Assembly (NCBI GenBank): GCA_012295275.1
Contig: CM022679.1
Coordinates: 6,572,001-6,636,000 of the forward strand
DNA: 64,000 nucleotides
Direction: 5' to 3'
Origin: Chrysomallon squamiferum
Taxonomy: Eukaryota > Animalia > Mollusca
Made by a program: the position numbers and the translations under genes. The notes beneath the pieces were generated by a model that was given only the letters and a program-made list of their open reading frames with translations, was not told the DNA's origin and made no database searches. This document shows, one piece after another, positions 1 through 64,000 of the stretch. The first letter of the stretch is position 1. Every line of letters starts with the position of its first letter.

Positions 1-2006
1 AATTTCTTCAGAACCTGTTGATGTGTTCAGCTTGAGTTCTTGTCTGCAAATAGTAACAATTATAATAATAATAATAATAATAGTAATAAAGCAAAGGAAA
101 TACAGAACGAAGTTTAAAAAAAAATGGTTAGCATCTTTTGTTTAGCTAGGGATTTTTTATATGGACATATTCATAAGCATAAAATTACATCTGAAATTCG
201 TGATAAACTGATTGCCTAGCCTGAAATGGGAAACTAATTCAATGACTGGTTTGTGCTCTAACCCTGAGCTGCAATCTGCCCGTTACCACCAGTACCACCA
301 TCACCACCACTACTACAACTACTGCAACTCTTACTGCTAGTTATTGTTATCATAAAAACATATTAATGACATCTTTTAAAACCAGCTAATAGTTATTTAA
401 ATTTAATTTTGATGGATTAAACAAAATAATAATAATAAATGATAATAATAATAAAAAGAAAATACATGAATAAATAAAACAGAGAAAAGTAACACATACG
501 GAATAGAGTTGAATATCAAATCCATTTTTATCGGAATCCAAGTCTGTCGGCGACGACGACCCGAAGACTGACATCCTGTTACATCATCACTGACGTCCAC
601 GTTGTCGCAGACCACATTGTTACATATTCCTTCCCACGTGCGATTGAGATGTTTCATCTGACGTCGTGCTTCAGTTCGTAGTGTGTCTGTCATCAACTCC
701 GGCCTGTCACACGACTTTGCTGTAAACTGCATCGTGATTCTGTATGTCATTAAATCCAGCTGCGGAATCACTTCACCACCTAGCAAGAATCAGAATGATA
801 TCATGTTAATTTCAATCTGTCTTTCTCTCCCGCTTCTTGTTTTTTTCCTTTGTAACAGAATCAAGACTGATTATTACTATTATTATAACTAGGTTTATCT
901 TGTGTGAAATTAATTTAGGTTGTGTAATAGTATTAGCAACAGCAGTGACAGTGATCTTCAATTTGATTGTGGTTGTATATTTGTATTAGAAAATACACTT
1001 GTAACAATAGTAACAGTAGTAATTAAAGTGAAGTATCATACTTGGTAATGGAACACATTCTGCACTTCCCCGCTGAACAGTTTTCTGTCCTTGTGGACAT
1101 TTTGTACAAAAACGTGACTGAGTGTTTTTGAAATAATTCATAGAACACTGTTTGCACTGAGAGTCCAGGTAATCGAACTCTTGTCCGGCAGGACACGGAG
1201 CTGTAATAATAACAGTGCAAAAACAACAGCAATAATAATTATAGCCAGAACAGTTAGAGTAATTATAATAATTTCGTTTTAAATTAAACAGTAACATAAA
1301 AAAAGTAATAACAAATAATAGTAAATATATACCAAATAATTGTATCATTACTGAAATAATACACATTACATTATTATTTAGAAAATTACCATAAAACATT
1401 TAAAACTGAGATACCAAGACAATTACAACATATAAATATTAACTTAATTCAATCAGAGTATTTATGTGATTGTCCAGGATAAATAAGTAACTAAACCTTG
1501 CATAACTGAAAATCTGTAAAGACCTCTAATTAATTTCTTTTTTAGATCATGTTTGTTAATATTTTTAAAATGAAAATTTTAACATGAATTAAAACAGATA
1601 AATTAAAATATCAGGTAAGTGAAAACTTACGATGACAAAACTGTTGTCCTGTTGATCTGGTGGATTTGGTCAGAGTTCCAGAAGGACATGGGATACATAC
1701 AGGTTGAGATATTTTATCCTGATACGTATCCAGCGCACAGTCAATACAGGTGTATGTTAAAGAATCCACACGTGTACCAGCCTGACACTGATCTATTAAC
1801 AATTGCAACATCATTATTGTACTCAACAACAAAAACAACAACAGAAACAATAATACTAACACGATCACCATAACAACAACAAGACACTAAAATAGGGAAA
1901 TTTAAATTATACAATAATGATAATACATTATATTAATTCAATTTTCTTTTTCTTATTAATGTTTATTCTGTGTTTATGTTTATATATATTAATGTTTATA
2001 TATATT

Positions 2007-2042
<36 letters not shown>

Positions 2043-3473
2043 CCACTCATACACACACAAACAAATTGATTGGTACATGTCTGTGTTGGTTTTCTATAAA
2101 AACCAAAGATTAGTGATAACAAACTTTATATTGATATGTCATAAAAATGTTTTGCTATGACTACAAAATTTTTGATATTAAAAAGCTTACGGTCGGAGAC
2201 TGAGAAATAAATACCTTTACTAAACTGAAGTACTTGGTTCAGCTTGGTCAGCAGTGGGAAGTTACCCTCATTACAGAACTGTCCACTGAAGTCATCCTGA
2301 GAAATTTCAAACAACATAGCACCACCTAGATTATTGTCCTTAATGTAATTAGCCTATAAAGAAAATAATAAACATATTTATTAATATACTGTTTGTATGA
2401 GGTTGACTTAACTGAAATTCATAGGACACGAAATGTCTAAAAATATGTTATACTATATCATTCATTGTGACTGTTATTAAAACAAGATGATTTTTTGTGA
2501 AATGTTGGATATGTTTAGAAAATATTTATTACCTTTATTTCAATACTTTTCTGTGTCTCATATCCAACCCATTGCGCAGAGTCCCAGGCAAAAGAAGCAT
2601 TTTGTTCTTGTTGCCATCCGAACTGAAACTGGTATATTGGTTTCGATGTGCTGTCACTGCAAACCTGGATGAATATAAGTAATTTTAACTTGTATCTTAC
2701 TCCTTTTTTTTCTGATTCTTTCTCGTTTTACCACTCTCTCTCTCAAATCTATTTTATTCGATTCACATTGGTTCTGACCCATTTTAATAACTGAAATCAT
2801 CAAAAGCTCTTAGTCACAGTTTTTATCAAATTTCTTGGAAACCTTTTGAATGATGAAGCTATGGATGAAATATTCTTTCAATCAGTAGAAAGATGAGAGA
2901 GTTGTGTTTTAGGTGATGGAGTTGACATATTTTAGTTAAGGAAGAAACCCTCTCTCTCTTTCTCTTTTTTCTGTCTTTGTCTCTCTCTCTCTACATTATC
3001 TTTTTGCCACTCTAGTTTTCTCTCTCTTTCTTTCACATACTTACTTTATAGTATGGCAAATCATACGATGTTGTGAATTGATCTCCTATTTTATAAAGTG
3101 TTTGACTCTGAAGCTGAAAAGCTTTCCCATGGAATGGTATTCCAAGAACAATTTTCTCAGCAGGCATCCCTTTAGACATCCAATATCTCACCGCATAGTC
3201 CTGTTGCAACAGAAACAATATTGTTTACTTTTTAATGTTTGAAAAATATTTATTTTTTATATGTAATATAATTTATATTGTTTGTTTGTTGTTTTGTTTT
3301 TTTAAATAAAGTGGGAAAAAGAGAGAGAGAGAGAGATAAAGAAAAGAATAAAAAAGAAAAGAAATAAAAAGAAAATAAACTAATACATCAGAATATGAAT
3401 GTTAACAGTAAATAAAAATATAAGAATATGAAACAGATACATATATGCATCTTACAAGTGTACATAATTTACT

Positions 3474-3540
<67 letters not shown>

Positions 3541-6500
3541 TCTATCTAGAAAATGTACTTTCTTACAGCATTTGTATAACTTTGTGGAGGTTGCTGATCA
3601 GATCTGGGATACAGAGGGCTGGGATGGTCAATTGCACTGCTAAAGTTACCCTGGTAATCATAAGCCATTATGTTCACAAAGTCAAAATCCCTTAAAACCA
3701 AAGGAAAAAAATAAACAATAATTTATTAACAAGAACAGTAACAACAAAAACAACAACAATAATAAAAATGTTAATAATAAAGACGATAAAATAATAACAA
3801 CAACAATGACAAAAATATGTATGGATGAATTAAGAAATGAATTAAGAAAAAGAAGGACAGAGATATAATTTGATAAAAACTGAGTTAATTGACAAGTAGT
3901 ATGTATATAACATAATGTATTAATTAGCAATAATGTAAAAACAACAATAATATTTTGGTTTTTGTCTTCTTAAATAGTACATGATGTTAATTCCTTTCTT
4001 CTTATTTGCTAAAACTAAAGTATTCAGAATATTACAAGCTTTTATATAGTTTTAAAAAACTTACCTTGCCAGGTTATTTACTTCATAAGAATTATCTATC
4101 GTCTGCTTGTTGCCTGAAACTGAGGCTGAAAGAATCAGTTTACTTTTGGTTGTCTGATTAGCATCTTCTGTATCAAACTTCTGACGAAGTCGCTGTAAGT
4201 TTCATCAGAACATTATGTATTTGAAACATTAGCAATGAAATAATATTTTTATTTGTACACGTTTTTTGGTTTTGGATGCATCTGCATGACATACTCAAAA
4301 CAATATAAATGCAAAGCAAGTAAGTAAGTAAATAAATAAGTAAAAGTTAATATTTTTATAACAAAATTTAAAACAATTGAATGAATGCTTGTTGACCTCA
4401 TATCATTTTAGTATTATCTAACAGTTATTATATATCACTCACATACCTGTTATTATGAAAACCACTATATACTTTATAAATTAATTAATAAAAAGACAAT
4501 CCAATTTTGTAAGAAAGATGTTTGATAGAAGAAAGCCCTATCCAATGTTAATGGATTCTTTTATCTGTTTGAAGAAAAATTTATTTTATACAGACCTTAC
4601 CATTTTCACAACAATAATAATAATAACAATAAAAAAACACTCACTCACACACACACACACACACACAAAAAAAAAATAACGGAATGGGCCACACCAAGGA
4701 AAATAGCTTCTGATGGGTTTCACCTCTGAAGTAAGTAGTTTTATATTATTTGATTTAATACAAAGCATTACAACAACACTTGAGTACAATATAATAATAA
4801 ATAACATAATGGAAAGGATTAGGCTTTGATATGTCTATTTGAAAGTGTATTTGAGTTTTTAATCTATTTTTCAATCATTCCAAGTTTAGCTTTGTTGATT
4901 GGAAAGCTACCTTTGCTTATCATTTTTAATTAAGAAAAAAATTACATATATATATAAAAAAAAATAATAATAAAAATTAACGATAAACTATGACCAGTTA
5001 TGTCGAATGGGTAAATGTCACATTCATGTTGATGATATTTAGCAAAAACAAAGCCTGTTTTTCAATTGGATAATAAAATAACATATCGTTCCTTATTTTG
5101 AGCTGCCTGATGCCTGTCAGAAATTTTTCTAGCACTTATATAAATAAATTTTAAACATTATATTCACAGAAATGTACTAATTACCATTAGAATTCAAAAA
5201 CCTACAAACTTACTGAAACTAAAATTGTGTATCGCTGATTGTCAGTAGAAATTCCACCGTTTTCGCCAGGAAACTGCCAATCAATGTTCAGTCCGTCGAA
5301 GTTGCGGTCAAGGAGGTATTTGATGACGTTGTCACAGAAAGCATTTATTCGTGTGTCGGTGCTAACAACAGCAGAGAAAGCAGCTGATGTTTGATTCCAG
5401 CCTCCAACTGCCAAGAGAACTTTTAGTCCTGATGTCGAGAGTTTTAAATCTGTCACTTTTTTATAATTACCTGAAAAGTTAGTTCACTCTATTGACAAAA
5501 GGAGTTTTAAATTTTACTTTTCTTTTTTTTCTTTATCTTTTTTTTTTTTTTGAATACATGTATATATGTATTAAAAGGCTTAGAGTACTGAAACCAGGTT
5601 TCATTCTAGATTTAGTTTCTTGATTTCTTGACAGTCTATTTGAACTTTATTTTTTATGTATATTTTATTATTTAACAATAAATTGGAGTACCCAAACAAT
5701 GATTTAAGTGAATCCAACATAGGAAAATGCACTGATTAATATTAGAGACATTGTCAATAACAGATTTCAATGGCAGTTGTTGTTTGGAATTTATTTTTCA
5801 GTTAAGGCTTTTTGAATGGTCTAGTGTTAGTAAAAATGCCTTTAGTAGAATTCTAAATAACAAAAAACACAAGAGAAAATAAAGTGATGAAAGGTCGCTA
5901 ATAATCATAAATCTGTCAGTAATAGTTTTCAACGATGGTTTTAAAAATGGCTTTATAAATAGTGGATTTAAAGGTGGTATTAGTAATATTATTCCTGGAA
6001 AATCTCTGATCAAAATAATATCATTTCTGGAAATCTTTAATAACAAAGTAGAATGCAAAGTAGAATATGCGTTTCACACTTCACCCTTAAATTTGCTCTT
6101 ATAATGTTAACTGGCGGCACGTCCTAAAATATCAAACAAAATGTTATGAAATGAATTTATTAGTCTTCTTTTGAAAATCAACTCCTGATTGCAGTGGGTT
6201 GGTTTCTTGTTAAAAAAAAAAAAATGCTTATACATAATTTTCAAATCCAAAGGTGATATTTATTTATAACTGTTATCACAGAAACCATCAACACCGGCAT
6301 CACCTCTATTGTTGTTGTTGTTGTTGTTATTATTATTATTATTATAGAGCGGAGCTCTGTGCTTATGATTTCTACCAATATAAAACAGGAAATAAGTCTC
6401 AAGTATATAAAAAGTGTTTTCATAAGATGGTTATCTTTAAATCTTATCAGTTACATAAATCATATATGACTTATATAATATAAAATTGTTTTTACAGTTT

Positions 6501-6834
6501 TTAGGTTACAGTTATTATTATTACTCTATATTACTTTGTATTATTATTATTGTTGTCATAATCATCATCATCATTAATGTAAATCGAACTGTCTAATTTC
6601 GTATTTGAATCATAAGAAAATGTTTACCATTTAAACCGTCGTCGTTGGTTTCTGTAGTTCCAAGCGAATTGGTGTCAGGAAGGATTTTGGCGAACGCATA
6701 CACAATGTGAGTACACAGGGATGGGTTGATGTTCTCAGGATTAAACTGCATGATCGCGCAGGGCGGTACTGAGCCCAGTTGGGATAGTAACAAACACGTT
6801 TATAGTCTCCGTTGACTAAATAAATAAAATTATA

Positions 6835-6867
<33 letters not shown>

Positions 6868-7137
6868 TTACTTATTGAAAAAAAAAATAATAAATAATAA
6901 ATTTTTAAAATTTAAACAAAATATATATAAATTTTTAAAGTTAAAATTATAAATAAAATATATTATTATAAATAAATTAAAATAAATAATGATTAATTAT
7001 TGAAAATATATTTTTTCAATTATTTAAATTAAAAACAAAAATATATATAAATCTGAATTAAAAAAGAAAATGAAAGTAAATTGATAAATAATTAAACAAA
7101 GAAATAAATTAATGTTATAAAATTTAGTAAAGAAGAC

Positions 7138-7173
<36 letters not shown>

Positions 7174-7551
7174 GTAACAATTGTAATAATAATAATTTAA
7201 AAAATAAAAAAAAATACAAATAATGTTACTTTAATATAATTACATCACTCAAATAGAGAAGACTTACCAATATTTTATCTACAAACACAAAACATTCCTT
7301 ACGTTTTTTTCATTAATGTAACTCTGCATTTTCAGATATTATAGATTCATTCATACAAGCATACAGACATAGTCACACACATACACATTATCTTCCTACC
7401 CATTTGTTGCATACTTCACACATGCTTAACACCATACACACACAAACAAAAACGACATACACGTATAAAAAGTAGTAAATGTATTCTTACCAAATCCAAA
7501 GAAGAGCAGCAAGAGTGCAGTGCCCACAAATCGACAACAAAAGGAAATCAT
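1..7551 (-). CDS. Gene 1: GH18 chitinase-like (predicted non-catalytic) protein fused to two Ephrin_rec_like repeats and a furin-site domain; runs off the left edge; one frameshift as assembled
   Basis: Coding exons with GT-AG ends and compatible phases: 7491-7551, 6628-6815, 5214-5470, 4065-4192, 3567-3690, 3045-3200, 2533-2664, 2215-2353, 1631-1792, 1042-1200, 500-779, <1-43. GH18 motifs present: KRVCYYPNWAQYR, LCTHIVYAFA, KVLLAVGGW, FDGLNIDWQFPG, DFVNIMAYDY, KIVLGIPF, WVGYE, LGGAM. Confidence 0.9.
500..779 (-). CDS. Gene 1 exon: Cys-containing domain with RRRR furin-type site
   Basis: ctag acceptor and CC|gtatgt donor; encodes ...LNRTWEGICNNVVCDNVDVSDDVTGCQSSGRRRRQT... Confidence 0.85.
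1042..1792 (-). CDS. Gene 1 Ephrin_rec_like (GCC2/GCC3) repeat exons 1631-1792 and 1042-1200
   Basis: CQAGTRVDSLTYTCIDCALDTYQDKISQPVCIPCPSGTLT and CPAGQEFDYLDSQCKQCSMNYFKNTQSRFCTKCPQGQKT; both are symmetric phase 1-1 exons. Confidence 0.88.
2008..2040. repeat. (CA)n microsatellite
   Basis: Seen directly in the sequence. Confidence 0.95.
2215..6815 (-). CDS. Gene 1 GH18 TIM-barrel domain (7 exons)
   Basis: ORF-track fragments at 6593-6793, 5202-5456, 3033-3218 and 2126-2317, plus hand-found exons 4065-4192, 3567-3690 and 2533-2664, splice into a complete GH18 domain. Confidence 0.92.
3475..3534. repeat. (CT)n microsatellite
   Basis: Seen directly in the sequence. Confidence 0.95.
7491..7551 (-). 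CDS. Gene 1 first coding exon, signal peptide MISFCCRFVGTALLLLFFGF
   Basis: ATG at 7551 just downstream of a tttcag acceptor. Hydrophobic stretch ending in G|gtaag (phase 1), which joins in frame to VNGDYKRVCYY. Confidence 0.8.
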
Positions 7552-7827
7552 GTTTCAAAGTAGTGCCTGAAATTGAAAAAAAAAAAAGGGTTTTATAAAT
7601 GTACATTTTAATAACATCTAAATGCAGGCTTGTTTTTATTATGTTTTTGTAAGTTAGTACTGCTATAAATTATTATCACTGTTGCCTGCTGCTGTTGTTG
7701 TTGATGTTGTTGTAGAATTGGTGGTAAATTATTATTAGTGAATCCATCTTATCTCATATTTCAAAATATTTTGACATCAACTTTTAAAAAAATACGACCA
7801 AACCACTCACTCTAACCAAAGCCAGCT

Positions 7828-7836
7828 ATATATCTA

Positions 7837-7875
<39 letters not shown>

Positions 7876-7888
7876 ATATATATATCTA
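7828..7888. repeat. (TATC)n/(TA)n microsatellite
   Basis: Seen directly in the sequence. Confidence 0.9.
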
Positions 7889-8355
7889 TTTATTTTCTTC
7901 TTTTTTATAAGCTTTGACATGATCCTGTGCAAGAATACAATCCTAGCAAATACTAATCTATAGGACATGAAGATGATAAAACAAAATTTATAGTATACTT
8001 TTACAGATACCTTTTTGTTCTCTGGATGTATACATTCTTCACTGTCTACCATACGCAGTATTATGTAACTGAACTTGAAATGTGATAACATGTAAGATTG
8101 TGAATAAATGTAGAAGTTAGAAGATTAGGATCTCCAGTTGCAGTGATGAGTCAGAATGTAGATTTAAGTCGTTCTCAGTCAGGTCAGTTATAGGAGTTAC
8201 TAGTTTTAAAAGTATTGAAAACAAAAGCAGAATTCAATATATTCTAATTTACGCATTAGGAAAGTGTGATGTTCCAATATTTTGTGAGGCTTTTCTATCG
8301 TTACTAATGTGTTAGCTTAAATTTGATTACTATATTTTATACTGGTGGCTTAGAT

Positions 8356-8500
8356 CAGGCCTGGGCAACATTTTTCGAGAAGCGGGCAACATGAGACATG
8401 GCTCATCCTCAGTCGGGCTGCAGGTACTAATTTAAGTGTAAATGGAACAATATGGTGGACCACTCAGAAAGCCGCGGGGACCACAGTATGCCCGAGATTG
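8356..8500. mobile_element. hAT-type MITE remnant
   Basis: 5' end CAGGCCTGGGCAAC and degenerate 3' end GTATGCCCGAGATTG; 8-bp TSD gcttagat/gtttagat (7 of 8 match). Confidence 0.65.
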
Positions 8501-9388
8501 GTTTAGATCTTAAAGCACCACTGAAATAACTGTTTTCATTTAAAAAAATAAACAATACATTGTTCTTATATTGTTGTTACATTGTTGTTGAAAAGGAAAT
8601 CAACACATGAATCTCTCTCTTGAGATCATTGAGTTGATTAAACAGTCAATTTCATTTAGCTTTTAGTTTTTTTTTTTTTTTTTAATATTTAGGTTTGCAC
8701 CATAAATGAAATAACATGGTACTCTCTTAATATGTCAGTTTTATTCAGCTCAGGTTAATGTCGCAAATCTAACCTTTGAATGATTAAACAATATCGAGTT
8801 ATATATTTGTGCATGTTAAATATTACATCTAACATTGTATGGTGTAACACACACAGACTGCACTCGGTCAGTCAATATTTGTCATCTGATTTGTGTTTTA
8901 AATGAACACGAATGTAAAGCTAGAATCTTTAATATATGTGAAAATAAACTGGAATAGCTTTAAGAATGAAGCCTTACAGCAATAAAGCTATGAATGCTTT
9001 ATTTCCCATTCTGCCATGTGTGTGTTATTAAATTCTGTGGTATGTACTTCCCTGTCTGTAAGAAAGCACACAAAATACTGTTGCAGCTAATCATTACGAG
9101 TAGGTCAGCAGTGCATTTCTTCTCTGATATAATCAGATTTAAAAAAGTAAACATCTGTTCTTGTCTTAAAATTAGCATGTATTTATTTCAGGATGTTATT
9201 TAGTTATAGGAAATAATGTACGTTACTCTTCTGAATCGAGCTTAAGGCAGTAAATATACTGTGTAGAGTACAACATACATACATACATGATATTCTGCAG
9301 GATCATTTCACTGTGTGATAAATTTTTATCTGTTTAATAACATAGCATTAGAAAGAAAGGAAGACAAAAATCATAACTTCAAACTTAC

Positions 9389-9475
9389 CTTCGAAATAAA
9401 CAGATAATCCAAATATGTATTATGTCTGGAAGTTTTCAGCTGATCAGAATATAAAAATGCACACAAACATACTGA
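9389..9475 (-). other. Candidate non-coding first exon (5' UTR) of gene 1
   Basis: Strong AAG|gtaagt donor at about 9388 and a TCAGT initiator-like motif at 9471-9475. The ATG exon has its own upstream acceptor, so an upstream exon is required. Confidence 0.35.
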
Positions 9476-9853
9476 ACACAGACATGTTGTCTGCCCGGTA
9501 AGGTGACTATAGAAAATACACTGTTATTAATAAATGAAATAGGATACACTCTCGCCACGGACTACTGGGTTGGTATAAGTCTTCTCTTTTCATCCCTTTG
9601 TGCAGAACATCTGTGGGTGAAGAGCTGTTCATTGTATTAGGTTTGGTTTTATGTCACTTTACCTTCCTGGTCTTCCCATGTTTACGTATAAACTCATGAA
9701 TATATAGCATCTCACAGTATCCAGTGGAAAGCTCTTTAACAGTAATTTTAGTGGTATGTTAAAGATGTAAAATTTTCTATTTTGTATCTGTGTTGAATTG
9801 GAAATGACTTTAATTATTTTCTTAAATAAAACTACTATCATAATATTATGTAT

Positions 9854-9892
<39 letters not shown>

Positions 9893-12416
9893 CAAATTGA
9901 TTTGATTTTTATTACAAAATAATTCTCAACACTATTTAAGTATCAAAAAACCCCATTACTACCAGTTTTATTTGTATCAGTTATTTTCATTATTGTTCTT
10001 TTACTTTTCTTTTTATGAAAAATAAACCAGGATCAAATACAGGGTTTCAGAAAATAAAATTACATGCACATGATGCAGCTCCAACTGGACTGAAATAAAT
10101 GAGTAAAAAAGAATGTGTGTGTGTGTGTGTTTTGACAAACAGTAATAACAAGTTGAATTAGCAGGTTTTGTTTCATATATAATAAATAAATAAACAAATA
10201 AACAATATAACAACATACTTATATAATTCATAAACATGCTATGGAATTGTATGTGTTTGCTTATGTATATCAACACTAAAACACGTATTATTAACACTAA
10301 AATGTCTAAAAAATTAAAACATTACTGGGCGCTTTTTCTTACTACTACACCTATAATTATTATTGTTATGTGATTTAATAGTTTTTATATCACTTATAAA
10401 TATGCTTAAATGAAATAAAATTAAATAGAAATTAAATAGAAAAAAAAAAAAAAAAAAACAGAGAAAAAGAAAAAGGATGATCGAAGAAAAAGGAACGTAA
10501 AAGGAATTTCTTACTGTTGTGATAGAAACAGCAAAAAGAAATAAAACATACAGCTTCCTGGCGTACATTTCCACTTCTAGCACGATTTCTAAGTGTTATA
10601 CAAAGTCATTTGAAGATTTTAAACCTCAAAATATTCTTCTGTCGTAACTTTTAAAGTTAAATAACAAATTTTTGATAGATACTTTTCAAGTTGCCCTGCT
10701 TGTTTCGACCAGTTACAGAGGTGTTCCCACCTAATGAGGAGCAGACGAAATAATTTTACCTCTATAACTGGTCCACTCAGTAATCTTTTTATCATATCAA
10801 TAGAATCTTTAAAGTGCCTTATTGATTAAAACTTCCATTGTTGAAGATCCTGAAGAAAAGACCTAACTATCTTCCATATAAAATTATATGTGTATACCAT
10901 GTCCTTTCATTCAAGTTATAAACATAATGATATTCATTGTAAATGATATTCTGTCCATTATTTCATTACAATGTTCTTCTTTTTTTCTTCACTTCCCCCC
11001 CTCCATTTAATGTATTTTAATAAGACGCGAAGCTTTAAACACAGAATTAAAATTTATACAGAACTAATTTCTGAATATCACATCTTTTGTTGTTAAGTTT
11101 TTGTGCTTAATATTAAATTATAATATTCAGGTAACAAGTAGTAATGAACACGTATGAATAATATTATTATAACAATACATTAAAAAACTGTATATTAAAC
11201 TTTTTTCAGATTATTAAGTTTTAATCATGGAACTATTTACAACATTGAAGAATTGGGCAATTTATATAATATCTGACATTTTTACTGTCTTAACAAATCA
11301 CACAACAATAATGTGCATTTAATTATTTAAATATACATAGTAGTGCCAAAATTGTGCCTCAGAAAGTTTTCATTGTTTGCTAATGTTCATTTAAAAATTT
11401 AATTTATAAGATTATGAAGTATATATCATTTTAAAATAAATTACTTGTTACAAAATTGCTGTAGTCAGTTCATTGATAAAATTATTTTCATAATAAAAAA
11501 TGTATCAAAATTTGTACATTTAATTGTTCTTAATACTGAGTAAATTATCTATAAGAACAAGAAGAAAATTATTACATAAACTAAATTAAAAGACAAACAA
11601 TAATAAAATGTTACAAAAATAAGTTTTATTCAATATAATTGTGAATAATATCAGTTCTGTATGGTTTTTAAACAATACACATGACTGTTTAATGTGTTAA
11701 AATAAAATCACATGGTTTTCAAATCATTCATATATTCTTTAAACAACATTGTTATAGAAAACAGACTTATAAAGTATTCAATTTGCATGTTAATTGAAAG
11801 TAAATACTATCTTCCAAAAAGATAAAAATTGTTATTTGAAATATATAGCAGATATCTGGAGAAAAAGTAACATTTAAAAAACAAATTATAAGAAGTCTGT
11901 GAGCAGAAATTGGTATTAGAAATAATTAAAGAGAAAGGACACACACACACTGATATATATATATATATAAGTAGACTTACACATCCATACACATACACAA
12001 CAAAACTACCAATACAACAAAAATAAAAATACTTGAAAAATACCCATATATTTAATTCATTATCTCTGCATTTATTGTCACTGTGATTGAAATTTGTGTG
12101 TGAAATAATAATAATAAAAATAAAAAATGAAACATTTAATTTTATATAACTCCATACCATTTAAACTATAAAATGTTAAATCCCAAATTGAACTTAATTC
12201 ATACCTGATTTTAAAAATTAATTAATTAATGTAATCACATTTTGAATAAAATGCAGAGATAGTTTTTTTGATGATATAGATATAATATACAATTATAACT
12301 AACTTGGATTATACACAAATGCTTATATACAGTTAATAGTTTTGATTACATGCACAAAATATATTTATAATCTCTCTTATATATATATATATATATATTT
12401 CATCTTCTTATGCTTT

Positions 12417-12498
12417 CTAAATGGCTGGATCATCATCTGCAAAAATAAAATAATTTAATATGTAAAGAAAAAAGATTATCATCTTTATTTCATTAAAT

Positions 12499-12538
<40 letters not shown>

Positions 12539-14772
12539 TATATTTTAATATAGGTTACTGCTAATCTAAGATAAAAAGATTATAATTATGTGACTTCCTA
12601 CACATTCTGCATGTGCCTTTATGTGATTTCATGCAACTAAATTAATTTTTATCTTCTAGTAATTAATTTAACCTGATGATTTAAAATTAATACCATTTCT
12701 AACTGTCATATATTAATATATTTATATATGACCATTTATCTGAGGTAAATGGTTAATAAAAATGTTAAAGTATCATGAATACATTTTTGGATTTCTTCAA
12801 TCTGATTCTTCTCTTTTGTAGTTCCTATTTTATTTTCAATTGATGAATAAATAAGTTTTTGAAATAAGTAAAGAAAAACAATAAGAAAAAAAATATAAAA
12901 TAAAAATTACACACTCCTATTAAGCTGGAGCAAGTTTGATATTACAGTACAATCTAGTAAGTAATGAATTATAAATATGATAATATACAATCATTTTAAA
13001 AAGCCATTGTTCTAATGTTATTCATATAACTTTCTTCATCTAAACTTTCTACAATTTTTTGTGGTTTCAGTTTAAAATGACATTCCATTATTAAAGTTAA
13101 TTACATAGTAACTAACTAAATGGCAAAGCTTTGGCTTAAATAACAAAATCACGAAGCAAATTTAATATGTTATTTCAATTTATGCATTTTATAAATAAAA
13201 ATATGCATAAAAAGGAATAATAAAGTTTCTAAATAGTACTGAATAAAAGTCATAAAAAATATTCTGTGGTTCACATAAAATTTATTAGGAACAGATAACA
13301 AAGTGCATGCATGAAGTTTATTAAAGTTTGAAAAACTTAGTTATTCTCATGTGACAACATTTAAATGTAAGTTGCATAAAAATATGATCCAGATGTTAAC
13401 TTTAAATAACAATTACATTTTGTGAAAGAGCTTCCAAAGTACAAGAATGTCCAAATCAAAAAGCCTGGAAACTTAATTTGAAAAATATTCATAAGGACAT
13501 CTCTAACATTTGTAAGCTGCATACTTTTGAATATGAAATAATTCACAGTATTTGGTACACAATTTTAAAACATGTCTGACTTGAAAAATACATTTTCTGG
13601 TATCTTCTAATTTGTTGTTTATTTTTGATTTTAGTGAAGAGAAGTGGGGAAAACGTGAGATACCAGGAAAACTGAACACAAATTGTTAATTTTGATATAC
13701 ACAAATAAATAAAATGGTAACACTGAGGTATACATGATTATATATCAGAAATAAAACATTTTTGAGAAAAACTCTGGCTTTCATTTTAGCAAAATATTTG
13801 TTTCATTAAATTTGGAGATTAAAAACATTTAAAACATTTTTGTAAGATGCTATAACAATATAATTATATTTAAACCATACAAATGTTTTTTTATTTCAAT
13901 GAATTTATTTGTTTATAAAGCCTTTAACAAATTACTTTTTTGATAAATTTATAATTAATCATACAGAAAAATTTCAGAATGAATTCATATTAATTTGTTG
14001 TTTTAATGTCAAAGACATTAATATTTTAATGTTTAATGTTTCAAAATCTTATGCAGTATGTAGGTTTTTTCAAAACATCTTCACAAAAACATGCAAAAAA
14101 AACAACAACAAATAAAAACAAACAAAAAAAGATTTATAAACATATAAAATAAAATAATATAAGCTTTCCTAGTTAATCGAAACATTTAAAAGATTTCATT
14201 ACCACAACACCCAAAATTATCAGTGATATTTAGTTATATTTGTTTAGTTTTTGCATAGTATACTTACATCCTCTTGCTGTAAAAATAATTATTTTCTATA
14301 GTTTATATTCAGTTTATGAAATAAATATTAATTTACATTTCACTAAATAGATAAATTATCCTATTGAAACATACCAATGTATCAAAAACTAGTGAACATT
14401 TTAAGTATTAGGCAATGATGAAAATAAAAATTAAAAAAACATTAGTGAAAACTGAAGAATACCAGCTAGAAATATAGAAAATTGTTAGAGAAGTTCAAAC
14501 ATAAGTGAAATGATAAAGAATAGTATGATGTTTTGAAAGTTTAAATGGATAAGCAGAGACTTAATTAATATTCTAAAATTCACAAACCTGAAACACTGTA
14601 AACAGGATTCAAAAAATATGCTTCATGCTGCTGTGGTAGCATATACCTCCTACGACTTATTGAAGGATGTTTTGTTGGATACATTGGTGTATTGTCATAC
14701 ATTTTTGTAGACAAGCGTGTTGCAATACTTGCTCTGTCATCATATTCATTTGGTTTTCTTATGTGTCTTTTC
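12417..14772 (-). CDS. Gene 2 cytoplasmic tail exons (14588-14772, microexon 14268-14276, final exon 12417-12436)
   Basis: KRHIRKPNEYDDR...YFLNPVYSVS-(ARGY or D)-DDPAI*; contains NPVY; TAG stop at 12417-12419. Confidence 0.72.
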
Positions 14773-17700
14773 CTATAAACCAGATAATTTGCCATACATT
14801 ATATATAAACAGATGCCTCTGCTGATCATGAAACGTAACATTTGACAAGAATTAATTCTATTTGTTTAATGATGACATTTTATTTCTATTCCAGTTTTTC
14901 ATACAAATGTTTACAAACTCATAATATTAGGAGCAATTCAAAGTACATAAATCCTTGTATGGCTAATATCATCATCATTTTCAAAGCATTGCTTAATCAA
15001 AATACTTAACACTAAAATTAAAGTCATAAATATCATGAACCCAATAACTACATAAACAAATGAATAAATTAAAATATAAATTTTTATATGGCAATGATGA
15101 TTTGAATTCTACAATAGAAATTGATTTAAATACATTTAACAAGCTAAACAGATATAAAGGAAATGAGCAATAAAGATGTATTCAATACATACCTTGCCAT
15201 AACACAGACACAAACAACAATAAGGATAATGAAAAGTAGCAAAGCAAGCACAGTAACCACAGCAATAATAATGGTTTCTTGGGTGTTGGGTGACAAACTT
15301 TGTGCAGCTGAAATCAAAAACACATAAAGTATTTTGATTAGAAAAAATATGTAAAAGTAATAATGTAATATAAATATTAAAAACAAGACAGGTGAAAAAA
15401 GGCAGAGAGTTATAAAAAGAAGATAATGAAAACAATAAAAGCACATCTGAAATAACAAAAAAAAAGTTTAACACTTAATGAATATTTCCTATCAACTTTA
15501 ACATAAGCAGAAAAACAATTAAACACACCATATCTCCAAATAAATAAAACAAATAAAAATCTTTAATGCAAATTTTTTTATTGGTTTTTGGAATAAATTA
15601 AATAAGCAACTAATACTTTAAATTAATATTTATATAATTTATGAATAAAAAACGTCTTTTTTTACGTTGTTTTAATTTCTGACTTCTTTAGGTAGGTAAA
15701 CTATAATATTTATTGTATAAAGGTTTTTTCTCCATCTTTTTTATTACATTTGCATAACAACATTAAAAAACAATCAAAAAACCCTGTCAGGTAAATATTT
15801 AATTTATTATGTGTTCATGTTTATTAAATATTTATATTTTTTTAAATGAAGATGTAAAAAAATTGCTAATAAAAAGGGTATGTATAAGAATAGCACAAAA
15901 AAAAACCACACACAAAAAAAACCTTTCTCTTACATTTTTCAAAACATCTTTTTAGTAATCAAAAATAAAATATATATGCACTCAATACCTATATTCTTTT
16001 GTTCTTCACATTTAAACCAAACTTTTTTAAATTAAAAACAGTTAAATGGGAAGATTGTTTATTGTTTTTAATACCTTTCCTTATTTCACACCGGTCTCCT
16101 GTGTAAACCTCATCACATATGCATCTCACTGGAGGCCCCTCAATGCATGTTCCTGAATTGCAGTATCCCGTTTTGCATTTATCTGTAAAAAAAAAAAAAA
16201 AATGGAAAATAAGAATGCAAACATATGTAAGGAAAGAATAGTTGTCTGTAATAATTTCCATAAATATATTGAACAAAAAATTTATTTTGAAAATTTTATT
16301 TATAATATAACCAACAATAATAGAAATATAATGTTAAGAACGAAGTCAAAATTATAACAATAACATATTATTATAATAATAATATTATGTAATGTTGGAC
16401 ATGGAAAAGTTTGAAAATCATGAAATGTAAATCTGTAGCAAATAACAAACAAAGGTTGTGGTAAACATTAGAGAAAGAATTATATAAATTTGGTCTGTAA
16501 TTAACACATCCGTATTTTCAGTTGTTATAATCTTTATCTATTAATACTTACGTTCACAAACAGTTCCATTTCCTACATAGTCAGAGTTGCATGTGCACAC
16601 AGAAGCATTTGGAGTATTTTTACATGTAGCATGTATGGAACACTTTGGCTTGTTTATTTCACAAAGGCCTGTAAATATTTTGAATAAATTCAGTACGTCC
16701 AAATTTAAATTCTTGGCAAATTATAAATTGATTTTGTTTTATTTTTAAGAAATAAATATTCGATTAAATAAAAAACATCTGACATATGTCAGATCACTGT
16801 TTTAGGTGTATCTTTTTTTAATTTTTATTAAAATGATTTTTGCTTTCATTAATTACTATGAGATATCATATTTTAAATTATACATTATAGTTTGATTTGA
16901 AGTCAACATATGAATTTATACCTTTACAGTCAGATCTTGATGTCTTGCCAGTTCCATTTGTAAAATATCCTCCTGGACAAGACTCACATGAAAATGAATT
17001 TGCAGCAGGTTGATATGTATTGTTAGGACACAACTCACAGGAATTTTCAGTACGACTGAAATACTGACCTGCAGTGCATGGTGCTGAAAAAAGATTGAAA
17101 TTTAATTGAAATGAGATTAAATCAGTATTATTATCCAAATACCCCATATATTACAAAATAAAAACAACTAAATCCTATAAAAACAACACATATGGATGAT
17201 TCTGATTTTCTAATACCTATATACACAGGATGATAATAATTACAATATATCCATTGCATATTGCAGAAAATATTCTCAATTACTTCATATGAACCATAAA
17301 ATCTTTTTTGGCTTTTAAATGGTATAATAATAATTGTAAAGTTGTCAAGACTCTAATTATATTATTTAAAAAATATATATATTTTGATAAATACTTACAA
17401 ACAGAACATTCATTAACTGAAACAGCTTTTGTTCCTTGTGTGGTCAAGCCATTGGTACAATTAGCACACTTCCAGGTCTTGGAACTATCACGGTATGTAC
17501 CAACTGGACAGTCCACACAACGGTCATTAACTTCATCGAGTTCCTGTCCAGATGGACAATTACCTTAAATTGTAGAAAGTTAAGATTTAATTTTTGTTAC
17601 TGAAACCAAATTACTCCACAAAACTGATTACTTCTCAATGGCAGAACATTTTTCTTCTAAAACAATGACAACTGATTTCAAAACAATTTATAAAGAAATA

Positions 17701-20700
17701 AAATCTTTTAATAATTTATAACTATAAACTGAATTTATTAATACTGGATATTAAGTTAAAACATACATTTTTTTGACAAATTGTTATTAAATTTTATCAA
17801 TTTATGTAACCTGTAAATGCTATTGTAAAATGTACTGTTGAAATTTCATCACTAGACAAGATAAACTTTGTTAGAAGCATAACATTAACTGTCATTCATG
17901 TCTGTCTGTTCTGTTTTTATTCTAAGTGGCAAGCAAGTAAAAAATGAACATCATTTCTGTTAGTAATTATTTTAAAATTTTCACAAAAACTGAACAAAAA
18001 TGTCATAGTCCACAAAAGCATAATGTTTCCAGTAATTGTCACACTTAATGTTTCAAACCTCTTTCTTTTACAGTGTTTTTTTTCAGATAAAAGAAAACAA
18101 AAAAATCCATCAACATACGAAGACAACTTGCAGCTGATGTACTTCCTTTCTCTTTAGTTGTATAATTGTTTGAACAATGGATACAGGACTCCATCCATTT
18201 TTCATTCTGATAGCTGCCTCGATCACACTTTGTACACTGATTAGTAAAACGATTTCTGTAGTAACCAGGGGTTGTGCAGTTTGCTGTGAAATGTTAAAAT
18301 ATATTAAAATATTATAAGTGATAATTCTCTATATACTGCTTACATGGTAAATACATTACCTGTGCTACTTATTTACAATGTTTTGTTTGCAACCTGATAT
18401 ATATTATTAATAATGTTGTTTGAAATCTCTAAAACTGTCAAAATTTAAATTTAATGAAAAGATTCCATTTTCAGCTATCATTTCCAAAATTTCATTGTAT
18501 GAAATGAACAGTTCTTATAACTAAGGAACAGTAGTAACTACCATAAAAGTAATAATTTAAGACCTAACTTTTAGAAAATTGTACATTAAATGAACATTTT
18601 GTTATTTCAAAACTCATTTATAATAAAATTATTTGCTTATTACAAAATCTTACCTATAGAACAGTCAGATTTACTTGTAGCTCCTGTCCCAGCAGTAATA
18701 AACTCAACAGGACACAATGTACACATGTCATTCTCTTTGTTCTGGTTGTCTTGGAAATAGCCACGTTGACAGGGAGTACAAACCTGGTTGACTATCTCCT
18801 CACCAGCTTTGCATTTAGCTGTAATGGAAAAATATGTATAAGTATCTAATATTAGTTACTAAGCAGTTTAGTACATTATTAACAATAATAAATTTCACTG
18901 CATTAGTTTTTGTTGTATACAACTATAAAATCAGATGAATAATTATTTTAATTTTTATTGATTTTTTAAATTATAGAGTCAGTTCAAGTAAAAAAGTATT
19001 AAATAATTTAAAGCACTACTGAGAAATTAACTTTCAAGAAATGTTCAAGCATTCTGATACATAATTTTAATTCTTGTCTGAAAAAAAAAGAGAAAAAAAA
19101 AAGAAATTGCATTTCCTATAGAAAAGTTTCCATAAAAAATAATATTTGAATTCTTGCTTCAGGAAGCCATTTCACAAATTAATCTACAAAAAGATGTGAT
19201 ATTAGATGCTTACACAAACATTCACTGGAATTTATAACCTCCTTTTTATATGTAGTGAATAATGTTTCACATTGTAGACATTTATCTTGCCATTTGTCAG
19301 GCTGATAAAAACCATAATCACATTCCAAACAGTCATTATTATTTCGGAAATAACCAGGCAAACAGCCAACTATTTATTTTTTATATATTGTTTTGGGAGG
19401 TTTTCATGGATGGAAGATTTTTTTCTTCCTTTAAATGTCATTCATTATATTTATAATAATATGTTTCCAGATATTTTAATTAAATATAACAACCAAATAT
19501 CTTAAAATTTTTATAGATCAACATTAAAATTATAATTATTCAATATGTAACTGATATAACTTAAAAAAGATGGTCATTAAACCACTTTTTTCATTTTTTT
19601 ATTTGTTTTAATAATTGATTTTCCATATTCATTTCCAATTTATTGTGATCCTGGTTATGAAAAAAATCCAGAGACTGGTGCATGTGAAATTTGTGATCGA
19701 GGTTATTTCAAAGACAATAATGTTGATGTGTTCTCCATGTGTACAGTTTGTTCAAACTCATCCTATATTACTGCAGGGAAAGGGGCCACATCAGAATCAC
19801 AATGTACTGTTGGTGAGTGCTGGTCCCTGGGACAAATTTGTATATACATTTTGTACCTTTATTATTTATAACATTAAAAAAATTGGTGAGCTAGTTTATT
19901 TAAAGTTATTGAACATCCATGCTAATCAGCATCAATTTATGTTTGCTCTTATTATTATTTGATACATACTGTGAAGGTAAATGTGTCTAAAAGGCTTCCA
20001 TCCATGTAATAAATATTTAACACATTTAACAAAATAGCTGCTTCTGAACTTATCCAAAAGAAAAAAAGTTTGAATTATGGAAATACTAGATTGAACTTCA
20101 GATGATTAGAAAGGATCTTCCAATACAGATAACATTTCTATGACATTGTTAAATATTTAATAAATGCAGTGAACTGATCTTCTTCTTGATTTTGTATTTG
20201 ATATATAATTATTTCTTTAGCAATTTACTATCTATTCCAACATTATCTTTTAGTCAATAACAGATCTGAATAAAATAGTATGATACTGCTATTATCTGTA
20301 ATTAAACAAAACTGAGAGGGGAAGAGACAGTGTGAGGCAGAGAAAGAAAGAAGAGAGAGAGAGAGAGAAAACCCAATTTCAATACATTTAGTAAAATATG
20401 AAATTAGCTATGTAAAAATATTTTCTCAGCATGCATGCTAAAATTAAAACAGTCAAACTTACGTTTGCAGTCTTCAGCTTTAGAAGAAGCTTGAGATGAA
20501 GTTGTAAATCTTTCTCCTCCACATGATACACACTGATACTGATTAGGTTTATCTTGATAGGTGCCCAGTTCACATTTCAAACACTCCAGCTGATTGGATA
20601 TGTTTCTGTAGAAACCTGGCTGACAGTCACCTAGTTAAAAAAAAGTTTATTGTTTTGTACTTTCTTTTCAATGTCTTTCATAGAGAGGAATAAAAGAAAT

Positions 20701-23700
20701 ATTTGTAAATCTGACATTTAATTAATGATATTTATTCATAATCTTTTAAATTTTCTTGTTTAATGATGAAAACTAACTTTTAATACTTTTTTATCAAACA
20801 ATTTCCTTTCAGATTTAGCTAATCTGATCAAACACTGCTTCTTACCAACATTACACATTAATGGAGAAGATGCTCCTGTTTCATTTGTTGTCGTTTTTTC
20901 AGGACATTCCACACAGGTGCGATCATTGGCTGTTCTGTACTTTCCAATAGGACAGGGCTGACATGATCCATCTTGAGAAATTTCTTTACCTGGTGGACAG
21001 TCATCTAAAAACAAATTATTTTATTCAGAAATTAATGTGTGGTTTAATTTATAAAATTAAAATAAAACCATTGTTAATATTTTATCAACAGACAGCCTTC
21101 AATATTTCACTAAATTTCATAATACAAATCAAAAATTATTCAATAAAATTAATTCTCAATTTTAGAAGAAGTAAGAAATTTAAACTAGTAATTAAGAAAC
21201 CTCATAAACTTACTGTAACAGTCAGATTCACTTGTAGATCCTTGAGCCCTTGTAGTGTTTTCCACAACACATGGTTCACAGTAGAACTGACCTGATGAAC
21301 TTTGGTAGAATCCATAATCACATTTTTCACATTTGTCAGAATTATAGCTAAAATATTCTCCAGGCGTGCATGAAGCTGAAAAGTAAAAATTATGAAAATA
21401 AAATAATTTTGAAATATTTTGACAGACTTCAGAAAGGAATCTGCTGTCATAATTTAATTTAGTATTTTATTTGCTATCAAAGTTCACAACAAATGGAACA
21501 TATCAAAATTGTTGATGTTTTTCATGTGCTGATTTATATTTTGCAGGTAACCAGAGACAATATATCCATTCATCCAAAGAACACAACTGCAACCTTTTTA
21601 TTAAAGCTGTTACAGTTACTCAAGTCATTCTAATATTTTTATTTTTCCAGTCAGAGAATTACCCCAGATAAAATATTATATACTTATTTCCCGTTTTGTT
21701 TGTATTTTTGGTTTCATTTAAAACTTAATCTGTGACAAAAGATGATAGTAATAAATGAAAATGAATATATATATATATATATATATATTTTTTAATATGT
21801 TCATGGATCCTGATTTAAAAGACTCCAAAGCAATATAAATATATATATATATATATAGTATTACTTTTAAATTAAAAAATCATAATTATATGTAATATTT
21901 AGAAAATATAATTTAAAAAAAAACAAAGCTTTCATACCTTTACAGTTAGTTTTGGTGTTTGATCCTGGCAGCTCTGTAGTTTTTCCAGAATCACATGGTG
22001 TACAAGATATTTGACCAGCTGATGTCTGATACTGACCTACTGGACAGTCATCACAGGTCTTGGTTACATTGTTGTAGAATGTACCTGGTGCACATTCCAC
22101 TGAAAAATAAAAAATGAACTATTATCAACAGCATATTTTCTACAACACAGAATCTTTAAAATTTAATCTCTCTATCTGCTTTATAAAAATCATGTATATA
22201 CAAAATATATAATGTTTTAAAAATTCATAAAGTGATAGATTTTGTAGAAAATTAATGTTTGTTTTTTTGTTTTTTGTTAAATGCATTTTTTATTATTATT
22301 ATTATTTTTTTATTAGTATTATATCTGGCAAAGCAAACGACTGTAATATGTCATGTACATAGTTTAAAACATTTTCAACACATGACACTGACACTAATAC
22401 AAGACAGTTAGTAACTGGAGGCTGGTGTATTTTCTGTGATCTTACTTTTTTGGGAGACAACTCAAAATAGTTATTTATTATTTCTATAATGTGCAGTGGT
22501 TTAACTTTATACATTAAAGTTACTTTATCCCTAATCATGAACTGGACAGATTTTAGCATCAGTTGAATACTTCTTTCTTTACCTAGCTAAAGCAATCATT
22601 GCCTTTCTATACAAACATACATCACTACTTGTGTTTTCCTTACTCATCACAGTCATCTAAAATGGTTAATCTGAACATAAATATAATTTTCTGACATGCT
22701 GGAAGTTTTATACTTGTAATTAAAATCAAAGACATCAGAACAAAGCATTAGCAATTCTGATCCAGTGAACATAACCTGAAACAAATATGGACATATTTAA
22801 ACGTTTGATTATGAAGAACAAACAATTAATTTATCAAGTACTCACCACATTCTTGCTGAACAAGAGCCTGACCAGATGGACAAGCAAGGTCAGCTGAGAT
22901 AACAACTTCATGACTTAGTGGAATGCCATTTGAAATTAAATTCTGTAAACATTTTGATTATATACATGTATGTGTGGATAACCAAGTAGCTTAAATTTTC
23001 TAACCAATTAAGTAAATAAATAAATAAATAAAAACAGTGAAAAAAATGTACATAACTCACATCAACAACTGATTCATTTTAAGTAATCGTGCATTTGATT
23101 TAAATTAAAAAAATATTTTCTTAAATATTAATTCTATATTTAAGTTGGGAACAAATCATTTTTTAATATTAATAATTTATAAAACAGATGGAAGTATTAA
23201 CTATGTAGAAATATCATTTTTAAGATTTTTTCCCCCAAAAATTGTAAATTTTAATAAAAGAAAACATATACTATTTATTAAAATGTTGTTTTATGTAGAT
23301 TTAAATTAAGAAATACAACTCTGATCTAACTTGAATTTAAATGTAAAAAATTTATAGCGCAATGAGAAATAAGAAGGTACTGAAAACTAAACTCACACTG
23401 AAGTCAAAATCATTATCAGTGAAAATGCTACGTTTTAGCACATCGGTAGCAGGCAGTGTTTCTCCAGATGTAGATGTCACAGTGACACTGAAACCAAACA
23501 GAAAATCCATAAACAGATTTATTTCAATATAATACTTTAAATGAATATATTCATTATACATTTTCATTTGAATATCTACAGTTTTGGCATCCATGGTTTT
23601 GATCAACCATAGTGCGATAACATTTACTCAACATAGTATAAAACAAATACTACAAAGCAGAGTGAGTTAAAAATCAGACGTTTTACTTCTATTTTTTTAA

Positions 23701-24592
23701 CATTAAATATCCTACCAGTATATTTCAGTAATTACAACAACTCATGAATCATTCTGATTAACAACTTTTGTGAAATATAATTCATTATTATTCACATGAC
23801 ATTTAAAAAAACATATGTATAAAGGGAAATGGAAATGTTTTATCCCAAAATTTACAGGGAACAGTATATTCAGATAATGTCATAACCAAAAATATACAGA
23901 GGGAGATAAATGTGGATGACATGAGACTGATATAAATATACATAAATATATATATGTGTTTTTGTGTGTGTGTCAAAATTGTTTTCACCTGGGTCCAATG
24001 ACATGTGTCACTGATGCAAGAATCCATTAAGATTTTTGTACTTGCCAGTCATTACTTGTTTTCTTTCTTCCAAAATGTTGGTTTCATACTATTGCCAGTA
24101 ATGATTAAAATATTTAAGAATGTTAGACACTATGTGTCTTCTTTTCTTAAATTGTGTGGCTAAATCTTTCTGTTTGGTTAGCGAATATGATGTAAACTCT
24201 TCTATTAATTTTACTTAGGAGTGCAATGTAAGTTTGATTTGTTGCTGGTTTTTTAGGTCACTTTTGCATTACAAATTCAGTAAGATGTGTGACATATGTA
24301 TTTAACAAAGTCACTACTTTTGATGCTAAATCCAAATGAGTGAATTCATTAACACATACTGGTAATAATCTCATTTATCTAGCTGCATATAGTAATTATA
24401 ACAAGGACAGCATCACTGCTCATTAAGACTTCAAAGAAATACAATTATTATGTAGACTAATTATGTGCCAGTTGCAGTAAGATGGGTATGTACTTGCAAA
24501 ATGTAGACAAAAGTAATTACTATATAAATTATTCTTTTGTTGTAACAAATTTATACCCAAATCTAGATAATGTAAATGTGTGTGTGTTGCAT

Positions 24593-24640
<48 letters not shown>

Positions 24641-27600
24641 CTATACCCATATATATACATATACTGATGGAGAGAATATTTATATAGAATTTAATTTAAA
24701 GAACTTACTTTGCTTGTGGTAATGTAATGTAAGCAATGACATCATTGGTAGCTCTTTTTCTCCTTTTTGTGATGAGGTTTGTTCCACATTTTATACTAAC
24801 AACCACATCATCACAGTTTGTCCTTTGGCAAAGATTTGGCCATTTTTTATTCAGCTGCATGATTTTTTTTCTAATTTCCTGTTCCAGAGTTGTCTTAACT
24901 CCTTCACAGTTTGATGTTCCCACAGTGTAAACAAGCTTTATTTTCACTGTTTGCAAATTATTCATTTTTTTGGCTGTAAATATAAATAAATTTTAAAACA
25001 AAATTTTACATATTTCTTCATTTAACCTTCTTTAAATATAATATTAAACCAGAAATCATAATAAGAAACTATAAAAATTTATTTTGTAACATGAAACAGC
25101 AACAGACATACGAAACATCTACTCTTAACACACAAACATACAAATAGACATACAACTCACAAACAAACACAGATCTACACTGATATTGATACACACATAC
25201 TTATAGATTAAAAATATAATTCGAACTTGCCTCCACAAGGTGGCAGTCTAAAATTGATAAACTTTTTTGGTGGGTTCCAACTGCCAATACGATCACATGT
25301 GTATGTTTTTGGAACTGGCCTCACCACAGCTTTGTTATCATTGCAGATGATACTGGTGTGGTAATATTTTTGCTGAGAATTGCCATATGATGCAGTACCC
25401 TGATATGGATCAGGTGGCTTTGGACAATTTCGATCTGTGAATAATTGAACAAAATATGACATATTAGATGCATATATATAGATGCAACATATCAAATGTA
25501 TTTCTGATTCTCACATTCACTAAATTTACACTAACTTTAGTTTAATTATTATTATTATTTGTTTTAGTATTTTGGTATAAGCTGTTTTTATCACAGCTGA
25601 TTTAAAAAAACAAAAAAACAATGATATTATAATTTAAAGAATAAAAAAGAAGATTTTTGCTAAAGATAGAATTCAACTGAATGAGTTTGTAAAAGCTCAT
25701 ACATGATATTCTCAACAGTGTAATCATTTATTTGAAACTGACAAAACTAATTTATAAAAAGAACACTGGATAGAAGTGTTTTCAATAAATTCAGACAGTT
25801 ATATGAAGAGAATAAACTTACACTGTACAAAAATTTTGAAGCTGCAAAGTCCTTTGTTTCCTGCACTGTTCTCAGCTACATACACAACAAGATATTTCCC
25901 CCACAGGAAAGCATCACCTGCAAAAAATAAATTTAAAAAGGGATTTTTGCTTGTTTATGTTGCTATTCAATATTTAATAATGTAAAATAGTGAGTGAAAA
26001 AAGTTAATATATTTACCAGAGCTGTAACTCTTCTTGACAACACTAGCTTCTCCAACAAACTTTGGTTCATTCCATGTAACATATGTGATTCGTGAAGTTC
26101 CCAGTTTCTTGACATCAGATGGACAAAATGTTGGCAAAACCATAATTTTTTCTGTAAATGTTTTAATTATTATTATATTTGTAAAACAAAAATATTTTAA
26201 AAAGCAGGAAAGAATATTATACTTTTATAAATAGTCATAGATGATAAATCAAAAGTAAAAATGAAATAATCTATTTAAAAATTAATGTATTTTTGATGTA
26301 AAAACATTAACATGAGCATTATTAATTACTTAATGAACCACAATAGTTGTATCAAAATAATTAACCATATTTTAAAAAGTCAGCAGCAGTTTTGGAGGTT
26401 TTTTTCACACAATGATAAGGAATAGATTTTCAGAAGTTAGTCATCTTACGTGGGTTTGCTTGTTTGCAGGCTGGTGCTACTGAAAAACCTCGTGGACAGG
26501 ATTCATAGGGCTTTTTAACTGTAGAAGGAATAATCATCTTTACCCCAGCTGAACGTACAAATTCATTCCAAACAAAGATGTAATCTTTAAACAATTTTTG
26601 TGGAAAGTCTACAGATTCCTGAACTTCTGTACTGAAATCGAGGACACGATTATAAATCACTAGCTGGCTTATCCAACCGTTGAATCCTTCATTAGTTACT
26701 GGTTTTTCTATAGCTGGGTCGTACTTGCTCCCTAAAACAAGCCACACACTGAAAATAGAAAATAATAATATTAAACATTATTTCAAGTTATAATGTCTTT
26801 ATTTGCAAAGAAATTAATGGTATATTCACTGGTTATATGACATCTGAAAATGACCTAAAAATTATGGATGCTACTTACTGCTTATATTAATACAAAATGT
26901 GTATAACTGAACTAAGCTATTAGATCATATTTAAAATTGTGTCTAAAAATTTATATAATTTTAAAATCGTTTTAAAAACTCAAAATTTTCTCAGAGAAAT
27001 AAGTTTTAAAAATATGTCTAGTCATACAAGAAAAGAACAGATTAATCTGAAATATTTACCTCTATAAAGTAAGGAAATATGACAAATAAAAAAGAACTTC
27101 AAAAAGTTTATTAGTTAGTTTTAGAAATAAAGTACATTTAGTATCTCAGTTTTAACACTTTGTTTTCCTCCTTAGATTCCTTATACAGTATTTCATCTTT
27201 TCAGTGAAATTTCAGGAACTTGGCTTATAACAGTAAATAATAATAATAATAATAATTTAAAAAAAACAAGTGTAATTTTGTTATCAAAAATTAAAACAGT
27301 TTTATCCCCAGTGATTTATTGTTTTTCATTTTGTAATGATTATGATGACTAATTAAAGGTAATTAATAATTTTCTCCTATTAACCTGTAACTATAATACT
27401 TGGCACTATTTCACTAAACTTTAATGATTTCAGATCCAAAATATAAATAAATAAATAAATTAAAAACATTCTCTGTTTTTTTTTTTTTTTTTTTTTTTAT
27501 TAATAATGGAAATGACATTTATTTAATTATATAATGTAATACAGGAGAATTTGTTTATGTCTGCTTGAGGTTAAACAGCCATTTTATTATTTGTTAAATT

Positions 27601-30600
27601 AAAATAAAATAAAAATAAACAGCTCTTGAAACAAAATATTGACTTGTTCAGATGAATGACTAATTCTGAAACTCTTCACAGTTTGTCATTAATTCTTTTA
27701 TTCTCCATTCCAAACATTATGTCTAATTTCCAAGTCATACACACTTAGAACATATAGAATCTGTTTAACAGTTCTACACATTTAATTATTGATATATATT
27801 CATAATCTTTAAACTTTCTTGTTTAATGATGAAAACTAAATTTTAAATCAATTTTAAAAACAAGTTTCTTCAAGATATAGCTAGTCTGATCAAACACTGC
27901 TACTTATCAACATTACAGATTAATGGGGAAAATGCTCCTGTTTCATTTCCTCTGTAGAAGAAAATAATTACTTATGTCATGATTACTCTGTTTGTCCTCC
28001 ATCAACTATTCAGAGGTATTAATAAATTAATGTCACACTTACTTTTCATCAAGAGTTACATCCTTTGCATAACTCTTGATGGGACTGCGATTAATACTGT
28101 TTACTATGAAGTTTAGTTTTCCTGTTGTGCTGTCCCAGTTGATGATAATGTTGTTCCATCGTCCATCATTGTATTTGTAGTATGGAAAATCAAAAAAGGT
28201 ATTACTGCCATTAAAGTCAATGTAGAGACCTTTTTCATCAACACGCAGGAGTTCTTTCTTTCCACTCAAAGAATTTGGTTTTCTGTCAAAATAATCATAA
28301 ATAAATTTGATATATCAATGGTTAAGAAAAATATATAACTTGAATAATTTTGTTCAAGTATCCAATTAATATTAATTTTAAAAAATCAATCTAAAATTTC
28401 ATTTTAGAATATTGTTTACTGTCTGAAAATTAACTTAAATCAGGTAAAAATATAATGTAATTGTTAGAATTTTTATAGGTAAAATAACATGTTTTGTGAA
28501 AATGAAAAGTCTGGTTCATTTTGGTTTAACATTAAAAGTCAGCATTTATAATAAATATTCACATTATAGTGCTACAAACTGTTTTAAAAATATGATGTAA
28601 AGGTGTGTTTTTGTCATTATTTGTCAGTGTTGGATGAACATTATTTTGTAATCTTTAATGAAATTCACAGATACAACCATAAGGCTGAAACCATTCCTTT
28701 GGTTTTCTCACTAGTTATAAAATAATAAATAAGACTTTAATAGATATATATGTGTTAAAAACTGATAGCAATAAAATGAAATTAAAAGCAAAAACTTACG
28801 CAACAGAAAACATGCTGAAAAAGGTGCCTTTTCCATCTTTTTCCCAGAATCTGACCCAAATGCTAATAGTCAGCTGAGTGACTTTCAGTTGAATTGGATG
28901 TGGTAATGATGCCATGTTTGTTTTTTGTGGCAACTCAAACAGTAAGTCATAATTTCGGTTGACATCTGTAGAAGAAAAGGAAGATAAAAGGGTTTAATAA
29001 TTATTACCTTTCAGAGATAAAAATTTATACTCACTTGCTGTTTAGATCCATTCATATTTGTTAGTATAGAAAGTATAATAAGGTAGTAGTAATTTGATAT
29101 TATGCTTTAAATGAAAATATCAGACTTTTTGATCAGAGAACTCTTTTGTAGTAAAACAAGTAAATTTATTTTACTATGAGATTTTGTTTTTGTTTATCAT
29201 TATTTTCAAATTCTCATAATTATTATTATTTTTGTTGGTGATTTTAACCTTTTGAACATGACTCTCCAGTTTTTCCAACTGGACATCTACAAAAGTATTC
29301 ATTGACACCATCAATGCAACTTCCACCAGGACATGATACACCAGCACAGTTGTCAACATTATTTTCACAGTTCTTGCCATCATAACCTGAAATAAAAATA
29401 CCAGAAATAAACATCATTTCTCTAAAACAAAATTCATTATAATAAATGAAAATAATATTTAATATTCTTCAAACAATAAATGTGAACTCCATTGAATTCA
29501 ACAGTAGACTGATAAATGTAAATTGATCCAACGTTTCATACATTTCTCAATATGTTAAAAAATATATTATAAATTTCTTACAAAAACTACTCTAAATTAA
29601 ATACTAAAATTAATAATATTAATAATAATAATAAAAAAGTTAGGTGATTACCATTAGATCTAATCATATAAATACATATTTGGATTTGTTATATTGAAAT
29701 CTGTTGATAATGAAAATGAACAAATTAAAATATTAACATTCCTACTGACAAACTGTTTCAAACTCGTACGTTTATCTTTGTTCACAAACCTGGTGTGCAG
29801 GCACATGTGTAGTCATTGGTTGCTGTTTGAGTACAGGTTGCACCATTTTTACATGTGTTACTTTTACAATGGTCAACACGTAACTCACACCCATCACCTT
29901 CAAAATCTGGAAAACAAAATCACAAATGTTTGTATCCTGCTAATAGTCTACTTAACAGGTAAAAATAGTTTGGATTTTTTATTAAAATACTGCCAAAATA
30001 CTATTATAATTCTTGTTTGTTAAAATGCAATTTTTTTTAAATCTTTCAATTGTTCCAAAAATGAATATTTTTTTATGTCTATTTTGTTTTGGAAGGAAGT
30101 ATGTATATATCTACACAGGTTTGTGTTTGTAAGTATATATGGTTATGTGGATGAGTATAAAAGACATTATGGCTGTATTACAAAACAAACTGGTTAATAA
30201 AAAATAAACATGCAATTATTATATTAAACAGTGTAAATAATTACAAACCTTCTGTACAGTAGCAGCTGGCTGTACCCGCAGTCTCATTGCAGTAGTTCAT
30301 GTGTTGACAAGGGTTGGCATTTGCACAGATACTAGGATTGCTTTCACATGTTTTACCGTATGTGTTAGCTTTACACCTGAAATAAAAACAAAATTCAAAT
30401 AAATGGTAATGGGAACAAAATGAAATCTAATGCAAAAAAAATGTATTATCTATTTTTAGTAAATTAATTTAAAATAAGTAAGCAAGTTACAGAAATCAGG
30501 GTGACCTTTTGAAAATAATTAATTCCACAGTCAAAAATAAATTAAACTAATATAATTATGAGCATATTTTTAATGAACTGATAAATTATCTTGTTTTATA

Positions 30601-33600
30601 TCTTATTAAGTTTACACGTTTTGATAATAAATGTATTATATTTCTATCAAGTGATAGACATTGTTTAAACAGTCTTGTTAAGTACGTACTTGCAGAAGAA
30701 ATCATTAAATAGGTTGAAACATTTTGCATTGTTGTTACAGGTTGCAGGATTACACAGTTTTACAATGTCATTACAAGACTTCAGATTCTTCCATCCATCT
30801 GGACACTGACATGTGTATGTACCTGGAACATTTTTACACTGACCACCATGAAGACATGGTTCACCAAGACTACATTCATCAACATCAGTCTGAAGTAGAA
30901 CAATAGTATTATATTTAAAATACTTTTTCTAATATCACTACTATTCATAATTAGAAATAAATGTAAATCTTGAGAACAATTGATTCATTTGTTATTTTGT
31001 AACGATATTAAATATATATATATACTTAGAAAAGAGAAAATACTGAAATGTGAAAGTACATGAAAATTTGGAAATCAATTGCTGTGTTTAAAAATTCAAA
31101 GTAAATACAATTCAAAATTAACTGTAATTAAAAAAAAAAAAAATTAAAATGTAGTATCAGAAAAACTTGTCTGATTGTGTAAAACAATATATTCTCAGTG
31201 ACATTTTCTGTAAAACTATTAATCATGTGTAAAAATATATTTTATTATTATTGATGTATAGATAATAGATATAGATAGATAGATAGATGATACCAACACA
31301 AAAAATAAAATAAGATAAAATGAAATAATAAAAAATAACGTCAACTAGCTAATTCATGTAACTTTAATAGTATTAAAATTATCATTAAAATATAATAATT
31401 TAAAATAAAAACACTGAAGAACACCTGAAGTTTTAGAAAATAAATCTAATATTCTAATAAAATCATACCTCACAATTCTGACCTGTCCAGCCTTTTGGAC
31501 AGTCACATTCATACCCATTAATACCATCTTGACACTTTCCTGAATTCTTGCAAGGATTTGGTTTGCAATCATCAATGTTAATCTCACAGTTTGTGCCTAA
31601 AAGTATTATGACATGGTAAGATTTATTTGTTGTTACCCAAACATGTTTTAAAATAATATATTTTTTGTTTAAAATCAGAAGAGGATAATTTGTCAGGTTA
31701 ACAAATTATTAGTATTTTGTATATATTACAGGACAAAAAAAAAAAATCTATGTAATGGCACAATTAATTTGATAATAATCAATGAATATTTTGACAAGAT
31801 CTACAGGACAACTGGATAATGTTTGTTGCTTTAGCAGGCCAAAAATGAATATATGTCATTATATTAATGGGTTTTTTTTAAATGGAATGAGTGTTTTGGC
31901 TTAGTCACAGAAAAATATTGGAACTGTTTGTAAGTTGAAATGTTTTTACAGGCAAACATTCATATCTGATTCTGAATGACTGTTTTTGATAATTTTTCAC
32001 ACCTGAAATTTAGTTTTTTTTTGCTTTATACAATATTATCTTTTCTTGATTTACCCTTGATTTTTTTTAGATTAGTCATTTTATAGAGAAAAAGCCTTAA
32101 TTTTGACAAATTAGACTATTAACATTTATTAGTAACATACCAGTAAAACCATCAGCACATTTACAAATATAGTCAGAAAGTCTGTCTTCACAAGTTCCAC
32201 CATTTAGACAGGGTTTCGATGCACAGTAGTCAATGTCATGTTGACACAGGGAGCCTTGGTATCCTGTGTTACATGAGCATGAGAAACCATCAACTTTTTC
32301 CTGACAGGTTCCATGTTGGCAAGGACTGCTTTGACAGTAAGCTGGTTGAGTGCAAGTATTTTCAGTGAATACTGAAACAAATTTTAAATGAAATCAATGG
32401 AATTTTATTAAGAGATATTTTCTGCTGCTAATGAAAAAACATTAAGACAAGCCCAAAGACAGTTATTAGGCCAAAGTTGCCATTTTACAAATGTTAGTTA
32501 TGCAATCATTTTCTTTCCTGTTATATAAAAACTGTTTTTTTCTTAACACTTAATAGCTGTTAATATTAAAATGTTGTCATTTCATTTTTTATTTTTAATT
32601 ATATTTTTAACTAAAGACATATTTCAAGGATGAATAGGATGATTTTGTTTAGAATTTTGCAATAAATTCAGTAAAGCATATAACTGAAGCATATAATTTA
32701 ACTTTGAATAAATAATAATAATAATAATAACAACTACAAAAAATATATCTAATACAAATCTGATTGTCTGATTCTACATACCTCGACTGACAGCACATTT
32801 GAAACGGATTTCATAATCTTCACACTGTTTATCAGTTTGATCTTTATTGTTGCAAGTCAGTCCAGTGGCCACTGAGCAGGTAATAGTCTCGTTTGGAGGC
32901 GGTTTGTTGGTCACATCTCTGCACTCAACATTAACAGGATCAGTTCCTTTACAAATCGCAATACCAACCTGAAGCAGAAATTTAAAATACAATTCTGGGA
33001 TAGGATAAAGCTGACATCCTTCATCTTTAATAGTTTATTACTTTTATATGGAAAGGAGCAAATAAAATATCCCTTGCTGCTTAATGAAAAAATAATAGTC
33101 CTTTGTGTTACAGCAGTGTAATTCCTCTCTCAGTCATTGTATGAATATAAACATGTGCATGACATCATTCACAACAAGATTACAAATGTGTTGAGTACAT
33201 TGTTAAATAACACATTTTTTCTTTGTCATTACAGTTTCAGAAAGTAGCACCACATTTACAACCACAGTGATCTGAACTGTGGTAATAAATAATGTTACTT
33301 CTACTGTCACTTAGAACTGAACTAATCATACTACTGGTTAGATAATGTATGATATTTCATAAATAATGTTATTATCACAAACAATCTACTGTTAAAAAAT
33401 GTATACTATTTCATAAATAATGTTATTATCACAAACAATCTACTGGTTATCAAATATATAATATTTCATAAATAATCCTATTACCATAAACAATCTATTA
33501 ACAAATGTATAATATTTCATTAAAAATGTTGTTACCACAAATTTGGATTGAAATGTTAGGTGCAATTATTTTTCAGTAACTGCAATATTTCTGCTCTGAC

Positions 33601-36600
33601 TAGAGACAATATCTAACGTGACTCATTTTGAGTACATCATCTTTTTACATTATTTTTATTCCTATATCAAACTCTGATCTGCATCAGTGATACTGATATT
33701 TACAAGAGAAATACTTTAATTAACCACAAAACATGTAAATAAAAACTTATGTTAAAAACAAATACATACCCGTCTATTAAAGTAGGATAAACAACACTTT
33801 TTCATGTAAAATTTCTATTTATTTAACAATTTTTTTTTATATTAAAATTTAAAAAAATATTGCTTGTGATTTGAAATTTCTTATATGTTACAAAATCATT
33901 AATGATTACTGTATTTATATATTATCAAAGTCATTAATAATATACAAAAACAAAAATTGCAATACATGTGTAAGCATTCAAACCATTATTTACTCTTCCT
34001 GTTTTATTATAAACTTTCTAGTTTTTCTTTGTGTTCACGTTTAAAACAACTATTGTAAATTACCTGATTTCTAATCAAAAAGCATTTTATTTAAATAAAA
34101 TCTTGTGATATAAAAGTCATTCTGGATTATATCTTATGAAACTGTTAATTAATGAAGGAGCATTATAGTATGTTATAGGCAATGAATATAATCAAGCAAT
34201 TTGATTAGTCTTTCATTTTATTTGAGTAACCTTGAAGGCATATGTAAATGTGTAAGACAATATTTTATACAAGAAGCAATTTTCTATATTATATCTGGAT
34301 ATTATATATGTTATTGTCTGAGATTACATTAAAAAAACAAAAAACAACAAACAACCCCAAAACAAACAGAAAAAACAATCACAACAAAACAAGAATATAT
34401 TTCAATATCAAATGAGACACGCACTGCATGGTGATATTTTATATTCAGTAAGCATGTTAGTATATATAAATACTAACTTCTTATACTGCATAAAGATATC
34501 TTTAAACGTTTATGTTGGGATTAAATTCTAAATAATGACTTACCTCTAATAAAGTGTCATTATTTTCTTCATCTTTTGAATTTATATCAGTTGTAGGTTT
34601 CTTTGTATTATACCATGGAGTCCAAAAATCATCTACAGAAATAAAATAATCCAGACTGCTATAATGACAAATTTACAATTATTTTTTGTGAATATTATTC
34701 TTTCTGCATCATTCTAGATTCATTTGTATGTTTTCTTTTATGCCCAATGCATTTGTAATAAAAGTGTCCTAAAAATTCTTTTAAAACCTTTTTCTATTGA
34801 AAGATTCCATAACAGAATTTTTAAAATTTTTCTATGCATTGTTTATATTTAAATATAATAAGTAGAATATTTTAAACTTGATCTAATCACAAAGTTTAAT
34901 GACAGTAACACATAAGATTAAAAATCAGTTTGAAATATGTATCTTGAAAACAATTCTAGATGAAATAAAAAATAAAGAAAAACTTCAATGGTCAGTACAT
35001 CTGAAAACTAAAAAATACCATATATATGATTTAATCAGTGTTGTAAAATAATTCTAAAATATCCATCTGTGTGTATGATAAATACAGACTAAATATGTGC
35101 TGATATATTCAAGTATGTGATATAAAACTGACTTTTCGTTTAGTGTATAAAACTGACAATGCATAAAAGATATACAGTACATTAGCCTTTGTATTACCTG
35201 ACAGATCTTTACAGGTTTTTATGTAGTAGTTGGTGCTTTCTGAGTCAGTCAGATTTGTGGTTGCTCGTCCATGTAACTCACAGTCATTACTTGTAGCGTT
35301 GAAAGTAAAAGCTTTGCAGTCAAATTTTCCTTCACAGATATTTAGACATTCCTTGGCAGTTTTGTTACTGTAGGACTTTATTACTGATGATGAAGTCATC
35401 TGCTTCTTAACCATTATGTCATACTGACAGAACTTTCCTGCAACATTTAAAGTGAATAACTCTGTAATTAATATAAGCACAAATATAATGTACATCTGTA
35501 ATAACACAATAACAGTAACAATAATAATGATAACAATTATAATTTGTTTTATAATACACACTGATAATAATAATTTAATTTTGTTTTTAATCTATTTATT
35601 CCCTGGTGTTTCTGCTACTTAATTATTCTAAAAGGTGTTCTTGAAACACATGAAAAAAATTAAAGGTTTAATGAAACAGATTTTAAAATGTAATTGACAT
35701 TATAATCCAGTAAAGTAGCTACATCCTGAAAGTGGCACAGTTGTCCAATCAACAGAACTGTAACAAGCTACCATCTATTATCATTTTCATTTTAAATCTT
35801 TTCTGAATCCAAACTGTCATCAAAGTTATCTCAGAATTACAGTATCTTCTACACAATGACATTTTCCATTTTAATAATGATAATGTTTTTGTTTAATTAA
35901 TTATGTAACTTTTATGTTTTACATTCACATTCTGCTAAATCTCTTTTGACCTTGAAATTATAGCAATCAAAATAAGATTAAAATTAAAACAAAAAGTAAT
36001 AAATTAAAACGTAAATATATAATTTACCATAGAGCATTCCAGCATTGCAAACACACTGGTATGTGTTGTGAATGTGGTCTGCCACACACTGCCCAGGTCC
36101 ACACTGCACACCAAGACACTGCTGAGGAGGATTCTCACACTGCTGTCCAGTGTAGCCAGATGGACAAGTACATTCAAAACCAAGATGTTTATCTTTACAC
36201 GTGCCTTGATAATAACAAGGATTTGATTCACAGTCATCTGTTGTGAGAAAAACGAATAAATTTGTTTTACAAGACTCTTTTTGAATGTGGTATATTGTGT
36301 ATTTAATATTTATGAATAGTAATAATGCCAGCTGTGAGATTAGCTTATTTATAGAATTGTATTATGAAAAAGAATTTTTTTTAATTTTTTTTTTTTAATT
36401 TAATAACTGATAATGATAAATAACTACAACAAAATGAACTGGTTGCTTTTTCTTTCTTGCTGAAATTGTTGGCTAATAAATTAACCTATTTCCTGTGAGC
36501 AGTCTTCTGCAGTGTAACCAGCCTGACACAGACATTTTCTGCGGATGTTTCCCAAGGGTACACAAATAGCACCATTCTTGCAAGGATGAGTTGTACAGAC

Positions 36601-39600
36601 AGGTTCAACAGTTGAACAGCTGAAAAAAAGTTACAAACAAAAAATGTAATTTAAGAACAATCCTGTTTCATAAACGTGTTTGTAAAATGTTATTGAAATA
36701 TCAAAACTGTGTGAAAGATTTTTTTTATTAATTTATATTGTTTGAATCAATTCTGGCAAATAAATATTTTACTTTAAAATCCGTAACTTCTCAGAGATAT
36801 TAATTCAATTATGTTTTCAAGGTCACTTAATAATTATGTTTTTCATATTATAATAGATTTGTCAACAGAGCAAAAGTTTATATTACTTTAGCATGGTATG
36901 CTAACTTTTGAAAAATCACCAATGGTAATAATAATGTGTTTGTGCTAAATAATGAGACATGCAGGTTAAACTTACATTTTTTAAATTTTTTTAAAAATAA
37001 ATATTCACTGCGAATCATTAAAAGAATGTTCTAATCAAAAGAAATTCTAGTACAAATTCCTGAATAAAAAAAAATAAAATATGCAGTTTAGTGGTTGTCA
37101 CTGTAAAATTTAAATTCAGTTAAAATGCTCACATGTTAAACAGGTATTTTATTTGCTTCTCCCATGTAAAACTACTAACTTCTTATATAGAATTTTATAA
37201 AGAATCATTAAATATTGATTAATATATATTTTTTTAAATTTAGACTTTTCAAGCATATTGTACAAAATATTGAGACAAAAAGAATGGGTATAATGTAATA
37301 AGACAAACAGAAACAAACAAACAAACACACACAAAATGTTCCAGGAATTATTTTAAATGGTAAATTATTCTGTTACCCTAAAAACAAAAAACACTGCAGA
37401 GATATTTTAGACAAGTGATTTAAAAGACAACAGAACAAAATACAAAACTGAAAGAGCAATCAGAAATGAAATAAACAAACAAAAATATTTATAAATAAAA
37501 AATAAAATAAAATAAAAGTGAGAAATGAAAAAGTAGTAAGTCCACACATGACATTAAAAATTAGAACATCACAGAGTAAATACTTTGGGCTGAATGTCTC
37601 ATTACAAAAATTAGGACAATCAAAATTTGAAGGACTTACTTAATTTAAATAATTTTTTATATAAATATTTAATCAAGTTTAATGTTGAGTTATTTATTAT
37701 GTAATGAACTGTCAGGTACTGTGCATGGTGAAAACCATTTAAGTAAGAATCTGATTAAAATTAAAAATCGTAAATAGGCAGAAGTTGTTTTTTTAACTGG
37801 ACAAAACTGTTAATAACTTATGACAAATAAAATCTGATAGCTATAAGAACTGCATAAGTTAAGAATATTTTTCATTGATGTGTACTTGACTAAACAAATA
37901 TAAAAAATAAAAAATAAAACACTTAGGTACTAGTAATTATTTTCCACACCAATTAAACACCGATTATTGATAGACCAAAAATAATTTATTAAAAAAGCAA
38001 TCACTGCCACAAACCTGGAAGATAATAGCAGTTTTTGAAAACAAAAATTTTATTATTAATATTACTTTAGATTTACACAACATGGATTCTTGATTGGAAA
38101 CAGATCACATGGAATACATACATGCAATTTATATTCATGTTTAATTTGTAACTGTTTGCTTTTGTTTCTAACTCATTTAAATTAAAACAAAATAATAGTC
38201 TTTGTTTCATATTATTTTACAAAATTAAAGAAAACATTTCTTGACTTTACTCATTTTGATGAAACATTTATTGTTTCATTAAACTAATTTAATTTTATTA
38301 ATAAACTTCAAAAGTAATATTTTCATTTTTATAATTATATATTAGCTAATAAGAAATAAAAATAATGAACTNNNNNNNNNNNNNNNNNNNNNNNNNNNNN
38401 NNNNNNNNNNNNNNNNNNNNNNNNNNNNNNNNNNNNNNNNNNNNNNNNNNNNNNNNNNNNNNNNNNNNNNNNNNNNNNNNNNNNNNNNNNNNNNNNNNNN
38501 NNNNNNNNNNNNNNNNNNNNNNNNNNNNNNNNNNNNNNNNNNNNNNNNNNNNNNNNNNNNNNNNNNNNNNNTAAAATAATAATTCAAGATACAAACCCAA
38601 TTTTTTTTTTAATTAGTTATCAAAAGAAAACATTTTAATTTTATGATTTTGGTGGAAGTATGGATTGGGAACAATAGTTTGATATAATTACAGAAGATAA
38701 TTTTCTTTACAAGAATTTTACAACACAATGTTTACATGTACCATTTACAAAGAACTGAACCTGACAAAGGCCAGACATTAAAACACATGACAACAATAAA
38801 CAAATAAAGCACAAAACAAATTATAATGACACAAATTTTTTACACTCATGAGTGTATTTTTCTGTTTACTGATTAATATCTTGACATGTATATATTAGTG
38901 AATGAGAGATAAAAACCCGATATATATAAAATTTACAATATCCTCCAGAACTCCAGATGAAATAGCAGAATAAGCTGTTATAGTTAATGTAATTACCAAT
39001 CCAGAATTTAGTCTTTCCTTTTGAGTCAGCAAATTTGCCAACATCTTCAGTTTCATAATAATCAGTAACTGTTGCCAGTTCAGATCCATAGCTAAAGTAG
39101 AGAGAAAAAACAAATAATAATAAGAAAAAATTACAACAAAAGTACACCACAATACAGCTACCATTTTTGTATTTATTTTTTTTATTTTAAATTTTGTTTT
39201 GAATTATATTAGTAAAAAAAATTAAAACTATAATTAAATGGAGAAAAACAAGTCTGATCATATTCAGAAAAAAATGAAGAAAAAAGTAAAGATGTTTGTA
39301 TTAAAATTAGAGGTTTAGAAAACAGTGCAATGAAATTATCAATTTGGAAAATTAGTTTCTCAGATTTCATTATTTTTGAGTTGACTAATTCAATGAAGAA
39401 AAACAAAAAAGAATTCCAATATTGTTATTGTCCAAAATGCACTCTTTGATTTAAAGAGATTCACTGTACCTGTTTACCTGTTTACCTGTTTTAAATGTAA
39501 TTAACATCATCACTCAGTTCTATCTCTCTGTCTATCTCTCTATCTATCTAACTACCTATCTAACTATACATCTATTTAATAATTCTATATGCATATATGT

Positions 39601-41560
39601 GTATGTGTGTTTTATATATATGTTTTATATATATACATACATACATACATACATACATATACACACACACACACACACATATATATGTGTGTGTGTGTAT
39701 GTATGTATATATATATATATATGAAGATGGTTGGAGAATATTAATAAACTGTCATGTAAATTACATTAAGAATATGTGATTTCTTGCATCAACAAAAAGA
39801 TTAATAATTTCATCATAAAATATTGTAAAAAATTGGTAACTTCATGTACAAACCTAAAAACATTCTATATAAAATATGAAACTGACCTGTTTGTGGAATA
39901 AGTTTTTTTTAGAATATAGCTAGAACTTGAAAGATATGTCATGCATCAGTAAGAGTTAAACCCTGTGGCATATAAATCAAATTCACTTTTTGCAAATCAA
40001 ACAGATTTCATATAAATAGATATCTCCAAAGGATCACAGAGATAAAGAAAACAATTTCCTTTCTTACCTCTTGCATACTTTTGCTGCACTTTCCCATGGT
40101 GATAAAGATGTAAAGAGTCTGTAACACTGTACTCCTATGTTTGTCCAGCCTGTAAAACAATAAATTTTGTGAAAAATGAAAATTAAAACTGAGTTTTTGG
40201 GGTTGTTTTTTATCCTTATTATCTAAATATATAATAAAAATATTTCCTTATCTTTCGACGTCATAATTCATACTGGGCAATCGTTGTGCATTTATATTTT
40301 TTGTTTATGATATTTAACTGATTCAGACAACGGTATAGCTTTTTGTACAAGAATTATGTTTTTTTTTTGTTTGTGTTTTTTGTGGTTTTTTGACATCTCT
40401 GTCAAGTTCTGAATATTTTACTATCATTTAAGTGGTCTAATTATAAATATTTCTTTTTAAAAAAAAAAAAAAAATAAAAAAAAAAAAACCTCACCTGGTT
40501 GACAATCAACATTTGTTGTCAGAGCATCTGTCTGTAAAAAACAATATAATATGATATAATAGAATGGAATAGAGCCCCACTGGCTAATCCTATATTCGTT
40601 TAATATCAGCATCATAATAACAGCCGTTTTGTTTTGTAAATTCATGAATTCATGACTTATAGAATGACTTCTCTATATTGTAGGTTAATCAGATATTTTA
40701 AATATTTGTTTAAAATTTACTGTTCCAATTAGAAGGCAACCAAATGTTATTGTAGGACAAGTTGATATTGCTACAGTAAGCAACAGGGGGAAGATGGGTA
40801 AAAGGATCCAGAGAATGAAACGAAAACAAAAATTCAAGTTAAAATATTCACTGACACATAAATGATACAGCAATCCATTCATATACAAACATTTATATAT
40901 TTTAATATTCCACACGATTTCGTGTCATTGCTATTAACAACAATAAAAAGAACACATAAATTGAAAATCCTCTGCAAAACTGTACAACATTAAGAACAGT
41001 TAACAAAAATGTAAAAGATCAGGTGTGCTCGGCTTTGAAAAAATAAAATAAAAAAGTTTCTATATTTAAAACATCAGAAATAAAATAAAATAATAATACA
41101 TATATATATCTGCTATTCTGTCCGCTTTCCAACCATCTATTTCTAATTTAATCCCAAAATAACATAGCAGTCATGGTTTGTATGTATGTATATATATATA
41201 TTATACATAAGCTACTAAGATCAAACACAATCCGGAGAAGATACAATAACTAATAAAAAAATTGTATCAGTGACTTAGAAAACTGAAGAGTTTACTTTCA
41301 TCTTTAATTATGTAAAGTTTATTGTTTTTCTGATCAAATGATTAATCAAATATATACATTCTGTTGGTTTTGGGGTGTTTTTTTTGCATAAGGTATTTGT
41401 AAATGCTACGTTTTACTAATGCATAAATTCGAAAACTTTAAAATTCAAATTAAAAGGTTATTGGCTTCAAAATAGTAAATAAAGTATGCAGACGGGTATC
41501 CCACACAGATTAGAAGTAAACTCAGGGCATTTTTTTTTATTTAAAATAAAATTTTTTAAA

Positions 41561-41596
<36 letters not shown>

Positions 41597-44500
41597 AATT
41601 AAAATATATATAAAAAAAATGCGAAGAAAAAAAAAAAAAAAAAAAACTTTCTTTAACGTAATAACAAACAGCGAAATTTGCATTTAAAATTTGTATTTTG
41701 TTGTGTTCCTTTGTGACAGCTTTTTTTCTTTACTGTTTGTTCTCAGGACCAAACTGCATGCAAGAACAAAATTCAAGCGTGACGTTTTCGTCGTGCATCA
41801 CTGACGATAATTACAGGAACAGGGACTTTATAAAAAGCCTTGAATAAAAAAAGAATTTGGGTGGTGAAAGCATCGTGGCGGTTGGCAGCAGTAGGTTGGG
41901 GTGAACATCGTGACTGTTGTTGATGGATAAATCATCCAGTTTCGTTTTTTCTTTCATTTCTTTGTTGTTTTGACGGGTACATACTTTTGTAATGTTTAAC
42001 ACTTGAATGCGTAACATGAAAAGCTAACACAGAGTATTATATTCATCTGAACTAACCTTTAGAATTAGAATCGACGAAGAATGAAGTAACTAAATACAAG
42101 TCTATCGTGACATGACACATGTTTCATTTTGTAGGTTGCTTAAGTATATTCTATAATATTTGCGAGATTTGGAAATCTAATTTATTTTTCCAAGCAAAAT
42201 AATAACAAGAAATCTGAACGATGAACTTAACAACAGACTCATTAGGATTTATGATAATTAACGTATAACAATAGAATGCATCCTACCCTTTTTTCTTGTA
42301 AAGTATCAGTCACACAGCGAAAACAAAAGTGAATTCGCTAAATGCTATTGAGTTAAAGATAATCGTAATTATCTACTGATATACCATCTGTGATTACAAA
42401 ACAGGAGGTTATCATCAAAACAAGACAAAACAAAATAAAAAATAAACAAACAAACAAACAAACAAAGATAAAAAAAATAAAATAAAGAGCAACCCCCGCC
42501 TAAAATAAAAGGGTAATTGGGTTTGTGAACTGTAAGAAAATTATAATACTTTTTACTCATCAGTTTTATTATTTTTAATAATAATTTTTTTTCTTTAAAT
42601 CTAACTAATTATTTTCCCCTGTTAATTTCTTAACATCAGTGATTTACTTTACACGTTCCTTTTTTTCTTTCTTTTTAAATTCGTTTCCTTTTTATACTTT
42701 CACAAGCTATTATTTTGTAGACACGACCTTTTTGATGGTGTTACTCATTTTTCGGACAATAATTGACCTCCAGGCTCCCGAACCTGTGCAAGCAACAACG
42801 TATTGTCCTTCTTCATGACCTTGGTCAATCGTTCACCGAAGAAGAAAAACAATGTCACCGGGTGATGCAGGTGCTTCTCGGGTAACCCATGTTGTTGTTT
42901 TTTTTTTATTGATAATTATTTGATTAACAAGATATGCTGATTTTATTTTAGAATTGAAAACCAACATACTTATAAAACACGCTCTTAATTATCTGGTTCT
43001 GATATGCATGATGGATATTCACCAATAGCTTTTGTAGTAAACTTTAATTTTATGTGTAAAGCAAAATTAAACAAAACGGGACTTATCGGGATTTGTAGCT
43101 CGATAATTATACATTTTGCCTCAGACTTTATGTTCATTGGATTGATCTTTCTTGTGGCCTTCTCTGGAATAATTTCTGTATGAACAGCCTTTTCTTTATA
43201 TCTTTTTTAAATTTTAATAAATGATCTATTTTGCCCATAACTGTTAATATGTTGTCCATTGGCTGGCGAAACCGGGATTCTTCTCTCATGTAATTATTAT
43301 TCACAATGAATGACCGACGCCTGTTAACCATCAATACAGAAGTATTTATTCCTTCGACATTAAACAAAAATACATTATCAATCTATTTGCTAATATACAA
43401 AAAATACTTACCTTGAAAAAAAAAAAAAAAAAAATAAAAAAAAAAAAAATCAGCAAGGTTTTAAATAAAGTCCATTTATTTTTGTATAGTTTAAACAGGT
43501 TTGTTTGTTCATATTAATTATTACTAGATAAGTATTTTTATATTTCAGTATGATGCGACACGAATGCTGTATAATGGCGACTGGTTGTGAAATAAAGATT
43601 AATAAAGTAAATATACATAAGCTGATAATTACATTCGAGAATTCCATAAACATTGTTAAAGGCAACAAAGTAAGATCATTTAAACACATTGGGGAGTTTT
43701 GTAAATGACCACCTCAATAACTTATTTTGAATTCGAATGAAAAATATATTTTGAGTAAAGCGGTCAAAAAGAAAGAAAAACAGACAGAGAGATGGCAGGT
43801 TTGTGGACAGTCATTTCACAATTGCTATGACAACCGTCATTCTCAGATTTATCGTTTTCCCGAATGAATTAAATTTATTCATCCTCCCATAACGTATTAA
43901 AATCAGTACTGGCTAACGATTTCAATCAGTTACTGTAATCCGCGTCAGTAAAAGAGCGCGTTTATATCTGTTACATAACCAGACTGCCGACAACCCAGTC
44001 ACGGCTAAAATTTCATAATAATACCACTGAGTAAGACATTTTAATTGTGATATTTTATGATCACCCATAAAACAATTCAATGAATAATGGCGACTTGGTG
44101 TGTTATTTTTCACAACCGGTAATTTAAGCTCAACCCATGTGGTGGATCGAATCAAAACCAAAAGGTTTATTACTTTCAGGAAAAGGACGATTATTTAGTT
44201 TTTATTCAGTTAAAAGATAGATCTTTTGTGGAACTATTTGCTTCCATAAAGCAGAATATATGTCTTATCAATGACTTTCCGATGGTTAACTAGCACTTTG
44301 TTTTTTATCCTAACAGTTTGCTGCTGATAATCATTTTTATCTCTCTCAAAAAAAAAAAAAAAAAAAAAAAAAAATATTATCCAAAGGTCAAAGTTAGTAG
44401 GCTTTCTTCTTACAATATTCATTGGCTGTCGATATTTTAGATTGTATAATACGATATCAAAGGTGTGGCTAACACCTGACGTTTCTGCTAACCCGTTCTA

Positions 44501-45889
44501 CCGGTTTAGAAATAAAAATAGACGGGATTTCGAGATGTAAATGAATCAACTGATGCGAGAAGCAAAAACACTAGCAGTTTACAATGACTATGTTTTCCTT
44601 ATTTCCTACTCGAAAAAATACTAACAGCTATTTTTGCTTTTTGGTAAGCAGCCACATGTTTACTTGAAAAAAAAAACACACAAAAAAAAAACCGATAAAA
44701 AACCTTTGCCCAGTATTTAACCGTTCGATTCATTAAACTTTGTTAACTAACAGACAAAAGAGAGTCGTGGTTATGGCAGAATGCCTTTACTTATTGTTTA
44801 CAATTTATTAGCCTCTAAGTTATATTACATGATACTCGAAAGAAATTTTTTGTACTCTCTGCAATTACGGTACGATGTCAGGTTTATCAAAATTATGGAA
44901 CTGTTTTTTGTTGTTGTTTTTTTGTGGGGGGTTTCTTTTTTTTTTTTTTTTTTTAGTGTATATATATTATGCCCTGTTCTTGCAGATAAAGGATTAAACT
45001 GAATGATATTTATATATTTATTTTCTAACACTGTACAGAACATTAATTACTCATATATCTTTTGACAGTTAAAAAACTTAAGCTTTGTTTTCCTTTAAGT
45101 AAACAATTCATTCCTTTCCAGACTGGAAATTCTTTCTTATTGTAAAGTTATTGTTAACTAGATCATACAAAATAAGAGGCTTGTCGATCTTTCTAAGGCT
45201 AAGTACTCATGCATGATCAACCAAGCCGAAACTCCAATGCAAAGGCAATACTAAATTGTATAGGACCTTATATATTATTACCATGCGGTTTAAATAACTA
45301 GAAATTATTAGATTTATAAATGTAAGTCCAGTGTCGTGCCTAATTTTCATCACGATATCTTTCAATTTTTCTCCATTTAGATCCTTTTCTTATAATTTTA
45401 GTACGTTTTTCATCCGCTGTCCTGTCCGCTTTCCAACCATCTATTTCTAATTTAATCCCAAAATAACATAGCAAAGTCATAGCTTTGTATATGAGAATCG
45501 ATCTCAGCTTTGCTCAGATGCACAAAAAATTTGTTTGTTCTGTTTTAGGGATAGTATCTTTCTTTGGCAGTATCAAAAGTGAAAATAATTATTCTTTCAT
45601 ATAATTCATCAAAATTAATGCATTTTAAATATCCAGTTAGTGTTCACAATCATTCGAAGTTGGAATTGTGCACATGCTAACACGAACTATATATTTAAAA
45701 AAAATTTTGTTTAAGATTGCTGCAGATACACATATTTGAATCAGCCGTAAAACAGTGAAATTAACTGCTTGCTACATTTATTTCCACAATTTAAAGTAAT
45801 AACAGATTATGTTTTTATAAAGAAATAAAACTTACCGTTTTGATTAGATTAGCTAGCAGAAAAATGACGAACAGATGTAACAAAGTCAT
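12417..45889 (-). CDS. Gene 2: large multidomain type I transmembrane protein (Uninflatable/SVEP1-like; CTL-EGF-PAN-WxxW-EGF-pentraxin-HYR-sushi-Ephrin_rec_like-EGF-TM)
   Basis: Exons: 45836-45889, 40495-40531, 40068-40149, 38997-39091, [gap], 36486-36619, 36028-36237, 35198-35437, 34544-34632, 32781-32968, 32141-32371, 31469-31596, 30690-30889, 30249-30376, 29790-29906, 29249-29386, 28800-28965, 28043-28282, 26450-26748, 26017-26151, 25822-25917, 25231-25434, 24709-24973, 23397-23487, 22846-22942, 21938-22099, 21214-21375, 20846-21004, 20463-20630, (inverted 19639-19812), 19214-19369, 18654-18818, 18119-18283, 17399-17563, 16922-17083, 16552-16668, 16075-16182, 15193-15307, 14588-14772, 14268-14276, 12417-12436. 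Phases are consistent except across the N gap. Confidence 0.9.
15193..15307 (-). CDS. Gene 2 transmembrane exon
   Basis: TIIIAVVTVLALLLFIILIVVCVCVMAR, followed in the next exon by KRHIRK (positive-inside rule). Confidence 0.9.
16922..22099 (-). CDS. Gene 2 array of Ephrin_rec_like (GCC2/GCC3) repeats, one per symmetric phase-1 exon (9 in sense plus 1 inverted)
   Basis: Each 156-174 nt exon encodes C..G.(Y/F/E).....C..C..G.Y......C..C.....T...G.......C. Confidence 0.92.
19639..19812 (+). pseudogene. Inverted Ephrin_rec_like exon of gene 2 lying on the opposite strand
   Basis: The plus strand encodes YCDPGYEKNPETGACEICDRGYFKDNNVDVFSMCTVCSNSSYITAGKGATSESQCTV. It is 174 nt and phase 1-1, with a G|gtgagt donor at 19813 and an upstream pyrimidine tract, but the acceptor reads AA (19637-19638). 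Confidence 0.9.
24597..24639. repeat. (GT)n microsatellite
   Basis: Seen directly in the sequence. Confidence 0.95.
25231..28965 (-). CDS. Gene 2 pentraxin/LamG, HYR and sushi exons
   Basis: LamG/pentraxin: LTISIWVRF, NDGRWNNIIINWDSTTG, LVLG...GFNGWISQLVIYNRVL. HYR: FCPSDV...VTWNEPKF...SGDAFLWGKYLVVYVAENSAGNKGLCSFKIFV. Sushi: CPKPPDPYQG...YTCDRIGSWNP...LPPCG. Confidence 0.87.
27778..27948 (-). pseudogene. Degenerate intronic copy of the 3' end of exon 20846-21004 plus its downstream intron (source about 20714-20886)
   Basis: Colinear similarity, e.g. gtttaatgatgaaaacta, tctgatcaaacactgct, atgctcctgtttcattt. The donor is mutated GT to AT. Confidence 0.85.
29249..32371 (-). CDS. Gene 2 Notch/fibropellin-type EGF repeat array (about 8 EGFs)
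   Basis: Repeated (D/N)(I/V)D.C...PC.NGG.C.D....Y.C.C..G(F/Y/W).G..C across six exons. Confidence 0.9.
32781..36619 (-). CDS. Gene 2 EGF x3, PAN/apple and mucin-type WxxW domain exons
   Basis: EGF: CTTHPCKNGAIC...C.CQAGYTAEDC. PAN: TAKECLNICEGKFDCKAFTFNATSNDCEL. WxxW: FWTPWYN...VECR...TCSVATGLTCNNKDQTDKQCEDYEIRFKC. Confidence 0.87.
33330..33541. repeat. Minisatellite, about 54-bp unit x4
   Basis: Repeating tctact(g)gtta...aatgtat..tatttcataaataatgttattatcacaaacaa. Confidence 0.85.
38372..38571. other. Assembly gap (200 N)
   Basis: Run of N inside gene 2. Confidence 1.
38997..40531 (-). CDS. Gene 2 N-terminal C-type lectin domain (first half)
   Basis: CQPGWTNIGVQCYRLFTSLSPWESAAKVCKSYGSELATV...KFWIG, the classic CTL signature, across three exons. 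Confidence 0.88.
41118..41169 (+). repeat. 52-bp direct repeat, copy 1 (copy 2 at 45422-45473)
   Basis: Identical ctgtccgctttccaaccatctatttctaatttaatcccaaaataacatagca. Confidence 0.9.
45422..45473 (+). repeat. 52-bp direct repeat, copy 2
   Basis: Identical to 41118-41169. Confidence 0.9.
45836..45889 (-). CDS. Gene 2 first coding exon, signal peptide MTLLHLFVIFLLANLIKT
   Basis: ATG plus hydrophobic core, ending ACG|gtaag (phase 0), which matches the phase-0 start of exon 40495-40531 (TDALTTNVDCQPG). Confidence 0.75.
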
Positions 45890-45959
45890 TTCTGATATGT
45901 TTTCTTTTTCAGGATATCAATTTTTAAACTTCACAAGAATTCATTTGAAACTTATAAAT

Positions 45960-46400
45960 CCGTCAAGTCACATGGACAGCAGCCTTTTAACTTTATTTTA
46001 AAGGTAAACGGGTTCGAGAGACACCGCCCGTTTTAATTCCAAGCTCGGACTATCTCCTAACCGTGTGTGAAGCTCCCGAAACAATTCCACGAGACACTCG
46101 GGTACAGTTGACTCTGCTCAACGTTCCTATGGTTCTTCACGGGTGACGTGGTATGAACGAGAGAGGGGATATAGGGTTTCTTCCGAACGGATTTGCGAAG
46201 AGCCCAAAAATTAAGGAGCTTCTGCCAGAAGGTGTATTTTACGACACAGAACAAAGCCAGCTATCTTGGGCGGGTCTTCTGTTTCTGCGGGTGTGTAATC
46301 ACATGGTCGGCATACCATGGTTGAGTGAACAACGGTTCATTTATTATTGTTATTTGAATACGACCTGTAACACTGGGGATGACGTATATAACTGACGCTA
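45960..46400 (-). promoter_or_regulatory. Probable promoter region of gene 2
   Basis: Locally GC/CpG-rich stretch immediately upstream of the ATG exon, with TGACG (CRE half-site) motifs near 46144, 46380 and 46393 and a TTTAAATA TATA-like box near 46000. Confidence 0.35.
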
Positions 46401-47349
46401 AAACTTTTCACCCATATTATATTGTTACGAGATGGTCACGTATGTGAATAATCCACACCCAAAATACTTGGCCAATACATATATGTTAGTAAACAATTGT
46501 CAACAAATACTGTTTGCTAAAACCTACAATTCATTCAAGTACTACAAAAATAATTCTCTTTAATTATCTAAGTTTGCATTTAGCCGATTAACAGTTGTTC
46601 TTTTTGTGAATTATGCGGACTCTGCAGATAGCTTTTCAGACATTACCATTATTCTAGTGTCCGGCTCGTAGTTCAGTCGATTAAATAAGTTTCCGTGTTC
46701 TTGTCATGTCTTCGCACATAAGCCGATGATCATTCACAAACGTATTAACAACCTTTCTTTTTCCTTTTTTTTTTTTTTTTTTTTTGTTTGTTTGTATTGT
46801 AGAACGGTATAACGTCCGTAATTCATTTATAAGCTTTATTCTGTAAGGAATTTTTTATCTCGTTATATTCATAAACCTACTGGCGGTCAGTTATTATTCG
46901 CTATCAATAAACCATTACTCTACTTGGTGTCAGTGTTTTGTGAGATCCGTGCGGCTGCGAAGACTGAAATGTGTGTTCAGTGTGAAAAGTGGAAGATAAC
47001 TGTCCGACTCCCAAATATCTAACCAGTAGGCTATACAAACAGCATTCGCTGGTTTTCTTTAGAGAGCACTCGGTGCTCAAACTTAGAGATAGCCAGGTGT
47101 ATTTGTTTTCTCTTCTTTTTTTCAGTATTATGTAATACTCTGTGATAATATATACGATGTACAAATATTATTATATTATTTTTTCCCATTACGTCTAGGA
47201 CGGAGTGACAAACATTCCACGTTAGAAAGGTTAATGGGATATTTGTGTACACGCCTATAAATATCGACATTTTGTGATTCAGATAGCTGAAGGGAAAGGT
47301 AATATTCACGTCTAACAACAACAACGAATAATAATAAAAAATAATAATC

Positions 47350-47384
<35 letters not shown>

Positions 47385-50158
47385 GAAAGCAGTAAAATAT
47401 TAGTGATTTAGAAATTTTTCTATTTTAAAAATAGTGCATGCGGCAAAGAAATGTAGAGAAACGACCGACGCTTACAAACGAACATATTATATTCTTCTAC
47501 ACAGAGAAATAGACAGGCAGACACAGAGATAGTTGTTTTACCATAAATTAATAGTGGTGTAATAAAGCGAAATACTTATTAATAAAAAGTAAAAGAAAAA
47601 AAAAAAAACCGTAAAACAAACATGAATTCACATCATGATTCTGATAAGCAAACAAAACCGTCCACAAAACTTCATAAGAACATTTGGTTTGTATCGTGTT
47701 AAATTTCGTTAACATACCTAACAATTCTCTCAGGCTATAATTTATGTATTTAATTCCCTGGAGATATAAAATATGTAAAACACATTGCGCAAAAGCATTT
47801 CAGAAACCCAATCCTATGTGACAATCTTTGCTGTCTGTCCCATACAATAACAACACGCAATAAAACACAGGGAGACTATTTAGTTTCAAAGATATCTAAA
47901 AATCTTAGATAACTGGTTGCCAGCAGAAACTGATACGGATGGATAATTATGGAATCTCGAGTACATCGCTATACTGTTGACAGTTCAGTGAATAATATCT
48001 CATAGATCCTCGTACCACAGTAATCAAGAAACATTGTTCCTATTTCTCCTCGAAAATAAGAAAAAAAAAAAAAAAGAGATTTGACTGTTTTTTAAACTTA
48101 CTTTCTTGAAAATTCCTTAGTTCAAACCTTTGACATCAGTCCACATTTTAATTTTTTTTTTTTTTTTTTGAAGGTCCTTTGACTTTTAAGAGTCATGTTA
48201 ATGTTATTCTGTTATTCAGTGGGATCTCTGGGAACGGCTTACTTATATTATATTCCAGTCTTTTGTATGCGGTATACTTTACACTGAACTGAGCGTTTTT
48301 AAACTACCCACCTGATAACACAATTTGAAATTTCTGTGAGAGAACAAAATGTGCATGTGTTGTACGTATATATGGATGGATGTATGCATGTACGCATGTT
48401 TGTATACATGTATATGTGTATGAATGCGTGTGTATATTTATGCAAGCAAATATGTATCTCTTTGTGTATATGTATGTACGTATACATGTGTTTAAATGGG
48501 TATACCCGCTTGTGAGAATGTATGTGTCTATGTGTTTTGTAAACGTATTAAATAAAACGCACATTCACACAGTTTACTTGCTAATTTTCATGTTTACAAA
48601 AATTTATATTCAGTAAATTTTTAGCATTCAGGTTATTATATAATTCAAGGATTTGTAATAATCAATCATTTTTTTTTCTTATTCAGATTACCTCCTTGTT
48701 ATGTGGTGAGAAAGCATAGCTTTCAACAAAAGCCTTATATAATAATTATGTTACAAAGAAACTAAACTATTAACTCTAAGATCATATTCAGAAATTCGTC
48801 TATGACAGACTCTGATCAAGTATAAATTCGAATAAAGTTTTCTAATTGTCTTACGTAAAATGTGTTTCAAGAAGATATAATAGTTAACAAAATTTAGGTA
48901 GTATTCAGTTACTTTCATGCAAGATTATACAAAGAACTGCTTTCAACAAAAGTCTTTTATTAACTTTATATAATATTACAAGTAGCTGTAACAATCAGCT
49001 ATAAAACTTATATCATACTGAGATCTACAACTGAGTTAGACTGTAATAAACCATAACTCTCAAAAGAGCCTTATATTGTTTCATGATTATCTTTTTAGAT
49101 ATTTATTAAGGGAAGAGAAAATAAAAATAGTAAAGAGTCCATGTCGTTTAAAAAAAAAAAAAAAAAAGTTTTTTATATCTGTTCACATCTGCATGTTGTT
49201 GTTTTTATTTTATTTTTTCCCCACACAACTAGCGCAATCCCCCCAAAAATAACAGCATATAAACATAGTCAAATAAATAAATACACAAATCAATAAATAA
49301 ATAAAATAAAGTAAATTAATTCCCCCCCAAGAAATTTATTTAATATTAATAAGTAAATTTAATAATAATAATTTAAAAAACAAATAAATAAATAAAAATA
49401 AATCTATCTAAAAATAGCTAAATTTAAATAAATTGTATAAAAAGACTAGACTAGACTAGACTAGACTAGAATAAACAAATGACCAAACTAAGTAATAAAT
49501 AAATAAATGATAAATTAACTAAACATCAAACAAGACACCTCTATATCTATAGTCGGATCTATAATCAAACCATACTGGCGGTTTTCAGATTTCAGGATTA
49601 CATTTAATAACGAGGGGTGGAGTGGAAAACAATAAAAGACGTAACATTTAGTTAGAGCTGGAAAACGTCGACATTATACCACTATAAATATGACAGATTT
49701 CTCTTTTATTGCGGTTTTAACTTTGAATAAATGAATAATTCGCCAACGCTCTGTATTCAATAGGTTCAGCAATGTGGATACGTTAGAAATTTGACAGTGT
49801 TAATTCGAAGCTATGTACCGCGTCATGAATGGTTTATCCTGAGTGGAATGAGCTTTCACATCTATTGGAAATGTATGGAAAATATTTCGGGATACTAATG
49901 GAACGGAGCTATTAAAATTAAAAATATAAAATTGTCAATTAAAAAATTAATCAGTCATTCATTGCGTAGTGTTCAGTGAATCCTTCTAAAAATATTAACC
50001 CCCCCACACAAAAATATCCACACACCCACCCACACAAATAAAAAAATAAAAAATAAAATAAATACAGACACATATACTAGATCAAGGTTGTCTAATATAC
50101 ACGCTTTTATATAGCATTCCACTCCGTCTTATAAAAATAATAATAAAAATAATAATAA

Positions 50159-50197
<39 letters not shown>

Positions 50198-51631
50198 TAT
50201 TCAAAATAACTAACCAAATAAATAAAGCTCTCCTTCCCCCCCCCCAAAAAAAAAGAACACTAACAAATACACAACAAAACCTCCGTTAAATATATAAACA
50301 TAACAAATTACACTAAAAGAACACAACAAATCCTGTAAAATAGAGTGAATAAAAGACAGAAATAAATTTTAGAATGTCACTATCTTATCGGCTAAACTGA
50401 ATACATCAAATAAAAAACCCCAGTGAAGTTGAGGTGAAAATTAAACTAGTCCTAAGGCATAATTCGTATAAATGCTGATGACCACAGTCATTCAGGGTTC
50501 AGATAACATATATAAATAATATATTGTCTGTTCATTTCACGATTAAGGATTTACAACATGAACTTCAAAAATAATAGGCCTGAAGTCAGACTGTTGAATT
50601 AGATAAAACAATATGTTTATGAAAGGTTGTCTTTAATACACACGCACTGATTTGTTATTCCACTCCGTCTTCGTTATTAAATGCAATGCGTAATAAGGGG
50701 CGGATTCAATATTAAAAAAAAAAAGTTCGAGAGTCATCATTGTGGCTGTCATCATTCAGGAGGAAATTGAGATTTATTATTTAAATAAGAAAGAAATCAT
50801 AATAAAAAGGGCGTGGCATGGGGAACGCACCCCCTTTCGTATCAGCCATCACTTACGTAATAAATGTGAACCTGTTTTGTGTCTGTACAAAGAGCCAGCT
50901 AAAGAAAAAACCCATTTATTTAAATCTTACAGTGTATCTTTGTGTTCTCGGCTCTGAAAACACCCCACCCTGCCCTGAACATAAGAAGCAGATATTGTTA
51001 TTTATTATTACTTATTTATTTATTTTTCATGTTCAAGTAACTGATTTAGAAAAAGGTTTCAGTTTGGCATCTATAGATGGCAGATATTAATAATAATTTT
51101 ATCTTCGTCTTTTCCTGCTGTGTTTAAATATTTATGGCGTTTTGTGAAAAAAATAAAAAATAAAAATTAAAACGATAGACGCATATTCCTATATAAAAAA
51201 GCGTAAATAATTGTATTTCGCAATATGGGCGTCATATGCATTTAGTAGTGAATCATAATTCTATTAAACAATAAAAAAAATTATTTAACTGTTTTATATT
51301 TTTTTCATAAACTTCTATTAAATTATCTAAGATGAAAACAAGGTATTGTACGTAACATTTATTGAGCTCCTTAATAATCTAAGAACAAACTGGGTGAATT
51401 AACAAAGTGAAATATTTCGACGAATATTGTCACACAATAAATATGTAAATTAAATAAATAAATAAATACAAGAAAAATAATATATTTCATCCCTAAAAGT
51501 AAACAGACCATTTCTGAACCAGAAGATTAACTAACTAGAAAGAAATTAAAAAACAAACAAAAACAACAACAAAAAACAAAACAAAACTACAACAAAATTA
51601 ACTAATAATAATCAAAATATACACAAGAAGA

Positions 51632-51688
51632 ACGACGACGACGACGACGACGACAACAACAACAACAGCAATAATAATAATAATAATG

Positions 51689-51737
<49 letters not shown>
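51632..51737. repeat. Compound (GAC)n(AAC)n(AAT)n microsatellite
   Basis: Seen directly; it produces the spurious poly-Y/C/R ORF at 51602-51883. Confidence 0.95.
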
Positions 51738-51739
<2 letters not shown>

Positions 51740-51773
51740 CCCACTGAAAAAAATAGAAGTCGATTCTCTGGAA

Positions 51774-52072
51774 CACTGGTTTTTAACCTTTTTCGTACCG
51801 CGACCCCTTATGACCCCGATGGCCCCCTTTAAAAAAATTTTTGATTCAGTAATATCTAGGGTTACCATATTTTCATCAACCAAAGACTAGAAAAGGAATC
51901 AGTGTTCACTATGACGGATCCCAAACCTATCTACATGTTTTTATTTATTCCTCCTTCCAAGTCAAGTTGAAGAAAGCTAAAACATACCCTCGCTCAAGAA
52001 CGATCTCGCGACCCCCAGAAAAAAGGCTGGTGACCCGACTGGAGATCGTGACCTCGTGGTTGAAAACCTATG
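51774..52072. mobile_element. hAT (Charlie-like) non-autonomous DNA transposon
   Basis: TIRs cactggtttttaacc and ggttgaaaacctatg, subterminal cgcgacccc motifs, 8-bp TSD ctctggaa/ctctagaa. Confidence 0.75.
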
Positions 52073-53147
52073 CTCTAGAAACTATATAATTATATTTGAC
52101 TAAATATTTGTTAAAACGCTGACTCATTCTTCCTAAGAGAGCTTGAAAAGCTATTTCTTGTTGTACCACGAATTATTAAAAAATAATAAAAAAGAGCGAT
52201 AATATATTCGTTTCTGGATATCAAGAACTGTGTACAATGGAGTTACAAAGATAGCCGGACGAAGGATTTTTCTCTCATTTTATAATTATGCAAAAATCAA
52301 AGCGTTGTTAAGCTATTACTTAATTCAGTTTAGTCTAGAATAAATGAAAACGTACGTGGCTAGTTGGGTTTTGTCCTTTAAATTTGTTTATCTATAGAAG
52401 CTCCACTGGGAAACAATATTAACTTTAAATCGGAATAAAGAAAGGAGCAAATATTTTTTAACGTTCTCTTTCATTTATTAAAGGTTAAGTATACTGCTGT
52501 GTCACCAATACTGCAGTCCCCTTCCACGTCTGACACTCGTGACAGAAATGTATATGCTTCACATAACCTTTCATAAACAAAAGCGGGGGTGTTTTTCACG
52601 AATATATATATATGGGTGAATGGGTTCTTAGGTCATAGATCAGACGAAATTTGACTGTTATTACAACTGTAGATAAAACGATGAACTGCATTTTAGTTTT
52701 ATTGATTTTTAGACAGTTTCAGGCTTTCTTATTTCTATCATCTGCTACCTAATTAAAGTTTGATTCAGAGTTACTAAACGTGAGATTTAATGCATGGAAT
52801 CTGCCTAAACTATACACACGTGTCCAACCAAAAACTTGGCATGCGACTCAACTTCAGAAAATTCTAGATTCCCGCTCTTCATTCAACCATGCACGCAAAG
52901 TATTTTTCTTTTGTTACTTTTATTGTTATTATTTACTGGAAATGTAGTGTTTACAAATAGGAAGAGATTTTATATTTTTTACATCTGGGTTAAAATAGTT
53001 GCGTATAAAAAGTATGGATTTAAAAAACAGAAAGGAAATAAAAAAATAAAAAATTGTTTGTTTTCAACAAGTAACTTCAGTGTATTATATCTGAACATTC
53101 AGTCGGAATTTTTTTCTTTATTCATAAAAAATACAATCTAAGTGTAT

Positions 53148-53393
53148 TAATGGCGGATCCAAACGTGTCTTGAAAAACAAATTATGTTATATTACATTAT
53201 CTATAAATGGCCGATTTATTTATTCATTTTAAATTTTTAAAGTGATCTTATATGTGACATGCATCTTCACTTTGTGAGTAATAATTATTCCTGTGCTCAG
53301 AATTAATACTTTTTGTTTAGCGGGGTCGGCACGCCTTATTTCCTCCGACCCAGAAATGTTGAAATGGTGATAACCATTCTGGATCCGACACTG
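53148..53393. mobile_element. Possible MITE remnant with GGCGGATCC-type TIRs
   Basis: taatggcggatccaa ... ctggatccgacactg form imperfect inverted ends; no TSD found. Confidence 0.4.
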
Positions 53394-53699
53394 GCGAACT
53401 GTGAACACAACAAAGCACACATCTCGACAGTGAAAATGCGCTGTGTCTATGCGGAAGCTTTTTCAGAGTATCACGCTGCAGTTATAATGGAGTAAGGTGC
53501 AGTGTTTGAATGGAGCGTAAAGTGACACCTATCGTGCTTTTGAGTTCTTTACAAAGAACTAGATTATTTCATATATACAATACATTAAAAAATAAAATCC
53601 ATACTATCTTAGGTGGGCCACACCCATTAAACAGATTATTTCCTTCGGTTTTATATTTTTCATTTGTAAAAGAATTTGAATTTTAGTCAATGTACGAAT

Positions 53700-53860
53700 G
53701 TGCGTGTGTATGTGTGTGTGTGTATATATATATGTGTGTGTGTGCATGTGTATATATATATATGTATGTATGTATGTATGTACGTGTGTGTATATATATA
53801 TGTGTATATGTATATATGTACATATAAACGCATATGTATGTGAAGTGTGTGTGTGTATAT
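53700..53860. repeat. Mixed (TG)/(TA)/(TATG) low-complexity repeat
   Basis: Seen directly; similar tracts occur at 39590-39722 and 48350-48530. Confidence 0.9.
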
Positions 53861-54327
53861 TTCAATTGAAACTAATTTTTAAACAACAAAAATGGAACAA
53901 TATATAATTCACAATTAAATTGTTGCTTAATAGAATGTTTTGCTTGCATTTCATAAAACATGTGACTGTTAAGATGACAAATATAAACTATTTCGTTTTC
54001 GTGGTTTATACCTGCGTTAAGACTGACACTATAGACTTTGAACACATTTCTCAGAATGATAAAATCATCGTGAAAAGCTTCTGACACTCAGAAATATATC
54101 TTGGCTGGATGTCAAATGTATGAGATATTACATTACCTTCTATATTTTATTTAATTAAGGAGTTCTCTAATGGAAGCACTGTTTGGAACGTTTTAACGTG
54201 CCAGTTAGGTCAAGGATATATGCTGTGGAGGATATCAGGTTTTAACACGCGTCCTCGTTTCTACCCATTCTGACATAAAATTAATGGGTTAGATTATTAT
54301 ATAGAGTTTAGTCTTACTTCTTCCCAA

Positions 54328-54329
<2 letters not shown>

Positions 54330-54419
<90 letters not shown>
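54330..54419. repeat. (CT)n microsatellite
   Basis: Seen directly in the sequence. Confidence 0.95.
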
Positions 54420-54422
<3 letters not shown>

Positions 54423-54951
54423 TCCTTCCACTTTTTCTTTCTTTTATTTAAATAGTTTGAAATAATATTTATAAACCTACAACATTTTGTCACGGATTAA
54501 GTTGAAGGCAAACTCAAGTCTATTCAGCAACATATAAATATTGTTATAAATACATTAGCGAACATATGAAAAATACATCCTGGTTACATGTCGTGATATA
54601 AATATGATACATACTCCAAAAATAGCGAATCATATTATTTTATTTCATATACTGTTTATGGGCACACCCGGCAACACCCATCATAATTCTTCAAAGCATT
54701 TTGTTTGTTAAGGCTATTTGGTATAAGATGACACATTAAATGGCTGACTGTATGCGATATATACAACAACAGTAACATTAAAAAAAAAAAAAAAAAAAAA
54801 AATCTTAGGTAAAAATGTGAGGCGGTTTCTCTGTCGGTTTTCATGCATGGATTCTTCGCATTGTTCCTTTCCATCTTCTTTGATATTAAATTCTGCGTTT
54901 CCCTTTATATATAATTTTGAATGCATACATACACACATCTCTATATATATA

Positions 54952-54952
<1 letters not shown>

Positions 54953-55001
<49 letters not shown>
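54953..55001. repeat. (TG)n microsatellite
   Basis: Seen directly in the sequence. Confidence 0.95.
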
Positions 55002-55002
<1 letters not shown>

Positions 55003-56884
55003 TAAATTTCAGTCAACGAATCTTAAATCTGCGTATTACTATTACAGACTTAAAGATGGGGTAAGAAATCCATCATAAATAAGAAATTCGATGTCTCCTT
55101 CCACTGACGCCAGAAACAGTTCAAACCTTTATCAAGGCCCAAGCCCCACCCTTACAAATTTCAGAATAGAAAATAATAATTATGTTTCCAAAAGAATCTC
55201 CATGTCTGTACTTTAAATATCAGTGCAAACACAAATAAACAAAAGTGAATTTCTGTATTTTGTGTAATTTTATCAATAAAAACATCCTTTGAATTGATTA
55301 GAAACTTCTGATCCATGCTATGTAATAACTAAAAACATCTTTAATTACGGGCAATCTAAAGCAATGAAAATTTTCATTTGTCCAAAACCAAGTTTCTTCA
55401 CTCTGGTCATTGTCTGGTTTGATGTTTAAATGTGGGAAAACAGGTATGTGACTTGGCAGGATTAACTTTAGCCAGGAGGCAGATTGTTTTCGAAATACGA
55501 CAATCGAAAAGATGAGATAAGGATAAGCTTTAGGGAGTGAGGAATACAATACAGACCTAGGCGAACATCAGCCTTTTTGGAATACTAATAAAGTATTTTA
55601 ATGGGTTGGAAATACCTGGAAATATATGTTTTTCAAGGTCAAACCACCGACTACAATTTAGCTAAACCTTGATTTTTTTGGTGAATGAATAATGAGGTGA
55701 ACAGAAGAGAAAAGAAGAGAATAACAAACAATGGAAGAACGAATATTTAATATTCTTAGCTGTTTACAATAGAAGCAGGTTCATGTATTTTATAATGAAT
55801 TTATGTTACTTTATCAAAAAAGGCAAGACTCAGCTTTTGAGATGTAGGTAGTAGTAATGGATGGATATAATTGGAAATCATGTAGAGAAAAAAAGACCAC
55901 TCAGCTATATGAAAAAAAAAAAAAAAAATTTAAAAAAATAACTTCAGATACATTTCAATGGATCATTTACAACTATTTACTTTTTATGAATGAAATAGTA
56001 AATCTAATTATAAAATGTAATGTTTCTTACACATTCATGTACAGGCCATAGCTAGTTTCTACGAAATATTTTCAGTTTGAACATCAACAGGACTTTCAAA
56101 TTATGCATTAGATGTGCTATAGAACGCTACCATTCGTGATGAAACTAGTTCAGAAAAGTATAGCGGATGCATGGGTGTGTTTTTATATTGTTTATGATTT
56201 GCAGCGAATATCCTAAGTGATTAAAATTCCATTTTATTAAAAAATTCTATAAAATACTGGAGACAAGAAAATGATCTTCGTTTTTCTTTTACACCAAGTA
56301 TTATAAATACGCATACCCAGGCGAATACTTTTGAGATTTAAACATTATTATTTTATAAATAAAACGTTTGTATTTGACTTTAGTGTATTGAACTCTGACA
56401 CCAATATGTGACCATCACCCGGCTAGACAAGTATCAGAAACCTTGAATAATGTTAGTTGAATGTAAGCTCGTAAATAAGTCAGACAATGCATTTACTTCT
56501 TCCAGATAATGCGCGTATCACTTGAAGCAGTTAATAACGATAAATTTAAAGCGCTGTTGTTACTGAACCGTGGAATGTCTAGTTTTTACAGTGTGCGCAT
56601 ATACGGTGGCCGTGAGGTATATAATTATGTTCTCGCTTAAATAGCGGTCATACAATTTTCGTTCGGGAGTTTCAGAAAATAATGTTAGTAAGAGAAATGT
56701 AAATTATTACCTCGGCGACATCTTGATTATTGCCCATCCATAAAATTCATACATCAAAAATAAGAAATGGAAATTCAGGAATTATATATAGGTGAGAATG
56801 ATGAGGTTTGATGGCTTCTGTGAACAGATGAAATTATTCTAATGTTAATGTTTAAATCCTAATTAAATCTCGCATTTTTATATA

Positions 56885-57494
56885 TACTACTCAAAAGAGG
56901 TTACGGGTCAAAGGAACTTTTTGATAATTTTTGGAAGTATGTTTTATTTTTTTATATTGTTATTATTATTTTTTTTTTTGGCCAGACAGGGTTAGAATAT
57001 TAACCTTTGTCATTTGGACTAAAGATATCATATTATTAAGGGACATGCAATCATTGCCTTATCTTTAGGAACTTTTTAAAGTTAACTCAGATTTCCTTTT
57101 CATGGATTTGAAGTAAAAACATAGTCAGAGTAAACTGACAACCTACCTTGTATATACCCACTCTGGTATCTTGTGCACCATTTGTACGTGCTTAGCAAGA
57201 GTGTAATTTAGTGCATGTCAATTTTAGCAATAAAAGGGATGAGCATTTTCCATTCATCATCACTTTAAATTAGAAGATGGTTCGACGACAATTCCGCTGC
57301 TTCTGTTAATATCATTTTTTGGGTGCATGACTTTCTCCATCTGGGTAGTAAAGTAGTTTCCAAGCAAAGGTTTTTTGTTTTGTGTGTTCTGTTCTTGAGA
57401 CATCAAATAAATAATGTGTCATTAATCAGTTTTAGCACATTAGCTTATTTTTATTTGCACAAATGTTTTTGACCCTTAAATGTTTTGAGTAGTA
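56885..57494. mobile_element. Tc1/mariner-type non-autonomous element (about 610 bp)
   Basis: TIRs tactactcaaaagaggttacgggtcaaa and tttgacccttaaatgttttgagtagta, flanked by TA on both sides; no transposase ORF. Confidence 0.78.
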
Positions 57495-60400
57495 TATTTC
57501 AATAATTAAATATTTAGATTGCAGCTAAGTTTTTTCCTGTAGCTTTTATGAGGTATGATGACTCGCATGACATTACATACCTGTGTTTCACCTATTGATT
57601 ATTGTTCGTTCCAGCCAGTGCTAATTGCCTGGTTTATTAAACGGTATGAAATATTCTTTCCACTTTATTAGTAGATACATTTAGAATATCCATTGGTGAA
57701 AATGAGTAAGAAATTCTATAGACCAATGATAGCCGGCTTTCTCCTCCGACTGGTCATAATTCTAGAATAGTATGACAGACTAACTGTTAGAATTTATATG
57801 TTTGTGAGCTTAATTAATATTTAATCATTATTATCAATAATAACAATTGATCATTTTGATATTGAAAATCAAAACTTTGATACAATCAGAAATTAAATAC
57901 CTGTATTATATACAGTGAAATAAAAAAGAATATTGAAAAACGTTCAAAACATTTACAGTAATAAAAAGCCTTGATTTTGAGAGAATTATTCTCAGTAGCG
58001 CTAATGAATCGTAATAAATATCATACCTGTACCAGCTCAACAGAAGCCGTCACAATAAAGATCAGCAAAAATATTTTACTTGAATTATTCATGTCACTAT
58101 TTCGTCATCAATCCTGCAACGTTATTTACACTCATGTGCTTCCAGTGTCTCAGTCCTTTATTTTGATTTGATTTCCCACAAATATCGATATCGTCTGCAC
58201 TTGCTTCTTTCTAATCCACACTAACTGGAATTGTTGCAACTTAATCTTTTATACTGCAGAACAAATTAACTTTTTAATTCTCCAATTTTCAGAGGTTTTT
58301 TTCAACCATTTAGTACATGTTCCAAAATAAAAATAACTGTTCAGCAAAACAATGTTATTATTCACTTACTCGATAATAAAGATTCTGAAATAGTGCAATT
58401 ACTGTATATAAATCTTTACATATAAAATTAATCCATTTTTCCAAACTGTACCGTAACGTTTAAAATTATGAGAGAACAAAATCAGAACACCTTTTGACAT
58501 CCACATTTACAGTTACAGTGTATCTATTATGTAGAACAAACGCAGTTGAGGAGACAATTTATTAAAAGGACATGTTGCATGTCACAAAACTGGCTCAGCA
58601 TATACAGTTTTACCCTGAGGCAGTGTCACAAAAGCTTTCGCCAAAGGGCCGGAGAAGTCAGCATTGCGATTCAGTCAACACGATTTTTGATGGATTTATT
58701 GGCTTTCTTTGGCATATAAATGTAGTAAAACTTGGACTTAATCTGCCTCTGATGTCATTTCTTTCTTCGTTATTGGAATATATATATATATATCAGAGGT
58801 CGGTTATCCCTATCAAGAATATGACATCTATTTTGTTATTGCTTGAAACCTACCATAAGAGAAATCTTTATTTTGAAATCTCGGCATAAGGTTTTAAATG
58901 TCATGCATGAATGTAAGTGTTGATTACATTATTCACAGAATTAAAATCCAGTGAAACGCAGTTGTAGCTGAAACGGAATATAACACTGAAACAAATGGAG
59001 TGAAAACATTTTTTATTATTATGATTTCAAATGTTTATTATTTGTAAGTCTGGAAGAGACATTCGGCTGGTGACAATGCCGACATGTAAATGAAAGAGTA
59101 GAAAAAATTGATTTAGTTGGCGTCAGTGATGTGTAGTATATTCAATAATAATCCTGTCCAAATATGATGCTTAAGTGTTTTCATTTCCCTGGTCAATATT
59201 CGACAACAAAAGACATTGCAAACTGAGAAATCAAGAACAGAATGAATATGCTATATTTAGTGTTTACCAGTTTTTAACTTATGCTCTTATTACATGCATG
59301 GAATATTTTTACTAACTAATGAAAAACACATTTATTACTGATATCAGATAATGTTTTTACTAATATCGGATAGAAGTTTTGCCAGCGTCAGATATAATTT
59401 TTATTAACTGATAGTCACACACACACACACACACACACACAGTTGTATTTAATTAAATGATGTCATGTTATTAATTCATGGCATTTATATTTATTTTACT
59501 GAAGATAAATACAAATATTATTGATTCATGTATAAAAATTGTTTTTGATATATAAATGTATTTATTATTATTTTTGTTTCTGTTGTCTATGACACGATTG
59601 AAATACCTTTTGTAAGATAAAATAACATAAATAAATAAATAAATAAAACAGTCAAAAAACATTAAAAGATAACTTTCTCTATCATGCAGGAAATTGCTAA
59701 GAGCAAAATCTCGGTTTTGAGAGCTAACTGTATTTTATTTCTTCCTTATTGTGTATGAATATTTTGTAGGTTTTATATATACGTCAGTTCAAAGAATTTT
59801 GTTATTCTTAAATATCATAACCGTTTGTATAAATATTCCAACTTCAAAACAATATTTATTAAGATAATTTGATAATATTTAACTTTTTGAATAAGTGGCG
59901 TTTGTAAGTGGGCTGTAGCTCATTTGTTAGGATGCAATCCTCTGGCTGTTTCACGTTCCAGCCTATGTATAGCTATATACTATTTTATTTAAGAGAAGGA
60001 GAACATAAAAAATTCCTTTTTGCTAATCAAAAATGTCATCCTTGGGTTTCTCTTTCATATCATTATTCAAAGGGCCATAACTGACTGACCTCTAATAACG
60101 AATAATTGTTATGTTATCTTGATTTAGAAGCTTTAGATACGTACACCTTTTAGATGCCATATGCACAATCGCGTCCGAATCGCCGATAAACTACCACAAA
60201 ACATTATCATATATTGTTACTAGATTCGAAACTTCCCCTCATCTTGGAGTATCAGTTAGGAGAATGATAATAAGAAATAATAATAACATAAAATCTTACA
60301 AGTCCATACGAGTTTCAAGACTAGTCAAGAAAATAAAAGATAAAAAAAAAATGAAGTGCTAAGAGCCAAGTATTAAATATTCAAATGCTAAAATGGTTTT

Positions 60401-62561
60401 CTCAGTCAAGACTGACCGGACTGTTGAGATTGCATGCAATCGCTAGAATGATCCAGAGTAGGGCAAAAGGGCGAAAAATATTCCTGTACAGCGACTGAAT
60501 CATGAAACTTTACAATTTACGAAGAAAATGGTAATATCTGCAGGGGTCTAATGGTCAAACTGCAAGAGATATTAACTTTACAGTTTGGACCATAAACGGC
60601 AATATCCTTAAACATTTTTAGAAAGTTCCAAAATGTGTTTTTTGAGATATGAAGTGTTAAATATCGGTGTATATATATATAATTTCAGGGTGAAAGCGTT
60701 AACTTACCGTTTTAAATTTTAAAGGTGAACATTTCAATGTTATCATGTTTCAGTGGGATATTAGTTTCAGGTTACTAACAGGTTGTCCGTTTTTGTTTCT
60801 TAACATGCCGATCGACTAATGTTAAAATAGTTATGTCAAGGTTAAAGGAACTATACCAAACTGTTATTTCGATATTAAGCAGCAAACTATGGAATATCTG
60901 TGAAAAAGTATGTGTATAGCAAGATGGTAAGGAATTGTAATCAATTCAAATTAAAGCGTTTGAAGCCAAATGTGTTATTGTAACTGTTATGTTTCATTCA
61001 GCGGTGTAAAGTAAAGCTTCTCTATTTTTAGGATTAAAAACATTAAAATTTTATGTATTTCAATGATATCGATACCACATATATAACAATAATTTCTTTT
61101 TGAAGAGAGTATGATTGACAGCAATTACTGGATCATGTAATAAAAATGTTATTTCGAACTCTGATTAATAACAGCTAATAAACCCTGGAAGAAGAGTTAT
61201 AGGTACAACGAATAAAATCAATAAATAAAGAAACAAAACAAACAAACAAACAAACCATATTTGGATTAAAAAAATTAAAATAAATAAATAAATAGAATAT
61301 AACCATTAAAAATAATAATAATAATAAAAGATAAAATATTATTTAAAAAGCCCTTGTATTTGTTTTATAATAAAAACAAACTATATAGTTATTTGAAAGT
61401 ACAATTTTTATTAGTAAGAAAAACAGCTAATATAATGTTTTTGAAAAAGGTTATATGATATCTCAGTTTTATATAGAAATATACATAATATATTTATATT
61501 AAATATATCAAAAAATAGATTGAATTTCTAATTTTCTGTTGAAAATAACGAGAAAATTACCATAAAAATTAATTGTCGCTGACAAGTTAAAAAAATGTAT
61601 AAAAATATTACCAAACATTCTGTCATTCTGTCATTCGTCCCATTCATCATGCTACCATCCAAAGTTAATAAAATAGTTTTAAAAGTCATAGTATAAAAAT
61701 AAAATTTAATCTGACAATCTTTGAATAATTTCTATAGATATACATAATTATAATTATAAAAATTCCAAAAATAAACAGACACGGTATAATTATGACAAAT
61801 TTTATGTGTTTAAAATATTTACTTAGATACACATAATTTTTATATACATACATACATATGGATCAGTTTTTGTAATATATATTTTTTTTAAGTGTTATCT
61901 GTGATATTTGAATATTATATACATCATACACATATAACCAATGTTTCCATGGTTATTTTCGGGATAAAAAGTTCAAAATGTGTTCCCTTTAATATTAATA
62001 TGTCATTAGTTGCTCCACATTAGTGATTTTAAACTATTCTTAACAGTTAGTGTTTTAGCAGTTATAGCTGAATTTAAAGTACATAAAACGAAAACGATGC
62101 ATAAATATCATTGTCAGCATAAACTTCGTTCACAGATTTTTCTTTATAAAATATTTGTTTTATTACATTTCATGCATGGAAATCCTTCTTATATATATAT
62201 CAAACAAAATAATTAAGAAACATATAATGACTCTAACTTCGTAAAACAAATCTCTTCAAATATTCTGCTAAAAAAATGAAGAATGAATATATCCAGTTAT
62301 ACATGAGGTGATCTTTGTGTTTATGACAAAGGGTATTTTTATTTTAAAAAAATGTTAATAAACAATAACCCACAGAAAAATTAATAATAGTAATAATAAT
62401 AATAAAAGTTAAAATATTTTTATTTTGTAATTATATATCGAATTTTCATATGATCTTTTTCTTATAGGTATGTTTAAGCACTGCGAATAATTTTTACATT
62501 TATAACAGTATGAGAAAAAAAAAAAAACAACAACAACAAAAAACAACTTTTCTGTTTCCCA

Positions 62562-63511
62562 TTATATATCGATCCTGCGGATGTACAGCCCTTTGCTATC
62601 TTTTCCAGCTTTCTCGCTCTCATCTTGAACTTTAACAGGGTCAATATTGTCATTAGTGACATTCATAAACCCAACGTAAGGAAGACCAAACTTGTACTGA
62701 TTAATATCAGCTTGTGTGTTGTCTTCTAATTCATTGCCCATATCCATAACAGCGTTCTTGTTTTCATAGGACTTATCCAGCTGCGAAGTGGCTTTGAGAT
62801 ATATGGAATTGCTCTTTCTGCTCGCGCTGCCATCATTGCTGCGTTTGACGCTTTGTTTCTTAAACTCTGAAGACGTTTCCTGTGGCTCTACTAGCTCTAC
62901 TACTGTGGCAGGCTGAGTGACTACATACTTGCCGTCCATGTAAAAGTATGGGTTGTATGTACCTTCGGATAACTCGTCCATGTTCTTGATTCTACCACTG
63001 GAAATCGTGACAAATTTTTATGTACATATCTGTGTATATGTGTTTGTACCTGTATTACTGTGCAAACGTTAATTAGATAAACATTTTAATTTTATAGGTT
63101 TTTTTCCACTGCTTTAGCAATTGTAATTCAACACTTATTTGATTAACAATATCTAGTTTGGGCTGTTTAGAAATATAAATGAATAACAGTCTTTGTAACA
63201 CAGTTTATATAGTTCAACAGCATTATCTTTTGCAAATAGTTTATAATATTGCCTAAACGTGTATAAAACCGAGTCATTCACATTTATTATTATAATGCTA
63301 TATTACTGAATAATATTAACATATGCGATAATACACATTCTATATGCTTTGATATAATTATGTAAATATATTACACTTATGTTATTTATATGAAGTATAT
63401 TATAACAATATTTATAAAGTTAACAATAACATGTTAATAAAGGCATGAGGATGTATCTAGAAATTCACTCTTATCTATGTGGTACATTACCTTTTGTCTT
63501 TAGGGGAAGAT
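62562..63511 (-). CDS. Gene 3: 3' end of an unidentified gene, probable cytoplasmic tail (exons 63491-63511 and 62562-62997)
   Basis: A normal-composition 139-aa ORF preceded by a tttccag acceptor (phase 2). An upstream 21-nt exon (ttgcag...AG|gtaatg) is phase 2-2. The protein ends in YIRRIDI*. Confidence 0.7.
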
Positions 63512-64000
63512 CTGCAAGATAAACAGGTTCCATTAGTTCGTTTTTAAATCTAATCAGGTATCTGATCTAAACTTTTTGCAGATGCCATTGTAAAATGATA
63601 TATCAGAGAATGTCATCAGTCTAGCTTTATGTTCATGATAAAGTAATTTTCATTCAAATCATATACCTCAGATAATATGATATCCTTCAGTTATATAAGC
63701 TACTTAAATTTTATTTGGAGAATCAAATATTTTTGTCTTTATGGTCAAGTCTACATTATATATGTATTAGATATGTTATTGTCATAAAAAATAACTTGTT
63801 CACTCAGTCAACATTACAGTCTTTTTACCTAAAAAAAATACTTCAAAATATATTCTACAAATCTGAGATAAATATCTTAAATGTTGTTTTTTTACAATTC
63901 TTTTACCCAAATGTTGAAAATGTTAATATTAATGGCCAATATTATTATAAAATGATAAAGGTCATAAAGAAATGCATAGAATACCAAAGAATAAACCACC

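What the first reader, a model, noticed from the sequence alone, without database searches (positions are those of the whole stretch)
19639..19812. A native coding exon flipped in place inside a modular repeat array
Seen: an open 174-nt phase 1-1 Ephrin_rec_like exon lies on the plus strand between two minus-strand exons of gene 2, with all six Cys and a consensus GTGAGT donor. The array alternates A-type repeats (C..G.E..., ending C.V/I) and B-type repeats (C..G.(Y/F)..., ending CK/CL). The flipped exon is exactly the A-type unit missing between B-type exons 20463-20630 and 19214-19369. It closely resembles A-type exon 18654-18818 (RGYF.DN...MCT.C...ITAG.GATS.S.C). Re-inverting it gives a seamless CK-L-YCDPG...CTV-V-GCLPG join. 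Inference: a micro-inversion removed one repeat from the ectodomain without breaking the frame. It could be fixed, polymorphic, an assembly artefact or, speculatively, a switchable cassette that changes ectodomain length.
Basis: partly seen in the sequence, partly recalled or inferred. Interest (0 to 1): 0.85.

Follow-up and report, generated by a model that had tools for sequence, protein, structure and literature searches.

The report
Dead backward exon from complex rearrangement
In a gene for a giant cell-surface protein of what is likely a sea snail, the backward exon is a splice-damaged and likely extra copy of repeat 9 of 16 on a rearranged chromosome that likely segregates beside the normal one; the messenger RNA carries that repeat forwards together with six repeats the window lacks, so this is a complex structural variant and not a one-exon switch.

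Summary
The backward exon is real (Ephrin_rec_like above cutoff, six Cys, GT donor), but its acceptor reads AA, not AG. It is not one unit flipped in place. An RNA contig carries it in gene-sense orientation with 699 and 315 extra coding bases on either side, and the closest orthologue maps the window's exons to repeats 1-4, 9, 12-16 of 16: seven repeats (396 aa) are missing from the sense strand. The inverted segment is 622 bp (19376-19997). Both window junctions occur in DNA contigs of public runs, so it is not a plain mis-assembly; the same runs hold the segment between other flanks, at 1.6-2.1 times neighbouring depth, while one run lacking the right junction has single depth. Best reading: a segregating complex rearrangement with an extra inverted copy, likely from template switching (a 12-nt inverted template spans the right junction). 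Whether repeats 5-11 are lost, moved or inverted and collapsed is unresolved. No switchable cassette.

The parts
19639..19812 (+). Antisense copy of repeat exon 9 (of 16) of the Ephrin_rec_like array; open frame, GT donor, acceptor reads AA
   Evidence: RNA version differs at 4 listed sites (19676, 19680-19682) and aligns only from 19640
19376..19997 (+). Whole inverted segment S (622 bp): 263 nt of upstream intron, exon 9, 185 nt of downstream intron
   Evidence: loose ends before 19376 and behind 19997 in X3, X5, X2
19370..19381 (.). Left novel junction, 6 nt upstream of the repeat-12 exon; replaces that exon's pyrimidine tract by A-rich DNA
   Evidence: bridged by X2 record 3 (19262-19410, 0 differences); pyrimidine share 0.24 against 0.52-0.76 at the 8 other sense acceptors of the array
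19995..20006 (+). Right novel junction (S ends 19997, flank resumes 20001); this 12-mer is an exact inverted copy of 19405-19416
   Evidence: bridged by X2 record 9 and X5 record 25 (19905-20030, 0 differences), X3 record 18 with 30 nt on the short side; 2 matches in 64 kb, 0 in 100 shuffles; repeat I5
19405..19416 (-). Likely template of the right-junction sequence, about 30 nt inside the left end of S
20463..20630 (-). Repeat exon 4
   Evidence: best match repeat 4 of P0108, 37 of 55 identical
19214..19369 (-). Repeat exon 12
   Evidence: best match repeat 12 of P0108, 30 of 50 identical
16922..22099 (-). Repeat array as assembled: exons of repeats 1-4 and 12-16 in sense, all phase 1-1; repeats 5-8, 10, 11 absent from the window
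14589..40159 (-). Matched part of the host gene: large type I membrane protein with EGF, PAN, WxxW, LamG/pentraxin, HYR, Ephrin_rec_like array, TM segment (about 15200-15290) and cytoplasmic tail
   Evidence: tblastn of P0108, Pfam, TM stretch read

Best explanation
The backward exon is an acceptor-dead, antisense copy of repeat 9 inside a 622-bp inverted segment whose two junctions exist in the DNA of several runs, on a rearranged chromosome that likely segregates with a normal 16-repeat allele, likely carries the segment twice, likely arose by replication-type template switching, and would splice repeat 4 to repeat 12 or 13 in frame. Shown: the mRNA has repeats 4-[5-8]-9-[10-11]-12 with repeat 9 in sense; the window lacks 5-8, 10, 11; segment S has two left flanks and two right flanks within single runs. 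Inferred: carriers hold an extra copy of S. The configuration I favour (about 0.35 on its own) is the only linear path that uses all four S junctions with just one unseen junction: repeat 12 - S - repeats 10, 11 - repeats 5-8 - S - repeat 4, with the whole block of repeats 5-11 antisense and S as a direct repeat at both ends; the window then arises by assembly collapse, or by a real later deletion, between the two S copies. A block moved elsewhere fits the data equally but needs more unseen junctions. Either way the flipped exon does nothing itself; the likely effect is an ectodomain 396 aa (7 repeats) shorter, or 448 aa if repeat 12 is skipped too.
For: RNA: X9 record 23 (3149 nt) has 19640-19812 on the strand opposite to all other exon pieces, with gaps of 701 and 314 letters, i.e. 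233 and 105 codons; in orthologue P0108 repeats 5-8 span 233 aa and 10-11 about 106 aa. X8 and X10 contigs also run from the exon into other repeats. DNA: both window junctions bridged in X2, the right one in X5 and (30-nt side) X3; the same 3 runs hold S with other flanks on both sides; X5, X2 and X1 hold the right flank with another neighbour. Copy number: exon-9 contig depth against the repeat-12 contig 1.60 (X2), 1.81 (X5), 2.06 (X3); X3 538 against 270 for a near GC-matched exon contig (0.38 vs 0.37 GC); X1, whose depth over 19938-20128 is fully explained by two contigs that leave 19961-20000 uncovered (6.02 predicted, 6.01 seen), has ratio 0.8-1.0. Three sequence types of S at 19935-19965 in X2, four in X5. 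Window-type AA acceptor is carried by X3 record 14 (0 differences) and X5 record 20 (1 difference, at 19514). 12-nt inverted template across the right junction.
Against: All read evidence is short-read contigs with one flat depth each; depth swings about two-fold between AT-rich and GC-rich stretches, and the repeat-12 contigs are poorer in GC (0.32) than the exon-9 contigs (0.38-0.40). Runs may be pools, which would also give 3-4 types. The left junction is bridged in only 1 of the 4 DNA-type runs among the pieces shown (26 of 123 rows, 32 of 399). The predicted third junction was not seen (it lies outside the window). No transcript joining repeat 4 to 12 or 13 was seen (15 of 22 joints shown). 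X2 shows a third left neighbour of the right flank that this model does not explain. RNA and DNA runs are different samples. A hole in X1 is not proof of absence.
Confidence: 0.55

Rival explanations
1. Plain deletion-inversion-deletion exactly as assembled: repeats 5-8 and 10-11 were deleted, the 622-bp piece between them was flipped, and each chromosome holds S once.
For: Both junctions in one run (X2) with zero differences; it is the assembled sequence; the same class is known in humans (298-bp inversion between 5.7 and 9.9 kb deletions in CEP78; PMC6286558, passages).
Against: Exon depth 1.6-2.1 times the neighbour in the three junction-bearing runs but about 1 in X1; three or four types of S per run; in X3 the depth of bin 20000-20031 equals the junction contig alone (274.9), yet X3 also holds S with its normal flanks.
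Confidence: 0.25
2. The carrier chromosome keeps an intact sense array and only gained an inserted inverted copy of S (with a duplicated flank) next to the repeat-12 acceptor; the assembler dropped the block between the duplicated flanks. No protein change unless repeat 12 splicing suffers.
For: Extra copy of S in carriers; X2 shows three left neighbours of the right flank; flank depth in X3 is high (275-335) for 27-28% GC.
Against: X3 shows no contig with the normal left neighbour at 20001; flank depth in X5 (108) and X2 (15) is below, not above, the repeat-12 side; in X5 two of three types merge into one contig with the AA acceptor.
Confidence: 0.09
3. Pure mis-assembly: the junctions do not exist in any animal.
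For: The window lacks six exons that the mRNA has, and has a 200-N gap elsewhere.
Against: Novel junctions sit in contigs of 3 runs from 3 studies, without differences from the window. One of these may be the assembly's own sample, but not all three.
Confidence: 0.05
4. Opposite-strand trans-splicing as at Drosophila mod(mdg4): the block of repeats 5-11 lies antisense yet reaches the mRNA from a separate transcript.
For: The mRNA holds an exon that the assembly shows on the other strand; X3 may be homozygous for the right junction while keeping RNA-type exon-9 sequence.
Against: A normal collinear context exists in DNA (other neighbour at 20001 in X1, X2, X5); the window copy has no AG and differs from the RNA at 4 sites; it would need two trans-splicing steps around internal exons; RNA samples are not genotyped.
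Confidence: 0.04
5. One reading: one exon inverted in place, possibly a switchable cassette.
For: Open frame, intact donor, A/B alternation, a 21-nt imperfect inverted repeat near the two ends.
Against: Seven repeats missing, not one; the other flanks of S are not the reverse complements of the window's flanks; no strand-change joints; dead acceptor; one repeat arm lies 26 nt inside the left end and the other straddles the right end.
Confidence: 0.02

Closest known systems
Complex structural variants of the delINVdel / dupINVdup classes (PMC6286558; passages read)
   Same: Small inverted piece between two missing stretches inside a gene; microhomology and short inserted bases at a junction; replication-based origin (FoSTeS/MMBIR) proposed.
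   Different: Here the inverted piece seems present in extra copy, all affected exons are symmetric phase 1-1 so the frame would survive, and the variant appears in 3 of 4 DNA-type runs rather than in one patient.
Intragenic single- and multi-exon inversions (Invas, PMC13484493; passages read)
   Same: Exons reversed within their gene, germline and recurrent cases exist.
   Different: Not a two-breakpoint inversion; no inversion-derived transcript was seen.
Snap-back SD-MMEJ / polymerase theta templated junctions (PMC2943611; passages read)
   Same: An inverted repeat that spans the junction and includes a few inserted bases.
   Different: That paper scores templates within 20 bp of the junction; here the template is about 580 bp away, which suits a longer template switch. 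Mechanism inferred, not tested.
Hemizygous structural variation in molluscs (bioRxiv 10.1101/2020.09.15.298695; abstract and outline read)
   Same: Large within-species differences in gene content are described as widespread in mollusc genomes.
   Different: This case changes repeat exons inside one gene and includes an inversion.
mod(mdg4) trans-splicing (PMC4387717, one figure-legend passage; PMC13490949, listing only)
   Same: Exons of one mRNA on opposite strands of a reference.
   Different: There terminal exons are the fixed design of the locus; here a collinear allele exists and the antisense copy is splice-damaged.
Lophotrochozoan Uninflatable/SVEP1-like giant proteins (P0108 Gigantopelta aegis, P0013 Haliotis asinina by their database labels)
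   Same: Collinear exons, 50-78% identity over the ten repeats to P0108; CUB, sushi, EGF, LamG/pentraxin, HYR, Ephrin_rec_like content.
   Different: Window shows 9 sense repeats instead of 16. The likeness to Drosophila Uninflatable and vertebrate SVEP1 in domain content is recalled, not tested by a tree; PMC12867482 (passages) only confirms that Uif is a large EGF-bearing transmembrane protein.

Membership tests
Ephrin_rec_like repeat (PF07699) | Score above Pfam cutoff, six cysteines | tested here: met
   27.3 vs 23.1 bits; six Cys
Working exon of gene 2 (window copy) | Gene-sense orientation | tested here: not met
   + strand in a - strand gene
Working exon of gene 2 (window copy) | AG acceptor and GT donor | tested here: not met
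   donor GTGAGT present, acceptor AA; 9 of 9 sense repeat exons have AG; AA type also in X3 and X5 contigs
Simple in-place inversion | No gain or loss of flanking exons | tested here: not met
   699 + 315 coding bases of the mRNA absent from the window
Simple in-place inversion / switchable cassette | Both orientations between the same flanks | tested here: not met
   no strand-change joint in 4 runs (full table); other flanks of S are new sequence
Switchable cassette | Inverted recombination sites at both ends | tested here: not met
   best pair 19402-19422 / 19989-20009 is offset from the left end by 26 nt
delINVdel | Inverted piece with loss on both sides | tested here: met
   true of the assembled sequence against mRNA and orthologue
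delINVdel | Inverted piece copy-neutral, lost pieces absent from the carrier chromosome | tested here: inconclusive
   depth 1.6-2.1x and 3-4 types argue against; contig depth is coarse
Duplication-inversion complex variant | Both copies phased on one chromosome | not testable with these tools
mod(mdg4)-type trans-splicing | mRNA joins exons from separate transcripts in an individual lacking a collinear allele | not testable with these tools
   RNA and DNA runs are different samples
mod(mdg4)-type trans-splicing | Own promoter for the antisense exons | not tested
   contigs give no strand or start
Uninflatable/SVEP1-like proteins | CUB, sushi, EGF, LamG/pentraxin, HYR, Ephrin_rec_like domains with a TM segment | tested here: met
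   domains on orthologue P0108, collinear match to the window, TM stretch; the defining list is recalled
Uninflatable/SVEP1-like proteins | Orthology to Drosophila Uif or vertebrate SVEP1 | not tested
   no tree built

The most novel reading that the evidence does not exclude
On a common chromosome of this species the whole seven-exon block (repeats 5-11) lies inverted in place between two copies of exon 9, as if a deleted circle had been copied back in, and homozygous animals still build the 16-repeat mRNA by trans-splicing from the opposite strand: an internal-exon, polymorphic counterpart of mod(mdg4) caught while arising.
Probability: 0.04. Interest if true: 0.85.

Novelty: new member of a known kind. 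Interest (0 to 1): 0.33.

Why it matters
If the best reading holds, a wild mollusc population carries two lengths (16 and 9 or 8 repeats) of a conserved giant surface protein through one complex rearrangement; 9 of 18 relatives checked have exactly 16 repeats and 16 of 18 have 15-20, so a frequent short allele is a testable case of stalk-length variation. It also means that a gene model built on this assembly is wrong for the normal allele. It is not a new kind of system.

Tried and rejected
No whole genome was held, so the missing block could not be sought beyond the window; within the window an HMM of the repeats found none of it. Protein searches found no record of this species' own protein: 0 of 2 candidates scored; among all stored proteins none is near-identical to a window exon. 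Metagenome contigs: 288 pattern matches, none confirmed. Organism B's run X10 carries the same four exon variants as X8 and X9, so it is not counted as a second species. X1's uncovered 19961-20000 is a hole, used only as a hint together with its unbroken alternative flank. Rejected: in-place single-exon inversion, switchable cassette, separate plus-strand gene (the exon is part of this gene's mRNA), plain mis-assembly. The in-frame AGs at 19568 and 19670 do not matter while the copy is antisense. Literature searches were by mechanism, not by gene or species name, so I make no claim that this locus is undescribed; no supplements were read. Earlier scan notes: none near, one unrelated backward MHC fragment, not used.

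Full report
Observation. The window has an open frame at 19639-19812 on the plus strand that encodes a six-cysteine repeat scoring above the Pfam cutoff for Ephrin_rec_like. It lies between minus-strand repeat exons of a large gene. Its donor is GTGAGT, but it is preceded by AA where all 9 sense repeat exons have AG. An HMM built from the window's repeats finds 12 clear hits in 64 kb: ten in this array, two in the neighbouring chitinase-type gene, and only this one on the plus strand.

The gene. The best relative found is P0108 (labelled Gigantopelta aegis, 4014 aa), which matches the window collinearly from 40159 to 14589 and has CUB, sushi, EGF, LamG/pentraxin, HYR and Ephrin_rec_like domains; the window has a TM stretch near 15200-15290. 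The animal is therefore likely a gastropod. P0108 has 16 repeats in this array, and the ten window exons match repeats 1, 2, 3, 4, 9, 12, 13, 14, 15, 16 in that order at 50-78% identity; the flipped exon scores 213 on repeat 9 against 127 on the next best. In Haliotis P0013 nine of ten map the same way. In more distant relatives the flipped exon matches repeat 5, 7 or 9 about equally, so the assignment rests on the closest orthologue and the RNA. Of 18 long relatives that I picked from the 64 hits, 9 have 16 repeats, 16 have 15-20, and two cephalopod proteins have 10 and 12.

The RNA. X9 record 23 (3149 nt) contains the array's exons in order, with 19640-19812 on the strand opposite to the rest, that is in gene sense, and with 701 and 314 letters that are not in the stretch on either side. 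Corrected for edge bases these are 233 and 105 codons; repeats 5-8 of P0108 span 233 residues and repeats 10-11 about 106. X8 and X10 contigs likewise continue from the exon into other repeat sequence. So the normal mRNA has all 16 repeats and the window lacks repeats 5-8, 10 and 11 and shows 9 backwards. The RNA version differs from the window copy at four listed positions and does not align over the first base. No joint from repeat 4 to 12 or 13 was among the 15 of 22 joints shown; X8 and X9 differ from the window at many exon positions at full depth, so they likely express another haplotype and say nothing about the rearranged one.

The DNA. Seven of the 12 runs listed were laid. Loose ends place the flipped segment S at 19376-19997. 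The window's left junction is bridged by X2 record 3 (114 and 35 letters on the two sides, no differences). The right junction is bridged by X2 record 9 and X5 record 25 (93 and 33 letters about 19997, no differences) and by X3 record 18 with 30 letters on the short side. These three runs come from three studies. The same runs hold S with a different left flank and a different right flank, and X5, X2 and X1 hold the DNA from 20001 with a different left neighbour. None of these other flanks is the reverse complement of a window flank, and no joint changes strand, so there is no simple re-inverted allele. The AA acceptor is in X3 record 14 and X5 record 20, so it is not a consensus error. Only 26 of 123 pieces and 22 of 28 loose ends were shown, and 32 of 399 pieces.

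Copy number. Exon-9 contigs are 1.60, 1.81 and 2.06 times as deep as the repeat-12 contigs in X2, X5 and X3, and 538 against 270 for a near GC-matched exon contig in X3; in X1, where two contigs with the alternative flanks account for all depth across the right junction, the ratio is 0.8-1.0. X2 has three types of S at 19935-19965 (11.7, 14.2, 6.8) and X5 four (69.6, 58.9, 30.2, 29.6); the type joined to the window's right flank is nearly identical to one joined to the other flank, and the rest are much more diverged. This suggests that the rearranged chromosome carries S twice. Against: contig depth is flat and GC-sensitive, runs may be pools, X2 has an unexplained third neighbour at about 20000, and X3 fits either three or four copies.

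Mechanism. The left breakpoint is 6 nt before the repeat-12 exon and leaves an A-rich acceptor region (pyrimidines 0.24 against 0.52-0.76). The 12 bases across the right junction are an exact inverted copy of 19405-19416 inside S; the 12-mer occurs twice in 64 kb and never in 100 shuffles (the motif was chosen after seeing the repeat). A junction contained in an inverted repeat is the signature described for synthesis-dependent end joining (PMC2943611, passages), though there within 20 bp; at 580 bp a replication-type template switch, as proposed for complex variants (PMC6286558, passages), is the likelier reading. If flanks are single-copy and S is double, one linear path uses all four S junctions with one further junction: repeat 12, S, repeats 10-11, repeats 5-8, S, repeat 4, all of 5-11 antisense. 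That is a permuted copy of the block, as a re-copied circle would give; collapse or deletion between the two S copies yields the window. This configuration is inferred and unphased. Because every repeat exon is phase 1-1, the rearranged allele would stay in frame and lose 396 aa, or 448 with repeat 12.

Comparison and verdict. It works like a delINVdel or duplication-inversion complex variant inside a modular exon array; membership of plain delINVdel is open because copy-neutrality is doubtful. It is not a simple inversion and not a switch. Structural variation is described as widespread in molluscs (bioRxiv 10.1101/2020.09.15.298695, abstract). Novelty: new member of a known kind; interest 0.33. 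The boldest reading not excluded, opposite-strand trans-splicing in homozygous carriers, gets 0.04.

Noticed in passing
window 17751-18118 (intron after repeat 14): Both RNA runs cover the start of this intron; X8 record 18 runs unbroken from repeats 12-14 into it (depth 63.9) while six intronic bins have no X8 cover. The frame continues 25 codons to a stop and AATAAA lies on the gene strand at 17916 and 17734: possibly a secreted isoform without the TM segment. X8 also covers two other introns at depth about 13, so unspliced RNA or DNA is not excluded.
   Followed up: partly
window 389-6867 (-): Neighbouring gene with a GH18 chitinase domain followed by two Ephrin_rec_like-type repeats and an exon resembling 24708-24992 of gene 2 by eye.
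   Followed up: partly
window 19370-19400: The repeat-12 acceptor has lost its pyrimidine tract on the assembled allele, so this sense exon may be skipped as well.
   Followed up: partly
window 19471-19604, 19831-19997, 20940-21243: Deeply diverged intron types in the runs (about 10% substitutions plus indels, a 28-35 nt insertion near 19600), pointing to old haplotypes across this gene.
   Followed up: no
window 38372-38571: 200-N gap inside gene 2; P0108 residues 91-1809 have no match at E 1e-6 between the exons at 38995 and 36621, so a large part of the gene's 5' half is also missing from this assembly.
   Followed up: no
P0102, P0113, P0004, P0001: Repeat number varies among relatives (14, 20, 24 and about 30), so the array expands and contracts by whole exons in evolution.
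   Followed up: no
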